DNA of 64,000 bases from Deltaproteobacteria bacterium (GTDB lineage: Bacteria > Desulfobacterota > DSM-4660 > Desulfatiglandales > HGW-15), in NCBI GenBank assembly GCA_019307745.1, contig JAFDJA010000001.1, positions 20,223-84,222 of the forward strand, given 5' to 3'. A program made the position numbers and the translations under genes. Under the pieces are notes generated by a model, which worked only from the letters and a program-made list of their open reading frames with translations, did no database searches and was not told the DNA's origin. Positions within the stretch are counted from its first letter, which is position 1. Each line of letters opens with the position of its first letter. Of this stretch, positions 1 to 64,000 are shown piece by piece.

Positions 1-1
1 T

Positions 2-457
2 ACAAGACAGCTTAAGGATCTGAAGATCGCTGTACACTACGGGTGCCACATACTCAGGCCCAGAGAGCTGGTACAGTTTAACTCTCCCGGCAGTTCCAGT
101 GTATTTGATGAACTGGTAGGGCTTACTGGCGCGGAACTGGTCTCCTGGGATCAGCAGGAGGAGTGCTGCGGTTCATCCATTTATGGAATCAATGACGACC
201 TCTCAATGGATCTTACCCGGAAAAAAACCGAAACCGCCCGAAAGGCCCATGCGGACATACTCTGCACTGCATGCTGCTATTGCCAGACACAGTTCGACAG
301 AGTGCAGAAGAGGCTTGGCAGACAAAGAAACATGGACACCCTTCCTTCAATTATCATCACTCAACTCCTAGGCCTCTGCCTGGGGATTGACCAGCAGATC
401 CTAGGAATTCAGGACAATGAACTCAGCCTTGACAAGCTCATGGATAAACTTTCCTAA
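2..457 (+). CDS. C-terminal part of a heterodisulfide reductase subunit B-like (CCG-domain, Cys-rich) protein; 5' end lies outside the window
   Basis: Frame 2 is open from the window edge to TAA at 455-457. The translation has Cys-rich motifs (HYGCHILRP, EECCGSS, CTACCYCQ) of the HdrB/GlpC CCG type. Confidence 0.55.
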   Translation, partial: TRQLKDLKIAVHYGCHILRPRELVQFNSPGSSSVFDELVGLTGAELVSWDQQEECCGSSIYGINDDLSMDLTRKKTETARKAHADILCTACCYCQTQFDRVQKRLGRQRNMDTLPSIIITQLLGLCLGIDQQILGIQDNELSLDKLMDKLS

Positions 458-540
458 AATAGTTTTAAAACAAGGCTCTTCTACCAGGTAATCGCTTGAA
501 AAGTGATCAAGGATTTAAGTGAAAGGCTGAAAAGCTGAAT

Positions 541-576
541 AAAAAAGGAGGGCTGAACAAACAGCTCTCCTTTTTT
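541..576. terminator. Bidirectional intrinsic terminator between the convergent hdrB-like gene and fhs
   Basis: A6, then GGAGGGCTG (547-555), a 6-nt loop, CAGCTCTCC (562-570), then T6. The stem is 9 bp with one G-U pair and is flanked by an A-run and a T-run. Confidence 0.75.
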
Positions 577-598
577 ATTTCTCATTTTTCAAACTGAA

Positions 599-2362
599 TT
601 AGAACAGTCCGTGAACCTTACCTGTTTCAGTATCCACGTCAATACGGCGGAATGCCGGGTTAGACCCTGTTCCAGGCATCAGGCTTATGGCTCCGGCGCA
701 CGGGCAGAGGAACTTTGCTCCGGAATAGATCAAAACATCACGGATCGGAAGTGTCCAGCCTTTGGGCACACCCTTGAGTGTGGGATCATGTGTCAGGCTT
801 AAGTGGCTCTTGACCATCATGGTAGCGAAGTCAGCATACTTGGGCTCTGCTTCAAGCATCTTGGCCTTTGCCTCAGCCTCAGCACTCCAGGAAACACCGT
901 CAGCGCCATAAACCTCTTTGGCGATAATATCAACCCTGTCCCTCAGTTTCATCTCAATGGGATACAAAAATTTGAATTCACTCTCATCGTTACAGGCATC
1001 AATTACTGCGTCTGCAAGCTCAAGGGCGCCGTCTCCACCAAGCTCCCAGTGTTTGGACTCAGCACAGCGTGCGCCTGCCTCTTCAGCCGCCTTGCGAACG
1101 ATAGCGCATTCAGCATCGGTATCCGTGTAAAAACGATTGATACATACAACAGGATTGATGCCGGATTTTCTAATAACTTTAATCATATGTCTCATGTTAT
1201 CTAAGCCATTTTCTACGAGTCCCAGATTCTCTTTGGTATACTCTTCCGGCATGGCCTTGCCCGGCACAACCTTGGGACCACCACCATGCATCTTAAGCGC
1301 GCGGATGGTTGTGGTCAGTACAGAAACATGAGGTTTCAGGCCGCTAAAACGACATTTTACGTTCCAAAATTTCTCAAAACCGATATCTGCCGCAAAACCG
1401 GATTCTGTTACATGGTAGTCAAACAGCTTCAAACCAACACGGTCAGCGATAATTGATGATTGACCAACGGCAATGTTGGCAAATGGACCGGCATGCACCA
1501 TACAAGGGTTATATTCAGCAGTGCACATAAGGGTCGGATTAATCGTATTTCTCATAAAAGCGGTCATTGCGCCGCCAACTTCCAAATCACCGGTGGTAAT
1601 AGGATTGCCACTCTTATCAAAGGCAACTGTAATCTCATCAAGACGTTTTCTCAGGTCAGCAAGATCCTTTATAACTGCCAGGATAGCCATGCACTCGGAA
1701 CCAACCGCGATTCCAAACTTTGACTGCATTGTAAAGCCGTCATAACGACCACCAATACCAATGATGATATTTCTCAGGGACTGTGCGCAGAAATCCATGA
1801 TCCATCCCAGCTCAACACGGGTGGGATCGATATCAATGCGAGGCATCCCTGTAAGCCTCTGAAGTTGCTCATCATTGTAGTTCCGCTCATGCTGCATACG
1901 GGAAGTCAGGGCAACCATCGCAAGATTGTGAGCGTTCATAATGTCATTAATGTCACCGGTAAGGCCCAGTGAAAATTCGGTCATAGGGATCAGCAGAGAG
2001 TTGCCGCCGCCTGCCGCAGTCCCCTTAACATTCATTGTTGGTCCGCCAGAAGGCTGCCTTAAAGCACCACCGACATTAACTCCTCTTTTTCCAAGTCCTT
2101 CCATCAGGCCGCATGAAGTCGTGCTCTTTCCTTCTCCCAGGGGAGTAGGAGTGATGGCTGTAACCTCGACGTATTTTCCGTCCGGTTGATCCTGAAGACG
2201 ATCTATAATCTTCAGAAAATCGAGTTTTGCCAGCCTTCCCATGGGGAGCATTTCTTCTTTTTTAAGACCTAGTTTTTCTCTCCACTCATCAGGCATCGGC
2301 ATGTTTTTTTCAGCTTCTTCGGAAATCTGCCAATCTTCCATATTAACTGCATCGTAAGACAT
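599..2362 (-). CDS. fhs: Formate--tetrahydrofolate ligase
   Basis: 587-aa ORF with the FTHFS signature region ([15 protein letters not shown]). AGGAGG-type SD upstream of the ATG at 2362. Confidence 0.95.
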
Positions 2363-2813
2363 ACTTTTTCCTCCTTGTTAGAATGATTTTAAATATATTA
2401 ATGACGCCTTTTTACTGGGTCACCTCATATCTGGCCTTTTTAAAAGGCATATCAAATATTTTCAGACTGATTTAGCAAAACAGGTTTTCAGCTATCAGAA
2501 AAATACGAGTGCGTCAAGCTTTATGATATCTATAATCATGCGCTTTTCCTTGCTCTTTCTTTTTTTGTTTTAACTTATCACGCATGATGTTATGAATTGA
2601 AAAGTTCAAGTAAGATCAAACTTTTCAAAATTGTTTGCCCTTCGGGTGCCTCGTTTTCACCAAAGCTACTGCGGAAGCGTTTGCAGCAGACAGGTACAGC
2701 TCCACTCTTGATGCCTTGTATCTTGGCCAAGCTCGAGGCTTGCAAGATTCAGGTATCAATTCAAAATATTAATATTCCAGTAAAATTTAGAAAAGCAGGA
2801 GGATAAGAACATT

Positions 2814-3635
2814 ATGGATAATAGGATAATCGGATTTATCGGTGCGGGAAACATGGCCACGGCCCTGATCAAGGGGTTGATCTCCAGTGGTCTTTACAAA
2901 ACGGATCAGGTGAAGGCCTCTGATAATGATACAGATAAGACTAATACGGTTTCAGAACAATATGGAATTGAATCATTTTCGACCAACATTAACCTTGTAC
3001 GGTCAAGTCATGTCATTGTACTTGCTGTTAAGCCGCAGGCAATGCGGGATGTCCTAGAAGAAATAAAAGAGGTGATTCAGAAAGACCACCTTATCATCTC
3101 TATTGCCGCGGGCATTCCCATTAAAATGATTGCTTCTGTGATTGGAAGTAACATCCCCATTATAAGGGTGATGCCCAACACCCCCGCGCTTATCCAGTAT
3201 GGGATGAGTGCTCTTTCAGCGGGAGAAAAAGTGTCTCAGGAGCAGATGGATCAATCAATAAAAATTTTTGAGGCAGTAGGAGAGGCGGTTACTGTTTCGG
3301 AAGAGATGATAGACTCGGTAACTGCTGTGTCTGGAAGCGGCCCTGGATTTGTGTTCAGGATTATGGAGGGCTTTGTAAATGCAGCTGAAAGACTTGGATT
3401 TGATAAAGACACGGCTCTCAAGCTTATCACCCAGACATTCATTGGTTCTGCCCTGCTGGCAGAACGGTCTGAACATTCTCTCGCAAGGCTCAGAGAGATG
3501 GTAACCTCACCAGGAGGAACCACCGCAGCAGGTCTGAACTATTTTAATGATAAGGGCCTGGAAGATGTCATAACCGGTGGAATTGAAGCTGCATGTAACA
3601 GATCAATCGAACTGGGAAAAACTATTAGAACCTGA
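2814..3635 (+). CDS. proC: Pyrroline-5-carboxylate reductase
   Basis: 273 aa with an N-terminal Rossmann motif (GFIGAGNMATALIKGL) and a P5CR C-terminal region (SPGGTTAAGL). SD GCAGGAGGA lies upstream. Confidence 0.92.
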   Translation: MDNRIIGFIGAGNMATALIKGLISSGLYKTDQVKASDNDTDKTNTVSEQYGIESFSTNINLVRSSHVIVLAVKPQAMRDVLEEIKEVIQKDHLIISIAAGIPIKMIASVIGSNIPIIRVMPNTPALIQYGMSALSAGEKVSQEQMDQSIKIFEAVGEAVTVSEEMIDSVTAVSGSGPGFVFRIMEGFVNAAERLGFDKDTALKLITQTFIGSALLAERSEHSLARLREMVTSPGGTTAAGLNYFNDKGLEDVITGGIEAACNRSIELGKTIRT

Positions 3636-3706
3636 ATCTCAGACCAGCCTATTGCCTTAAAAAAAGGCCATGGATTGTTGCCTCTTTGGGGAAATTTTAT
3701 CCATAT

Positions 3707-4546
3707 TCATTGGTTTTCGTTTTCCAAGGCCAGGTTTTCATTCACAAATGAATTGATTACTTGAAAATATTTTTCACCCCCCACAACATAGGTGTCATTA
3801 TGGCCTGCACCCTTGATCCTGTAAAAACATTTCGGCCCGGCCGCGGCCTTAAACAGGGCCTCTCCCATGGAAAACGGGACTATTTCATCCGCGTCACCAT
3901 GGATAATCAGCTTAGGTATTCTGATATCCTTTATTTTTTCCAAATTATTATAATTTCTAGGCAGTATTGGAGATAAGAGGAAGAAAAGAGGCATGGTCTT
4001 TGCCATATCCCGTGTGGATGTAAAAACGCTTTCAATGATAAGGAATTTTATCTGCCTGCTCAAGGCAAGGGATATCGCGGCAGCCCCGCCAAGGGAACGC
4101 CCGAAAAGGATAATATCCCCGGGCATTATTCCTTTCTCCTGGATAAGCCAGTCATATGCTGCGCCTGCATCTTCATATATTCCCTTTTCTGAATTTCTCC
4201 CTTTACTGCTCCTGCCATATCCCCTGTAATCAAAGATAAAGACCTGCAGCCCTTTTTCCAGGAGCAGTTTTACATTCTCAAGCCGGTGGGTGATATTTCC
4301 CGCATTGCCGTGACAAAAAAGGATGACGTGCCTTCCCTGTTCAATGGGGAAAAACCATCCATGGAGCTGCCCCTCTCCTGCTTCAAAATATACATCCTGA
4401 TAATTCAGGCCATAGTCCTCAGGCGAAAAATCCGATGACCGGTCCGGATAAAATATAAAAAAACTTTCTATTCTAGTGTAAAAAATACAGAAAAACACCA
4501 CTGCAAGGAAAAACAGAAAGAAAAGGTAAGGCCATTGAACAGGCAT
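3707..4546 (-). CDS. Alpha/beta-fold hydrolase with an N-terminal TM anchor
   Basis: Nucleophile elbow GRSLGG, HGNAGN oxyanion region, and C-terminal HGDADEIVP plus GAGHND. Start moved to the internal Met (MPVQWPYLFF) immediately before the hydrophobic segment. Confidence 0.75.
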   Translation of the reverse strand: MPVQWPYLFFLFFLAVVFFCIFYTRIESFFIFYPDRSSDFSPEDYGLNYQDVYFEAGEGQLHGWFFPIEQGRHVILFCHGNAGNITHRLENVKLLLEKGLQVFIFDYRGYGRSSKGRNSEKGIYEDAGAAYDWLIQEKGIMPGDIILFGRSLGGAAAISLALSRQIKFLIIESVFTSTRDMAKTMPLFFLLSPILPRNYNNLEKIKDIRIPKLIIHGDADEIVPFSMGEALFKAAAGPKCFYRIKGAGHNDTYVVGGEKYFQVINSFVNENLALENENQ

Positions 4547-4776
4547 TATTAATGCTCCCCATGTTTTGATGGCTATTTTTTTCAAAAAAGACACAAGATT
4601 CTTCCTGAATTCTCTGGGCCAAAAACACAATAAAGAAAATATAATATCCTAAAGTAAAAAACATCTTACAAAAATATGCTGGAACTCCATTAATCCTTTT
4701 TATACAATTGCTTCTTATGATGCAATATATTAGATTTAGACAATGTTAATCATTTGATCCAAACAACGAGGGAATT

Positions 4777-6246
4777 ATGGCCGAAAAAACAAAGGTATTG
4801 ATAGTTGATAATAACAAGTCAGCAAGAACCCGTCTTATTGCTATCCTGAAAAAAAGTCCTGAATTTAGCCTTGACGAGGCCGGTAATGGGAAAGAGGCCC
4901 TTAAAAAAATCAAAAAATCTGCCCCGGATATCATCCTGGGTGACCTTTATATGCCTGAAATGGGGGGGCTGGAATTGTGCAAGACCATCAAAAAGGTTCC
5001 GGAATCTCAACTTGCCAGCATCTATGTGATTATTCTCAGCACCGAGGAGGATCAGAAAACCAAGATAGAGTGCATCAATGAGGGAGCAGACGATTTTCTT
5101 ACAAAACCAGTTAAGGCGGATGAACTTATGATAAGGCTGAAGGTGGGGCAGAGGACATCTCGAATCCTTCAGAGAAGAAAACTAGAAACCGAAAAAATGT
5201 TCCAGGAGATGGATGTCCTTCTCATACAGGATGGTGGTTGCGCACCGGGATACAATCCGGTAACAGCCTTTATAGCCTATCACCTGGAGGCCATTGGCAG
5301 GGCAGTGTATGCGACCAGGGAAGGATTTAAATCCCTTGTAGAAAAGGAAGACAACTTCTTACGCCTTGTATATGACCCTGGGATGTTTAAGAAACTGGAC
5401 CATATCCCGGGAGTATTTCACGCTGCGCCCCTTTCCGAATGGCGGGGTGCCCAGTTGCGAAGCGAAAGATTCAGGGATTTTATAAAACTAGAGGTTCAAA
5501 AAAAAGCGACAGCCCTGATCAAGCACAAAAGGGTAAAGGCCATCATAGCCATCGGTGGCAATGGCACCTTCAGGGGGATTCATTCCCTGTGTCAGCTCCT
5601 GCCCACCTCCATTCAGGTCTTTTTTATACCGGTGACCATTGACAGTGATGTGGCAGGAACCGATTGTGTTGGTCAGTATACAGGAGTTGAAGTGGGTGCT
5701 GAAAAAATCAGATGCTATATGGCTGATGCCAGGACCCATAAACGTGTCTATATAATTGAAATGATGGGGGCAAACAGCGGTTTTCATGCCCTTCACTCCT
5801 GTCTGGGCTCAAGGGCGCATCTGGCAGTGCTTCCTAACAGCAGGATTGACCACAAAAAAGTGGTTGATGCCATCAATCAAAGGGAGGAATGTGTAATCGT
5901 GGTGGCAGAGGGGTATAAAAAAGAGGATAGAGCCAGGGAAAAGACCACACTCAATGCGGCAGAATACTTCCACAAGGAGCTTCTGGCCACAAAGAAAAAG
6001 ATAAACAGAAAGGTGGTGTGCGAACCCTTTTCAAGGGATATAAGGGGTGCCGCACCCAACAATATGGACATATCCCTTGCCCAGCGCATGGCCTATAATG
6101 TTGCAGGCTATCTCAAGGCCGGAACCTCCAGGCTGATGCCGGCTGTCCAGTCAGGCAGGGAATACGCCATCCCATTTAACGAGATAACAACAGACAATAT
6201 GAAGGAAGATGACCTGCTTGTCTTGTCAAACCGGTTGACAAAATGA
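4777..6246 (+). CDS. Response-regulator receiver domain fused to a divergent 6-phosphofructokinase-fold domain
   Basis: The N-terminal ~120 aa are CheY-like (VLIVDNNKS..., IILGDLYMPEMGG, LTKPV). The C-terminal ~340 aa align by eye to the PfkA motifs GGCAPGYN, IGGNGT, PVTIDSDV and EMMGANSG. Confidence 0.8.
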   Translation: MAEKTKVLIVDNNKSARTRLIAILKKSPEFSLDEAGNGKEALKKIKKSAPDIILGDLYMPEMGGLELCKTIKKVPESQLASIYVIILSTEEDQKTKIECINEGADDFLTKPVKADELMIRLKVGQRTSRILQRRKLETEKMFQEMDVLLIQDGGCAPGYNPVTAFIAYHLEAIGRAVYATREGFKSLVEKEDNFLRLVYDPGMFKKLDHIPGVFHAAPLSEWRGAQLRSERFRDFIKLEVQKKATALIKHKRVKAIIAIGGNGTFRGIHSLCQLLPTSIQVFFIPVTIDSDVAGTDCVGQYTGVEVGAEKIRCYMADARTHKRVYIIEMMGANSGFHALHSCLGSRAHLAVLPNSRIDHKKVVDAINQREECVIVVAEGYKKEDRAREKTTLNAAEYFHKELLATKKKINRKVVCEPFSRDIRGAAPNNMDISLAQRMAYNVAGYLKAGTSRLMPAVQSGREYAIPFNEITTDNMKEDDLLVLSNRLTK

Positions 6247-6403
6247 CTGGATGGATGAAGGCTCCCGCCGGCTGTCCAGTATTTAATTCATTATTTCATT
6301 GTTGCTTCAGTTATAAAAGTTCAAACTTGACTTCAGAGTAATTGTAAAATATGCATAGCCTCTGTTCTCTCCAAGTAAGGAGTTATTGCTCTTTTCAAAT
6401 CAA

Positions 6404-6462
6404 GAATATGACTCAAAATAACCTTAGACTTTATATAATGGTTTGAAGAGAAGAATTACGCC
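6404..6462 (+). repeat. Dispersed copy of the AATATGACTCAAAATAACCTTA...TATATAATGGTTTGAAGAGAAnAATTAC motif family
   Basis: Near-identical by eye to 37072-37132 and similar to 36808-36868. Lies in the gap between the REC-PFK gene and the thiC 3' end. Confidence 0.6.
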
Positions 6463-6553
6463 GGGCACTATTTGAAAATGGTCTGGCCTGAAAGGTAGCG
6501 TGTCATACACAAAAAAGGCTGTTCTCCTGAGGGGTTGCTTTTTTCCACTGCCG

Positions 6554-7837
6554 TCAGTCCTCAAAATATTCGCGCACCTGTTTGATGGCACAAAATTTCC
6601 CGCACATGGTACACACATCGTCTTCATGGGGCGGATTTTCCTTCCTTACCCTTCTGGCCTTTACAGGGTCAATCGCCAGTTCCATCTGGGCATCCCAGTC
6701 CAGATTTTTTCTTGCCTCTGCCATCTTTCTATCTCGCTCTATTGCAAACTCGTGTCCCCGTGCGATATCCGCGGCATGGGCAGCTATCTTTGTCACTATC
6801 ACACCCTCTCTCACATCATCCGCGTCTGGCAGGGACAGATGCTCAGCAGGGGTGACATAGCAGAGAAAATCAGCTCCTGCCTCTCCAGCCACAGCCCCTC
6901 CAATCGCGCAGGCCACATGATCATAGCCCGCGGCAATATCTGTCACAAGGGGGCCAAGCACATAAAAAGGGGCATGATGGCATAACTGCTTCTGGAGCTG
7001 AACATTGGTCTTGATCTGATCCAGTGGCACATGGCCAGGCCCTTCAATCATTACCTGTACCCCCTCTTTCCACGCAAGTTTTGTAAGATGCCCCAGTGTC
7101 ATTAGTTCATGAATCTGCGCCCTGTCCGTTGCATCGGCAAGGCAACCGGGCCTCAGTCCGTCTCCAAGACTGAGGGTGACGTCATATCTCTTTGCTATAT
7201 CAAGAAGTCTGTCAAAATGCTCATACAATGGATTTTCCCTGTCATGGTGCAGCATCCAGGCAGTAAGAAAGGCTCCGCCCCTGCTTACAACGTCTGTGAT
7301 CCTGCCCTGACCCTTCAACATCTTGAGTGCTCCCCTTGTGAGGCCGCAATGGACGGTAATAAAATCAACCCCGTCAGCGGCCTGAGTCTCTATCGCATCA
7401 AATAACTTGTCCACAGTAAGGTGAATTACTCCGCCATTTTCATTTATTGCTTCCACAACAGCCTGATAAACAGGCACCGTTCCAACACATACAGAAGAGG
7501 CCTCAAGCACCTTTCTGCGGCACTCATTGATGTCTCCCCCTGTGGAAAGATCCATCACGGCATCAGCACCTGCGTCAATTGCAACCCTGACCTTGGTCAG
7601 CTCTTCCTCAAGCACAGACCTGTCAGAGGAGGTGCCTATGTTCGCGTTCACCTTGATAAATAGCCCTTCACCAATTCCGCAGGGATCAAGCCCCTTATGA
7701 TTTCTATTGGCAGGTATCACTATCCTGCCCTGGGCCATCTTCTTCCTGAGCCATTCCCTGTCCACCCGCTCTTTGTCTGCTACTATCTTCATCTCAGGAG
7801 TGATGACTCCCGCAATTGCCTCTTGTAATTGTGTCAT
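6554..7837 (-). CDS. thiC: Phosphomethylpyrimidine synthase
   Basis: Short-form ThiC, conserved throughout (e.g. VPVYQA, EGPGHVP, C-terminal CTMCGKFCA cluster). Start set at MTQLQEA (CAT at 7835-7837). Confidence 0.93.
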   Translation of the reverse strand: MTQLQEAIAGVITPEMKIVADKERVDREWLRKKMAQGRIVIPANRNHKGLDPCGIGEGLFIKVNANIGTSSDRSVLEEELTKVRVAIDAGADAVMDLSTGGDINECRRKVLEASSVCVGTVPVYQAVVEAINENGGVIHLTVDKLFDAIETQAADGVDFITVHCGLTRGALKMLKGQGRITDVVSRGGAFLTAWMLHHDRENPLYEHFDRLLDIAKRYDVTLSLGDGLRPGCLADATDRAQIHELMTLGHLTKLAWKEGVQVMIEGPGHVPLDQIKTNVQLQKQLCHHAPFYVLGPLVTDIAAGYDHVACAIGGAVAGEAGADFLCYVTPAEHLSLPDADDVREGVIVTKIAAHAADIARGHEFAIERDRKMAEARKNLDWDAQMELAIDPVKARRVRKENPPHEDDVCTMCGKFCAIKQVREYFED

Positions 7838-7947
7838 TTGTCTAAATCCTCTATAAATTCCGGATTGCACAGATCCACCTTCCGCATATCCGGGTTAAAC
7901 TCCATATTTCCAAACCAGCCCAGTCTATATTCAAAATGCCTATATAA

Positions 7948-8727
7948 TCATGGGCGCGAACATCCAGGATTTACCACCCCCGCCCCTTTGCCCCATGAAT
8001 AGCTTTTGTTAATGGCCTTTCTGGTAAAATTATGTGCCTGCTGGGCGGCTTTCACGGGGGAGTATCCCTGGCCCAGATATGTTGCAAGGGAGGTTGAAAA
8101 AACACACCCGCTCCCGTGGGTATCCTCAGTTTCTATCTTTTCCCCTTTAAAACAGTGAAAGGCATTACCATCATACAGAAGGTCTACACATTCTCCCTGC
8201 AGATGACCCCCTGTTACCACGACATCGGGCCCCAGCTCTTTTATCTTTCTTGCCGCCCTTTCCATGCCTTCAAGATCTGTGACCTCCTGTCCGGAAAGAA
8301 TGCCTGCCTCCATGAGATTAGGCGTAACAACCCTGGCAAGGGGGAGGAGCTCTTCCCTCAAAAATCGAACTCCTTCATTATCCAGCAAGTCTGTTCCGGA
8401 AGATGATCTTGTGACCGGATCAACCACCACGGGAGAGATCCCATGCCTGCTGACTACTGCCACAAGTTCCCTGACAATCCTGCCTGTTGACAGCATGCCG
8501 ATCTTTATTGCGTCAGGCGTAAGGTCGTTCAATACGGCCTCAATCTGCCTTGCAACAAATCCGGCAGGGAGGTCCTGAACACCTGAGATCCCCTGGGAGT
8601 TCTGTGCGGTAACAGCGGTAATAGCGGTTAGGGCATGACCACCAAGGGCGGTTATTGTCTTGATGTCTGCCTGGATTCCCGCGCCTCCACAGGAGTCCGA
8701 ACCGGCTATGGTCAGTATGTATTTCAT
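7948..8727 (-). CDS. thiD: Hydroxymethylpyrimidine/phosphomethylpyrimidine kinase
   Basis: The ORF-track reading frame extends to 8913, but homology begins at MKYILTIAGSDSCGGAGIQADIKT (CAT at 8725-8727). HMP-P kinase motifs are present throughout. Confidence 0.9.
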   Translation of the reverse strand: MKYILTIAGSDSCGGAGIQADIKTITALGGHALTAITAVTAQNSQGISGVQDLPAGFVARQIEAVLNDLTPDAIKIGMLSTGRIVRELVAVVSRHGISPVVVDPVTRSSSGTDLLDNEGVRFLREELLPLARVVTPNLMEAGILSGQEVTDLEGMERAARKIKELGPDVVVTGGHLQGECVDLLYDGNAFHCFKGEKIETEDTHGSGCVFSTSLATYLGQGYSPVKAAQQAHNFTRKAINKSYSWGKGAGVVNPGCSRP

Positions 8728-9038
8728 AATAACTGGACTACCGGACCTAAAAATAAAAAAGTTCTTCAAATTAACGGAATAAGAATTTCCCGCGCCTTTA
8801 AACGGCCTTACCTTCTTTTTTTCCTGTGCCTTCCAGGGCCAGCCATTGACCTGTCTACCCTTTACAGGCCGTTTTCTTAGGAGAAAGCTAACAGCAACCC
8901 CATATGCTGTCAATCAAAATTCCCCGTTACGGCATTCTCACAACTTGACTTTACTCTACATTACCATTTAGAATCAGATCTTTTACAGGTCATAACCTTT
9001 GTCCCGCTCTTTAAATTACCTTTGCCGGGGTATCTGAC

Positions 9039-11447
9039 ATGAAAAAATTCTTTCGACGACTTCTTTCCATTAATCCCACATCTATCACATTGGGTATCAC
9101 GCTAATCTGTTTTAGTCTTTTTTTGTTTGATACCCCGTTCTTATATAAATTTGAACTAAAAACCTATGATATGAGGTTCTCCTGGCGGGGTAAAATAGAA
9201 ACGTCTAAAAAAGTTGTCGCTGCGGTCATTGATGAAAAAAGCCTCCAACAGGAAGGCAAATGGCCATGGCCAAGGCGAAAAATAGCAACACTGATCGATA
9301 AGCTTTCTGACGGCGGGGCCAAGGTAGTAGGATTTGATGTTTTCTTTCTGGAACCTGATGACAACAGCACATTGCAATTACTCGACCAGATAGATGAGCA
9401 GGTCAAAACCCTTAATATCCAGGACCGTACACTTTCTGACATTATTCAAAAAAACAAGGCCGTGGTTGACAATGATCAGCTACTAGTTAACGCGATAAAT
9501 AGATCAAAATCAAAAATCGTACTGGGCTATTTCTTCCAAAGTAAGGAAGGTATGGCTGGAGAGATTACACAGGATGAGATTGATCAAATGTTTAATCATA
9601 TAAATAATGCTAATTACGCGCTGAAGGGAGAAATCAAAAGAGAAACGGTTGCCACAGACTTTTATACCACAGAATTTGAACCCTATTTCCCTGAATTAAA
9701 TATTGAGGCAATACACCAGGTAGCAGATTCGTCTGGATATATAAACATGATGGCTTCTACTGATGGAGTGGTAAGGGCAATGCCTCTTGCAATGAAATGC
9801 GGTCAGGATTATTTTTCTCCTCTTTCGGTACAATGTGTATGGCACTATTTTGACAATCCGAATCTAATGCTTGTGGGAGGCCGGGACGGTCATGGTATAC
9901 AAGGAATCCGTTTAGGCGAAGAACTTATTCCTACGGATGAACATGGCAAGCTTTTAGTAAATTTTGCCGGTCCGCCGCCGGCCTACCCCCTGTATTCCAT
10001 CACTGACATACTTAATGACAAGCTTCCTCCTGATACATTCAAAGACAAAATTATCATTATCGGTGCTACCGCTGTTGGGGCGCACGACCTGAGAAACACC
10101 CCTGTCAGTCCTGCGCATCCCGGCATGGAAGTGCATATGGCCATTATCGATAACATTCTCAGTAATAATCTAATCAGCCAGAAGCAGGGATCCTTCGAGG
10201 ATCTGTTGGCTATTATACTTATGGGCTTTCTCACCGGACTAGCCGTTCCCTGGCTCAGGGTGCTCAAGGGTACCTTTTTTGTAGTGGGACTCTTTATCTT
10301 TTATATCTTTTTGTGCCGCTGGTTTTTTACAAACCAAAATCTCTGGATAAATATGATTTATCCTCTCTTGACACTAATATTAGTCTATACATCCTCTATT
10401 CTCTACCACTACCTTGTTGAAGAAAAGAATAAACGCTTTCTGCATTCCACCTTCTCCAGCTATCTGTCACCGGAACTGATCGAAGATATGGTTGCCAGTG
10501 AGACCACGCCCGAGCTCGGTGGAGAGGCAAGAAATATTACCGCCTATTTTACCGATATCCAGGGCTTTTCCACCTTTTCAGAAAAGCTCACAGCCCCCCA
10601 GCTTGTTGAACTCCTTAATGAATATCTCTCCGCCATGACAGACATCCTTATTGCCGAGGACGGCACCCTGGACAAATATGAAGGTGACGCGATCATTGCC
10701 TTTTTTGGAGCTCCTTTAGAGATACCGGACAACCCATTTAAGGCCTGTAAGGTGGCCATTGCCATGCAGAACAGCCTTTTGGAACTCCGCAAAAAATGGA
10801 AAGAGGAAAAACAGCTGCCTGATGAGCCTGAACGGAACATAAAAAATCTGCCTTCGGAAGAATGGACTCCGGGAGCAAAATGGCCCACTATAGTGCATCA
10901 TATGAAGATGCGTATCGGCGTCAACAGCGGTGAAATTGTTGTGGGAAACATGGGAAGTTCCATGCGAATGAACTATACAATGATGGGTGACTCAGTCAAC
11001 CTGGCGGCACGCCTTGAGGAGGGTGCCAAACAGTTTGGGATTTACAGCTCTGTGAGTGAATATACCATGGACATGGAATATCTTGATGAAAATGGACAAA
11101 GAAAAAAGGCATGGAATTTTGTTGAGGCCCGTTTTATTGACCGGATAACAGTGGTTGGCAAATCCGAGCCTGTAAAGATATATGAATTGTGTGCCCTCAA
11201 GGGAGAACTTTCCGACCAGGAGAAAAAACTGTTCCAGATATTTGACAGGGGGATGCAGCACTACCTCAAGAGGCACTGGGATGAAGCAATCAAACACTTT
11301 AAGGCCTCCCTCAAGCTTGAAAGGGTGCCTGACGGAATAACAACTCCCTCGGAGGTATATATCAAAAGATGTGAAGCCTTTAAGGAGGACCCGCCTGTTG
11401 CAAAAGGAGAAAAGTGGGATGGGGTCTTCAGGATGACTAAGAAGTGA
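9039..11447 (+). CDS. Membrane-bound class III adenylate/guanylate cyclase with a CHASE2 sensor domain and a C-terminal helical (TPR-like) tail
   Basis: N-terminal TM, a ~350-aa extracytoplasmic region, a TM cluster, then cyclase-homology motifs (YFTDIQGFSTFSE, YEGDAIIAFFGAP, RIGVNSGEIVVGNMGS, YTMMGDSVNLAARLE). Confidence 0.88.
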   Translation: MKKFFRRLLSINPTSITLGITLICFSLFLFDTPFLYKFELKTYDMRFSWRGKIETSKKVVAAVIDEKSLQQEGKWPWPRRKIATLIDKLSDGGAKVVGFDVFFLEPDDNSTLQLLDQIDEQVKTLNIQDRTLSDIIQKNKAVVDNDQLLVNAINRSKSKIVLGYFFQSKEGMAGEITQDEIDQMFNHINNANYALKGEIKRETVATDFYTTEFEPYFPELNIEAIHQVADSSGYINMMASTDGVVRAMPLAMKCGQDYFSPLSVQCVWHYFDNPNLMLVGGRDGHGIQGIRLGEELIPTDEHGKLLVNFAGPPPAYPLYSITDILNDKLPPDTFKDKIIIIGATAVGAHDLRNTPVSPAHPGMEVHMAIIDNILSNNLISQKQGSFEDLLAIILMGFLTGLAVPWLRVLKGTFFVVGLFIFYIFLCRWFFTNQNLWINMIYPLLTLILVYTSSILYHYLVEEKNKRFLHSTFSSYLSPELIEDMVASETTPELGGEARNITAYFTDIQGFSTFSEKLTAPQLVELLNEYLSAMTDILIAEDGTLDKYEGDAIIAFFGAPLEIPDNPFKACKVAIAMQNSLLELRKKWKEEKQLPDEPERNIKNLPSEEWTPGAKWPTIVHHMKMRIGVNSGEIVVGNMGSSMRMNYTMMGDSVNLAARLEEGAKQFGIYSSVSEYTMDMEYLDENGQRKKAWNFVEARFIDRITVVGKSEPVKIYELCALKGELSDQEKKLFQIFDRGMQHYLKRHWDEAIKHFKASLKLERVPDGITTPSEVYIKRCEAFKEDPPVAKGEKWDGVFRMTKK

Positions 11448-11585
11448 TAGTTTAATTTTTAGAAACTAACGCCCAATATACAACAGTCTGCCCCGTTATT
11501 TACGATTAATCCAATCCGGATTTTTCGTCACAGCTGTATAGTTTTTCCCTTTCCCGTTATTTCTTATCTGCCCATCCTAAATTAT

Positions 11586-11633
11586 GGATACCAGGTATTC
11601 AACCATGTTTTATTAACCGGATATCAAGTATCC
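11586..11633. promoter_or_regulatory. Two tandem 15-bp inverted-repeat sites (GGATAccaggTATTC and GGATAtcaagTATCC); candidate enhancer-binding-protein UAS
   Basis: The sites at 11586-11600 and 11619-11633 are spaced 33 bp centre to centre and lie ~110-150 bp upstream of the -24/-12 element. Confidence 0.4.
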
Positions 11634-11732
11634 AGAATTCTCATGTTTTCTGCATAAAAAATCTTAACCAACCTGCAATTTAAAACAACTTGCCGTAAAA
11701 TTTCAGCATGTTAACCCTTTTCCCCTCATTGT

Positions 11733-11748
11733 TGGCACATTGATTGCT
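11733..11748 (+). promoter_or_regulatory. Sigma-54 (-24/-12) promoter
   Basis: TGGCACattgaTTGCT matches TGGCAC-N5-TTGCW with correct GG/GC spacing. It lies 113 nt upstream of the ATG at 11861. Confidence 0.65.
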
Positions 11749-11860
11749 TTATACTTATTCAAACCCCGTCGACAGGAAGTTTAGAATTAAGAGATTGATA
11801 TAGAAACATTCAATTTATTTAAAACATTTATTATTACTAAAAACAAAGGAGGTATAAATC

Positions 11861-12520
11861 ATGAAAAATAAAACTGCTTTTCAAGTCTGTCTAATTCTCG
11901 CCTTTGTGCTGATATTTATCTGTGCCGCCCAGGTCTCTGCACAGGAATCAGGCAGAAGCAGGGGCGCGAGAGGCGGCATGACCGCCAGACTTGATGCTGA
12001 TGAGGATGGACAGATCACTCAAGAGGAATTCCTGGCCACATTCAAAAACCTGGATGAGGACGGAGACGGCGTTATCGCCCTTGATGAAACCACGGCCAGG
12101 CAGCGGGAAAGGTCGGGGAAAGAAATCAATAAAGGAGGTGGTAAAAGAAGCAGGGGCGCGAGAGGCGGCATGATCGCCAGGCTTGATGCCGATGAGGATG
12201 GACAGATCACTCAAGAGGAATTCCTGGCCACATTCAAAAACCTGGATGAGGACGGAGACGGAGTTATCGCCCTTGATGAAACCATGGCCGGGCAGCGGGA
12301 AAGGTCTGGGAAAGGAGTAAGTAAAGGGGGAGGTAAAAGAAGCAGGGGCGCGAGAGGCGGCATGACCGCCAGGCTTGATGCCGATGAGGATGGACAGATC
12401 ACTCAAGAGGAATTCCTGGCCACCTTTAACTCCCTTGATTCTGATGGAAACGGAATTATCGGTTCTGATGAGATGCCGCAGGCACCTGACATGACCGGAA
12501 GACAGAAGGGCAGAAAGTAG
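11861..12520 (+). CDS. Secreted EF-hand calcium-binding repeat protein (three EF-hand pairs)
   Basis: Signal peptide (…ICAAQVSAQE), then three copies of a ~64-aa unit. Each unit has two canonical DxDxDG loops (DADEDGQITQEE, DEDGDGVIALDE). Strong SD AAGGAGG. Confidence 0.85.
   Translation: MKNKTAFQVCLILAFVLIFICAAQVSAQESGRSRGARGGMTARLDADEDGQITQEEFLATFKNLDEDGDGVIALDETTARQRERSGKEINKGGGKRSRGARGGMIARLDADEDGQITQEEFLATFKNLDEDGDGVIALDETMAGQRERSGKGVSKGGGKRSRGARGGMTARLDADEDGQITQEEFLATFNSLDSDGNGIIGSDEMPQAPDMTGRQKGRK
11957..12425 (+). repeat. Intragenic tandem repeat, 192-bp unit, about 2.4 copies
   Basis: Units start at 11957, 12149 and 12341 (exact 192-bp period). Only a handful of substitutions are visible outside the linker segment. 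Confidence 0.9.
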
Positions 12521-12664
12521 ACTTTACAAGCAGGTCAGGAAGTTAATATTACGAATTAATCATTCTAACCTGCACAGGTTTCTCAGAAGCCGTAATCTGA
12601 GGAACCTTATAAGAGAGCTAGCCTGCTTCTCTCACCCCTAAGCAGGCTACTCTTTCCTCCTAAA

Positions 12665-12699
12665 GGCAGGGCCAAAGGACACTGGCCCTGCCTTTTTTT
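12665..12699 (+). terminator. Intrinsic terminator downstream of the EF-hand gene
   Basis: GGCAGGGCCA (12665-12674), an 8-nt loop, TGGCCCTGCC (12683-12692), then T7. A second perfect 10-bp hairpin (TAGCCTGCTT / AAGCAGGCTA) lies at 12619-12649. Confidence 0.75.
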
Positions 12700-12828
12700 C
12701 ATGTTCCGCACTATCTGCTGCTGACAGCCTTTTTCCGCAACATGGCAGATCAGCAGGGTTTTTCTTTACCACAGAGCTCCTCCCTCCCAAACTTCAGGGC
12801 GGGTCGCCGACCTTAACCCCTCAGAAGG

Positions 12829-14241
12829 CTAATCCGCAATCCGGCTTATATCAAGGCGCCTTTCAATTACGCGCATTCCCTTCCATTTACCACTCCGGAA
12901 TCGTAGAAAGAACAGGAGCCCCAGGCACATTATATAGACCAATGCGAATAACCAGCATATCATGAGGCCGTACCCCAAAACAATAACCGCAAAATATGTC
13001 GGCAGAATCATCATAAAAAGTGTCATTACTGCCAAGGTGTACATTACAAATCTTGTGTCTCCAGCCCCCTTTATGGCAGAAGAGAACACAATGTTCATTG
13101 CATCAAAGACAGAATAGATCGCTACAAACCGGAGAAGTATGACGCTCAGATCGTATATCTCCTTAAAACTGTCAGGATCTGCCAATGCAAAAAACGGCCG
13201 GATAAACATGGCCGGGACAAAAAGATATAAAATGGCAATGCCCGCCATATATATAAACGCAATATGAAATCCTGAATAAACGCTTTTTTGGGCAAGGTGC
13301 GGCAACTCTTTTCCAAGATACTGCCCCACCAGGACAGATATTGCTATTCCACACCCAATCATTGGCATAAAAGCGAGAGTGCTTATATTAAAGGCAATGT
13401 TCGACGCCGCTAGACTGCCCATTCCCAGACGCCCTATAATAAGAATAAAAACGGTGAATCCGGAAATGTCCAGAAAAAACTGGATTCCGGAGGGAAATCC
13501 AAAGTACAGCAGGCGCCTGAACAATCCCTTTTCCAGCCTCCAGCCAGCCAGGGTATTATAACTTTTATTGTATCCCTTTCTTGATATGAGAAACAGGAAG
13601 AAGGCTACAGAGAATATGCTTGCTATTACTGTGGCATAACCAGCGCCTCTTATCCCCATTTCAGGAAGGCCCCAGTTTCCAAAAATAAGAGCATAGTCCA
13701 GAACAAGGTTCAGGCAGGTTGCCGCACAGTTCACCCACATTATGGGCCAGGACCTTCCAAGACCGGAAAAAAAACCGGATATGGCAGCAGACGCAATGAC
13801 AAAACCCCCTCCAAGGCATAATATCTGAAAATATTCCTTTTCCAGCTGCCGCACTGCAGGGATATGCCCGACAAAATCAAATATCGCTCCAGCAAAAGGG
13901 ATAAGGGCCAGAATCACAACTCCGCCAAAAATCGATACATATATGCCCTGCCATATGGAAGGTCCTATCCTGTGAAACCTGCCTGCACCGTAATATTGGG
14001 CCACAAAGGTGCTGACATAGCTTGCGGTACCCATGAAAAGGCTAATAACTGCAAAGCAGAGAATACCAGCAGGCATTGATGCCGCAATGGCCTCAGGTGA
14101 ATACCACGCGAGAAACATCCTGTCCACAAAATGCTGGACAGACCATGCCCCTGTACTCAGAATAAGAGGTATCGCAATTGCGAGGAGTTGATGGTAGCCT
14201 CCCGGGCCCCTCCACCTTCTGCTGATGCTGCGGACAATCAT
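12829..14241 (-). CDS. MATE-family multidrug/efflux transporter
   Basis: 470 aa with ~12 predicted TM helices and a NorM/DinF-like N-terminus (LLAIAIPLILSTGAWSVQHFVDRMFL). Confidence 0.88.
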   Translation of the reverse strand: MIVRSISRRWRGPGGYHQLLAIAIPLILSTGAWSVQHFVDRMFLAWYSPEAIAASMPAGILCFAVISLFMGTASYVSTFVAQYYGAGRFHRIGPSIWQGIYVSIFGGVVILALIPFAGAIFDFVGHIPAVRQLEKEYFQILCLGGGFVIASAAISGFFSGLGRSWPIMWVNCAATCLNLVLDYALIFGNWGLPEMGIRGAGYATVIASIFSVAFFLFLISRKGYNKSYNTLAGWRLEKGLFRRLLYFGFPSGIQFFLDISGFTVFILIIGRLGMGSLAASNIAFNISTLAFMPMIGCGIAISVLVGQYLGKELPHLAQKSVYSGFHIAFIYMAGIAILYLFVPAMFIRPFFALADPDSFKEIYDLSVILLRFVAIYSVFDAMNIVFSSAIKGAGDTRFVMYTLAVMTLFMMILPTYFAVIVLGYGLMICWLFALVYIMCLGLLFFLRFRSGKWKGMRVIERRLDISRIAD

Positions 14242-14818
14242 CTGTTAGAAATCCTTTCTGAATTGTTTCCAGGACATTAAGGCGTTAAGTTCATATATGC
14301 AATCTTTTTTTTTAAGACATTGATAACTCCCCGATATCCGGTGTGGTTAACATCAACCCTTTAAAAAGCAGCAATTCCGCAGCTCAACTTCATTGGCTTG
14401 TATCTGAAAATGATTCTGGTTATTGATACCGCCTCCGGACATGATCATACCCTCCTTGATGATTTGGACATTGGACCTAATACAGGGAGGGAGGAAAGGA
14501 TAGACCAGCCCGTTTGCCTGTAATTCTTTGAAATAGCAATCTATTTAACTCTTTCCTTCTTTTTTCCAATCGCAAATAGGAAGTCGTAAACCGCTGGATA
14601 TTTATAAAGGTTGACTTTTTAATTGTTTTTAGCGTCCTGGTTGGAAATTCCAGCAGCATAAAAACCTTTGTCAGGCACTATTGCCATGCCTTTCCCAGGC
14701 CAGACCTCATATTGCCTTCAAGCTTCACCCCCCCGGTTATCAATAATAGATTGCAAGTTTTCTGCTATGATGATATGGCGGGTATGCATAATTAATGAGA
14801 GAACGCTGGAGCCTTGAT

Positions 14819-16948
14819 ATGAAAAAATTAATAACCTCAGCACTGCCTTATGTGAACAATGTACCCCATCTCGGGAACATTATAGGATGTGTGCTTTCTG
14901 CTGATGCATATGCCCGGTTCTGCCGCAGCAGGGGGTATAAAACTCTTTATGTGTGCGGTACAGATGAGTATGGCACCGCAACAGAGACAAAGGCCAGAGA
15001 GGAGGGGCTCACACCTCAGGAGATTTGTGATAAGTATCATGAGCTCCATAAGAGCATATATGAGGATTTCAACATATCCTTTGATCTATTCGGGAGGACC
15101 TCCACCGACAAGCAGACAGAGATAGCCCAGGGGATATTCAGAGACCTGGATGAGAAAGGGCTTATATCAGAGCATACTACCAAACGGACATATTGTGAAA
15201 AAGATGAAATCTTCCTGGCAGACCGTTTTGTTGAAGGCACATGTCCCCACTGCGGCTATGAGGACGCCAGGGGAGATCAGTGCGACAACTGTGGAAAACT
15301 CCTTGAACCCGAAGGCCTGAAAGCCCCGCGCTGCAAGATATGCGGCGCAACACCGGTTCTTAAAGACACGTCACACCTCTACCTGGGCCTTGACCGCCTG
15401 GAGGACAGACTTAAGGCCTGGACAGCCAGGACCGGTGTCGAAGGGCATTGGACAAACAATGCGGTCCAGACCACAAGCGCCTGGCTTGAAAGGGGGCTCC
15501 AGCCCAAGCCCATTACAAGGGACCTGTTGTGGGGCATCCCTGTACCCAAACCGGGTTATGAAAACAAGGTCTTTTATGTATGGTTTGACGCGCCTATAGG
15601 CTACATATCCATAACAGCAAAGGAGCGAGAGGACTGGAAGGATTGGTGGCAGAATCCGAAGGAGGTGCGCCTCTATCAGTTTATGGCAAAAGATAATATC
15701 CCGTTTCATACTGTGATCTTTCCTGCGTCCCTGATGGGCACAGGGAAGGATTGGACCTTGCTGCACCATATCAATGCCACCGAATACCTGAACTATGAGA
15801 GTGCAAAATTTTCCAAATCCAGGAACATAGGGGTTTTTGGAAATGATGTAAAAAAGACCGGCATACATGTGGACCTCTGGAGATTCTACCTTCTTGCCAA
15901 TCGACCGGAAAGAAACGATACGGATTTTGTTTGGGATGATTTTATTGAAAAGGTGAATTCTGAATTCATTGACAATATCGGCAATATGGTGAACCGGTCC
16001 CTTGTGTACCTTAAAAACAACTTTAATGGAGAGATCAGAGACATAAACCTGCCTGACATTCATAAGGAATTTGTAAAAGATTGCACTGATCAGCTGAACA
16101 ATGTAACTGCCGCAATGGATGAGGTAAAACTCCGGGAGGCCTTGAGAATCATTCTTGCGATCGGCAACCTGGGCAATAAATTTTTTCAGGATATGCAGCC
16201 ATGGGAGAAGATCAAGACAGAGACTGATCATGCCCATGCGACAGTATCTCTTCTCACATACCTTGTAAAAAATCTTGCAATTGCATTAGGCCCATACATG
16301 CCAGAGACATCCGAGCGGATCCTTGCCATGCTGAATCTGGAAAAAGGAGCTTGTGACTGGGATTCTGTTGGTTTGTTTGAGGGACTGGACGGCCACATTA
16401 TAGGAAGACCTGAAATCCTGCACAAGAAACTGGATGCAAAACTTGCCCAGAAATTCAGGAAGGTGTTCAGCGGAGAGCAAGTGGCTTTTGGAAGGCTTCA
16501 ACTTAAAGTGGGATTGATCAATGAAGTAAAAAGGCATCCTGATGCAGACCACCTCTATATCCTTACCGTTGAGCTGTCTGAAGAGAGTCCCCGAATTGTT
16601 GTGGCCGGCCTGGTAAAGAAATATCCACCTGAAGGGCTTACGGGTCGCAAGATTATTTTACTGGCCAATCTTAAGCCCACAAAGCTCAGAGGGATTGATT
16701 CCCAGGGAATGGTTCTGGTCTGCCAGAAGAGGAACAAGATGGAGCTGCTGGACGCCGCCCAATTCGATATTGGCCAAGAAGCAATGGTGGATAATCAGAA
16801 GACTGATCACTCCGAGCTTACAATAGAGGAGTTCAAAGAGGTGAATCTTTTTGTCAAAGAAGGATTTTTGATGTTCGAAGACCAGCTGTGCAAGATAGGG
16901 GGCAGACCCGTTGAGACAATCAATCTCAAAAATGGCAAAGTATGCTGA
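14819..16948 (+). CDS. metG: Methionine--tRNA ligase with a C-terminal Trbp111/EMAPII-like tRNA-binding domain
   Basis: HLGN (HIGH-type) motif, KFSKS (KMSKS-type) motif, Zn knuckles (CPHCGYEDARGDQCDNCG), and C-terminal LKVGLINEVKRHPDADHLY. Start set at MKKLITSALPY (ATG at 14819). Confidence 0.93.
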   Translation: MKKLITSALPYVNNVPHLGNIIGCVLSADAYARFCRSRGYKTLYVCGTDEYGTATETKAREEGLTPQEICDKYHELHKSIYEDFNISFDLFGRTSTDKQTEIAQGIFRDLDEKGLISEHTTKRTYCEKDEIFLADRFVEGTCPHCGYEDARGDQCDNCGKLLEPEGLKAPRCKICGATPVLKDTSHLYLGLDRLEDRLKAWTARTGVEGHWTNNAVQTTSAWLERGLQPKPITRDLLWGIPVPKPGYENKVFYVWFDAPIGYISITAKEREDWKDWWQNPKEVRLYQFMAKDNIPFHTVIFPASLMGTGKDWTLLHHINATEYLNYESAKFSKSRNIGVFGNDVKKTGIHVDLWRFYLLANRPERNDTDFVWDDFIEKVNSEFIDNIGNMVNRSLVYLKNNFNGEIRDINLPDIHKEFVKDCTDQLNNVTAAMDEVKLREALRIILAIGNLGNKFFQDMQPWEKIKTETDHAHATVSLLTYLVKNLAIALGPYMPETSERILAMLNLEKGACDWDSVGLFEGLDGHIIGRPEILHKKLDAKLAQKFRKVFSGEQVAFGRLQLKVGLINEVKRHPDADHLYILTVELSEESPRIVVAGLVKKYPPEGLTGRKIILLANLKPTKLRGIDSQGMVLVCQKRNKMELLDAAQFDIGQEAMVDNQKTDHSELTIEEFKEVNLFVKEGFLMFEDQLCKIGGRPVETINLKNGKVC

Positions 16949-17687
16949 AACCATTGGGCGTCGCAAGTTCCTGTCACTGTCTCAGGGAAGGCAGCATGAA
17001 CTCCTTGCCTCCCTTGCATGGGAGGCTGGTAAAAATCAGGCCTTCTCCGGTTTCATAAGACGTTATGGAGAACTCCAGTCCTGGTCCGGTCTGGATAGAT
17101 ATTACCCTTCAGATTGGCTTTCCGAAGAGGAGGCCCTCCAGGAATTTTTCCTGTTTCACAACAACTTCTGTAAGATTCCGTTAATCCCTGATGAAAATGA
17201 TGCCGTTCTGTCATGGCAGCCCAGGTTTAATGTTACGGTGCTCCTGGACCAGGTAAGGAGCCCTTTTAACGCTGGTTCTGTCCTTAGAATTATCGACAAC
17301 TTTGGATTTAAAGGGTTGGTCCACAATTCTCCATGGCTCCGAATGAAGCACCCCCAACTTTGTAAGGCCGCAAGGGGCAGTGAAAAATGGATACCTGTCG
17401 AATTTCGGTCAGACCTGACCACATGGCTGAAAAACAGAAAAATACCTGTAGTAGGCATTGAAAACGACCCTGAGGCTATCACCATCACGGATTGGAAACC
17501 CCCGTCACAGTGTGTCCTGATAGTAGGCAATGAGGCGTATGGAATTGCGTCTGGACTGCGTCAATGTTGTGACCATATAGTACAGATCCCTATGTTCGGG
17601 TTTAAAAAATCCATGAACCTCCATCATGCCCTGGCCATAGTGGCCCAACATCTTGTGGAAAAAGCAGTGTGTTCAGATATTTTATAA
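16911..17687 (+). CDS. SpoU/TrmH-family RNA 2'-O-methyltransferase-like protein
   Basis: C-terminal SpoU motifs (VRSPFNAGSVLRIIDNFG, LIVGNEAYGI, IPMFGFKKSMNLHHALAIV). The start is uncertain (16911 overlaps metG; an alternative ATG is at 16932). Confidence 0.75.
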   Translation: MRQSISKMAKYAETIGRRKFLSLSQGRQHELLASLAWEAGKNQAFSGFIRRYGELQSWSGLDRYYPSDWLSEEEALQEFFLFHNNFCKIPLIPDENDAVLSWQPRFNVTVLLDQVRSPFNAGSVLRIIDNFGFKGLVHNSPWLRMKHPQLCKAARGSEKWIPVEFRSDLTTWLKNRKIPVVGIENDPEAITITDWKPPSQCVLIVGNEAYGIASGLRQCCDHIVQIPMFGFKKSMNLHHALAIVAQHLVEKAVCSDIL

Positions 17688-17818
17688 TTTCTATAATATT
17701 TTAAAATTATGTGGTTTAATCTCGCTGGTTTTACACGGTCCATATAGAACGTTAAAAAAAATGGAACAAGGAGATATTAAATATGCTCAAAGATCCATTC
17801 CATCAATGTCTGAATATA

Positions 17819-17895
17819 GGTTTTGGGGATCAATTTTCCATATTTCACCATAAACTCTGTTATTTCTTATCCAGACAGAACATGACTGTCCTCTC
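17819..17895. repeat. ~80-nt element paralogous to 21010-21086
   Basis: Shared blocks TTTGGGGATCAATT, AACTCTGTT and CCAGA..ATGA.TGT.CC appear in the same order at both loci. Confidence 0.5.
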
Positions 17896-17943
17896 ATTTC
17901 AAGAAAACCTTAATTTTCTGAATGCTCTCATGGCATGAAAAAA

Positions 17944-17975
17944 GGCCAGTCAAATACCTTATGACTGACCTTTTT
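17944..17975. terminator. Bidirectional intrinsic terminator between the trmH-like gene and the convergent lipoprotein gene
   Basis: A7, then GGCCAGTCA / TGACTGACC (9 bp, one mismatch), then T5. Confidence 0.6.
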
Positions 17976-18079
17976 CCGTTTCTGACAAGGTGTCCTCTGG
18001 GTGAAACCGCATACCTTCAACTCTAAAACAAGAACCCGGCGTCATGACTGCCCATAAAACTTTCAAATATTGCTAAAAA

Positions 18080-18622
18080 TCAAGGGCTTACCGTTTCTCC
18101 ACCGCCTGTCTCCTCTTCTATGGTTTGACTGTTGTCATCCCCTTCCATTTGTTCGTTCAAAACCCCTATCAGGCTTTCAAGTTCTTTGAGTTCATTGTTA
18201 AAAAACTGTAATAATGAACGCCTTTGATTTTGCAATACCTTTTCAGCATTACCTATCCGTCTGGCGTGAGTATCCTTTGTCTTTTGTACCTCCTGTACCT
18301 CTTTTTCCAGTTGGGCAATAAGAGGCTTGATCTCATCCCTAGTCTGTATGACCAGATGTCTCAGATTCTCTATCTCGTCTTTTATCCCTTCATAACCCTC
18401 AAGTGTAGTCCTTATTTCTTGAATATTTTCCTTCTGGGTATTTAATGCTGTTATAACTGGTTGGATCTGTCGATCAACATATTCAATATTGTTTTGTTGA
18501 ATCTTTTTATCAACATATTCAGAGTTGTTATTATTTATCAATTCCTGAACCTTCTTTGTTGATGCACACCCACATACCAGTGCCAAAGATGCTAAGCAAC
18601 ATATAATGCCTGTTATTTTCAT
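18080..18622 (-). CDS. Coiled-coil lipoprotein, function unknown
   Basis: Signal peptide with lipobox (LALVCGC|AS) after MKITGIICC. The rest is heptad-rich and E/Q/K-rich. Confidence 0.6.
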   Translation of the reverse strand: MKITGIICCLASLALVCGCASTKKVQELINNNNSEYVDKKIQQNNIEYVDRQIQPVITALNTQKENIQEIRTTLEGYEGIKDEIENLRHLVIQTRDEIKPLIAQLEKEVQEVQKTKDTHARRIGNAEKVLQNQRRSLLQFFNNELKELESLIGVLNEQMEGDDNSQTIEEETGGGETVSP

Positions 18623-18858
18623 TCTGAACACCTCCATACTTTGGATAAGGTTAAAAAGAAAATTGGATCATAGTATAACAACAATGTGACATACGTAAGG
18701 ACCAAATTCTTGATATTGACAAATGGTCACTGCTTTGGGCAAAGTTGCAGATCAAGATGGAATTAACAGCTTAGAATATGCGCAATTTTCATTTTATTGA
18801 TTATACCATGCCAGACCAAAAAAGTCTGTTTCGTTTTAGACACCCAGTATTCCCGCAT

Positions 18859-18891
18859 GCCCAATGGAATTATGGCCAGATTCCATTGGGC
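18859..18891. other. Perfect 12-bp inverted repeat (GCCCAATGGAAT, 9 nt, ATTCCATTGGGC)
   Basis: Read directly from the sequence, 40 nt downstream of the SMP-30-like gene stop. No adjacent U-run on either strand. Confidence 0.4.
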
Positions 18892-18930
18892 TCAATAAGT
18901 GGTCCATATTGCCTGGACATCCACCCGTTT

Positions 18931-19887
18931 CTACCTTGCACGATCAAGCGGCGATGGTGCACCTCTCACAGCCATCTCCAGGGTATAAACGGAGGTGCGC
19001 GCCGTAATAAATAGGGTCTTGCGCTCCTTGCCCGCAAAGGTCATATTGGTTGGAGAGGCTGGAACTGGAATGTCTTTTATCTTTTGCCCCTTTGAATTAT
19101 ATACAACCAACCCCGCCCTGTCGGTCAAATAGACATTGCCATGTTCGTCCAGGGCCATCCCGTCCGAGCCTTGACCACAGAACGACTTCTTGCCAGTAAG
19201 AGTTCCGTCTGCCTGAATGTTATATCTCCAGGTAGTGCGGCCTCGTGCATCAGCGACATACAGGCTCTTTCCATCAGGGGTGCCTATAAGGCCGTTTGGA
19301 CCTATGAGGTCATTTGTCACAGGAGCCAGGCCCTTTTTGTCTGGAGAGATATAATATATCTGCAATCCGCCGCCTTCACCGCCTCCACCGCCTTTCCTGC
19401 CTCCTCCCTTGCCCCCCCTTCCCCTGAGCCAGTCACTAAAATAGATCCCGCCTTTGGGGTCTATCCACAGATCATTCGGGCTGTTAAGTTTTATACTATC
19501 TGAAGATTCAGCCAGGACAGTGGTCTTCCCTTTCATATCATCTAAGGTTAAACGATTATTGTCCATTTCACAGATAACCAGCCTCCCCTTCTGATCAAAC
19601 ATCAATCCGTTGGGCTGGCCTGTGTGTTCGCGATATCGGGAGATATTGCCATCCTTGTAGTTCCATTTATATATGCCTCCTCCGCGAACATCGGAAAAAT
19701 AGACATTACCCTCCGCGTCAGCTGCGGGTCCTTCTGTGAAAGTAAATCCTGCTTTAACCTCTTTAAGCGTTGCTCCCTGTGCAATTACGTCAGCTTTTTC
19801 CTGGGCATTAACTGTTGCCGGACACAAAAGAAAAACAACATAAAGAGCAGACAAAAAAATGGTTGACAAGGGCTGTCTTGGGCTCAT
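18931..19887 (-). CDS. Secreted SMP-30/gluconolactonase/LRE-like beta-propeller protein with a Gly/Arg/Lys-rich insert
   Basis: Signal peptide, repeated propeller motifs (EGPAADAEGNVYFSD, PNGLMFD, PNDLWIDPKGGIYFSD, PNGLIGTPDG, GSDGMALDEHGNVYL), and the insert RGRGGKGGGRKGGGGGEGGG. Confidence 0.8.
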   Translation of the reverse strand: MSPRQPLSTIFLSALYVVFLLCPATVNAQEKADVIAQGATLKEVKAGFTFTEGPAADAEGNVYFSDVRGGGIYKWNYKDGNISRYREHTGQPNGLMFDQKGRLVICEMDNNRLTLDDMKGKTTVLAESSDSIKLNSPNDLWIDPKGGIYFSDWLRGRGGKGGGRKGGGGGEGGGLQIYYISPDKKGLAPVTNDLIGPNGLIGTPDGKSLYVADARGRTTWRYNIQADGTLTGKKSFCGQGSDGMALDEHGNVYLTDRAGLVVYNSKGQKIKDIPVPASPTNMTFAGKERKTLFITARTSVYTLEMAVRGAPSPLDRAR

Positions 19888-20445
19888 AACTTCCTCCTTT
19901 CATATCAATAGCAGTAAATTATCTAAAAACAACTACAGGCTGAATTTTTATTTTTAATAATTATTAAAAAACCTAATTAAAACAATTATCATATAATAGA
20001 CAGTTCTGTAAATATCATTAATCTGTTTTTTTACCCAGGAGTTCCATCAGCCAGGAGACATACAATATCAGTCCCTTGCATAAGATTGTGAAAAAGCACT
20101 AATATTTGATCGTGATCTCCTGTTCAATCCATTTTCAGTTCAAAAATCCGTTCCTCGTAAGCAAACGAGGGCCAATCTCTGAAAGGCGCAGCCATCAAGG
20201 TGCCGATATTTTCACAAAGACCCGACCTATGGCCGCAACATTTTATTAACATTATTATTGTAAATCGCCTTCTCATCCTCTAATATCACACCTTTATGGT
20301 GACTTGGTACAAAAAAACTGCCTGAGAGACCAAAACCATCAAGGCCTTTTCTAGTCCAGGAATATCTACCATGGCTGCCAGGGCTTTCCTTATACATGGG
20401 CATACCAATTTTTGATGTTTAAAATTTTAAAACCGGGGATTTAGG

Positions 20446-20853
20446 ATGCTTGACTACTGTTTTAAACTCGACTTTCAGGTTCGTGACTACGAATGTGACA
20501 TGCAGGGGATAGTAAACAATGCAGTGTATCAAAACTATCTTGAGCATACGAGGCATGAATTTCTGAAGACATTAGGGGTGGATTTCGTCTATTTCACAGA
20601 GAAAAGGATCCATCTTGTTGCCATCAGGGCGGAACTTGATTTTAAGTATCCCTTAAAGGGGAGTGATCTTTTCTGGGTGGGGCTCAATGTTGAACGTGTA
20701 TCGCGTCTCAGGTTTGCATTCAAGCAGGATATCTATAGACAGGAAGGCAATAAACTCATTTTAAATGCAAAGATCACCGCAACAGCATTAAATGAAAGAG
20801 GAAGGCCGGACAAGATCCCTGAGCTTGAGAAGGCGTTCAACTCACACAAGTAA
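20446..20853 (+). CDS. Hotdog-fold acyl-CoA thioesterase (YbgC/4HBT family)
   Basis: 135 aa. N-terminal VRDYECDMQGIVNNAVYQNYLEHTRHEFL is typical of the 4HBT family. Confidence 0.85.
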   Translation: MLDYCFKLDFQVRDYECDMQGIVNNAVYQNYLEHTRHEFLKTLGVDFVYFTEKRIHLVAIRAELDFKYPLKGSDLFWVGLNVERVSRLRFAFKQDIYRQEGNKLILNAKITATALNERGRPDKIPELEKAFNSHK

Positions 20854-21009
20854 AGGTCTCTGAATATCATTTCCGTGTGATGATGCCCGGGTGTCCCAGA
20901 AACCCTATAATTTCTGAAATTGTGCGGCTTTTAACCGCAATGGCTTTATGCCGTCCATACGGAAAGATGGAATAATGGGCCCAAGACTCACAACTTCGCG
21001 GTCTGGATT

Positions 21010-21086
21010 AAATGTTTGGGGATCAATTCCCATGTTTATCCCTCAACTCTGTTGTTTTCCTGCCAGATGAAAGTATGATGTACCCT
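21010..21086. repeat. ~80-nt element paralogous to 17819-17895
   Basis: See 17819-17895. On the minus strand it precedes and includes the start of a 43-codon ORF (21033 down to 20902) with a GAGGGA SD. Confidence 0.5.
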
Positions 21087-21160
21087 GTATTTCTTTACTC
21101 CATTATTCCAATTATAAGGGGAGCGAACTGAGCTCTATTAAATTATTAAGGAGGGGGCAT

Positions 21161-21652
21161 ATGAATAAATTAGGGGCCAAAACACAGAGATGGCTGAAGA
21201 GTGTTCACGTTTTTTTTGCCTGCTTGTGGGTTGGTGGGGCTGTCACAATCAACTTAATGAATTTTTCAATGACCGCTAGTGACGGAATGCAGCTCTATGG
21301 TATCATCCTCTCAATGAAGTTTGTAGATGATTTTGTTATTATTCCTGGTGCCATTGGTTCTCTTCTCACTGGACTTATCTACTCATTGTTTACTAATTGG
21401 GGCTGGTTTAAACACAATTGGATAATTGTTAAGTGGATAATAAACCTGACAGGGGTGATATTCGGCACCTTTTGGCTTGGGCCGTGGCTGAATAGCCTGC
21501 CGCCTATTGTAAAGACAGAAGGGTTGGAGGCTCTTGCAAATACAACATATCTACACAATCAGGACATGCTGTACTGTTGGGGAACACTTCAGGCGGCCAC
21601 AATTGTTTTTGCCCTGTTTATTTCTGTTCTCAAGCCATGGAAAAAGCAATAG
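21161..21652 (+). CDS. Integral membrane protein (4 TM), function unknown
   Basis: 163 aa with four hydrophobic helices. SD AAGGAGGGGG upstream. Confidence 0.6.
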   Translation: MNKLGAKTQRWLKSVHVFFACLWVGGAVTINLMNFSMTASDGMQLYGIILSMKFVDDFVIIPGAIGSLLTGLIYSLFTNWGWFKHNWIIVKWIINLTGVIFGTFWLGPWLNSLPPIVKTEGLEALANTTYLHNQDMLYCWGTLQAATIVFALFISVLKPWKKQ

Positions 21653-21968
21653 CGCCGCAATCATTTTATGCTATCCATGGAAAGGTTTTATTCTAATATA
21701 TACCGGTGTTTTTCAGGTTGCCATGAAGACTGGATTCTTTACCTGGAGAGTCTTGCTATACTTTCAAGGGAGTGAAAATCTGAAATTAAAATTTTCTTAA
21801 TAAATATCAGGAAGGATCGGAGCCCGTTCTGCTCCAATATAAAGGCCAGATTGATAATGGTAATGGCGATGAAATTATAGTGTACTCCGGCAGGACAATT
21901 GAATATGAAATCGAGTTCTGCTTACTACCCTTTCCCTTCTGGCGGAAATAACATTTTGGACAAAGGCC

Positions 21969-22847
21969 ATGCTAAGACTCTTGTATACATCAGACATTCA
22001 TGCAAATTCCAGCCACCTCCTGTCCATGCTCGCTGTCGCGGAACAGGAAAAAGTTGATTCAATTATAGTGGGAGGCGACCTTGTACCCCACTACCTGCCT
22101 GATAAAACCAGCTCAAACAGGTTGGACCGTCAGGAATCATATCTCACGCACACCCTCATCCCCGCAATCCAGGACTTTAAGAGGAAAAGGGATATCCCCA
22201 TCTATTTGGATCTGGGGAATGATGATTTTATCGGATCCCGTCCAATCCTCGAGGCCCACAATGGGCACCTCTTCCACCTGCTACACATGGCAAAAAGACC
22301 ATTAACGGATGGTATAGACATCATAGGATACATGAATGTTCCGCCAACCCCTTTTGAGAGAAAGGACTGGGAACGGCCAGATACAAAGGAGTGGCCTTTT
22401 GCTCCCGGCAACAGGATCACTCTGGACGGGTACCTCTCATCCAAAGGGTCCTTGCAATGGACTGTAATTGACCTGAACTCCACTGATACCATTCAAAAAG
22501 ATCTGGATCAGCTTTCAAAGGACATTATAAATCCTTTTATCTTCGTCTCTCACTCTCCACCATATAACACACCCCTGGATGTCATCTATGATGGAACCCA
22601 TGTGGGCAGCCAAAGTATCCTGAGGTTTATTGAAAGATGGTCTAATCAGGGAAAAATTATTGCATCCCTGCATGGGCATATCCATGAATCGCCCCGGAGA
22701 TCCGGGGCAATCAGCACTATGATAGGCAGTGCCCTGTGTATAAATCCAGGGCAGGAAAGCAGGATGGATAGAAGCTTCAGATATGCAATTCTTGAATTGA
22801 CAGAAGAAGACTCCCAGGCAAAGATCAGGATCCTTAAACCTGCTTGA
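21969..22847 (+). CDS. Calcineurin-like metallophosphoesterase
   Basis: Motifs SDIH, GGDL, GNDD, SHSPP and HGHIH appear in the canonical order. Confidence 0.8.
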   Translation: MLRLLYTSDIHANSSHLLSMLAVAEQEKVDSIIVGGDLVPHYLPDKTSSNRLDRQESYLTHTLIPAIQDFKRKRDIPIYLDLGNDDFIGSRPILEAHNGHLFHLLHMAKRPLTDGIDIIGYMNVPPTPFERKDWERPDTKEWPFAPGNRITLDGYLSSKGSLQWTVIDLNSTDTIQKDLDQLSKDIINPFIFVSHSPPYNTPLDVIYDGTHVGSQSILRFIERWSNQGKIIASLHGHIHESPRRSGAISTMIGSALCINPGQESRMDRSFRYAILELTEEDSQAKIRILKPA

Positions 22848-22896
22848 ATCGCACTCTCAACATCCTTTAGAAAAGGGTCCTACTACAAGTCAGGAC

Positions 22897-23286
22897 TTAA
22901 ATCCCAACGAAATCCTCGATATCCTCATACAGGACAGGTCTAAACCTGGGTGTGCAGATTGCCAGAAACAGAAGGTCTGATTTGCCGGTATTTGTTATTC
23001 TCTGCGGATAGTCTATAGGAATAAACACTAAATCGCCAGTACCCACATCCTGAGGAGCCAAGTCTCCCACTTCCACTCTCCCCTTACCTTCTAAGATAAG
23101 ATGGCATTCTATAACCTTCACCCGATGGAGCCTGGTCCGGGCTCCCGGTTTAACACGGGCTCGTGCAATCGAGAGGGAGACCTCCTCAGGGTCGTTAAAA
23201 ATCTCGTTTATAAAACACCCCTCTTCAAAAAAATATTCCTTCAGGGGATTGTATTTTAATATCTTTTCCTTCATATTCTTAACCAT
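22897..23286 (-). CDS. Cupin-domain protein
   Basis: 129 aa with a cupin-like beta-barrel core (TRLHRVKVIECHLILEGKGRVEVGD...GDLVFIP). Confidence 0.7.
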   Translation of the reverse strand: MVKNMKEKILKYNPLKEYFFEEGCFINEIFNDPEEVSLSIARARVKPGARTRLHRVKVIECHLILEGKGRVEVGDLAPQDVGTGDLVFIPIDYPQRITNTGKSDLLFLAICTPRFRPVLYEDIEDFVGI

Positions 23287-23440
23287 ACTCGGCTGTGTGC
23301 TGTCTATTTCTTACAAAGATTCATAGGCTGCTATTGATCTAAATAGAAATCTCTTTCACAAAATCCTGAAACTTACATTCCGCATGACAGCGGTAAGGTC
23401 TTGCATAAAATCAAGGCAGGATAATCCTGGAATTTTCAGT

Positions 23441-23467
23441 TAAAAAAGCAGGGTCCTTTCGGCCCTG
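23441..23467 (-). terminator. Intrinsic terminator after the LPP20-like gene
   Basis: On the minus strand: CAGGGCC, loop gaaag, GACCCTG (7 bp, one G-U pair), followed by CTTTTTTAA. Confidence 0.65.
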
Positions 23468-23490
23468 ACCTGATATCAGGATAGAATCAT

Positions 23491-24075
23491 CTACTTTTTA
23501 TAATCCCCGAACTCCTTTTCAACCGCCTCAGAGAGCTCATCCTGCGCCTTCTGTGCCTGAAACTTCTGCCACAAGGCCTGATCATTCTTAAAACTGGTTG
23601 CAGTGGCGTTCTTTACAGCCTCCTGTGCAGTGTCAGCGTCCAGGACAACGAGTAAATAGAGCTCATTTTCAGGAGAAATCCATGTCTCTGTCTGTTTTGA
23701 ACCAACCAGGGTCTCACTGGCCACCTGTTTTGATACCTGGGTAGCCACCTTGTCAACCGTCTCCGCATCCCCTATACCGGTTGTTTCGGTAAAATTCTTT
23801 ACCATGTTATTGACCTTCACACTCATCTGCCTTGCCAGCTCATCCCTTGCAACAGCCAGGGCCTCTGTTCTGGCAAAATTCATCCCTGCGCCACCGATCC
23901 TTGCCGAACCTACTGCTGCAAGGGCGCCATCTACCTCAGGGGAAAGAACCCATGCCGGAGCACCTGCAAGAGGTCCGTAGTTCTGAACACCTGTTTCCTT
24001 TGGGGTGGAACCGCACCCGGAAAAACCTGCTGCCCCTGCCAGAAAAATTGCCGCAACCAAGATTGTTTTTCTCAT
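23491..24075 (-). CDS. LPP20-family lipoprotein
   Basis: Lipobox (AGFSGC|GS). Core region PAWVL...AAVGSARIGGAGMNFARTEALAVARDELARQMSVKV resembles the LPP20 domain. Confidence 0.75.
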   Translation of the reverse strand: MRKTILVAAIFLAGAAGFSGCGSTPKETGVQNYGPLAGAPAWVLSPEVDGALAAVGSARIGGAGMNFARTEALAVARDELARQMSVKVNNMVKNFTETTGIGDAETVDKVATQVSKQVASETLVGSKQTETWISPENELYLLVVLDADTAQEAVKNATATSFKNDQALWQKFQAQKAQDELSEAVEKEFGDYKK

Positions 24076-24168
24076 AATTAGTGCCCTCCTTTTTGATATT
24101 GATAATTAAAATATTCCGAAATATAAAAGCGCCCCTGCTCACGCAGGACATATTAAACCCTGAATAGG

Positions 24169-25662
24169 TCAAAAAAGAATAATTGCTGGTTTTACATTAT
24201 TGTATACCGGCATAGCCATCCCCGCAATAGCATTAATATAGGTTGGATCACATACTATATATTTTTTGCTGTTATGTATAATAAAATCCCCCTTGAAATC
24301 ATTGCTGAACTTCACAGCGGTGGCCAGGTGGCCAGGATAATCAAGGCCCACCACTTCAAGTCCGAGCAGTCTTTTTACCAGCCATGCGAACATAAATGAG
24401 CGGTCCTCACAGTCGGAATATGGATAATAAAAGGTTTCCATAGGAAGCAGGTATTTCTCCATTCCAAACTGCTCATCATCGGTCTTATAGTCAAATGAGG
24501 TCTGCACTAAACGAAGGAGAATATCAACTGCCTCCTTTTCCGACCTGCCTTCAAGTATAGGCTTGAGAAATCTGACAAGTTCAGACTCTGTCTCCGGAGA
24601 GATTCCTGCCTGAAAATAGACTTTCAGGTCTGTCTGAGGATAATATTTGAAGAATTCTATCAGGCTTTTGTTGTACGAAACCGTAAAGGAATATTCATTA
24701 TTATCATAAACAAAGCTCAAATTTCTGGGATTCAATGATATATTGATTCTGGGGAACTCCGGGATACTGATATCTATGACCCTGTCGGATTGAGGATAAC
24801 TTCCCTTGTATGTATAGATACTCTCAAAAGATTCCGCTACCTGGCCAAAAAACATTGCATAATATTTTCTGTTCTCAAGGGACAGATACTGGACACCATA
24901 AAGGGTGCTGCTGCAGGGCATGAGGAGATATGCCTTGTCCCTGCCATAACCGATTCTTGTGTCATATCCCATCTTGGATGAGACAAACCAGACAAACAAG
25001 CCGGCCTCTGTAGTGTTCTTAAAAACATAAAGTCCTGTCTGATGTACAAGATAAAAAAGGCCCCAATCATTAAGGTTCAGGCTCACCCTGTATGCATTAA
25101 ACTGTTCAATAAGGTTTTCATAATCTGCCTGGCTCATCCGGGACCAGAATCCGCTTATAGCGTCTTTATCCAGGGAAGAGACGGGGGTAGCATGAAAGGC
25201 GGGATCAACATAGATTATCAGGGGGGTCTGATGAAGGAGAAACTCAATCTTTTCCCCCTTTTTCTTAATATCAGGTTCCTGAGGGGGCGGAACTGGCTCT
25301 TGTGATGGTTCTATATATTCTAAAATAGGAATCTCCGGAATAATTCTGCTGTCCGACGGTTCAGGGTCCTCTGCCGGGGCAGGAGGAGCTGTCGGGATTT
25401 CTGTCGGCTTGGGAGAGGGATCACGCACAAGGCCGGTAAACACCTCAAACTCTTCCCACTGCTCTTTTAGAAAACCAACAAACTCGGCATCCCTTGCATC
25501 TCTGTATTCCTGAAAGGAGTCTTTTTCCGTTTTTATCCATTCATCAAAATCCGTCTGCGCCTCACCGGAAGAATGAAAAAACAGCATTACGGCAGACAGC
25601 ATGATAAAAAGTCTGCGGAATAACATCCTGGTATCAGGAAGCATTGTTCGAACCTTCTGCAT
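24169..25662 (-). CDS. Secreted protein with a Pro-rich linker and a C-terminal transglutaminase-like Cys-His-Asp core
   Basis: SDCEDRSFMFAWLVKRLLGLEVVGLDYPGHLATAV...VCDPT fits the transglutaminase-like cysteine-protease pattern. The start was trimmed to an internal Met (25662, 25644 or 25626 are all possible) ahead of a signal-like segment. Confidence 0.65.
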   Translation of the reverse strand: MQKVRTMLPDTRMLFRRLFIMLSAVMLFFHSSGEAQTDFDEWIKTEKDSFQEYRDARDAEFVGFLKEQWEEFEVFTGLVRDPSPKPTEIPTAPPAPAEDPEPSDSRIIPEIPILEYIEPSQEPVPPPQEPDIKKKGEKIEFLLHQTPLIIYVDPAFHATPVSSLDKDAISGFWSRMSQADYENLIEQFNAYRVSLNLNDWGLFYLVHQTGLYVFKNTTEAGLFVWFVSSKMGYDTRIGYGRDKAYLLMPCSSTLYGVQYLSLENRKYYAMFFGQVAESFESIYTYKGSYPQSDRVIDISIPEFPRINISLNPRNLSFVYDNNEYSFTVSYNKSLIEFFKYYPQTDLKVYFQAGISPETESELVRFLKPILEGRSEKEAVDILLRLVQTSFDYKTDDEQFGMEKYLLPMETFYYPYSDCEDRSFMFAWLVKRLLGLEVVGLDYPGHLATAVKFSNDFKGDFIIHNSKKYIVCDPTYINAIAGMAMPVYNNVKPAIILF

Positions 25663-25681
25663 GGCATTGCTCCAAAAAAGT

Positions 25682-26029
25682 TTAGAATGAAACTCTCCGG
25701 TATTGTTCATAAGATGCCAGCGAAAGGTTCCAAGCTCCTTGCATAAACAACTCGTCCGCTGACATATATAACATGTCCATTCCCTGCTTTTTATCCACAC
25801 AAACCACACCATTATAGGAGAAATAGCTAAAGCTCCCAATATAAGGTGCCATCTGAACCGCGGCACAGAAAGCCCCTGTGCTATTCAGGGCTGATACAGT
25901 CTCGAACGGGAACTTTTCAGGTACACCTGCGATACTAAGCAGGTAGGACTGGGTGCGGGATATTGAGGATAGGGAAATAAAGATAAGCAGTAAGATAAAG
26001 GATGGCATAAATGCATGAACTCTTCTCAT
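25682..26029 (-). CDS. Small secreted protein, function unknown; first gene of the LPP20 cluster
   Basis: 115 aa with an N-terminal signal-like helix (FILLLIFISLSSIS). It ends 20 nt before the likely start of the next gene. Confidence 0.5.
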   Translation of the reverse strand: MRRVHAFMPSFILLLIFISLSSISRTQSYLLSIAGVPEKFPFETVSALNSTGAFCAAVQMAPYIGSFSYFSYNGVVCVDKKQGMDMLYMSADELFMQGAWNLSLASYEQYRRVSF

Positions 26030-26088
26030 GTTAATATGTCCTTTTCAATAAATATCGATTTATGCATTTAAATATACAAAAACACTTA

Positions 26089-26118
26089 ATATTAGCAGAA
26101 TTTATGGAAAGGTGTCAA
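26089..26118 (-). promoter_or_regulatory. Sigma-70-type promoter candidate for the LPP20 cluster
   Basis: On the minus strand: TTGACA, 18 nt, TAATAT, about 60 nt upstream of the ATG at 26029. Confidence 0.4.
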
Positions 26119-26243
26119 TTATTCAGCAGTTATTGCAACTGGATACGTTTTTCAGGCTGCATCATTATCCTGCCTGTTTGGAAATCATTTACAAAGTATG
26201 CCTTGCCAACAACATGAATCCATCAGGATTTTAAAATTGATCC

Positions 26244-26272
26244 TTGACATTTGTTTATTATCTCAATAGAAT
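26244..26272 (+). promoter_or_regulatory. trp operon promoter
   Basis: TTGACA (26244-26249), a 17-nt spacer, then TAGAAT (26267-26272). Confidence 0.6.
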
Positions 26273-26280
26273 TTCAAATC

Positions 26281-26355
26281 ATGAGTGGAAACAAACTAAA
26301 TAATCTTATTAACACAACTGGTAACTGGTGGTGGCTCAGCTCTCAATGGAGGTGA
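26281..26355 (+). CDS. trpL: trp leader peptide (24 aa, MSGNKLNNLINTTGNWWWLSSQWR)
   Basis: ATG at 26281, three consecutive TGG codons at 26326-26334, a fourth TGG at 26347, and TGA at 26353. It lies between the promoter and an intrinsic terminator upstream of trpE. Confidence 0.75.
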   Translation: MSGNKLNNLINTTGNWWWLSSQWR

Positions 26356-26386
26356 TCCTGCCGGAATAGTACAATTTTATTAATAC

Positions 26387-26421
26387 ACCGTGGGCGCCTC
26401 AAGAAGGTCCCACGGTTTTTT
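26387..26421 (+). terminator. trp attenuator terminator
   Basis: ACCGTGGG (26387-26394), a 14-nt loop, CCCACGGT (26409-26416), then T-run TTTTTGTTTT. It sits 115 nt upstream of the trpE start. Confidence 0.8.
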
Positions 26422-26535
26422 GTTTTATGAAGCCGCAGGATCTTGAAATTAGAATCTGTGGCCTTTTTTTTAATTCCTTGCAGTTTTCGCAAAATGAGAT
26501 AAATATCTTAAAAACAAACCATTCAGGAGAAAAAA

Positions 26536-28023
26536 TTGTCTATCAAACCCTCATTTGAAGAATTTAAACAGATGGCAGGTAAAGGAAACCTGGTACCTGT
26601 GTACAGAGAGTTTCTTGCTGACACAGAGACTCCGGTTTCAGCATACCTGAAGATCAAGGATGAATCCTTTTCCTACCTCCTTGAGAGTGCTGAGGGTGGA
26701 ACCAGATGGGGCAGATACAGCTTTATCGGGTATAGACCTTACTTGACTGTGACCGTACGGAACCGGGAGATGGAGATACTGGAGGGAGACAGGAAAGAGG
26801 TTCTAAAAGATGTTGAAAATCCCCTGCTTGTACTCCGGGAATTAAGCAAGAAATTCAGGCCGGTTCCTGCGGAAGGCCTGCCCCCTTTTCAGGGAGGGCT
26901 TGTGGGATATGTGAACTATGATTTGATCAGAAAGTGGGAGAGGCTGCCTGGAGTAACCATTGACGACCCGGACCAGCCTGAAGCGATTTTTACGGCATGC
27001 CGCGGACTTATTGTGTTTGATCATTTCTCCCATATGATCAAGGTCATCGCCTTTGCTCACCTGAAAAACGGGGATGACCTTCAGGCAGCATATGATAGTT
27101 CATGTATTGAACTCCAGGAGACCATATCTTGGCTCCAGAGACCCCTTGCCGCCTTGCCAAAGGGAGAACCCCTCACTGTGGGGGAACTCAAACCCAACTT
27201 TAAGAAACAGGCTTTTTTTGAGGCTGTTGACAGGGCCAAAGAGCATATCTGTGCAGGAGATGTTATTCAGGTGGTACTGTCACAGAGATTCTCAGCCGAT
27301 TGTTCCGGAGAGGATTTTTACCTGTATAGGATGCTCCGGAGTGTGAACCCGTCACCCTATATGTTTTATCTCAATTTCGGGGACACCAAATTTATCGGGG
27401 CCTCTCCGGAGATCCTTGTACGGCTTACGGACGGCACTATTGAACTCCGCCCTATTGCCGGCACAAGGGCCAGAGGAAATACTCCTGAAGAGGACAAGAC
27501 CCTGGAGCAGGACCTGATAAATGATCCCAAGGAAAGGGCGGAACACATCATGCTGGTGGATCTCGGCAGAAATGACGCTGGCAGGGTCGCCGCTCCCGGT
27601 ACGGTTCATGTGCCCCGGCTCATGGAGATAGAAAGGTATTCCCATGTTATGCATATTGTATCCCATGTGGAGGCCCGGATTAAACAGGGCATGGATGAAT
27701 TTGATGTATTTATGGCTGCTTTTCCCGCAGGGACCGTGTCTGGCGCGCCCAAGGTTCGAGCAATGGAGATCATAAGGGATTTCGAGCCCTCTACCCGGGG
27801 ACCATACGCAGGGTCAGTGGGATATTTCGGGTTTAATAACAACATGGACTTTTGCATTACCATAAGGACCATTACCGTCATAAACGGGAAACTCTCTGTT
27901 CAGGTGGGAGCGGGTATCGTGTATGACTCTGTTCCGGAATATGAGTATAAGGAGACATTAAAAAAGGCCGGCGCTATGTTCAGGGCCATCGAAAGGGTAA
28001 AAGAAAATGATTTTACTTATTGA
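26536..28023 (+). CDS. trpE: Anthranilate synthase component I
   Basis: 495 aa with conserved TrpE motifs (LLESAEGG, GAGIVYDSVPEYEYKET). TTG start 5 nt after the SD CAGGAGA. Confidence 0.95.
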   Translation: MSIKPSFEEFKQMAGKGNLVPVYREFLADTETPVSAYLKIKDESFSYLLESAEGGTRWGRYSFIGYRPYLTVTVRNREMEILEGDRKEVLKDVENPLLVLRELSKKFRPVPAEGLPPFQGGLVGYVNYDLIRKWERLPGVTIDDPDQPEAIFTACRGLIVFDHFSHMIKVIAFAHLKNGDDLQAAYDSSCIELQETISWLQRPLAALPKGEPLTVGELKPNFKKQAFFEAVDRAKEHICAGDVIQVVLSQRFSADCSGEDFYLYRMLRSVNPSPYMFYLNFGDTKFIGASPEILVRLTDGTIELRPIAGTRARGNTPEEDKTLEQDLINDPKERAEHIMLVDLGRNDAGRVAAPGTVHVPRLMEIERYSHVMHIVSHVEARIKQGMDEFDVFMAAFPAGTVSGAPKVRAMEIIRDFEPSTRGPYAGSVGYFGFNNNMDFCITIRTITVINGKLSVQVGAGIVYDSVPEYEYKETLKKAGAMFRAIERVKENDFTY

Positions 28024-28606
28024 TAACTATGACTCGTTTACATATAACATTGTCCAGATGCTGGAGGATATGGGGCAGGAGGTAAAGGTCATTAGAAATG
28101 ACCAGATCGACATACCCGGTATTGAGGCCCTTAATCCCTCTGTTTTCATGGTGTCACCCGGACCGGGCCGTCCTGCTGACGCGGGTATTTCCCTTGAGGC
28201 GATCAAGGCCCTGGCACCAAAGATTCCGATCCTAGGAGTCTGCCTTGGCCATCAGACCATTGCCGAGGCTTTTGGCGGAAAAATCGTAAGGGCCAAACGA
28301 ATTATGCACGGAAAAAGCTCCAGGATATTCCATGATGGAAAGGGCCTTTACAGGGATCTACCAAACCCGTTTGACGCAATACGGTACCACTCCCTCATCG
28401 TGGAAAGGGAATCTTTGCCTGACTGCTTTGAGATAAGCGCGTGGACAGAGAGGGGAGAGATTATGGGATTAAGGCACAAGGAGCACCAGGTTGAAGGGAT
28501 GCAGTTTCACCCCGAGTCCATTCTGACCGATGCAGGGCCAAGTCTTCTGAAAAACTTTTCAGATATCGGGTGCGCCCTAACCGACCCTCCCGCATGTGTA
28601 TCCTAA
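28007..28606 (+). CDS. trpG: Anthranilate synthase component II (glutamine amidotransferase)
   Basis: MILLIDNYDSFTYN, GVCLGHQ catalytic Cys and FHPES. Overlaps trpE by 17 nt. Confidence 0.93.
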   Translation: MILLIDNYDSFTYNIVQMLEDMGQEVKVIRNDQIDIPGIEALNPSVFMVSPGPGRPADAGISLEAIKALAPKIPILGVCLGHQTIAEAFGGKIVRAKRIMHGKSSRIFHDGKGLYRDLPNPFDAIRYHSLIVERESLPDCFEISAWTERGEIMGLRHKEHQVEGMQFHPESILTDAGPSLLKNFSDIGCALTDPPACVS

Positions 28607-28730
28607 CAGGAAATGAATCGCCGGGACCTTTTCCCGGCCTCAAGTGCAGTCGAATAATAGCCTTCGTGTCTTTTACGCCCGGGCCCAACAGTATCAAGAT
28701 AGAGCAGAATTAAAAAAGGGGGAGGATGTC

Positions 28731-29765
28731 ATGATCAGAGAAGCTATATCAGATGTGGTTCAAAGAAAAAACCTCACAGAGACTGAGATGGAAAAAGTCA
28801 TGGATGAAATCATGTCAGGACAGGCAACACCCGCACAGATCGGCTCTTTTATCACCGGGCTCCGTATGAAGGGCGAGACCGTTGAGGAGATCGCAGGCGC
28901 TGCCAGGACCATGAGGGCCAAGGCCTCAAACATCTGTGTCACAAACAGGAATGATGAAATCGTCCTTGATATTGTGGGGACAGGTGGGGACGGCTCTAAG
29001 ACGTTTAACGTGTCAACAACCACTGCGTTTGTGGCAGCAGGTGCAGGGATTAAAGTTGCCAAGCATGGAAACAGAGCTGTTTCCAGCCAGTGCGGAGCGG
29101 CCGATGTGCTTGAGGGATTGGGCGTAAAATTAGACCTCTCTCCTGCCGATGTGGAGGCCTGTATCAAAGAGATTGGGATCGGCTTCCTGTTTGCACCTAT
29201 GTTTCACGGCGCCATGAAGCACGCCGCGGGACCGAGAAAAGACATGGGAATAAGAAGTGTTTTCAACCTGTTAGGTCCTCTTACCAATCCAGCGAGCGCC
29301 ACTGTGCTACTCTTGGGAGTATATGACCCGGGCCTCACAGAACCAATCGCTCGGGTCCTCAACCGACTGGGAACAAAAGAGGCTTTTGTTGTATGTGGTG
29401 ATGGGCCTGAAGGGATATTAGATGAGGTCTCCATTTGTGGACCCACCAAAGTCTCTCAGCTCAAAGATAAGGAGGTCAACACTTATCACATTTCACCGGA
29501 GGATTTTGGTATCAGCAGGGCAGCTCTTTCAGACATAGTGGGGGGAGATACCGCAGAAAATGCAGCTATTACCCGGACTATTCTTGAGGGAGAAAAAGGG
29601 CCTAAGATGGATATGGTTATCCTGAACGCGGCGGCAGCCCTGACGGCCGCAGGCCTGAGCGCTGATATCAAGGAGGGTGTCAGCTTGGCGCGGCATACTC
29701 TCGATTCAGGCAAGGCTGTAGAAAAACTGGACAAGCTTATTAAATACACACAAAAATTCGCATAA
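28731..29765 (+). CDS. trpD: Anthranilate phosphoribosyltransferase
   Basis: DIVGTGGDGSKTFNVST, KHGNRAVSSQCGAADVLE. Start set at the ATG at 28731, preceded by AAGGGGGAGG. Confidence 0.93.
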   Translation: MIREAISDVVQRKNLTETEMEKVMDEIMSGQATPAQIGSFITGLRMKGETVEEIAGAARTMRAKASNICVTNRNDEIVLDIVGTGGDGSKTFNVSTTTAFVAAGAGIKVAKHGNRAVSSQCGAADVLEGLGVKLDLSPADVEACIKEIGIGFLFAPMFHGAMKHAAGPRKDMGIRSVFNLLGPLTNPASATVLLLGVYDPGLTEPIARVLNRLGTKEAFVVCGDGPEGILDEVSICGPTKVSQLKDKEVNTYHISPEDFGISRAALSDIVGGDTAENAAITRTILEGEKGPKMDMVILNAAAALTAAGLSADIKEGVSLARHTLDSGKAVEKLDKLIKYTQKFA

Positions 29766-30013
29766 GAAGGGGCTTTGCTCCCCTGACAAGGAACCAGTTG
29801 TCCTGAATTATTGGCAGAGACATCCAAAATTTCCCTCACTTGTGAGCATTGCCTTGGCTTCAGGGGCAGTAAGACAGGAGAGCTTCTCTCTGTTCCTGAT
29901 TTCCTGGAGTGGAGAAGAAATATATCCTCCGAAAAAAACATCCGTGGTCAGGGGAGGCAGATAAACCCTTGTTCGGGAAAACACCTGGATGGAAGCAGAA
30001 AATTGGAGTTTAG

Positions 30014-30805
30014 ATGCATCAAAAATTAATGGAAATAATCGCTGTTAAGAAGCAGGAGGTGGCTGAGCTGAAAAGGGCAATGCCCGGGGAAAGGTCCCCG
30101 AACCTGCCGGCAGTGCGTGATTTTCGGGCAGCAATATCAAGACCGGGCAGGATCAATCTTATATCCGAGATCAAGTTTGCCTCCCCTTCTGCTGGTGGGA
30201 TCAGAAAAAAGACCGACCCCTGCGTCATTGGAAGAATCTATGAAAATGCTGGCGCCTCAGCCATCTCTCTTCTCACGGACAAGCAGTTTTTCAAAGGAGA
30301 CCTGGACTACCTGCCTCCCCTGAAAAAGGCCGTTACTCTGCCTGTCCTGCGAAAGGACTTTATCATAGACACGGCCCAGGTAAAGGAGGCCTTTTTCCAC
30401 GGTGCGGATGCCATCCTCCTTATAGCCAGAATATTGTCCCAAGAGCAGCTTACGGAACTTCTTGCCGCTGCCGGGGAATTGGGCATGGCAGTGCTTACTG
30501 AAAGCCATGATAGAGACGACTTGAAAAAGGTCCTTAAAACAGACGCGGATATTATTGGTATTAATAATCGGAACCTTGATACCTTTCATGTTAATATTAA
30601 GGCCACCTTTGATCTGATTCCCCTTGTTCCAAAAGACAAAATCCTTATAAGTGAAAGTGGAATCCAGACCAAGGAGGACCTCTCATCATTAAGACATACG
30701 GGAATTAATGCTGTCCTGGTTGGATCAGCCCTAATGTCAAGCGGGAACATTTCTGAAAAGACACGGGAAGTCGTGGCAGCAGGAATAATTGAGAAAGAAC
30801 CCTAG
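30014..30805 (+). CDS. trpC: Indole-3-glycerol phosphate synthase
   Basis: LISEIKFASPS, LRKDFIID, GINNRNL, SESGI. Confidence 0.9.
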   Translation: MHQKLMEIIAVKKQEVAELKRAMPGERSPNLPAVRDFRAAISRPGRINLISEIKFASPSAGGIRKKTDPCVIGRIYENAGASAISLLTDKQFFKGDLDYLPPLKKAVTLPVLRKDFIIDTAQVKEAFFHGADAILLIARILSQEQLTELLAAAGELGMAVLTESHDRDDLKKVLKTDADIIGINNRNLDTFHVNIKATFDLIPLVPKDKILISESGIQTKEDLSSLRHTGINAVLVGSALMSSGNISEKTREVVAAGIIEKEP

Positions 30806-30819
30806 AGCTGGAAGAGACC

Positions 30820-31464
30820 TTGACAATGGAGATGACAAGAATAAAGATATGCGGGATAACCGAATACCGTGACGCTGCCCTGGCTGCAGGGCTTGGCGCG
30901 CACGCGCTCGGATTTATTTTTGCGCCCAGCCCCAGAAGGATTTCAAGGGAAAAGGCCAGGGAGATTATCCGGTCACTGCCCCCCTTTATCAAGAGCGTTG
31001 GCGTGTTTGTAGATGAAGACCCCACCCTGATCAGGGAGGCTATCACATTCTGCGGCCTTGACATGGTCCAGCTCCATGGAAAAGAGACTCCCGAGACCTG
31101 TGGGGAATTCATGCCCCGAGCTATCAAGTCCTTCAGGATAAAAGGGGCATCAAGCCTGGAGATGATTAAGCCATATCAGGGAAAATGCAGCTCCATACTA
31201 CTGGACACCTATTCCGAAGACAGTATGGGCGGCACAGGCAAAACCTTTGATTGGGACCTGGCCCTGGAGGCAAAAGGCGTGGGTGTGCCAGTTATTCTCG
31301 CAGGGGGACTGGACACCTCCAACATAGAAGAGGCAATATCAAGGGTGCGTCCCTTTGCTATAGATATAAACAGTGGCATAGAAGAAAGTCCTGGAAAAAA
31401 AGATCATGAACTCATGAGAGAGCTGTTTGATAAAATTCTAAAAGTTAACAGCCTTAAATCCTGA
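30820..31464 (+). CDS. trpF: Phosphoribosylanthranilate isomerase
   Basis: IKICGIT..., VQLHG, LLDT...GGTGKTFDW, ILAGGL. The start could instead be 30826 or 30832. Confidence 0.9.
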   Translation: MTMEMTRIKICGITEYRDAALAAGLGAHALGFIFAPSPRRISREKAREIIRSLPPFIKSVGVFVDEDPTLIREAITFCGLDMVQLHGKETPETCGEFMPRAIKSFRIKGASSLEMIKPYQGKCSSILLDTYSEDSMGGTGKTFDWDLALEAKGVGVPVILAGGLDTSNIEEAISRVRPFAIDINSGIEESPGKKDHELMRELFDKILKVNSLKS

Positions 31465-31603
31465 CTCTGGTTTTCAGACCTGTTGTCAGCCCTCTGCATC
31501 TTTCTTTTTTCAGCGGCGCTCGGTTTGTCTTCTGTAAAAATTTATCAGTAGCATCTGTCTTTCATAAATATATTTCAACAATTGATACGTTTTGGAGCAA
31601 TAA

Positions 31604-32830
31604 ATGATTAAAACCCGCTATTACGGAGACTTTGGAGGCGCCTTTATCCCGGAGATACTGGTGGCAACCTTTGGGCAGCTTGTAACAGCCTTTGAACAGG
31701 CCAAGAATGATACCTCTTTTTGGATGGAATATTCAGAACTGATGTCCTCCTATTCCTGCAGGCCTACACCCCTGACTTTTGCAGAGAACCTCTCCTCCCA
31801 TTTTGGCGGTGCACGAATATATGTAAAGAGGGAGGATTTGAACCATACAGGCGCGCACAAGGCAAACAATGTGATGGGCCAGGGACTCCTCGTAAAAAAG
31901 ATGGGAAAGACAAGGGTAATCGCGGAGACCGGCGCAGGCCAGCATGGTGTGGCCACAGCTACCATGGCAGCCAAGTTTGGTTTTAAGTGCACAATCTATA
32001 TGGGAGAGGTAGATGTGGCAAGACAGAGACCAAATGTCTTCTGGATGGAACGCCTTGGCGCTCAGGTCATCCCTGTCAAAGAGGGCGCGCGTACACTGAA
32101 GGATGCTATCAATGCGTCTTTTCGTGACTGGGTGAGCAACATGGATGATACCCATTATGTGCTGGGAACCGCCTGCGGCCCCCACCCGTTTCCAGAGATG
32201 GTCTCCTACTTTCAGTCCATCATTGGCACAGAGGCACGGAAACAGATCTTAGAAAAAGAGGGCAGACTTCCTGCCAGGGTGTTCGCGTGTGTGGGCGGAG
32301 GCTCCAACGCAATGGGCATATTCAGCGGCTTTTTTGATGATCCGGTGGAGCTTGTAGGTGTTGAGGCCGGGGGAAAAGGTGTGGATTCCGGCAGACATGC
32401 CGCGCGTCTTGCATCCGGAGATGGCACCATCGGTGTGGCCCAGGGATATAAAACATATTTTCTCCAGGATAGTGACGGCCAGATGAAGGAGACACATTCT
32501 GTGGCAGCAGGGCTCGATTATGTAGGCGTCTCGCCTATCCTGGCTGCCCTCCATAGTGAGGGGCGTGTAAGATTCGAGGCAGCAACAGATCAGGAGGTCC
32601 TGGATGCCCTTTCTCTGACCCTCAGGAAAGAGGGGCTGATCCCGGCACTGGAGTCATCCCACGCCTTTGTACAGGCATTCAAAGAGGCTCCCCAACTCTC
32701 AATTGACGACATAATCATAATCAACCAGTCTGGTAGGGGGGACAAGGATATCTTCACCATCGCCGAGGCCTATCAAGATCCTGCATGGCTGGATTTTATA
32801 AAGGCAAAGGCGGAGGAATACAATGCTTGA
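31604..32830 (+). CDS. trpB: Tryptophan synthase beta chain
   Basis: YGDFGGAFIPE, LNHTGAHKANN (PLP lysine), GGGSNAMG. Confidence 0.95.
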   Translation: MIKTRYYGDFGGAFIPEILVATFGQLVTAFEQAKNDTSFWMEYSELMSSYSCRPTPLTFAENLSSHFGGARIYVKREDLNHTGAHKANNVMGQGLLVKKMGKTRVIAETGAGQHGVATATMAAKFGFKCTIYMGEVDVARQRPNVFWMERLGAQVIPVKEGARTLKDAINASFRDWVSNMDDTHYVLGTACGPHPFPEMVSYFQSIIGTEARKQILEKEGRLPARVFACVGGGSNAMGIFSGFFDDPVELVGVEAGGKGVDSGRHAARLASGDGTIGVAQGYKTYFLQDSDGQMKETHSVAAGLDYVGVSPILAALHSEGRVRFEAATDQEVLDALSLTLRKEGLIPALESSHAFVQAFKEAPQLSIDDIIIINQSGRGDKDIFTIAEAYQDPAWLDFIKAKAEEYNA

Positions 32831-33584
32831 AAAATATATAAGGGAAGGACTGAAACAGAAGGATATCCTGCTTATGACTCATATAGTTCTGGGATACCCC
32901 TCTTTTGATGACAGCCTCAGGATTGTAGAGACAATGGTAGAGGCGGGTGTGGACCTGATGGAGCTGCAGATACCTTTTTCTGAACCCACTGCCGACGGCC
33001 CCGTAATAGTGGGTGCCAACCAAAAGGCCCTGCAGTACGGTACCACAGTGGAGAAGTGCTTCAGGACTGCGGAAAAAATTACAACCGGTTTTGACATACC
33101 TTTTCTGATTATGACCTATTATAACATCCCTTTTACATATGGTTTGGACGATTTTGTTGCCCGCATGGCAGATATCCGTCTCAGGGGTGCCATAATCCCG
33201 GATCTTCCCCCTGAAGAGGGCAGGGAATATCTGGACAACATGCAAAAAAACTCCATTGATCCGATCCTTATCTTCTCTCCTAATACCGGTACGGAGCGTA
33301 TGAAATACCTGGAAGCCCATGCAGCGGGCTTTATCTACTGTGTTGCGAGAAAAGGGGTGACAGGAATGGAAACAACCTTTTCCAATGAGCTCGCCTCATA
33401 TCTGGCCCAATGCCGCGACGCCACTCGCCTCCCGCTGGCAGTGGGCTTTGGAATTAAAGAAAAGGCTGATATAAGTTATCTGAAAGGCAAGGCAGATATC
33501 GCTGTTATCGGAAGTCAAACCATTCGCCTGGTGGAACGGGAGGGTGTGCAGGCCGTGGGAGGCTTTATCAGGGGGCTGAGATAA
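32823..33584 (+). CDS. trpA: Tryptophan synthase alpha chain
   Basis: GVDLMELQIPFSEPTADGPVI, GFIYCVARKGVTG, VGFGI. Overlaps trpB by 8 nt. Confidence 0.93.
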   Translation: MLEKYIREGLKQKDILLMTHIVLGYPSFDDSLRIVETMVEAGVDLMELQIPFSEPTADGPVIVGANQKALQYGTTVEKCFRTAEKITTGFDIPFLIMTYYNIPFTYGLDDFVARMADIRLRGAIIPDLPPEEGREYLDNMQKNSIDPILIFSPNTGTERMKYLEAHAAGFIYCVARKGVTGMETTFSNELASYLAQCRDATRLPLAVGFGIKEKADISYLKGKADIAVIGSQTIRLVEREGVQAVGGFIRGLR

Positions 33585-33605
33585 ACAGCAGCTCTTTTTC
33601 AGACA

Positions 33606-33629
33606 GGGCACACTGGTGGAGGTGTGCCC
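33606..33629. terminator. Hairpin between convergent trpA and the M16 protease gene (weak terminator candidate)
   Basis: GGGCACAC, an 8-nt loop, GTGTGCCC. No clear U-run on either side. Confidence 0.4.
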
Positions 33630-33635
33630 GAATAA

Positions 33636-36551
33636 TTACATTACATTAATCACATTCAGCCATTCCTTGTGTGTTTCCATGGATTTCTTAATAGCTTCCT
33701 GTGAACCAAGGACCTTGACCATCCCCTTAACTTTTACCTCTTCAAGCACTTCGGCAAAGGCCCTGAAATCTTCTATTGTAGTCCCGAGTATCTCATCACG
33801 TACCTTTTGTCTGTCATCATCCGTCACTCCGGAAAAATAACGAACCATTGAGGCATACCCTTTTGCATCAGGCAGCATATACTCATCCAGATTGCCGATA
33901 CTTCCAATTATACCCTTTAAAAGCTCCTCATCGCTGAGTTCTATATGCCTTAGAAAGTCCGCTGCCTGATCAAACACATCAATAGTCTTTAAGAGATTCG
34001 GGTCACGGTAAGAGACAAAGGTCAGGGTACCTGTCAGACGCTCAAACATGCAGAAGCCTCCATATGCGCCTCCCTGTACACGGACCCTGTCCCATAAAAG
34101 AGAATTGCCCAGATAGCGACAGATCACATGGATAGATCCATGGTAATTGTATCCCAGGCTGTATATGTTGGCACCCTTTCCCACATAATTGATCCTGGAT
34201 GGAATGGTCAGCCCCTCAAATTCCGGGATATGTCCTGGTTCCCATTCCTGAATGCCGCTTTTCTGGACAGGCATGACATCGAGGAACCCTCTTATCTGAG
34301 GCATGAGTTGCGCCCATCCTTCCTGATCAAGGGTTGCATTAATAAACACGGCATTGCGGTTTATAAGGATCCGATGCATCTGTCTAAGGTCATTTAACAC
34401 AGAATCCCATCGATTATCCACCTCCTCCACAAGCTTTCGCAGAAAAAACAGGTAGTTCAGTCCAGACATCTCTTCTGCTGCCCAGTCAGTCTCTGTAAAA
34501 TGGGCCCTCAAGCGCTTATTCACTATCCTGTGACCTGACGGAACAAGGTTTTGCTCTACCCTGGCCTTGGTCTCGAGCAGCATCTGTTTGAACCGCGCTT
34601 GGTTGTCCAGGCGTACATTTAAAAGCACATCCTGAAGAATATCTAACATATCCTGGGTCTGGGGCATCATGGCCTTTGCCTGGAGAAGAAGCATGGTTGC
34701 GCTATGTTTGCTGTCTGTGATCCCGGATGTAAAAAATCCGGATCCGATTCCGCCGGTCTTTCTGCTTATCCTCTGAGTGACAGTAACATAATCCTCCTTT
34801 TCCGTCCCCATCTCCTGGAGCGCCCGGCCAAAGATCCGAGTATAAGGGAGGTACTTCTGGGGGAGCGAATGAAGATCAAAGCCAATATCCAGATAGGCTA
34901 TCCCGTTTGTAAAAAGATCATGATACAGAACCTCTGTCTCACCCATTTTAAGCTTTTCTATGGGGATTGTCTTGTTTTTTGTGTCCAGGTCAGAAATGCC
35001 CAGCATGGGAATAGCCTCAAGAGCGGAAGGAGGATCAGGTGCCGCTTGAAGCAGCCTTAACTCTTTGGTATTGCTTATAATGTTCTCCAACTCATCCTCA
35101 GTCATCCTGTCTTTTACCCTTTTCAGCTTGGCCTCTTCGGCTGCGGTCTCCTCTTCTCCCAGGCCGGGATCAGGCCTCAGAACTACGGCTGTCCTGTGCC
35201 TGTTCTTTATCAGCCATTTATCTATCAGCGTTTCAAAAAAAACGTCCTCAGATGCAATATGCAACTTCACTGCCTGAAGAGGTTCTTCCCAGGCGAGCAG
35301 AGCAAAGGGATCTCCGTCATATAGCCAGGTGGTCAGGGAGCCAAGCATCAGGAGAAGTCCGCGGGGATAACTCCCTGAGTTGTTCTCACGGAGGGCAAAC
35401 TCTGTCATATTCAGTGCCGCCTCAATAGTCTTGGAATCGATCCCATTATTAACAAGGCGGGAAAGGGTATTTAGGACAAGCTCTTGAACCTTGTCCGCAT
35501 TGTCAGGTTCAACACCTTTGAGTCCAGCAGAAAAATACATCTGCCTAACCTCTGTCCCAAGGCCCATACCGGCCAAGTCCTCTCCTAATCCTGACTCTAT
35601 CAAGGCCTTTCTCAAAGGAGAACCTGGCATTCCCAGTAGGATATATTCCAAGATGCTTAAGGAAAGGGTCAGTTCTCTGTCCAAGGTCTCAGGTAAGAGC
35701 CAGTTAAGTGTAAACATACCCTTTGGCCCGTTTTCCTCTCCTCCTGCAGCAAAGGACCTGATAAGGCGCTGGGGTTTATCAAAATGGGGCTGCAGGGCAA
35801 CTGCGGACTTGACCTCAATACGATCAAAATCCTTTAAATATTCATTTGCGATCTCCAGCCTCTTTTCAGGATCATCATCCCCATAAAAACAGATGCGGCT
35901 GTTAGTAGGGTGATAATACTTGCCATGAAAAGCCTTAAACTGCTCAAAGATGAGGTCCGGAATCTTTTTGGGATCGCCGCCTGAATCAAAACCATATGCG
36001 GTATCAGGAAAAAGCGACTGAAAGGAGTGCTCTGATAACAGGGCCTCCGGTGACGAATAAGAGCCCTTCATCTCATTAAATACAACGCCTTTATAAATAA
36101 GAGGTTCTTTTATCTTATCAAGCTCATAGTGCCACCCCTCCTGCTGAAGGATAAAAGGTGTAAGTCTGGGGTAAAAAACAGCATCGAGATAGACGTCAAT
36201 AAGATTATAAAAGTCCTGCAGGTTCTGACTGGCAAGCGGATAGCAGGTTTTGTCCGGATATGTCATGGCATTTAAAAAGGTCTGAAGGGATCCCTTTAAT
36301 AGCTCTACAAAAGGCTCCTTTACCGGGTACTTTCTGGAACCACAGAGAACAGAGTGTTCAAGGATATGAGGCAGACCGGTGGAATCGGAGGGCGGAGTGC
36401 GGAAAGAGATGCCAAAGACCTTGTTTTCATCATCATTTATTAGCGACAGAAGCTCTGCCCCGGTCTTTTTATGGCAGTACAGAAGAGCATTTGTCTTTAG
36501 CTCCTGGATCTCCTTTTCCCGTATAAGTTCAAAACCATGGATAACAGACAT
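33636..36551 (-). CDS. M16C-family (PreP/pitrilysin-like) zinc metalloprotease
   Basis: 971 aa with the inverted zinc motif HILEH near the N-terminus (GLPHILEHSVLCGSRKYP), and the length and architecture of presequence-protease-like enzymes. Confidence 0.9.
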   Translation of the reverse strand: MSVIHGFELIREKEIQELKTNALLYCHKKTGAELLSLINDDENKVFGISFRTPPSDSTGLPHILEHSVLCGSRKYPVKEPFVELLKGSLQTFLNAMTYPDKTCYPLASQNLQDFYNLIDVYLDAVFYPRLTPFILQQEGWHYELDKIKEPLIYKGVVFNEMKGSYSSPEALLSEHSFQSLFPDTAYGFDSGGDPKKIPDLIFEQFKAFHGKYYHPTNSRICFYGDDDPEKRLEIANEYLKDFDRIEVKSAVALQPHFDKPQRLIRSFAAGGEENGPKGMFTLNWLLPETLDRELTLSLSILEYILLGMPGSPLRKALIESGLGEDLAGMGLGTEVRQMYFSAGLKGVEPDNADKVQELVLNTLSRLVNNGIDSKTIEAALNMTEFALRENNSGSYPRGLLLMLGSLTTWLYDGDPFALLAWEEPLQAVKLHIASEDVFFETLIDKWLIKNRHRTAVVLRPDPGLGEEETAAEEAKLKRVKDRMTEDELENIISNTKELRLLQAAPDPPSALEAIPMLGISDLDTKNKTIPIEKLKMGETEVLYHDLFTNGIAYLDIGFDLHSLPQKYLPYTRIFGRALQEMGTEKEDYVTVTQRISRKTGGIGSGFFTSGITDSKHSATMLLLQAKAMMPQTQDMLDILQDVLLNVRLDNQARFKQMLLETKARVEQNLVPSGHRIVNKRLRAHFTETDWAAEEMSGLNYLFFLRKLVEEVDNRWDSVLNDLRQMHRILINRNAVFINATLDQEGWAQLMPQIRGFLDVMPVQKSGIQEWEPGHIPEFEGLTIPSRINYVGKGANIYSLGYNYHGSIHVICRYLGNSLLWDRVRVQGGAYGGFCMFERLTGTLTFVSYRDPNLLKTIDVFDQAADFLRHIELSDEELLKGIIGSIGNLDEYMLPDAKGYASMVRYFSGVTDDDRQKVRDEILGTTIEDFRAFAEVLEEVKVKGMVKVLGSQEAIKKSMETHKEWLNVINVM

Positions 36552-36680
36552 ATAATTCTCCAGAAAAAGTTCAAGTGTTTAATGGGCAGGATCCATAAAA
36601 AAGCTTTTCATTTACTCCCTCAAAATCCCTTGGGATTAAAGCTGTTGTAAAGTTTGCATAGCCTCTCTTCCAAGGGAAAG

Positions 36681-36714
36681 GCGGAATTATTCTCTACAAA
36701 CCATTATATCTAAT
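36681..36714 (-). repeat. Motif copy (minus orientation): GATTAGATATAATGGTTTGTAGAGAATAATTCCG
   Basis: The reverse complement of 36681-36714 matches the core TATAATGGTTTGnAGAGAAnAATT.CCG. It lies ~140 nt upstream of the M16 protease ATG. Confidence 0.7.
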
Positions 36715-36807
36715 CTTCCCTCCGGACTGTTTTAAAATATGTCGGCCTTGCACGGATTATATAACAGGCTAGCATATCAGGACAAATGGCAAGCTTTTTT
36801 CAGGGCA

Positions 36808-36868
36808 GGAATATGACTCCAAGCAATCTTAACGGTTATATAATGGTTTGAAAAAAACAGTTGCTCCG
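36808..36868 (+). repeat. Motif copy (plus orientation, long form)
   Basis: GGAATATGACTCCAAGCAATCTTAACGGTTATATAATGGTTTGAAAAAAACAGTTGCTCCGC. Confidence 0.7.
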
Positions 36869-36943
36869 CTCCTTTTACTCCCTCAAAATCCCTTGGGTTT
36901 AAAGCTGTTGTAAAAATTTGCACAGCATCTCTTCCAAGGGAAA

Positions 36944-36977
36944 GGCGGATTTATTCTCTATAAACCATTATATCTAA
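36944..36977 (-). repeat. Motif copy (minus orientation)
   Basis: The reverse complement reads GATTAGATATAATGGTTTATAGAGAATAAATCCGC. Confidence 0.7.
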
Positions 36978-37071
36978 TCTTCTATCCCGGCTGTTTCAAA
37001 AGATACCGGCCATGCACACATTATATAACAGCCTGGGGTGTTAAAATAAAAGGCCATCTCTGTTCAGATCA

Positions 37072-37132
37072 GGAATATGACTCAAAATAACCTTAAGGGT
37101 TATATAATGGTTTGAAGAGAATAATTACTCCG
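37072..37132 (+). repeat. Motif copy (plus orientation, long form)
   Basis: GGAATATGACTCAAAATAACCTTAAGGGTTATATAATGGTTTGAAGAGAATAATTACTCCGC. Closest to the 6404-6462 copy. Confidence 0.75.
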
Positions 37133-37203
37133 CTGAATCCTGATTGACTTCTTGGTAACTCTGTGGATTCGCACCAACCCACCATGCAGATCGGATCCCA
37201 TAC

Positions 37204-37224
37204 AGATAATGGTTTGAAGAAAAA
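37204..37224 (+). repeat. Truncated motif copy
   Basis: GATAATGGTTTGAAGAAAAAG. Confidence 0.5.
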
Positions 37225-37459
37225 GGGATGGCCGATTCTATCGTCCTGCATTTAATTATATTGTTAATCTCTGTTGTAAAAAATTACAGTTAAAAATTCT
37301 CATCATGCATGAAAATTGATGTTTCAGAAGTTCCCCTCTCAAAACAGCGCGGTCCTTTTTTCATTTAACCAGTCAGTGGTGATGACGGATTTTGAAATAT
37401 CCGAATTATAGACAGGATTGATATTGAAAAACAGGGTCATGATTTCCCCGGTAGCGGCA

Positions 37460-38407
37460 CTATTTCCGGAAGTCTGCCTGATGATCCAGAAACCATTGAT
37501 AGGTCCTAGATATACCATCCTTAAGAGAAACCGTGGGCCTCCAGCCTAGCCCTTCAAGCCGGGAAACATCAAGGAGTTTCTGGTGCGGCCCGTCTGGTTT
37601 TGATCTGTCGAACTCGATCCCTCCATTAAAGCCAACAATATCCCTTATCATCTCAGCAAGCCCTTGAATGGGGATATCCTTTCCAGTCCCCACGTTGATT
37701 ATGTCCTCCTGGTTATAATTTTCCATGAGAAAGCATACCGCATCGGCCAGGTCCTGTACAAAAAGAAATTCCCTCCTTGGTTCACCTGTGCCCCAGACCA
37801 TCACCCTGGAAAGGCCTGAGACCTTTGCATCATAAAATTTTCTTATCAAGGCCGGAAGCACATGGGAATTTTCCAGGTGGAAATTATCCCCCGGGCCATA
37901 GAGATTGGTAGGCATCAGGGAGATAGCATTAAATCCATACTGCCTGCGATATGCCTGACACATCTTGATCCCTGCGATCTTGGCAATGGCATACCATTCG
38001 TTCGTCTTCTCCAGCTCCCCGGTCAACAGGTAGTCTTCCTTCATGGGCTGGGGTGCAAGCCTCGGATAAATGCATGACGAGCCTAAAAACAGGAGTTTTT
38101 TTGTATTATTCTTATATGCGGCATCAATTATATTGGCCTGGATCAGCAAATTATCCCTTATAAAATTAACAGGATATCTGTTGTTTGCATGAATTCCCCC
38201 AACCCTGGCTGCCGCCAGAAACACATAATCAGGTCTTATCTGTTGAAAAAATCCGTTTACATCTGCCTGACAGGTCAGGTCCAGCTCTTCATGGGTCATG
38301 GTTATCAGATTGCTAAACCCATCCTTTTTCAACTTATCAAGAATTGCACTGCCTACAAGGCCGCGATGACCTGCCACATATATCCTGTCCTTTTTATTCA
38401 TATCCAT
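37460..38407 (-). CDS. fcl: GDP-L-fucose synthase
   Basis: 315 aa: [29 protein letters not shown]. Overlaps gmd by 14 nt. Confidence 0.92.
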
Positions 38408-39554
38408 TGAAGACCCTGTAGCCCTTTCTCATTATTAATGCGTCTCGCTCTGAAAGGCTGTAATCCTCAGCAACCATTTCCTTTACAAGCTCTTTAAAAG
38501 AGATCTTAGGAAACCAGCCCAGCTTTTCCCTGGCCTTTGATGGATCACCCAGAAGGGTATCCACTTCCGTGGGTCTGAAATAACGGGGATCTATACGTAC
38601 AATGATGCTGCCTGTTCTTATCCCATTGGCTGGCGCATCCTCCTTTTTATCTCCTGAAGCAGCATAGGATGGCCTCTTTTCCATGTCAATACTTCTTACC
38701 ACACCAACCTCGTCGCCTCCACCCCCCTTCCATTCTATTTCAATGCCCACTTCACTTGCGGCAATCTCCACCATCTCTCTGACTGAATGCTGCTCACCAG
38801 TGGCAATCACAAAATCTTCCGGCTCATCCTGCTGCATCATAAGCCACTGCATCTCAACAAAATCTTTTGCATGACCCCAGTCGCGCCTGGCATTCAGATT
38901 TCCCAAATACAGGCACTCCTGAAGACCGAGCTTTATCCGAGCAATGGCACGGGTTACCTTGCGTGTGACAAAGGTTTCACCCCGGATCGGTGACTCGTGA
39001 TTAAAAAGTATGCCATTGCAGGCATAAATCCCATAGGCCTCTCGGTAATTAACTGTGATCCAGTATGCATAGAGCTTGGCAACCCCGTAAGGACTGCGAG
39101 GGTAAAACGGAGATGTCTCCTTTTGCGGGCTTTCGAGCACCTTTCCAAAAAGCTCACTTGTTGATGCCTGATAGAATCGGGTCTTTTTTTCAAGGTTCAG
39201 AATCCTGATTGCCTCCAGGATACGGAGCGTTCCCAGCCCATCAACGTTGGCGGTATATTCCGGAGTTTCAAAGGAGACCTGAACGTGACTCTGTGCGGCC
39301 AGATTATATATCTCATGAGGCTGTATCTCCTGGATAATCCTGATAAGGTTGCTGGAATCTGTCAGGTCTCCATAATGAAGTACAAAATGCCGAGATTCTT
39401 CATGGGGATCCTGATACAGGTGGTCAATCCGCGCTGTATTAAAAAGAGAGGCTCTTCTCTTTACCCCATGGACCTTATACCCCTTTTTTAAAAGCAATTC
39501 GGCCAGATATGCCCCGTCCTGTCCTGTGATACCTGTAATTAATGCCCGTTTCAC
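38394..39554 (-). CDS. gmd: GDP-mannose 4,6-dehydratase
   Basis: [51 protein letters not shown]. Confidence 0.94.
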
Positions 39555-39866
39555 GGCAATCTCCTTTATAAGAATAAACCAATAGATGGATGGCTCTGAG
39601 GCCTAAAAAAAACTTTAATAGCCTCATTTATCTAGCATAGTTTCCAATGAATGCAAATTATTTTTACTGCAGCAATTATGATCAAATCTCTTCTCTTTTA
39701 ACGGCAGGAAATAGGAGATAATGGTTTAAGACTCTAATATTCCAGCTCAATCTCCTCGCTCAGTCAAACTATACTGACAATATAATCCAACTTCAAAAGA
39801 TTCTCTGTTAAAATTTGCAGAAGAAACAGGCTGAAATCAGAGGGGCTACCAAGCTGCCATTGATCC

Positions 39867-40511
39867 CTAAAGGATGGTCGCCATATTAGAAAGGCAGATA
39901 AGAGCGGAATTTCCCAGGATGTGGATGGTAATCGGGACCAGGAGCTTTCCTTCAAGTTCATAGGACAAAGTAAACAGGAGGGCTCCCGTGCACTGAACAA
40001 AGCCTGCCTCTGGATGTAACGCCAAAAACACGGAATTGCTGATGACAAACGCGGCCAATAAACTCCACTGCCTCAAAAAACCATAGAGGATTCCACGAAA
40101 AATAACCTCTTCTGCTATAGGAGCAATAAGGCCCGCCACACAAAAATAGACTATAATCTCAAATGGTCCGTCAGGAGGCCCCGTTCTCAGCATATCAAGG
40201 GGATTATATCCCAGAAAAACCAGAATCCCGATGCTGACACAGACAAGCACTCCGAATCCAATTGACCAGACTATTCCCCTTTTTACACCCGATAAAAGAT
40301 CTCTCTGTCCAAGACCTATAGATGTCAGCCCATCAACATTGAATCTGAAGATAAGAAGCAGAATAACTACCTCTATTCCACGCATTACACCCAGTAAAGA
40401 CATAACGTGCTGCCCGTTTCTTGAAATCAAAAAGCCCCCGATAAGTTCCACAGGGGCAAGCACAAGAACAGAATAGATGAAAAACCTGATTTTTATACTA
40501 TGAACCTTCAA
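39867..40511 (-). CDS. CPBP-family (CAAX/Abi) intramembrane metalloprotease
   Basis: Multi-TM protein with the EE..FRG motif (APIAEEVIFRGILYG) and downstream FLALHP and HILGN motifs. Confidence 0.8.
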   Translation of the reverse strand: MKVHSIKIRFFIYSVLVLAPVELIGGFLISRNGQHVMSLLGVMRGIEVVILLLIFRFNVDGLTSIGLGQRDLLSGVKRGIVWSIGFGVLVCVSIGILVFLGYNPLDMLRTGPPDGPFEIIVYFCVAGLIAPIAEEVIFRGILYGFLRQWSLLAAFVISNSVFLALHPEAGFVQCTGALLFTLSYELEGKLLVPITIHILGNSALICLSNMATIL

Positions 40512-40976
40512 TCAAAACCTCAAAAAACGGGCAATTTGTACTCTCTTTTCATAACAAATCCTTACTTTGAATCAACATATCCCCCTGGCAGGACATTCAG
40601 ACCATCCTATATGACGGAACCCAAAAGTCAATCTAGTTATTTTTACCGGAAAACATCAATTCTTAATGATCATATTCGCATTCTTAGAAAAATCATCTCT
40701 TAACAATTCGACAAACTCTGTTAACCAAAGGACAATTATTCGACATTTTTTTACCAAATCATGAGTTATGCGGGAATATCATTTCCTCTGAAAAACAATA
40801 ATATTCCCTGTATAACTGGTTGGTCATATACTGATGTCTCAATTGGCTTATTTCATGCAAGTAAGGAACGAACCCAAATATTAACCGCTAGGTGTTACCA
40901 ATGAAAACTGAAATGCTGTCAAATAAGGCCTTGGTTGCATAAGTAACAGTATAGCCAATTAAAAAGGAGATGAAAT

Positions 40977-42410
40977 ATGAAGAACACGCTTTTATATACG
41001 ATCACTTTTGCGCTCGCTCTTTTTCTCGCAGCCAGCGGAACTGCAACAGCTGTTGACAATTCGGACCCATCAATGGAGCCGGTCAAGCAGAAACTCGGCA
41101 TTATCAAATATGACAAGAAAAAGGCATGGGAGGGCTATACCCTGTATGCCCCAAAGCACTTCAACACTACACATATTATGGACATGGACGGACGTCTTAT
41201 AAATACATGGACCAGTGAGTATGAACCTGGGCAGTCTGTCTATCTACTCGAAAACGGGAACCTTCTACATTGCTGTTTTACCCATAACACATCATTCATT
41301 GGTGGCGGCGAAGGTGGGAGGCTAGAAGAATATAACTGGGAAGGAGACATGGTCTGGTCCATGTGGTACTCCGATGAAACCAAGCTTATGCATCATGACA
41401 TCGAACCGATGCCAAACGGTAATATTCTGGCCATGGTTGTTGAAAAAAAATCAAAAGAGCAGTGCCTGCAGGCTGGTTTCAACCGCGTGCGTGATGACTA
41501 TCTTTTTCCAGAGTATATTGTGGAGATTGAGAGATTCGGCTCCCAGGGCTATGAAGTTGTATGGGAATGGCATGTATGGGACCACCTTATCCAGGATAAT
41601 GACTTCTCAAAGGATAACTATGGGATCATTGCTGAGCACCCGGAACTGGTTTCCATCAAATCAAGCGGGCGGAGAGGAGTGAGGGCCTTCTGGAACCATG
41701 GAAACTCTATCGACTATAATCCCAAACTTGACCAGATCGCGCTCAATGCCCGATCACAAAACGAATTCTGGGTAATTGATCACTCAACCACAACTGAAGA
41801 GGCAAAAGGCCATACCGGAGGAAAATCCGGTAAAGGCGGAGACATTGTTTACAGGTGGGGAAATCCTGCGATGTATGGCGCTGGTACCAGGGCAGACCAG
41901 ACCCTGTTGATGCAGCACGATTCTCAATGGATATCCGAAGGCCGTCCTGGGGAGGGAAACATGTTGATCTATAACAATGGTAAAGGCCGAGGTTACTCTT
42001 CTGTGGTGGAGATCATAACACCGGTCAAAAAAGACGGCAGTTATCCGGAACTCAAACCAGGCGAAGCCCATCTGCCCAAACAGGCTACATGGGAATTTAC
42101 AACTGATCCTAAAGAGGATATGTACTCTACGGAAATCTCAGGCGCACAGCGCCTTCCCAACGGTAATACCCTTATATGTGCCGGCACAGTTGGTCGTTTT
42201 TTGGAAGTCACCCATGACAAAGAGGTTGTCTGGGAATATATAGTTCCCTTTGACGGTGCTGGTCCTCTGAAGCAGGGAGATCTGATTAAGCGCGACTCCA
42301 GAGGACACCAAATGAATGCTGTTTTTAAGGTAACCCGTTATTCTCCGGATTATCCCGCATTTAAAGGCAGAGACATGTCCCCTATTGCAGAATCTTTAAT
42401 GGCACAGTAA
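40977..42410 (+). CDS. Secreted arylsulfotransferase (ASST)-family beta-propeller protein
   Basis: Signal peptide and repeated NGN motifs (LENGNLLHC, HHDIEPMPNGNILA, RLPNGNTLIC) typical of the ASST family. Family assignment is by recollection. Confidence 0.65.
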   Translation: MKNTLLYTITFALALFLAASGTATAVDNSDPSMEPVKQKLGIIKYDKKKAWEGYTLYAPKHFNTTHIMDMDGRLINTWTSEYEPGQSVYLLENGNLLHCCFTHNTSFIGGGEGGRLEEYNWEGDMVWSMWYSDETKLMHHDIEPMPNGNILAMVVEKKSKEQCLQAGFNRVRDDYLFPEYIVEIERFGSQGYEVVWEWHVWDHLIQDNDFSKDNYGIIAEHPELVSIKSSGRRGVRAFWNHGNSIDYNPKLDQIALNARSQNEFWVIDHSTTTEEAKGHTGGKSGKGGDIVYRWGNPAMYGAGTRADQTLLMQHDSQWISEGRPGEGNMLIYNNGKGRGYSSVVEIITPVKKDGSYPELKPGEAHLPKQATWEFTTDPKEDMYSTEISGAQRLPNGNTLICAGTVGRFLEVTHDKEVVWEYIVPFDGAGPLKQGDLIKRDSRGHQMNAVFKVTRYSPDYPAFKGRDMSPIAESLMAQ

Positions 42411-42791
42411 AAAATCTTCCCGGGAAAGGGGATAACAGCTTGATCCAGGGCAATAATTACTCCTCTCTTCAGGCTGTTACTCCTCCTTTCCAATTCCTCA
42501 TATGGGGAGCTTGAACTCGCCATGTGTTGCCGGGTCCACTCTACTGGACATCTCTCTCCTCCTCCCCCCCCTTCCCTCTCACTGCCATGGTCCAGGGGCC
42601 TCCTGTTAATCTATATTGGCATCTCTGCTTGATCCCATGATTATCTTTTGCCAGGATTTTCCTTGACTAAAACAACAATGAATGATAGCCAAAAAATCTT
42701 CCAAAATTCAAAAACATCTCCCCTGACACAATAGAATTATCCTGGGATTAACAAATTCTTGGATTGTTTAGGAAAGGGGAAGAAGGGTATA

Positions 42792-42971
42792 ATGAGCACA
42801 ATACAGCCCGAAAGTGAAAAACTAAGACAGGCCGTCAAATGGGTCTCTGATCAGACTCTGGATAATATAAATAACTCTGTTGCCACCCTTATCCAGGAGG
42901 CGGCTTTAAAATTTAACCTCTCCCCAAAGGATGAAATTTTCCTGTACACCTTTTATGGAAAAAAACTATAG
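42792..42971 (+). CDS. Small hypothetical protein (59 aa)
   Basis: ATG preceded by a purine-rich GGAAAGGGGAAGAAGGG tract. No recognisable motifs. Confidence 0.3.
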   Translation: MSTIQPESEKLRQAVKWVSDQTLDNINNSVATLIQEAALKFNLSPKDEIFLYTFYGKKL

Positions 42972-43007
42972 GAATTCAATCGACAGGACTCTGGACTGAA
43001 CCTGTGA

Positions 43008-43265
43008 CTACATTTCCTGGAGGGTTCTCTCTTTCATATGGTTAAAAATTGTTTTTGAAAGGCAGACAAAAACCAATAAGCTGACTATAATAACGACCGC
43101 TCCCACCACTATGGGTACAAAAAAACCCTGTTGATGTTGCTCATACAGGCCAATATTGATACAGATAACAGCTACAAAATCAACATACCCGGTCAGTAGA
43201 AGAAGACAAAAAAACATCGTCAACAGGAAGGCTCGTTTAAATGGAAACGGCAATTGATAGTTCAA
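43008..43265 (-). CDS. Small two-TM membrane protein downstream of dnaA (start uncertain)
   Basis: The ORF begins with TTG overlapping the dnaA stop (TTGA). The first in-frame ATG is at 43217. Two hydrophobic helices. Confidence 0.35.
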   Translation of the reverse strand: MNYQLPFPFKRAFLLTMFFCLLLLTGYVDFVAVICINIGLYEQHQQGFFVPIVVGAVVIIVSLLVFVCLSKTIFNHMKERTLQEM

Positions 43266-44605
43266 TTCATTACATCCTTCAATCGAAGATCAAGATAATC
43301 AATCTCTTTTTTTACCCTGCTGTCAGACCTGATCTTTTGTGCTATCATTTCTGCTGAATATAATACGGTAGAATGATTGCGATCAATTGACCGGCCTATC
43401 TCTTCAAGTGTTGAATCTGTATTTTGCCGGCAGAGGTATATGTAGACATTCCGGGGAAATGTATGGATCTTTTTTCTGGACTTTGATCTGAGCATAGACA
43501 GATCAACCTTATAATACTTACACACGATCTTTTCAATATCACCTATTGACAAACATCCATGATCAGGTACAAGGCTGATTACAGCCTCTCTTGCAAGATC
43601 AAGATCGATCTTTGCCTTCATGAGTTCTGATCTGGCTTTAAGGAATCTTAGGGCACTCTCTATCTGGCGAACATCACGGCTGATATGCTTGGCAAGGAAA
43701 TGGACTATCTCATCTGAAAGGACCATTCCCAACTCAATGGATTTTCTTTCTATTATCTTAATCCTGGTCTCTAGATCCGGGGTTCCAAGGGTTCCTATAA
43801 TTCCGGATGTCAGACGAGATGAAAGCCCCTCAGAAATATTGGGAATATCCTTAGGCAGTAATGGGCTGGTAAAAACAATCTTTTTATTAGCATTCAGCAG
43901 GGCATCAAGTGTATGCTCCAGCTCCTGCTGCATTTTCTCCTTACCACTGAAAAAATTCACATCTTCAAGAAGGAGAACATCACAGGATCGACGGTATCTG
44001 TTTTTAAACTCTTCTATGCGGTTATTTTTTATGGCAAACACCATCTCATTTACAAAGTCCTCTGCTGTAATATAAAAGGCCCTGGTTTCAGAGTTCTCTT
44101 CCAGGATAGCTTGCCCTACGGATTGGGACAGGTGGCTCTTCCCGAGACCGGTTTTAGACAAAAGAAACAGGGAGTTATAAGACATGCCCCCTCTTGTAGC
44201 CAGAGCCTTTGATGCTGAATAGGCAAATTCATTACTTTTTCCAACAACAAACCGATCAAAGGTAAATTCCCTTTTAAACCTTCTTTTTCCATTACCACGA
44301 TGCACATTGGGCAGTGTCAACTGCTTACTGACTTTAAACATATCTGGAACAGGCTTTTTTCTTTCCATTGGATTGACAATAAGGACGAATCTGGCGTCAC
44401 AATTAATGGTCTTTGAAAGCTTGTCCTGCATGATATTTAAATAATTCTCAGTAATCCAGTTGAGAGCAAACTTGTTTGGGCACTCAAGAATGATCTTATC
44501 CTTTTTTTGTTCCAGAAAATTTATAGGGTTGATCCACAGTGAAAAGATTTTTTCAGAAACTTCTTCCTTAATTTGATTCTTTACTTCTTCCCAAGTGGTA
44601 CCCAT
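43262..44605 (-). CDS. dnaA: Chromosomal replication initiator protein DnaA
   Basis: Walker A GLGKSHL, AAA+ box motifs, and a C-terminal DNA-binding domain (IGRSIDRNHSTVLYS). Start set at MGTTWEEVKNQ (CAT at 44603-44605). Confidence 0.95.
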   Translation of the reverse strand: MGTTWEEVKNQIKEEVSEKIFSLWINPINFLEQKKDKIILECPNKFALNWITENYLNIMQDKLSKTINCDARFVLIVNPMERKKPVPDMFKVSKQLTLPNVHRGNGKRRFKREFTFDRFVVGKSNEFAYSASKALATRGGMSYNSLFLLSKTGLGKSHLSQSVGQAILEENSETRAFYITAEDFVNEMVFAIKNNRIEEFKNRYRRSCDVLLLEDVNFFSGKEKMQQELEHTLDALLNANKKIVFTSPLLPKDIPNISEGLSSRLTSGIIGTLGTPDLETRIKIIERKSIELGMVLSDEIVHFLAKHISRDVRQIESALRFLKARSELMKAKIDLDLAREAVISLVPDHGCLSIGDIEKIVCKYYKVDLSMLRSKSRKKIHTFPRNVYIYLCRQNTDSTLEEIGRSIDRNHSTVLYSAEMIAQKIRSDSRVKKEIDYLDLRLKDVMN

Positions 44606-44867
44606 CAGAAACTCCCTTAGAAAAAAAAGTCTTATCGAAAGTACGTCGCGCAATTGTTCTGTGGGGATTTATGTAAGAAATTATATTTTATGTCAAAGCG
44701 GATTTGAATCATGCATTACTTAGGGCCGGCTTCTTTTTTGACAAAAGATAACGCTTAGATATAACGTGATTTTTCACGAATTATTGTGGAGGATACGGTT
44801 AAATAAGAAAAAAGGGATTGTGAGGTTTTTGCTTATAAATTCAAAAACTTCCAAGAATTCTTTCTAC

Positions 44868-44887
44868 TGTGTATAAAAATATCCACA
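44868..44887. promoter_or_regulatory. Pair of near-consensus, inverted DnaA boxes
   Basis: TGTGTATAA (44868-44876) and ATATCCACA (44879-44887). Each has one mismatch to TGTGGATAA / TTATCCACA, and they are separated by 2 nt. Confidence 0.55.
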
Positions 44888-45130
44888 ATCTACGATCTTC
44901 TGGTTTCTCAATATTTCACCGATTTTCTAATGATTATAAAACATTTCAGTACATTTTCCCCTTTTTAAAATTTCCCGATCTCTGCCGATTTTTGGGTAAG
45001 GTTTTTGCAGTGTCCCAAAAAGGCTAGCATCTCAAAGGGATAAAAACTTCTCATTGTTTTTGGTTTCCGTTTCATGTATAAACATATTAATTTTCTGAAA
45101 AAAATTATTTTAAAATAAATAAATCAAAAA

Positions 45131-46078
45131 ATGATTACAACAAAAAAAATAAGTATAGCCCTGATGGCTGGGGGCAGCTCAAATGAACGCGAGATCTCTT
45201 TGAATAGCGGAGACACCGTATATTGTGCCCTTGACAAAGACAAATACAACATAACACGGTATGATCCCAGGGATGACCTGGAATTGCTATTCGAGCAAAA
45301 GGCCAATATTGATTTAGCTCTTATCCTGTTGCATGGAAATCTCGGGGAAGATGGCCGTATTCAGGGCTTTCTTGATACAATAGGGCTTCCTTTTGTAGGG
45401 TCAGGAGTTCTCGCAAGTGCCATAGCCTCTGATAAAAAAATTGCCAAACGCATTTATGAAAGTACAGGCCTGAATGTAATTAAGGATACCTTCCTCATCA
45501 AGGGTGAAAATTTCGATCCAGCCCTGATTATGGAGAGTCTCGGCCCTTTAACGGTTGTAAAACCTGTTTCTGAGGGATCAAGCCTTGGCATATCTGTCTG
45601 TAAAAACAGGGAGGAGCTCGTCAAAGGAATCCACCTGGCATTTCAGTTCAATCCAGAGGTTCTGGTCGAACAATTTATTAAGGGACGAGAGATCTCCTGC
45701 TGTGTCATTGGAAATAAAGAACTCACAACCCTTCCCCTTGTTGAGATATTGCCTGATAAGAAATACGATTTTTTTAACTACGAGGCCAAATACACACCAG
45801 GGGCCACAAGAGAGATATGCCCTGCAACTATACCAGAAGACATAGCAGAACTGGCCCGGGACTGCGCGAGAAAGGCACACTCCGCTCTAAAATGCACGGT
45901 CTGGAGCAGGACCGATATGATTATCAAGGGATCCGAGGTATATATTTTAGAAACAAACACAATCCCAGGCATGACAGAGGCCAGCCTGGTTCCATTATCT
46001 GCCAAGGCGGCAGGCATCTCCCTGTCCCAGCTGCTTGATAGACTAATAGATCTTTCGCTTGATCCCTTCCCCGGCTAA
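45131..46078 (+). CDS. ddl: D-alanine--D-alanine ligase
   Basis: KISIALMAGGSSNEREISLNSG, LHGNLGEDGRIQGFLD, and an ATP-grasp C-terminal (ETNTIPGMTE). Confidence 0.93.
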   Translation: MITTKKISIALMAGGSSNEREISLNSGDTVYCALDKDKYNITRYDPRDDLELLFEQKANIDLALILLHGNLGEDGRIQGFLDTIGLPFVGSGVLASAIASDKKIAKRIYESTGLNVIKDTFLIKGENFDPALIMESLGPLTVVKPVSEGSSLGISVCKNREELVKGIHLAFQFNPEVLVEQFIKGREISCCVIGNKELTTLPLVEILPDKKYDFFNYEAKYTPGATREICPATIPEDIAELARDCARKAHSALKCTVWSRTDMIIKGSEVYILETNTIPGMTEASLVPLSAKAAGISLSQLLDRLIDLSLDPFPG

Positions 46079-46691
46079 ATCTCCTCTCCAGGTCCTTCCA
46101 TAACACAAAGTCTCCTCCTTTGCTCTTGACCTTCCCACACGACCTGAACGGAACTTAAAAGTCCTGCCGATCTCGTTTCCTTGTACTGAAGGACAGGAAG
46201 GTTATCCCACACAGCACCATAAGAGTTCCTCGGCTATTCAAAGCCGCTCATCCACCTAATTCAAACTCTTGCAAGAACAAGACATTGTGATCCATCTATA
46301 GAGTCTGACACCTTTATCTGCAGGTCTGTGAAAGGCTTTTCATGGGCCCCTTTCCACTCTGCCTTAAACTTGTAAAAAAAACGTTCGGACAGCACTGATA
46401 AAGGCCATGTTGCAACTTTTGCCTTAAAAATCCCATAAAAAAAGTTCATACCCTTCATATAGTATATATCCTTCTTGTTTGCACCAACATACGGGCCTAT
46501 GATGGATTATTGACCACGCCTGACAAAAACCAGCCTTGGCCTGCCCTTCTGAGCTTGCCATAGCCTTTCTTTCTGCATTGATCACACCATGGTGTTATTA
46601 TTTTTAGAACACATACCATATAAAGTGTAAAGTTCCCTCTGCCAGGATTTTTAGTTTTTAGGATTTCCCTGTGACAACCTTCTTCTTCAAA

Positions 46692-46707
46692 TGTTTCACG
46701 TGAAACA
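46692..46707. other. parS centromere site (perfect TGTTTCACGTGAAACA)
   Basis: Exact 16-bp palindromic parS consensus. Confidence 0.9.
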
Positions 46708-46730
46708 TTGAGACAGAAGGAAATAAGTTA

Positions 46731-46746
46731 TGTTTCACGTGAAACA
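46731..46746. other. parS centromere site (perfect TGTTTCACGTGAAACA)
   Basis: A second exact copy 39 bp from the first and ~95 bp upstream of parA. Confidence 0.9.
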
Positions 46747-46840
46747 TTTATTTTACTATGCAAACAAAGACATCTATGTTATCAGCAATCATTGAAATAG
46801 AAAAAACTCCGTTATCTTAAAAGGAAGAAAGGCAAAAATT

Positions 46841-47614
46841 ATGGGCCAAGTTATCGCTGTCGCCAACCAGAAGGGTGGAGTTGGAAAAACAACAACTGCC
46901 GTAAACCTTTCTGCATCCATTGCTGCATCTGAAAAGAGCTGTCTTTTGATTGATTGTGATCCTCAGGGAAATGCCACAACAGGGTTGGGAGTAAACATTG
47001 CGGAGCTTGAATCTGGTCTTTATGACTTTATCCTCAGCCCTGACACAGGAGGGGATGTGATTATGGAGACAGAAATATCCTGTCTTCATCTAATGGGAGC
47101 GACCGCCAGCCTCATAGGAGCTGAAGTAGAAATGTTTGTATTAGATGAAAGAGAATACCTCTTGAAAAAAAGGCTGTCCTCTTTAAGAAAAAAATATGAT
47201 TATATCCTGCTGGATTGTCCTCCTTCATTAAATTTTCTGACAATAAACGCGATGACCGCCTCGGACTGGGTCCTTGTAACTCTTCAATGTGAATATTATG
47301 CCCTTGAGGGCCTTACAGAGCTGATGAAGACTATAAGTGCGGTAAAAAAGAAGCTGAATCCCTCCCTTGAATTAGGAGGAATTGTCTTTACAATGCATGA
47401 TAAGCGAAACAACCTTTCCACCCAGGTAGTGGAGGAGGTTCGAGAACACTTTAAGGACATTGCATTTAATACTATTATTCCGAGAAACGTCAGGTTGAGT
47501 GAGGCACCAAGCTATGGGAAACCAATACTCCTCTATGACATAAAATCCAAGGGAGCACAGAAATATCTGGAACTGGCAACAGAACTTTTCGCCAGGGGAG
47601 GAAATCATGATTAA
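46841..47614 (+). CDS. parA: Chromosome partitioning ATPase ParA/Soj
   Basis: Deviant Walker A (ANQKGGVGKTTTAVNL). 257 aa. Confidence 0.93.
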   Translation: MGQVIAVANQKGGVGKTTTAVNLSASIAASEKSCLLIDCDPQGNATTGLGVNIAELESGLYDFILSPDTGGDVIMETEISCLHLMGATASLIGAEVEMFVLDEREYLLKKRLSSLRKKYDYILLDCPPSLNFLTINAMTASDWVLVTLQCEYYALEGLTELMKTISAVKKKLNPSLELGGIVFTMHDKRNNLSTQVVEEVREHFKDIAFNTIIPRNVRLSEAPSYGKPILLYDIKSKGAQKYLELATELFARGGNHD

Positions 47615-48458
47615 ACGGCAGGCATTAGGCAAAGGATTATCAGCACTCATTCCAAATGCTGACCAGCAGGAAATCGGCAGTGACGGATATTTCCAATGTC
47701 CGATCGAAGACATTCAGCCCAATCCCTATCAGCCCCGATTAAGTTTTTCAGAGCCTGAACTGGAAGAGCTGATACTCTCAATAAGAGAAAACGGAGTAAT
47801 AACGCCGATCCTGCTTAGCAAGACTGATAATGGGTATCAACTTATAGCTGGCGAAAGACGCTGGAGGGCCGCTCAAAGGGCAGGGCTTGATAGGATTCCT
47901 GCCGTTGTCAGGGAGACTACCGCAGTAGAAACGCTGGAGCTGGCACTGATAGAAAATATCCACAGGCAGGACCTAAGTCCAATTGAAGAGGCGCTTGCCT
48001 ATCAAAGATGGCTTGAGGATATGGGAACGACACAGGAAGTTCTAGCCCGGAAGATGGGAAAGGACCGTTCAACAATAACCAATATGCTTCGACTCTTAAA
48101 CCTTCCCCGCAATATACAGAAAGATCTGATTGAGGGTCGCTTAACAATGGGACACTCCCGAGTCCTGGCAGGCCTTAAAACATCACAGGAACAGCAGTTG
48201 GTCAGAGATAAGATTATCAAAGGGGCTCTTTCTGTGAGGCAGACAGAGGGGCTCGTAAAAAGGTTGCAAGCAAAGGATTCTAACAGCAATAAAAACAAGG
48301 AAGGAGCCATTGATTCATACATTCAATCCATAGCGACTAACCTTGAACAATCGTTAGGTACAAGGGTTAAGATCAAGAGGCGCGGGAAAAAAGGCAGCAT
48401 TAATATCCTTTTCCATTCAGATGAAGAACTGGACAGGCTTATTGAGTGTTTAGGTTAA
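47607..48458 (+). CDS. parB: Chromosome partitioning protein ParB/Spo0J
   Basis: ALGKGLSALIP, GERRWRAA (arginine patch), and an HTH region. Overlaps parA by 8 nt. Confidence 0.93.
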   Translation: MIKRQALGKGLSALIPNADQQEIGSDGYFQCPIEDIQPNPYQPRLSFSEPELEELILSIRENGVITPILLSKTDNGYQLIAGERRWRAAQRAGLDRIPAVVRETTAVETLELALIENIHRQDLSPIEEALAYQRWLEDMGTTQEVLARKMGKDRSTITNMLRLLNLPRNIQKDLIEGRLTMGHSRVLAGLKTSQEQQLVRDKIIKGALSVRQTEGLVKRLQAKDSNSNKNKEGAIDSYIQSIATNLEQSLGTRVKIKRRGKKGSINILFHSDEELDRLIECLG

Positions 48459-48492
48459 CTGTTTGATATTTCACTAAATTTAAGAGGTTAAT

Positions 48493-48900
48493 ATGAAAAT
48501 AATGGTAATGGACGGTCAGGGTGGAGGTATTGGCGCTACCATTATTAAAGGGCTAAGAAAAGGCCTTGGTGGAAAGTTTGAGATATTGGCTCTTGGAACG
48601 AATTCTATTGCCACATCCCAAATGATGAAGGCAGGTGCAAACAGGGGCGCAACAGGAGAGAATGCCATTGTGTATACATGCCCGAAAGTTGATATTATTC
48701 TTGGATCTCTTTCAATACTTATGCCCAATGCTATGATGGGAGAGGTGTCTCCAGGTATGTCAGAGGCAGTTTGTTCCAGCAATGCTCACAAAATACTTAT
48801 CCCTTTAACTCAGGAAAACCTTTCACTGGTGGGTATTGGCAGTGAACCCCTCCCGCACCTTGTTGATGAGGCAATAAAAAAAATCGAGGAGATCTTATAG
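48493..48900 (+). CDS. Small conserved protein, DUF3842-like (assignment by recollection)
   Basis: 135 aa starting MKIMVMDGQGGGIGATIIKGLRK. SD AAGAGG upstream. Confidence 0.5.
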   Translation: MKIMVMDGQGGGIGATIIKGLRKGLGGKFEILALGTNSIATSQMMKAGANRGATGENAIVYTCPKVDIILGSLSILMPNAMMGEVSPGMSEAVCSSNAHKILIPLTQENLSLVGIGSEPLPHLVDEAIKKIEEIL

Positions 48901-48902
48901 CC

Positions 48903-49094
48903 ATGTGTGAGGCCTCAGCATATATATTGAAGAATGGTCAGGAAGAGATGTTTCTGGAGAGCATTGACCGTATTGAATCTAGCCATGATCGTATCAAACT
49001 TGTCAGTATTTTCGGAGAGGAAAAAAGGGTTAAAGCCAAGGTAAAAACGATTTCGCTTATCGATCATAAGATACTGCTTGAACCTATTGACTAA
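48903..49094 (+). CDS. CooT-family (putative nickel-binding) small protein
   Basis: 63 aa beginning MCEASAYILKNG. The Met-Cys N-terminus and the size are typical of CooT-like proteins. It starts 2 nt after the previous stop. Confidence 0.55.
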   Translation: MCEASAYILKNGQEEMFLESIDRIESSHDRIKLVSIFGEEKRVKAKVKTISLIDHKILLEPID

Positions 49095-49287
49095 ACGGTC
49101 TGCCACACCATTCCTCTTCTGGTATTAAAGCAATTTGATTCAATCTTTGGTCAAGACATTCGGCAGGGAAACAGCCTTAAAGACTCCGGAGCGGCAACCT
49201 TTATAACCTGCTGATATAACAAGGATAACGCCCGGACCAGTCGGCTGGCAGTAGAGATTATAAGGTCAAAAAAATAAGGGACATAAA

Positions 49288-50472
49288 ATGGACAAAAAAA
49301 GCATAAAAGAGGTTGTCATTAAGGGGAAAAAAGTGCTCATGAGGGCAGATTTTAATGTTCCTTTTGATAAAAACCTGAACATAACTGATGACAATCGAAT
49401 AAAAGCAGCCATACCAACCATCAGATATATTCTGGATCAGGGTGGTATGCTGATTCTTATGAGCCATCTTGGCAGACCCAAGGGAGAAATCAAAGATGAA
49501 ATGAGGCTTACTCCTGTAGGACTTCGCATCAGCGAACTGCTTGAACGGCCAGTGAAAAAACTTGATTGCTGCATTGGCCCTGAGGCGGAAGGGGTTGTGG
49601 CCAGTATGCGATCAGGCGAGGTGGTTCTCCTTGAGAACCTGCGTTTTCATAAGGAAGAGACAGACAATGATTCGGATTTTGCCAAACAGCTTTCATCCTT
49701 TGGCGATCTCTTTGTAAACGACGCGTTCGGGACATGTCACAGGGCACATGCATCCACAGTGGGTGTCACAAGATATCTTGAATCTGTAGCCGGACTCTTG
49801 GTGGAAAAAGAGATAAAATATTTTGAAAAAATCAACAGGGCGCCTGAACATCCATTTAACCTTATACTGGGAGGGGCTAAGGTTTCTGACAAGATCCCGG
49901 TGATAGAAAACATGCTCCCTAAAGTAGACTTAATTATTATAGGCGGAGCAATGGCCTATACCTTTTTAAAGCAACAAGGAGTTAATATTGGGGCCTCCAG
50001 ATATGAAGATGAAATGGTCACCGTGGTATCAAGGCTTCAGGGCTTGGCAAAAAACAGAGGCGTAGAGATTCTGCTGCCGGTTGACCATGTTGTGTGTGAT
50101 GATTTTTTAGAACCTAAAACTATCCGGACCACACAGGGCATAAATATTGAAGAAGGTTTCATGGGTGTGGATATTGGACCCGGGACAGTGGAACTTTTTC
50201 TATCCAAGCTCCGGGACGCAAAAACCATTGTGTGGAATGGGCCTATGGGTGTGTTTGAAAAAGACGAATTTGCCTCTGGTACAAAAAACCTTGCCCTTGC
50301 TATCGCCGCATCCTCTGCCACCTCTGTAATAGGCGGAGGTGATAGCGCGGCTGCTGCAAAAAAGTTTAATGTGGAAGCAAAAATGTCCCATATCTCAACA
50401 GGTGGAGGCGCCTCTTTGGAATATCTGGAAGGTAAGCTTTTGCCAGGAATCGCTGCCCTTGCAGACCGTTAA
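49288..50472 (+). CDS. pgk: Phosphoglycerate kinase
   Basis: RADFNVP, LMSHLGRPKG, WNGPMGVFE, STGGGASLE. Confidence 0.95.
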   Translation: MDKKSIKEVVIKGKKVLMRADFNVPFDKNLNITDDNRIKAAIPTIRYILDQGGMLILMSHLGRPKGEIKDEMRLTPVGLRISELLERPVKKLDCCIGPEAEGVVASMRSGEVVLLENLRFHKEETDNDSDFAKQLSSFGDLFVNDAFGTCHRAHASTVGVTRYLESVAGLLVEKEIKYFEKINRAPEHPFNLILGGAKVSDKIPVIENMLPKVDLIIIGGAMAYTFLKQQGVNIGASRYEDEMVTVVSRLQGLAKNRGVEILLPVDHVVCDDFLEPKTIRTTQGINIEEGFMGVDIGPGTVELFLSKLRDAKTIVWNGPMGVFEKDEFASGTKNLALAIAASSATSVIGGGDSAAAAKKFNVEAKMSHISTGGGASLEYLEGKLLPGIAALADR

Positions 50473-50690
50473 TGGGCTCTGTTAAGCGCCCTTTCCTGTA
50501 ATAGCCCGCTTATTCAAACCCTTTTAATATACGCCGTCACCATATATGGAGTATTGGGACGTTGTAGTTAGAAAAAGAAATGAATTCCATGTATCATTAT
50601 ACTAATATTACAATTAAACCATATTGACAGACTCAGCAGTGTTCTTTAATTAATCATATACCCTGAATTTTGATAGGTTTAAACTTTTCT

Positions 50691-51944
50691 ATGTTTTTTA
50701 AATTAAAGACGTCTGAAGAGATAGTTGAGATCCTCAAAGACTTTGAGCCTTCTGGAGAAGAAACCATCTCTATAGAACATGCCCTTGGAAGGGTCTTGAG
50801 CAGGGATATAATCTCCCGGGAAGACCTGCCTGGTTTCAGAAGAGCCACCATGGATGGCTATGCGGTATTTGCCAGAGACAGCTTTGGGGCAACTGAGGCT
50901 GTTCCTGCTTTTTTTGAAGTTGCAGGGGAAGTCATGATGGGGAAGAATCCCACAATTTCCTTGCTGCCTGGTCAGGCAATAAAGATCTCCACAGGAGGCA
51001 TGCTCCCGGAAAACAGTGACAGCGTGGTCATGTTAGAGTATTCTCGCCCCCTTGATGAAAAAACCATTGAAATCTGTCGGGCTGTCTCTCCCCTTGAAAA
51101 TGTCATTCTACCGGAGGATGATATCTCCAGGGGAGAATGCGTCCTGAAAAAAAGACACCGGCTAAGGCCCCAGGACCTTGGTGTCTTGACCGGCCTTGGC
51201 TTTACGGAGGTCGCAGTATTTACACGGCCAAAGGTGGCAATTATCTCCTCAGGGGATGAAGTTGTCCCGATCCACACGGCCCCTGAACCAGGGCAGATTC
51301 GCGATATTAATTCATATACCCTAAACGCCTTGTGTCTGAACGCAGGTGCCGAGCCTGTTATGCTTGGTATATGTAATGATAATTTTAACGAACTCAAGGC
51401 CATGGTACAACAAGGTCTCTCCATGGCAGACACTGTATGGATTTCGGGTGGTAGCTCTGTCGGAACAAGAGATATGACAATAAAGGTCTTTGAATCTTTT
51501 GACAATATGGAAGTCCTTGCCCATGGCATATCTGTGAGTCCTGGAAAACCCACAATCATTGCCAAAATTAATTCCAAGGCTTTTTTCGGCCTGCCTGGAC
51601 ATGTAACATCCGCCCTTGTAATAGCAGAGATCTTCCTTGTTCCATTCCTGACAAGACTTTCCGGGGAGGACCCGTCCTGCCCTTTTGCATGCCAGCATTT
51701 AGAGGCAGAACTTGCCCGAAATATCAACTCTTCAAATGGAAGAGATGACTATATCAGAGTGAGGTTGCACCTTAAAGACGGAGGGCTGGTAGCTGAACCG
51801 GTTTTCGGAAAATCAGGGCTAATCTCCTCCTTGCTCCACGCCCATGGGCTGCTCCTGATCGATCGTAACACAGAGGGCCTTTATCAAGGACAAAAGGTAA
51901 AAGTAAGACTGTTTAGTTCATCCGCTGGTAGGGGTATTGCATGA
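50691..51944 (+). CDS. moeA: Molybdopterin molybdotransferase MoeA
   Basis: MoeA N, MoCF-binding and C-terminal domains (MDGYAV, ISTGGMLP, SGGSSVGTRD, LPGHVTSA). The ORF-track start at 50670 is TTG; the ATG at 50691 is preferred. Confidence 0.85.
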   Translation: MFFKLKTSEEIVEILKDFEPSGEETISIEHALGRVLSRDIISREDLPGFRRATMDGYAVFARDSFGATEAVPAFFEVAGEVMMGKNPTISLLPGQAIKISTGGMLPENSDSVVMLEYSRPLDEKTIEICRAVSPLENVILPEDDISRGECVLKKRHRLRPQDLGVLTGLGFTEVAVFTRPKVAIISSGDEVVPIHTAPEPGQIRDINSYTLNALCLNAGAEPVMLGICNDNFNELKAMVQQGLSMADTVWISGGSSVGTRDMTIKVFESFDNMEVLAHGISVSPGKPTIIAKINSKAFFGLPGHVTSALVIAEIFLVPFLTRLSGEDPSCPFACQHLEAELARNINSSNGRDDYIRVRLHLKDGGLVAEPVFGKSGLISSLLHAHGLLLIDRNTEGLYQGQKVKVRLFSSSAGRGIA

Positions 51945-53866
51945 AAAGAAATGTCTACCTGAAACTGAAAGGTCTTGATGAGGCAAAAAAGTCCTTTTCC
52001 TGTTTTCTGGAACACAGAACCCGGACAGAAGAGATCCCGGCTGATGAATCTCTGGGAAGAGTAACGGCTGAACCAATATTTGCAAAGCGCTCATCTCCCG
52101 CATACCACAGTGCGGCAATGGACGGCATTGCTGTCCGGGCAGAAAAGACTTACGGGACCACAGAGATCAGTCCATCGACCATGACTCTTGACCGGGACGC
52201 GGTGTGGATCAACACGGGACAGGCCATTCCGGAGGGATATGATGCGGTAATTATGATTGAGCAAGTACATCAGCTGGATGACAACACTATTGAGCTCCGC
52301 TCTCCAGCCTATCCGTGGCAGCATATAAGAAAGGTGGGGGAGGACATCGTTGCCACCCAGCTTCTTCTCCCGCAGAACCATATGATCCGGCCATATGATA
52401 TGGGCGCCCTTATCTCTGCGGGCATCCTTGTCCTGAAGGTCAGAAAAAAACCAAAAGTCGCTATTATTCCTTCAGGCTCTGAGCTGGTGCAGCTCAAAGA
52501 ACTAAAAGATTCTGACCAACTAAAAAACAATCAGATAATCGAATCTAATTCTGCCACTCTTGCGGGTCTTGTGCGAGAATCCCACTCGGAACCTATTGTC
52601 TATGATATTGTTCCCGACGAAGAAGATAAACTCCGGGAGATACTGAAAAAGGCGGTCAATTCAAAGGCGGACCTGATAATTATTAATGCTGGTTCCTCCG
52701 CTGGAAGTAAGGACTATACCGCAAATATAATAGCAGAACTTGGTGAAGTCTTTGTCCATGGTGTAGCCATGATGCCGGGAAAACCCACCATCCTGGGAGC
52801 GATCAAAGGCAAACCTGTTGTGGGAAATCCAGGATATACCGTCTCTTCTGTTCTGTCTTTTGACCAGTTCGTAAGGCCTGTGCTTCACTCCATGCAGGGA
52901 GTACCTCCTCCCTGCCCTCAGACTATACAGGTGGTACCATCCAGAAACATCCCATCAAAAATGGGCATAGAGGAGTTCCTCCGTGTCCATATCGGAAAAG
53001 TTGGAGACAGGACGGTCGCAACTCCCCTTTCAAGGGGTGCCGGCACCATAACCACCCTTACAAAGGCGGAGGGTATCCTTCGAATTCCAGCCCTTTCAGA
53101 AGGAGTGACCCATGAAGAGGAAGTACGGGCAGAAATACTCGTTAATGAAGATGAGATTCTTAATACACTGGTAATCATAGGAAGTCATGATATCACCATA
53201 GACATCCTGGCAGACGAGATCAGGAGGAAGGGAAATAACATAAGGATCTCTTCCGGGAATGTCGGGAGTCTCGGAGGACTTCTGGCCCTGGGCAAAGGTC
53301 TCTGTCATATGGCGGGCTCCCATCTCCTTGACACGACAACAGGAGAATATAATCTCTCCTATATAAACAGATACCTCAAAGGAGTGGATATAACTATCAT
53401 CAACCTTGTCATGAGGGATCAGGGCCTGATGGTTGCAAAGGGAAATCCAAAGGGGATAACAGGAATAAACGATCTGAAACGTGATGGCATTACATTTATC
53501 AACCGCCAGCCAGGCTCAGGGACAAGAGTGCTTTTTGATTACAGGCTGGAGCAGGCCGGCATTCACCCTGACTCCATTCAAGGGTATCAACATGAAGAGT
53601 TTACTCATATGGCTGTTGCAGCGGACGTGAAAAGCAAGGCAGCAGACTGCGGCATGGGCATATTTGCCGCGGCCAAGGCCTTGGACCTGGATTTTATCCC
53701 GGTAGTAAAGGAACAGTATGACTTGATCGTCCCCACCAGATTTTTAGATTTATCCAATATCAAAGTACTTCTTGAGACAATAAAGACAAAAAACTTCAAG
53801 GATCGGGTCACCGCCTTGGGAGGATATGATCCCGCACACAGCGGTGATTTTGGAAAAAAATTGTGA
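51941..53866 (+). CDS. MoeA-like molybdopterin biosynthesis protein fused to a C-terminal periplasmic-binding-protein-like (PBP) domain
   Basis: The N-terminal ~400 aa are MoeA-like (MDGIAV, INAGSSAGSKD, MPGKPT). The C-terminal ~230 aa (IIGSHD...NRQPGSGTR...) resemble a PBP-like oxyanion-binding fold. ATGA overlap with moeA. Confidence 0.8.
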   Translation: MKRNVYLKLKGLDEAKKSFSCFLEHRTRTEEIPADESLGRVTAEPIFAKRSSPAYHSAAMDGIAVRAEKTYGTTEISPSTMTLDRDAVWINTGQAIPEGYDAVIMIEQVHQLDDNTIELRSPAYPWQHIRKVGEDIVATQLLLPQNHMIRPYDMGALISAGILVLKVRKKPKVAIIPSGSELVQLKELKDSDQLKNNQIIESNSATLAGLVRESHSEPIVYDIVPDEEDKLREILKKAVNSKADLIIINAGSSAGSKDYTANIIAELGEVFVHGVAMMPGKPTILGAIKGKPVVGNPGYTVSSVLSFDQFVRPVLHSMQGVPPPCPQTIQVVPSRNIPSKMGIEEFLRVHIGKVGDRTVATPLSRGAGTITTLTKAEGILRIPALSEGVTHEEEVRAEILVNEDEILNTLVIIGSHDITIDILADEIRRKGNNIRISSGNVGSLGGLLALGKGLCHMAGSHLLDTTTGEYNLSYINRYLKGVDITIINLVMRDQGLMVAKGNPKGITGINDLKRDGITFINRQPGSGTRVLFDYRLEQAGIHPDSIQGYQHEEFTHMAVAADVKSKAADCGMGIFAAAKALDLDFIPVVKEQYDLIVPTRFLDLSNIKVLLETIKTKNFKDRVTALGGYDPAHSGDFGKKL

Positions 53867-54355
53867 TAATTTTCGCTCCTGCCCGGTCTATCGGTCCAAT
53901 ATCCCCTTAGTTCTCTCCTCCCTGATGCCAATCCAAACCGGCCCCTACCCTGCTGGAACTGGAAATAAACTGATTTATAGTCTCTCTCAGCAGGACGTTG
54001 ATATCTTTAACATTCAGCTGGGCCCCAGGACTGGACGAGCGGACAACATGCCTCTGAGGCTTTTCAGAAGAGATTTCAAACAAGGAAGAGCTGGGATACT
54101 CATGTTTTTGAGCTTTACGGTCCAGGAGGAAACCTAAAGACGAAAACACCTGTCAGGACTATTATAGACCTGTATAGACGAAGGAAAAAGCATGCTCCCT
54201 CACACAATATAAGCCAATAAGGGGAAAATAAATTAAAGATCGAACAGGGTTCAAATTATTTATTGCTTCCCTGTTGCGTAATTGCAGACACAAGCACCTC
54301 TCACATCATACTGATAGGGGACTAACAAGTTACCTGCTCAAAACAGCCGGGAGCC

Positions 54356-55648
54356 TTAATGTTTAAAGGCCCTCTGCCCGGTGAAAACCATGGTGACCTG
54401 GGGATCTGCCTCGTTACATGCCTGGATAACTTCATAGTCCCGCATGGATCCGCCAGGCTGAACAATTGCGGATATGCCTTCTTTGATGCCGACATCAACA
54501 CCATCCCTAAAGGGAAAGAAAGCGTCTGAAACCATGGTAGCGCCGATTAACCCGCCTTTTGCCTTTCTTGTATTCTGATCAATCTCATCTAAAAGAGACT
54601 GATCCCTTTTCCCCTCTTTTACCTTTAGTTCAAGATCCTTATAGGGAACTCCATGCTTTTGATAACACGCTGTATCGGCATGTTTTGTGTACGCCTTAAA
54701 AACTGCTATCTCAGCAACACCTACCCTGTCCTGTTCGCCAGTGCCTATACCCCTGGTTACTCCGTCTTTTACATAGATCACGGAATTTGAGGTGATGCCC
54801 TGCTCTACCTGCCAGCCAAAGAGCATATCATCATAGTCATCGTTTGAAGGCCTTCGTTCGATTTCATATCTCTGCCCCTTGAATTCTGAGGAAGCAGGCA
54901 TGAAATCAGCCGCTGTCTCTATCCTGTTCAGGGGAGACTGCTGGACTATTATCCCCCCGTCTGTAAGGCTCTTAAAATCCACAAACCTTGAATTCCTGTA
55001 GTAGGAAAGATCGGCAATACTGTCTATTCGAACAATCCTGAGATTGACACGCTTTGAGAGGGTCTCAACAACGCCCTCTTCATATTCAGGGGCCGCGACA
55101 ACCTCCAGATAGTTTTCTGAAATCAATTCGGCTGTCTCTGTGTCTATGGGACGGTTAAACACTGCGCATCCCCCAAATGCCGCGATGCGGTCTGCCGTGT
55201 TCGCCTTCTGATACGCGTCAAATATAGTGGCCCCATATGCCACCCCGCAAGGATTATTGTGTTTTACAATAACTGATGCCGGACCATCTACCAGATACTT
55301 TAATATATTTATGGCATTATCCATATCTGTGAGGTTTGTCTTGCCTGGATGTTTCCCTGCCTGGATCATGTCCTCAGTTGTTATAGCGGAAACAATCCCC
55401 TTGTTAGGATCAATAAATCTGCAGTCGCCAAGGACCAGGTTCCCGTTTACTTGCTCATAAAGCGCGGCCTCTTGACCAGGGTTTTCACCATACCGCAGCC
55501 CTTTTTCAACCAGTTCACCGGAAGAATCTGCAATCCGCCATGTCCTTTTCTTATACACCAGTCTTTGGTCACCAAATGAGATGGTAATTTCAGGTGGAAA
55601 GTTATCATCCATTACAGTACGGTATATCTTCTTAAGGTCAGATCCCAT
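54356..55648 (-). CDS. purH: AICAR transformylase-domain protein (PurH lacking the N-terminal IMP cyclohydrolase/MGS domain)
   Basis: LRYGENPGQ, VIVKHNNPCGVA, AAFGGCAVFNRP, IVQPGGSMRDYEVI. Start set at MGSDLKKIY (CAT at 55646-55648) with SD AGGAGAGAAA. Confidence 0.88.
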   Translation of the reverse strand: MGSDLKKIYRTVMDDNFPPEITISFGDQRLVYKKRTWRIADSSGELVEKGLRYGENPGQEAALYEQVNGNLVLGDCRFIDPNKGIVSAITTEDMIQAGKHPGKTNLTDMDNAINILKYLVDGPASVIVKHNNPCGVAYGATIFDAYQKANTADRIAAFGGCAVFNRPIDTETAELISENYLEVVAAPEYEEGVVETLSKRVNLRIVRIDSIADLSYYRNSRFVDFKSLTDGGIIVQQSPLNRIETAADFMPASSEFKGQRYEIERRPSNDDYDDMLFGWQVEQGITSNSVIYVKDGVTRGIGTGEQDRVGVAEIAVFKAYTKHADTACYQKHGVPYKDLELKVKEGKRDQSLLDEIDQNTRKAKGGLIGATMVSDAFFPFRDGVDVGIKEGISAIVQPGGSMRDYEVIQACNEADPQVTMVFTGQRAFKH

Positions 55649-56429
55649 GGTTTCTCTCCTGTTTTTTATGTTTTTCGATGTACGCATAAGCATTATGGTT
55701 ATGAATGGATTCAAAATTTTCTGATTCCACTGCAAACCAGGTAATGTTCGAATCTGCGTCCAGCTTCTGGGCGATATCCCTGACAATATCTTCAACAAAC
55801 ACAGGATTTTCATAGGCCTTTTCAGTGATAAATTTCTCGTCTTCCCGCTTTAGCACAGAATAGACCTCACTGGATGCGGAATCCTCAACAAGGCGGATAA
55901 GGTCCTCTATCCAGATAAATTTTTTAAACCTGACCTGCAAGGTAACCTCTCCCCGTTGATTATGAGCCCCAAAATCACTTATCTCCTTTGAGCATGGGCA
56001 TAGGGTGCAGATAGGCACACGGATGATGGTCACCAGATCACTTCCGTGATTCACTGATCCCTTGAAAGTACATTTATATTCCATAAGCCCCTCACTCCCT
56101 GAGACAGGGGCCTTCTTTCTGATAAAGTAGGCAAAGGTGATCTCCATATGGGCACTCTCTGCATTCAGGCGACTCTTTACCTCCTCCAGGATTTCAGTAA
56201 AATTTTGCAATGATATCCTTCTATTATGCTCATTTAAGATTTCAACAAACCGGCTCATATGGGTGCCCTTATAGTATCTGGGCAGGCTTACGTACATATT
56301 GATTTTGGCAACTGTCTGCTGCTTCCCCATATTTTTATCAAGAACAGTAATAGGATACAGAATCCCTTTCACCCCTACCTGATCTATATCAATATTTCTA
56401 TCATCCTTATGATTTTGTATATCTTTCAC
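55638..56429 (-). CDS. folE2: GTP cyclohydrolase IB (FolE2/MptA family)
   Basis: 263 aa: IDQVGVKGILYPI, GTHMSRF, CPCSKEIS. GTG start with SD AAGAGG. Overlaps purH by 11 nt. Confidence 0.88.
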   Translation of the reverse strand: MKDIQNHKDDRNIDIDQVGVKGILYPITVLDKNMGKQQTVAKINMYVSLPRYYKGTHMSRFVEILNEHNRRISLQNFTEILEEVKSRLNAESAHMEITFAYFIRKKAPVSGSEGLMEYKCTFKGSVNHGSDLVTIIRVPICTLCPCSKEISDFGAHNQRGEVTLQVRFKKFIWIEDLIRLVEDSASSEVYSVLKREDEKFITEKAYENPVFVEDIVRDIAQKLDADSNITWFAVESENFESIHNHNAYAYIEKHKKQERNHGI

Positions 56430-56693
56430 TTTTGCCTCTTGAAATAAAAATTTTCTCCAAACTTAATTGTCATAGAAAGTAAAGTCAACTAAAAGATCTG
56501 TTCTCCATAGATTTGGAAAGGCTTTACCCTAACCACATCCTTTTCAATAAATTGATGTCTGGTTTGTTTTTTTGCAAAGACCTGTTAGCTGCTTCTGAGC
56601 GTAATCCGAAAAAGACAAAAAACATAAAAATACAGAAAAAGTTTGACTTTTAGGCTTGCTTTTGGGAGATGAAAGATATATCTAACAGTCTTT

Positions 56694-56772
<79 letters not shown>

Positions 56773-56847
56773 AAAACAAATAAGGCAGCTGTTTGTCGAA
56801 ACAAAAGAATTTAGAGATGTGACGCTTTTGTGACAGTTGACTTCAAT

Positions 56848-56886
56848 GCGGTTAATCCATTTGAGAGGTTAACCGCTTTCTTTTTG
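56848..56886 (+). terminator. Intrinsic terminator downstream of tRNA-Pro
   Basis: GCGGTTAA (56848-56855), loop, TTAACCGC (56869-56876), then TTTCTTTTT. Confidence 0.7.
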
Positions 56887-56942
56887 CCCGGCTCAGGTGA
56901 ACATCTCGCATTGTCATGAACACAATTATTCTTTGTAATAAA

Positions 56943-57356
56943 TTATTTGTTCTCATATTCATCAAATTTAGGCATTTCTCCTGGTTCAAGAGACCAAGAA
57001 GCTCTAAACTTCCAGAAAATGTTACTCTCGGGAAGTTGTCCGGGATCATCGTCTAAAGTTCCTGCTGGAACCACAACTTCATTTCTTTTTGTTGTATGTG
57101 GTAATGGAGAACCACAAGTTTTACAGAAACAAGTTGCAAAACCTCTTGCTTCATTTAAATCATATCTGACTACATTTTCATCCCCCGAAATCCAACTAAA
57201 ATGCTCAGGTAAGATAAAAATATTCGAAGCATGAGCGCTGCCAGTTGCTTTCCTGCATCTTGAACAATGGCAATATCTGAACATTAGTAATGGTGTTTCA
57301 ATTTTAAAAGTAACCTTACCACATAGACAGCTGCCACTTACACTTTTTTTATCCAT
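56943..57356 (-). CDS. GFA-family (CENP-V/glutathione-dependent formaldehyde-activating-like) zinc protein
   Basis: Cys pattern CLCGKV...CHCSRCRK...FCKTCGSPL. Confidence 0.8.
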   Translation of the reverse strand: MDKKSVSGSCLCGKVTFKIETPLLMFRYCHCSRCRKATGSAHASNIFILPEHFSWISGDENVVRYDLNEARGFATCFCKTCGSPLPHTTKRNEVVVPAGTLDDDPGQLPESNIFWKFRASWSLEPGEMPKFDEYENK

Positions 57357-57951
57357 TTAAATCTCCAATGATTCACGTCACAGGCACATGTATAGCGGCA
57401 ATGAAATCTCTGTTCCTGTTAATGCGAAAGTTTGTGGCCCGCCGTCAAAACGCAAGAATTCTTTTATAGAAATTGGGCCTGCATTTAACCGCTCTTGAAT
57501 TTATTTGTTATTAATAAAACGATTTTGAAAGGTCAAGATTTATTATTAAGAAGAAAGAGCGAAGAAAGAAAAGCAGAAAAAAAGCGTAGAAAACTCTTTA
57601 AATTTGAGATGAAGCCTAAGCGTAATCGCTTCTATTTATCTCAGTACCATCAAAGTCGATGATAATAAGAATGATATCTTAAACCAGCATCTATTCTTTA
57701 AAACCGGGAACGGGATAGCTTCTCATATAATATATTTTATGTTGTATTTTCAGATTGAAACGATCCTTTCTATTATAGGTAATTAATTGGTTTGATTTGT
57801 GAAAAAGAAACTCTTACAATATGAAAGTATTCAATAATTTTAAATGCCCTTGAAGGGACGAATAACTCAGCGTCTAATAAAGAAAGATGTCTTAAGGAAA
57901 GGCAAAAAAGCTTTTACGTCTGAACACATAGATAGCAAAAGGAGGTCTTAA

Positions 57952-58395
57952 ATGGATATTCAGCGATCACCAGTTACACTTGCAGGTCGATCAGCGCCAT
58001 ATGCAAAAGGAACTAGAGTAGTAGGGAACAAGGGTTATGTTTGGCTTAGCGGCTGCCTGGGAGAAGATATCAATACAGGGAAGGTTCCAGAGAAAGCAGG
58101 AGAACAGGCTACTCTGGCAATGAATAATATTAAAACGAGATTAGAAGAGTCCGGTTCATCTCTAAAAAACATCGTGCATATATGGCAGCATCAGAAGGGA
58201 CTCTTTCCTCATGGGCTGGCTAATGACCCGTCACACGATGAGATCAGAGATGCGATAGACGCTTTTTGGCGAACAAACTGCCCGGAATTTCAAAGGGGAA
58301 ATAATCCGCCGGCATCTACCTTTCTCGGGGTGACAGCCTTAGCTCAACCGGCTTACCTTATAGAAATAACCGTTGTGGCCGCAATTGAAGAGTAA
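57952..58395 (+). CDS. RidA/YjgF/L-PSP-family protein
   Basis: 147 aa: YVWLSGCLGED, EQATLAMNNIKTRLEESGSSLKNIV, and a C-terminal IEITVVA pattern. SD AAAGGAGG. Confidence 0.8.
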   Translation: MDIQRSPVTLAGRSAPYAKGTRVVGNKGYVWLSGCLGEDINTGKVPEKAGEQATLAMNNIKTRLEESGSSLKNIVHIWQHQKGLFPHGLANDPSHDEIRDAIDAFWRTNCPEFQRGNNPPASTFLGVTALAQPAYLIEITVVAAIEE

Positions 58396-58695
58396 ATCAA
58401 TTTTTTCCGGTTTAACAAGTTAAAGTTCGGAGGATTAAAACCTCTAGCTAGGACAATTTTTCTGGCTCAAATCAAAGGAACAGGAGAACGCTTGGGGTTT
58501 CTTCTTTTATTGAAAAGTAGCCTTCTGTCTCTATGCATTCGTATCTTTTAACCTAAAATAACACAAAAATTCCGCCATATTTCCCCGACCTAGAACACAA
58601 CGCAAAAACAAAAAAGCATATAAAAACAGGGGGTTAAACCTTAAAGGCATAAAGCCCCATCGTATTCGAAGGAATACAATCGTAAAAAAAATTCT

Positions 58696-58704
58696 TGCTA
58701 TAAT
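58696..58704 (+). promoter_or_regulatory. Extended -10 promoter candidate (TGCTATAAT)
   Basis: TGnTATAAT match ~105 nt upstream of the TIGR02147-like gene. Confidence 0.35.
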
Positions 58705-58811
58705 GGGTGTAAATTTGATATAATTTTTTATCTTAGGAAAGGGCCTGCCATTACATTAAGAAGTGTGGCAAAAAACACTAAAACACAAGAGGTTTCAAAG
58801 GAGAAGAAAAA

Positions 58812-59645
58812 ATGGAAAACAGTCCTCTAGTTTACAACTATATGGAATATCGATTGTTTTTACAGGATATGTATGATTATCAAAAGAAAAATCAGAAAAA
58901 ATTCTCTTACAGATTTTTTTCAGCAAAAGCTGGCTTTTCATCACCCAATTTTTTAAAACTTGTTATTCTGGGGCTGAGGAACCTTACTAATGAAAGCGTA
59001 GCCAAGATCTCAAAAGGCTTTGAACTTAAAAAATGGGAGAGAGAATTTTTTGAGAGCCTTGTTTTCATGAATCAGGCCAAGTCACATGACGAGAAAAACC
59101 ACTATTATTTGAAAATGACGGAAGCCAAGGGCTATATGAAGATCCATAAACTTGAAAAAGCCAGCTACGACTATTTTTCACAATGGTACCATCCTGTAAT
59201 CAGGGAACTTATATCCTTTGGTAGCCGCAAATATGCACCGGACGAGATAGCCGTTATGGTTAATCCCCCTATATCCCCGAAGCAGGCCAAAAAATCCTTA
59301 AAATTGCTCCAGGAACTAAACCTTATCAAGAAAGACGGAAAGGGGCGCTGGAAAAAATGCGATAAGGTTGTAAGCACTGGTCCTGAAGTAAAATCTATTA
59401 TCCTTGGAAATTACCATAAAGAGATTATCCAGTTGGCATCAGAAGCTATTGATAGATTTAGCTCAGAAGATCGAGATATCAGCGGACTCACCCTGAGTGT
59501 AAAAAGAGATGCTCTGCCCAAAATAAAAGAAAAAATTGCCAGGTTCAGGGAAGAACTCCTTGAACTTACCTATGATGAAAAAGATGCCAATCAGGTCATA
59601 CAGGTCAGTATTCAGGCCTTTCCTTTAATAAAACAGCCAAAATAA
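58812..59645 (+). CDS. TIGR02147/DUF4423-family protein (putative DNA-binding regulator; family by recollection)
   Basis: N-terminus YMEYRLFLQDMYDYQKKNQKKFSYRFFSAKAGFSSPNFLKLVILGLRNLT matches the pattern remembered for this family. Confidence 0.65.
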   Translation: MENSPLVYNYMEYRLFLQDMYDYQKKNQKKFSYRFFSAKAGFSSPNFLKLVILGLRNLTNESVAKISKGFELKKWEREFFESLVFMNQAKSHDEKNHYYLKMTEAKGYMKIHKLEKASYDYFSQWYHPVIRELISFGSRKYAPDEIAVMVNPPISPKQAKKSLKLLQELNLIKKDGKGRWKKCDKVVSTGPEVKSIILGNYHKEIIQLASEAIDRFSSEDRDISGLTLSVKRDALPKIKEKIARFREELLELTYDEKDANQVIQVSIQAFPLIKQPK

Positions 59646-59665
59646 GGCTTTTCTGACAACAGAAG

Positions 59666-59709
59666 GGGCACAGGATCGATTTAAATCTAACCCTGTGCCC
59701 TCTTTTTTT
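59666..59709 (+). terminator. Intrinsic terminator
   Basis: GGGCACAGG (59666-59674), a 17-nt loop, CCTGTGCCC (59692-59700), then TCTTTTTTT. Confidence 0.8.
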
Positions 59710-60026
59710 CTGTTTTTGAAAAAGCCGTTATGGGCTGGTAAAAGATTGTCGTGAGAAACATATTTAACTGGATAAAAAGCTCTGCCTTATATACAACCCC
59801 AAAGGGTGTCCCCTTTTTCAGTTTACAATAAAAAGAATGGCTGTCTGTTCTGTTAAATATCAACCAATCTTACCAGAAATTAAGCCGGATGTTTTTCTCC
59901 TCGGAAAGCTCCAGGTGCCTTATCTAACCAGAGCCTCTCCAGCCCGGAGATGAGAAGGCAAGATGCGGAGAAAAGCCCCCCGTGTCGCAGGAGATAACAA
60001 TCGTCTCGAGAGATCTATCCAGTAAA

Positions 60027-60095
60027 GGCATATCTCCTCCATGGGACTGAGAATAAAACCAGGAGATATGCCGCCGTTCTAGGAGGAAGGAACGG
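60027..60095 (+). promoter_or_regulatory. Two adjacent hairpins in the antiporter leader (12-bp perfect stem, then a 6-bp stem presenting AGGAGG in its loop)
   Basis: GGCATATCTCCT (60027-60038) pairs with AGGAGATATGCC (60061-60072). CCGTTC (60074-60079) pairs with GAACGG (60090-60095). Confidence 0.5.
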
Positions 60096-60186
60096 AGAGT
60101 AATGCCAGTTGCCTTCTGACACCTAATCTGCTTTAATGCTACCGATTTAAATTCTCTGAAGATATATGTGAAAGGAAAGTCTCAAG

Positions 60187-61167
60187 ATGTTGCAGAATAT
60201 CCTATTGTGTCTCTCTGGTTTTGGTCTCCTCTATTATGGGGCGGAATGGTTGGTTAAGGGCTCTTCAAATCTGGCAAAGAGCCTTAAAATAACCCCGGTA
60301 GTAATCGGCTTGACAGTGGTAGCCTTTGGTACGTCTGCACCGGAACTGGTTGTGAGCCTTATATCTTCAATACAGAATAAGAGTATGCTGGCAGTGGGAA
60401 ACGTGGTAGGCAGCAACATCTGCAATCTTGCCCTTGTGCTGGGTGTCTCTGCCCTTTTTTATCCTATATCAAGTAAGAGAACCGTGGTTACGCGTGACAT
60501 GCCAATTATGCTTGGGATTTCACTGTTTCTCCTCTTTCTCTCGGCCAACTCAATAATTTCAAGGATCGAGGGCGCAACTCTTTTCCTGTGCATAATCCTC
60601 TATACAGTTTTCAATTACCGTATAGCCTTAAGGGAGATAGTTGAGGGGTTCAATACTACATCTGTAGTCTTTACATCAGAATTGAAACATCTTGGGGATA
60701 TTGCATCAAGACCTAAGCAGATATCTCTGATTCTGACAGGCATCGTTGGCGTGGTTCTTGGTGCCGAGCTTGTTGTGGGTTCCGCAGAAAATATAATGCG
60801 CTTTTTTGGTGTAAGTGAAAAATTTATTGGTCTTACGATTGTTGCCTTCGGAACCTCCGTTCCAGAGCTTGCAACCTCTGTGGTTGCAGCTGTTCGAAAA
60901 GAGATGGATATCAGCTTGGGTAATCTTGTTGGCAGTAATGTCTTTAATATTCTGAGTGTACTGGGTCTCGCTTCTCTGGTAAGACCTATCACTATTGTCG
61001 GTGGATTCTTTGAAGGTGGTCTGATCATAGACTATTCAGTGATGATAGGTATCAGCTTGCTCACATGGGTTCTGATGCTCAAAGACAACACCATAAAGCG
61101 ACGGGATGGCGCCCTGCTGCTGGGGTGTTATGTTGGATATCTGGGATATCTGATTGTGAAGGCATGA
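60187..61167 (+). CDS. CaCA-family Ca2+/Na+ antiporter (YrbG-like)
   Basis: 326 aa with two alpha-repeat motifs (GLTVVAFGTSAPELVVS and GLTIVAFGTSVPELATS; GNVVGSNICN and GNLVGSNVFN). Confidence 0.88.
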   Translation: MLQNILLCLSGFGLLYYGAEWLVKGSSNLAKSLKITPVVIGLTVVAFGTSAPELVVSLISSIQNKSMLAVGNVVGSNICNLALVLGVSALFYPISSKRTVVTRDMPIMLGISLFLLFLSANSIISRIEGATLFLCIILYTVFNYRIALREIVEGFNTTSVVFTSELKHLGDIASRPKQISLILTGIVGVVLGAELVVGSAENIMRFFGVSEKFIGLTIVAFGTSVPELATSVVAAVRKEMDISLGNLVGSNVFNILSVLGLASLVRPITIVGGFFEGGLIIDYSVMIGISLLTWVLMLKDNTIKRRDGALLLGCYVGYLGYLIVKA

Positions 61168-61396
61168 AGAAACTAGTCACATGTCCAAACTTCAGAAAAA
61201 AGAAGGCTGAGGTCAGACCGACAGAAAAGTTCACAAACCAAAGTAGGTTGGTTAGAGCGAATTATCCCTGTTGGGTTTTTCTGAAAGTTCAGACAGAAAT
61301 AGATAGAACAACGCGAGAATAACTTCACCTGAGGCTCAACCCAACCTGTGAACCGTGAACCGAAAACAGGTGACGGGAAGAAAGGAAGATGGGCCT

Positions 61397-62194
61397 ATGA
61401 AAACAGCTCCCATTAACAAAGATCTCCTAATCTCATATTTGTCAGGTTCCATGTTTGAGGGAAACGTAATAGTCTCTCAGACCGTTGACTCAACAAACCG
61501 GGCGTTGAAAAGGCTTGCCTCAGAGGGCGCACCTCATGGTACTGTTCTTGTTACGGAGGAACAGACAGCAGGCAGGGGCAGGCTTGACAGAAAATGGACC
61601 TCCTCCCCGGGAACAAACCTGCTCTTCTCTGTGCTGCTCAGACCTGAAATGAAAGCGGATCAAGTGTTTGTACTTACAATGATCATGGCGCTTGCCGCGG
61701 TAGATGGAGTAAAACAGGCCTGCTCCCTTAGTGCACGGATCAAATGGCCCAATGATATATATGTCGATAACAGGAAGCTTGCGGGAATACTTACCGAGTT
61801 CTCTGTTAAAAATAAAAAACTTGTCTACGTAATAACAGGCTTGGGGCTTAATGTGAACTGGTGCCCGGAGGATAGGCAAGGGATGCGTTATCCATGCACA
61901 AGTATACTTAAGCGGATAGGCAAAAAAATAGACAGGACCGAGCTGCTAGCATCCATCCTGCAAAATCTTGACGCGGATTACAAAAAATTTTTTTTCGAAA
62001 AGAAAGAGGCTCTTTATAAAAGATGGAATAGCCTCTCCTGCATAACAGGAAAACAGGTAGTAATAAAATCTAATGAACAGACCATAGAAGGAGAGGTATT
62101 AAAAATAGGCATAGATGGCAGCCTTATAATAAAAACTTCGGACAACCAGGAACAAAAAATACTATGCGGGGATCTGTCCTTAAGTCTTGTATAA
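61397..62194 (+). CDS. birA: Biotin--[acetyl-CoA-carboxylase] ligase (no N-terminal HTH evident)
   Basis: VDSTN, TEEQTAGRGRLDRKWTSSPG, KWPNDIY. ATG at 61397 with SD AAGGAAG; the ORF-track start at 61355 is GTG. Confidence 0.85.
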   Translation: MKTAPINKDLLISYLSGSMFEGNVIVSQTVDSTNRALKRLASEGAPHGTVLVTEEQTAGRGRLDRKWTSSPGTNLLFSVLLRPEMKADQVFVLTMIMALAAVDGVKQACSLSARIKWPNDIYVDNRKLAGILTEFSVKNKKLVYVITGLGLNVNWCPEDRQGMRYPCTSILKRIGKKIDRTELLASILQNLDADYKKFFFEKKEALYKRWNSLSCITGKQVVIKSNEQTIEGEVLKIGIDGSLIIKTSDNQEQKILCGDLSLSLV

Positions 62195-62387
62195 AAGCAC
62201 ACCCGTTTTTATAATAACAAAATAAAATACTAACAAAATTCCAACAAATTTTTCCAACCGGTTGGCCTTTCTTGAAACATCTATCCAGGATCTCTCGGCC
62301 CTTCAAGCCTATACTCAAAAACCAACACCGTCTTTTAAAAGCCAGAGCTATAATCTAACGACTGACAGCGCTTAATGAACAGTTCTC

Positions 62388-63413
62388 CTACCTGTAAGCC
62401 GCCTCTTCCTTAAGTGCCCTTGACATAAGCTCCTTTACCGCCACTCGTGGATCTTTCCCGTTATAAAGGACCTCATAGGTCTGATTCACAAGAGGCATAT
62501 CAACCCCCATCTTTTTTGCCAGTTCATAGGCGGAAAGGGTTGTTTTGACACCTTCTGCTACCATGTTCATGCTTCCTACAATCTCATCAAGGGACAATCC
62601 CTGACCAAGCTTGAATCCAACGGTCCTGTTCCGGCTAAGATCCCCTGTGCAGGTCAACACAAGATCTCCCATTCCAGCAAGTCCTGCAAAGGTCATGGGC
62701 TCTGCGCCCATTTTTACCCCAAGCCTTGTTATCTCGGCAAGACCTCGGGTAATCAGGGCCGCCCTGGCATTAAGACCATAATTTAGACCATCAGCAGCTC
62801 CTGCCGCAATAGCAATAACATTCTTTAAGGCCCCGCAGAGTTCAACGCCTACAAGATCATCACTTGTGTATACCCGAAAAAAGGGAGTATTATAGATCTG
62901 TTGAAGCCTTTCTGCAAGGCTGATATCTGGGCATGCAACCGTTATTGCTGTAGGCATCTTTCTGACAACCTCTTTGGCAAAGCTTGGGCCGGCCAGACAG
63001 GCAAATCTACTCATATGGTCTTTAGATAAGATCTCTTCCGCGACCTCAGACATTATCTTTAAAGAGTTGTTTTCAATCCCCTTGGTTGCAGAAACAACAG
63101 GTATATCAGAAGAGAGATATGGTTTCATCTCCATTAAAACAGTCCTGTAAAATTGAGAAGGGACAACCATCATGATCAGGTCTTTCCGGTACAGGGCCTT
63201 CTCAAAACTCCTCACAGGATTAAGGTGATGACATAATTCTACATCAGGCAAAAAGGTGCGATTTATATGTTCATCTTTAATCTGATTATAAACCTCCTCC
63301 TCTCTTACCCACAGATCCACCTTGTAACCCTTTTCCGCCAACAGGTTAGCTAGGGCCGTGCCCCAACTGCCTGCCCCAATTGCCGCAACCCTAACAGTCT
63401 CTCTTTCTGCCAT
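62388..63413 (-). CDS. gpsA: NAD(P)H-dependent glycerol-3-phosphate dehydrogenase
   Basis: VAAIGAGSWGTALA, KGIE, GALKNVIAIAAG. Start set at MAERETV (CAT at 63411-63413). Confidence 0.93.
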   Translation of the reverse strand: MAERETVRVAAIGAGSWGTALANLLAEKGYKVDLWVREEEVYNQIKDEHINRTFLPDVELCHHLNPVRSFEKALYRKDLIMMVVPSQFYRTVLMEMKPYLSSDIPVVSATKGIENNSLKIMSEVAEEILSKDHMSRFACLAGPSFAKEVVRKMPTAITVACPDISLAERLQQIYNTPFFRVYTSDDLVGVELCGALKNVIAIAAGAADGLNYGLNARAALITRGLAEITRLGVKMGAEPMTFAGLAGMGDLVLTCTGDLSRNRTVGFKLGQGLSLDEIVGSMNMVAEGVKTTLSAYELAKKMGVDMPLVNQTYEVLYNGKDPRVAVKELMSRALKEEAAYR

Positions 63414-63812
63414 GGAATCTATATTCTCCGTTTTTGGAACATGAACTCTTCTTCTGCCATTATAATCCTTTCCTATCGCAAAATACAAAGCTAATGCAAC
63501 AAAAAATAAAGCAACTCCCTCTTTCCCGGGTTTGCCGCTTACAAAACTGTGAATAAAAAGCCTTGAAACCGAAAACTTATAGCGCCTTTATTGTTTAATA
63601 AGGTCCTATAGCTGTTTACATGCGGAAGATGGAACCCTTCTGGTCGAACTGCCCTTGCCCTGTTCCTTTATTAGGGATTGACTAAATCCTTCCTTTTCCA
63701 TATATATCGTCTGTTAAAAAAATTGGGCTTGGCCCCTGTTTTTAGACCCTAAAAAAATTCTGTGTTTCATATATAACATCGAACCCTTATTAATTTCAAG
63801 CAAGGAGATATC

Positions 63813-64000
63813 ATGATAGAGGCGTTATCTGCGACCGGTTTTATGCTTGCCCTGGGAGCATTCTGCGGTCTGGTTCTAAGTGCCGCTTCGCGAATATTTT
63901 ATGTATATGAAGATCCCCGCATAGAAGAAGCAGAAGACTGCTTTGCAGGGGCAAATTGCGGCGGATGCGGATATGCGGGATGCTATTCTGCTGCTGTTGC
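63813..64000 (+). CDS. rnfB: N-terminal part of Rnf electron-transport complex subunit B; 3' end lies outside the window
   Basis: An N-terminal TM helix, then GANCGGCGYAGC (the RnfB-type Cys cluster). SD AAGGAG 6 nt upstream. Confidence 0.75.
   Translation, partial: MIEALSATGFMLALGAFCGLVLSAASRIFYVYEDPRIEEAEDCFAGANCGGCGYAGCYSAAV

Follow-up and report, generated by a model that had tools for sequence, protein, structure and literature searches.

The window analysed here is a 64,000-nucleotide stretch of DNA from a deltaproteobacterium. Within it, a 908-bp spacer (36552-37459) separates two genes on the minus strand. One encodes an M16C/PreP-type peptidase (33636-36551; Pfam M16C_assoc, PreP_C and Peptidase_M16_C), and the other is fcl (37460-38407; Pfam Epimerase/GDP_Man_Dehyd), which codes for a GDP-L-fucose synthase-like epimerase and whose stop codon bounds the spacer. 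The spacer had been described as free of open reading frames (ORFs), and no ORF of at least 60 amino acids indeed lies wholly inside it. The largest spacer ORFs measure 52 and 48 amino acids, another of 59 amino acids runs into the fcl end, and none of them has a Pfam match even at E<=1.

Tandem Repeats Finder resolves positions 36611-37134 as a single array with a period of 264, 2.0 copies, 83% matches and zero indels, in agreement with the tandem duplication of 263 bp put forward in the original prediction. Unit A (36611-36873) comprises hairpin A, minus-strand motif A (minus A), central segment A and a long-form plus-strand motif, c2; unit B (36874-37136) comprises hairpin B, minus motif B (minus B), central segment B and long-form motif c3. 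The units themselves have no assigned strand. Identity between them is 93% in the hairpin, 94% in the minus motif, 71% in the central segment, 89% in the long-form promoter and 62% past +1. This unevenness (98/105 in the hairpin and minus motif versus 65/92 in the central segment, Fisher p=2.5e-5) is compatible with the leader part being under constraint or subject to conversion. Oppositely oriented motifs form inverted arms of 30-38 nt that are 74-90% complementary, with 128 nt between them, and two framings of these arms are possible, i.e., a 190-bp motif-central-motif or a 134-bp motif-hairpin-motif arrangement.

Partial copies had been proposed on both flanks of the array, and the one on the right is real. 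A degenerate third copy on the plus strand (37196-37356) aligns with a score of 79 versus 37±9 for shuffles. It consists of motif c4 (GATAATGGTTTG, 37205-37216) followed 66 nt on by CTGTTGTAAAAAATTACAG (37271-37288), and this spacing equals that of c2 to the hairpin B loop. The left-flank candidate, which overlaps the M16 start, was not significant (z about 1) and was rejected.

The core of the motif, TATAATGGTTTG, occurs seven times in the window at <=1 mismatch versus 0.5 expected, a count reached by 0/100 shuffles. An nhmmer profile of the ~35-nt motif recovers exactly six copies in the window, the same six that had been listed from inspection: five in the spacer, in both orientations, and one at 6.4 kb. 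Those on the plus strand are located at 6430-6464 (c1), 36835-36870 (c2), 37099-37134 (c3) and 37202-37236 (c4), and those on the minus strand at 36710-36680 (minus A) and 36974-36944 (minus B). The profile also gives a marginal degenerate match at 6401-6379 on the minus strand. It misses the seventh TATAATGGTTTG occurrence (25805, minus strand, within an ORF), which looks like chance.

TATAAT is perfect in five of the six copies, and the decayed c4 has GATAAT. Comparison of the copies upholds the view that both orientations share TATAAT and ~25 nt downstream of it, with no shared -35 element; the homology between orientations begins abruptly 3 nt upstream of TATAAT. The motif is AT-rich and is neither palindromic, nor a dyad, nor a short direct repeat. 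A long form is common to c1, c2 and c3, in which 45-60 nt upstream of the motif 'terminus' are conserved (89%); for example, 6389-6459 and 37058-37128 are 89% identical over 71 nt. The RNAs that would lie downstream of these three copies have no similarity to one another beyond +20.

Minus A (36680-36714, GATTAGATATAATGGTTTGTAGAGAATAATTCCGCC) carries TATAAT at 36708-36703, a candidate -10 element of the M16 peptidase gene, and its predicted +1 near 36695 would give a putative leader of ~145 nt. Minus B (36944-36978) has the core TATAATGGTTTA. The long form c2 (36808-36869, GGAATATGACTC ... TATAATGGTTTG ...) has a degenerate leader, which, read on the minus strand, provides a U7 tract after hairpin B. 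The best-preserved copy is c3 (37072-37133), with TATAAT at 37103-37108 and ATGACT 20 nt upstream of it; c3 and c4 both aim at the fcl 3' end.

An 8-bp hairpin had been reported in each unit, and both hairpins are present, each 1 nt away from the position first given; their arms occupy 36626-36633/36670-36677 and 36889-36896/36934-36941. Hairpin A (36626-36677, TCCCTTGG ... CCAAGGGA plus inner helices) folds on both strands (z -2.6 plus, -2.4 minus), and, read on the minus strand, it forms part of the putative M16 leader and has UUUU after it. Hairpin B (36889-36941), which is 93% identical to hairpin A and located between the convergent c2 and minus B, likewise folds on both strands (z -3.8 plus, -3.5 minus). 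Full putative transcripts have z values of -1.3 to -3.4 with the hairpin and about 0 for c1, c3 and the M16 leader. Two single-nucleotide stem variants conflict on which strand would carry the structured RNA: a T/C difference at 36660 favours plus, whereas G36674A in strain L263 favours minus. A scan of 36300-37700 called no intrinsic terminator, and c3 has none by eye either. The weak candidates seen by eye are UUUU after hairpin A, U7 after hairpin B and an A6/U6 hairpin at 6509-6540. Rfam returned nothing at gathering score, and its best matches at E<=10 are at chance level (E 0.65-5.8).

The second locus is a dispersed partial unit on the plus strand (6338-6465) between a PFK-response-regulator gene and thiC. 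This ~124-nt copy, from which about 110 nt of the unit are deleted, contains the hairpin loop and 3' arm, a degenerate minus motif (6379-6401) and c1 in its long form (TATAAT 6434-6439). Its left part is 85% identical to unit A/B and c1 is 89% identical to c3, a uniform likeness that is expected from one duplication followed by drift. Its left flank (6280-6335) has an orthologous counterpart in a relative, and the copy was found in 4/4 strains seen. The hairpin remnant folds poorly (z -0.9/-0.3), and in strain L266/L267 c1 has mutations in the core, the -35-like hexamer and the leader.

Comparison of strains revealed polymorphism in the number of units. Two units are found in the window assembly and in L098, L099 and L264, and one unit in L102 and L263. 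An assembly artefact, a concern raised in the original prediction, is therefore unlikely, since four assemblies have the two-unit form and two more the one-unit form. The one-unit strains carry a single recombinant unit, A-left joined to B-right across 36687-36950; the c2/minus-B pair is absent from them and minus B has no separate copy, and minus A is present in 6/6 assemblies, these two included. In L264, which has a T->C change in the c2 core, unit A has moved to the state of unit B at several of the differing positions, which shows gene conversion. The array evolves by unequal crossing-over (one versus two units) and gene conversion. Spacer divergence between strains is 17/644 (2.6%) versus a third-codon-position (synonymous) rate of 2.2%, i.e., at the resolution available the array drifts at about the neutral rate. 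Strains differ least in the hairpins (1/208), where divergence is only marginally lower (p=0.10).

The repeat family is confined to one species-level population of an uncultured sulfate-reducer-like (Desulfobacterales-like) bacterium. Exact-pattern scans of 185,579 species genomes (GTDB) yielded chance matches only, among them a 'Desulfobacterales' match (L243) that is a coding-region coincidence. A metagenome scan detected only orthologues of the same two loci (L102, L133) from related strains, which implies at most about 3 further intact loci; a seemingly c4-type match (L113) belongs to an unrelated AT-rich phage-like contig and was rejected. Searches of viral contigs, plasmids (BLAST) and phages (BLAST) and a literature string search revealed no related sequence. 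Together with the Rfam result, these data support the earlier statement that the region matches no described element. The nhmmer profiles of the unit, long form, hairpin and motif, run against 262 unrelated loci, found nothing in relatives. Protein identity drops from 98% to 68% in the nearest relatives, and the element is absent there; the motif is also absent from the loci of M16 orthologues in relatives, at two of which upstream spacers of 564 nt and 80 nt were inspected.

Of the protein genes, only that for the M16 peptidase could sensibly be driven by a motif copy. It is monocistronic and convergent with the trp operon and therefore needs a promoter in the spacer. The M16 start, with its GGAG ribosome-binding site, follows minus A and its hairpin at a distance of 145 nt. 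Of the proposal that minus A provides this gene with a structured leader, the position and the intervening hairpin stand; against it, a sigma-70 consensus scan called none of the motif copies a promoter. The sole -35-like hexamer in the long form is ATGACT 20 nt from TATAAT, or TGACTC at 19 nt, both outside the 16-18 range. The minus copies have no -35 element, and the motif copies are without the extended -10 TG at -15/-14. The same scan called a central TTGTCC-18-TATAAT at 36785-36756, a possible alternative start for M16. A sigma-54 promoter in the hairpin loop was considered and rejected by eye, as TTGCA is present with no GG at -24.

Overall, the region is most likely a duplicated promoter and leader rather than a new kind of genetic device. 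Because minus A is kept in every strain and a hairpin lies between it and the M16 gene, a -10 element with a common 5' end and a structured M16 leader is the most economical reading. We tentatively favour, with less than even confidence, the view that the repeats are tandem, inverted and dispersed duplicates of the core promoter and leader of the M16 peptidase gene. The motif would be a core-promoter module composed of a -10 TATAAT, a GGTTTG discriminator and a start ~7 nt downstream, and the conserved first ~20 transcribed nt would read AGAGAAUAAUU.C.CCGC. This module would have been copied in inverted orientation, leaving two copies that face away from each other across 128 bp. The tandem duplication of the whole 264-bp block and the copying of a ~124-nt fragment of it to the second locus at 6.4 kb, both of which are observed, would have followed. 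From the sequence, we infer promoter activity, start sites and a leader role. Minus A would most likely be the M16 peptidase promoter, and the 52-nt hairpin and UUUU of its ~145-nt leader could act as an attenuator or make the message more stable. No protein gene lies ahead of the plus copies c1, c2 and c3; if these copies fire, their products would be short non-coding RNAs that head for the 3' ends of fcl and thiC, genes in convergent orientation. Where two units are present, c2 would also be transcribed across hairpin B in antisense to the minus-B transcript. Given the about-neutral drift, much of the array is probably an evolutionary by-product and not a dedicated multi-part device. Another point against the promoter reading is the 30-nt identity that extends into the transcribed region in both orientations. 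It exceeds the need of a plain promoter and equally fits terminal inverted repeats or an operator.

We consider it possible but rather unlikely that the copies are decayed remains of a small non-autonomous Correia-type palindromic element. Such an element would span ~134 bp (36839-36972), with termini starting with TATAAT and ~35-nt terminal inverted repeats around a hairpin core; c3 and c1 would be solo repeats, hairpin A with minus A and c4 with its remnant would be truncated or decayed copies, and, as in Neisseria, transcription from the terminal -10 would run into the element. In this framing, c2 ... hairpin B ... minus B is a 134-bp imperfect palindrome with 30-38-nt inverted arms, the most conserved block (hairpin and minus motif, 93-94%) becomes the interior and the central segment (71%) the flank, and a partial copy with an ancestral left flank occupies a second, unrelated locus. 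The resemblance to Correia repeat-enclosed elements (CREE) of Neisseria includes the ~130-150-bp imperfect palindrome, terminal inverted repeats of ~26-35 nt, solo repeats, a -10 hexamer formed by the first six bases of the repeat that fires into the element, and transcripts that fold into hairpins (PMC2649163). CREE, however, are present in 100-250 dispersed copies with TA duplications, unrelated flanks and presence/absence polymorphism, and their long forms carry an IHF site (PMC2649163). The spacer repeat has just two loci in 64 kb, of which the metagenome scan gave only orthologues, and no matches in the 185,579 species genomes, plasmids, phages or viral contigs; it has no sequence homology to CREE, no IHF site in the region, no transposase in the window and no consistent target-site duplication visible at either framing. 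Nor was an empty site seen: the 6.4-kb copy is in 4/4 strains examined, and the variation at 37 kb is unit recombination, not excision. The conserved 45-60 nt outside the 'terminus' of c1, c2 and c3 would also be unexpected for a transposon flank. Hence, of the MITE alternative in the original prediction, the terminal inverted repeats hold and are longer than the 13 nt given (30-38 nt), but copy number, target-site duplication and empty sites speak against it. REP motifs are GC-rich palindromes that occur in hundreds of copies at gene 3' ends. The spacer resembles BIME/REP arrays and ERIC-type palindromes of enterobacteria in being an intergenic array of a ~35-nt motif alternating in orientation, with copy number varying between strains; it differs from BIME/REP in that its motif is AT-rich, not palindromic, low-copy and TATAAT-centred.

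It is unlikely that the units are dedicated small-RNA genes, with each minus copy driving a ~85-115-nt RNA that has a single-stranded 5' AGAGAAUAAUU seed, a long hairpin and a U tract, and each long-form plus copy driving another, the shared 5' end being a common seed or protein-binding tag; c2 and minus B of two-unit strains would then be a fully overlapping cis-antisense pair. The hairpin with UUUU downstream of minus A and the hairpin with U7 downstream of minus B fit this model, as do hairpin z values of -2.4 to -3.8, the low variation of hairpins between strains (1/208), a c1 transcript that would end about 95 nt away at an A6/U6-flanked hairpin shared with thiC, and the location of the long form at convergent gene ends, which allows for a non-coding product only. 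Yet strains can do without the convergent pair (L102 and L263 lack it), no similarity past +20 links the RNAs that follow c1, c2 and c3, the c1 core is mutating, the 6.4-kb hairpin remnant folds poorly, and there is no Rfam match and no terminator by scan. Tandem or cis-antisense small-RNA loci, and type I toxin-antitoxin repeats such as Ibs/Sib and Ldr/Rdl, likewise have tandem ~250-500-bp non-coding units in a long spacer, with convergent promoters over a shared hairpin; the spacer differs in having no hydrophobic small ORF and in missing the convergent pair in some strains. A type I toxin-antitoxin or pseudogene remnant was rejected for want of a credible ORF or Pfam match: the conserved block has just 7-9-codon mini-ORFs, in the loop, and none of the larger ORFs (30-59 aa) recurs from one unit to the other. 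We regard as very unlikely a DNA-binding regulator that recognises the ~30-bp motif at all copies, with the array and the inverted pairs 128 bp apart allowing looping or cooperative repression of M16 and the divergent promoter. The conserved stretch from -10 to about +20 is a typical repressor place, the inverted pairs keep a fixed spacing, and the 19-20-nt -35/-10 spacing of the long form with the dyad ATAACC TTAAG GGTTAT in the c3 spacer is what we take to be reminiscent of MerR-type promoters. But no regulator gene adjoins either locus, no ORF in the window is annotated as MerR-like, the motif itself is neither a dyad nor a short direct repeat, c1 and c2 have the spacer dyad only in broken form, two loci would be a very small regulon, and strains tolerate core substitutions. 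Finally, inversion between the 30-nt arms could flip the 128-bp segment carrying the -35/upstream part of the long form and turn the complete promoter away from fcl and toward M16. The -10 lies within the arms, a conserved upstream element is at one end only of the enclosed segment, and the 128-bp size resembles known invertons, of which fimS and Bacteroides capsule promoters have inverted repeats around a ~130-200-bp promoter-bearing segment and lie beside polysaccharide-related genes (here gmd-fcl). This mechanism is nevertheless extremely improbable: every unit has the same orientation in 6/6 independent assemblies, the 64-kb window contains no serine or tyrosine recombinase, the arms are only 74-90% complementary, and the enclosed segment is the least conserved part.

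Two further identities were rejected. The proximity of dnaA and parAB (at 6-10 kb) and of parS prompted us to consider an oriC; 36552-37459 contains no DnaA box with <=1 mismatch, and at <=2 mismatches its density is 4.4 per kb versus a window mean of 3.9. Integron attC sites (CALIN) were judged by eye, and no GTTRRRY core sites were seen.

Reuse of near-identical promoters before unrelated sequences within one genome is documented (PMC3575422), and the duplicated promoter and leader favoured here would resemble it in placing a ~75-nt promoter-like segment (-60 to +20) before unrelated sequences at two loci. The differences are that the reused copies have no downstream protein gene, that they form inverted pairs and a tandem array, and that promoter activity is putative. 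Its restriction to one lineage, its low copy number and its near-neutral drift all speak against a system that is widespread or new in mechanism, and the repeat opens no long-standing question. It seems quite unlikely that the array is a species-specific bidirectional expression cassette, or a new palindromic mobile element that carries promoters, occurs outside Neisseria and is still at its founding, very-low-copy stage. A cassette would launch identical core promoters and identical 20-nt RNA 5' ends in opposite directions, and expression of the M16 peptidase and gmd-fcl would be tuned by how many units (one or two) a strain has and by the convergent antisense pair that results. If the promoter reading is right, the locus provides a clean natural example of a core promoter and leader copied in inverted, tandem and dispersed form, and would be useful material for studying the origin of new non-coding or antisense transcripts and regulatory rewiring. 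Its copy number is still segregating in wild populations of this uncultured bacterium.

The spacer between the M16C/PreP-type peptidase gene (33636-36551, minus strand) and gmd-fcl (also minus) carries a genuine repeat that no catalogued family matches: a duplication of promoter-like DNA that is low-copy, species-restricted, and recombining, and that apparently evolves near-neutrally. Tandem Repeats Finder returned a single array at 36611-37134 (period 264, 2.0 copies, 83% matches, no indels), and a gap-free repeat finder gave the same two units, A (36611-36873) and B (36874-37136), bearing out the tandem duplication of the original prediction. The region is also ORF-free, as had been proposed: the interval from the peptidase start (36551) to the fcl stop (37460) holds no ORF of at least 60 aa, and Pfam matched none of the small spacer ORFs (30-59 aa), even at E<=1. 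A profile of the approximately 35-nt TATAAT-containing motif recovered exactly the six copies previously counted, plus one marginal degenerate match at 6401-6379. The plus-strand copies are c1 (6430-6464, at a second locus), c2 (36835-36870), c3 (37099-37134), and c4 (37202-37236); those on the minus strand are minus A (36710-36680) and minus B (36974-36944). The 12-mer TATAATGGTTTG, with at most one mismatch, occurs 7 times versus 0.5 expected. In each unit, the gap-free finder placed a pair of inverted arms, each 30-38 nt long, with 74-90% complementarity and 128 nt between them, far longer than the 13-nt inverted repeats first described. The conserved hairpins are present, with arm coordinates slightly corrected to 36626-36633/36670-36677 (A) and 36889-36896/36934-36941 (B). 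As to the suggested partial flanking copies, the right flank (37196-37356) is indeed a degenerate one (alignment score 79 vs 37+-9 for shuffles), but the left is unsupported by the same comparison (z about 1).

TATAAT is perfect in five motif copies, and homology between the two orientations starts 3 nt upstream of it and extends ~25 nt downstream. A sigma-70 consensus scan called no motif copy as a promoter; the minus copies lack a -35, and in the long form of the plus copies the spacing to TATAAT is 20 nt from an upstream ATGACT, or 19 nt from TGACTC. The only canonical sigma-70-like match in the repeat (10/12) is TTGTCC-18-TATAAT on the minus strand of central unit A (36756-36785), an alternative candidate M16 promoter; unit B shares its -10, ATTATATAAC, but not its -35. 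The hairpins fold better than shuffles on either strand (z -2.4 to -3.8), and folding of whole putative transcripts is unremarkable except for the RNA from c2 to hairpin B (z -3.4). Two informative single-nucleotide stem variants are contradictory as to the RNA strand: at 36660, where units A and B differ, the change leaves G.U in plus-strand RNA and A-C in minus-strand RNA, and G36674A in another strain (L263) produces C-A in the former and U.G in the latter. No terminator was found by scan; by eye, a U tract follows each hairpin on the minus strand (UUUU for A, U7 for B), and c1 is followed by an A6/U6-flanked hairpin.

The repeat is restricted to a single species-level population. Pattern scans, run twice over a set with one genome for each GTDB species, turned up scattered chance matches only; BLAST against plasmids and phages was negative, as was a scan of viral contigs. 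A single metagenome scan yielded 51 loci, with a match longer than the 19-mer only in L102 and L133, the orthologues of the window's two loci from a 96-99% identical strain. These two turned up in about one third of the sample-by-locus opportunities, and nothing else did; the genome therefore probably holds at most ~3 further intact copies. Deeper comparison is impossible because, in protein searches, M16 homologues drop from 98% identity (same species) straight to 68%, and the motif is absent from the relatives' loci. Eleven metagenome contigs (L100, L101, L115, L117, L126, L128, L129, L134, L137, L143, and L146) share an identical promoter-like stretch, ...GAAAAAGATATAATGGTTTATAGAGAATGATTAG..., with a 23-27-nt match to minus motif B; this looks like a chance likeness in an unrelated, widely sampled organism.

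We compared the 37-kb locus across six independent assemblies. Two units are present in the window, L098, L099, and L264, and one in L102 and L263 (a 73.6-kb contig), where the left of A is fused to the right of B with the junction inside the minus motif. Given the 17% difference between A and B, the one-unit form is not ancestral but arose by deletion through unequal or homologous recombination; since two projects recovered it, assembly collapse is an unlikely explanation. Several of the unit A differences in L264 (36697, 36719-20, and 36805) are changes to the unit B state, a direction that indicates gene conversion between units. The M16 gene itself differs in length between assemblies: L099 has a deletion of roughly 50-60 nt near the N-terminus (2930-2940; window ~36430-36490; gene called 876 aa), and an AATGT x4.6 microsatellite lies at the 3' end (L098 10539-10560; window ~33640-33660; 971 vs 973 aa).

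Units A and B are 93-94% identical in the hairpin and minus motif and 89% identical in the upstream part of the long form; identity falls to 71% centrally and to 62% immediately past the plus start. Identical positions number 98/105 in hairpin plus minus motif vs 65/92 in the central part (Fisher p=2.5e-5). This unevenness could reflect selection or conversion, of which conversion has direct evidence. Between strains, the whole spacer differs at 17/644 positions (2.6%, L263) and third codon positions at 2.2%, with 1/208 in hairpins (0.5%, p=0.10), 2/105 in minus motifs (1.9%), 3/199 in long forms (1.5%), and 14/275 in central parts (5.1%). There is no strong purifying-selection signal overall in the spacer, and at most a hint of such selection on the hairpin and 12-nt core. 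In strain L266/L267, c1 is mutated: its core has G->T, its -35-like hexamer has T->C, and its leader is altered as well. With its boundary set from a relative's orthologous flank, the 6.4-kb copy is a ~124-nt partial unit, uniformly 85-89% identical to the unit, as predicted by one duplication followed by drift.

Since the M16 gene is convergent with the trp operon, its promoter must lie within the spacer. All strains keep the order minus motif, hairpin, M16 ribosome-binding site and start, as well as the c3 long form diverging from the kept minus motif across 128 bp; the convergent c2/minus-B pair is optional. The simplest account, which we hold tentatively, is that the motif represents a putative M16 core promoter plus the first ~20 transcribed nt. 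This segment would have been copied in inverted orientation, the inverted pair and its surroundings then tandemly duplicated, and part of the segment copied to the second locus; the additional copies could give only non-coding or antisense transcripts. Genomes are documented to reuse near-identical promoters (PMC3575422), and the repeat behaves similarly.

It also resembles Correia-type promoter-bearing repeats, and a decayed palindromic element of this kind is the main rival, an unlikely one: the copy number is too low, no target duplication, empty site, or IHF site was seen, and its supposed "flanks" are conserved. Dedicated sRNA genes, for which the hairpin folds might be cited, are rather improbable; Rfam has no match to the repeat, and the RNAs downstream of c1, c2, and c3 share no similarity past +20. 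There is little likelihood that the recurring motif forms an operator array, and very little that the inverted arms belong to an inverton, as no inverted central segment occurs among the six assemblies. No transposase, recombinase, or MerR-like regulator domain was found among the window ORFs submitted to Pfam, four of which had no match whatsoever. The repeat qualifies as a member of none of the mobile-element, RNA, and switch families tested, and the leftover probability falls to something else.

The window is origin-proximal, with dnaA, ddl, parAB, and a pair of perfect parS sites between 43 and 48 kb, and the repeat spacer was therefore considered as a replication origin; this was rejected, as it has no DnaA box at <=1 mismatch, and allowing 2 mismatches shows no enrichment. 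Within 43262-48458, dnaA (43262-44653, minus) has an AT-rich upstream spacer (477 bp, GC 0.32) with two facing DnaA-box-like 9-mers (44868-44876 and 44879-44887). The parS sites, TGTTTCACGTGAAACA, lie at 46692 and 46731 in the same stretch as ddl and parA/parB. The gene after dnaA is not dnaN; downstream is an ORF-poor stretch of 851 bp (42411-43261), and an 85-aa ORF without a Pfam domain (43008-43265), also called in L263 and L264, overlaps the dnaA stop. The arylsulfotransferase gene is strain-variable or decaying, being intact in the window (40977-42410), broken in L263 (4406-5838) into pieces of 179 and 234 aa, and mostly deleted in L264 (4981-5517).

The 6.4-kb locus sits between the stop codons of thiC and a phosphofructokinase gene (4777-6246) with a fused N-terminal response-regulator receiver domain. 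For thiD-thiC (6554-9038, minus), no TPP riboswitch was matched by Rfam, upstream or intergenic, even at E<=1. The fusion has 538 homologues, all named ones from Thermodesulfobacteriota/Deltaproteobacteria. In a 78%-identical relative (L268 4001-6102), it is followed by HU, not by convergent thiC; this relative's flank can still be aligned with window 6280-6335, which contains a promoter-like remnant, TTGACT-N17-TATGCA.
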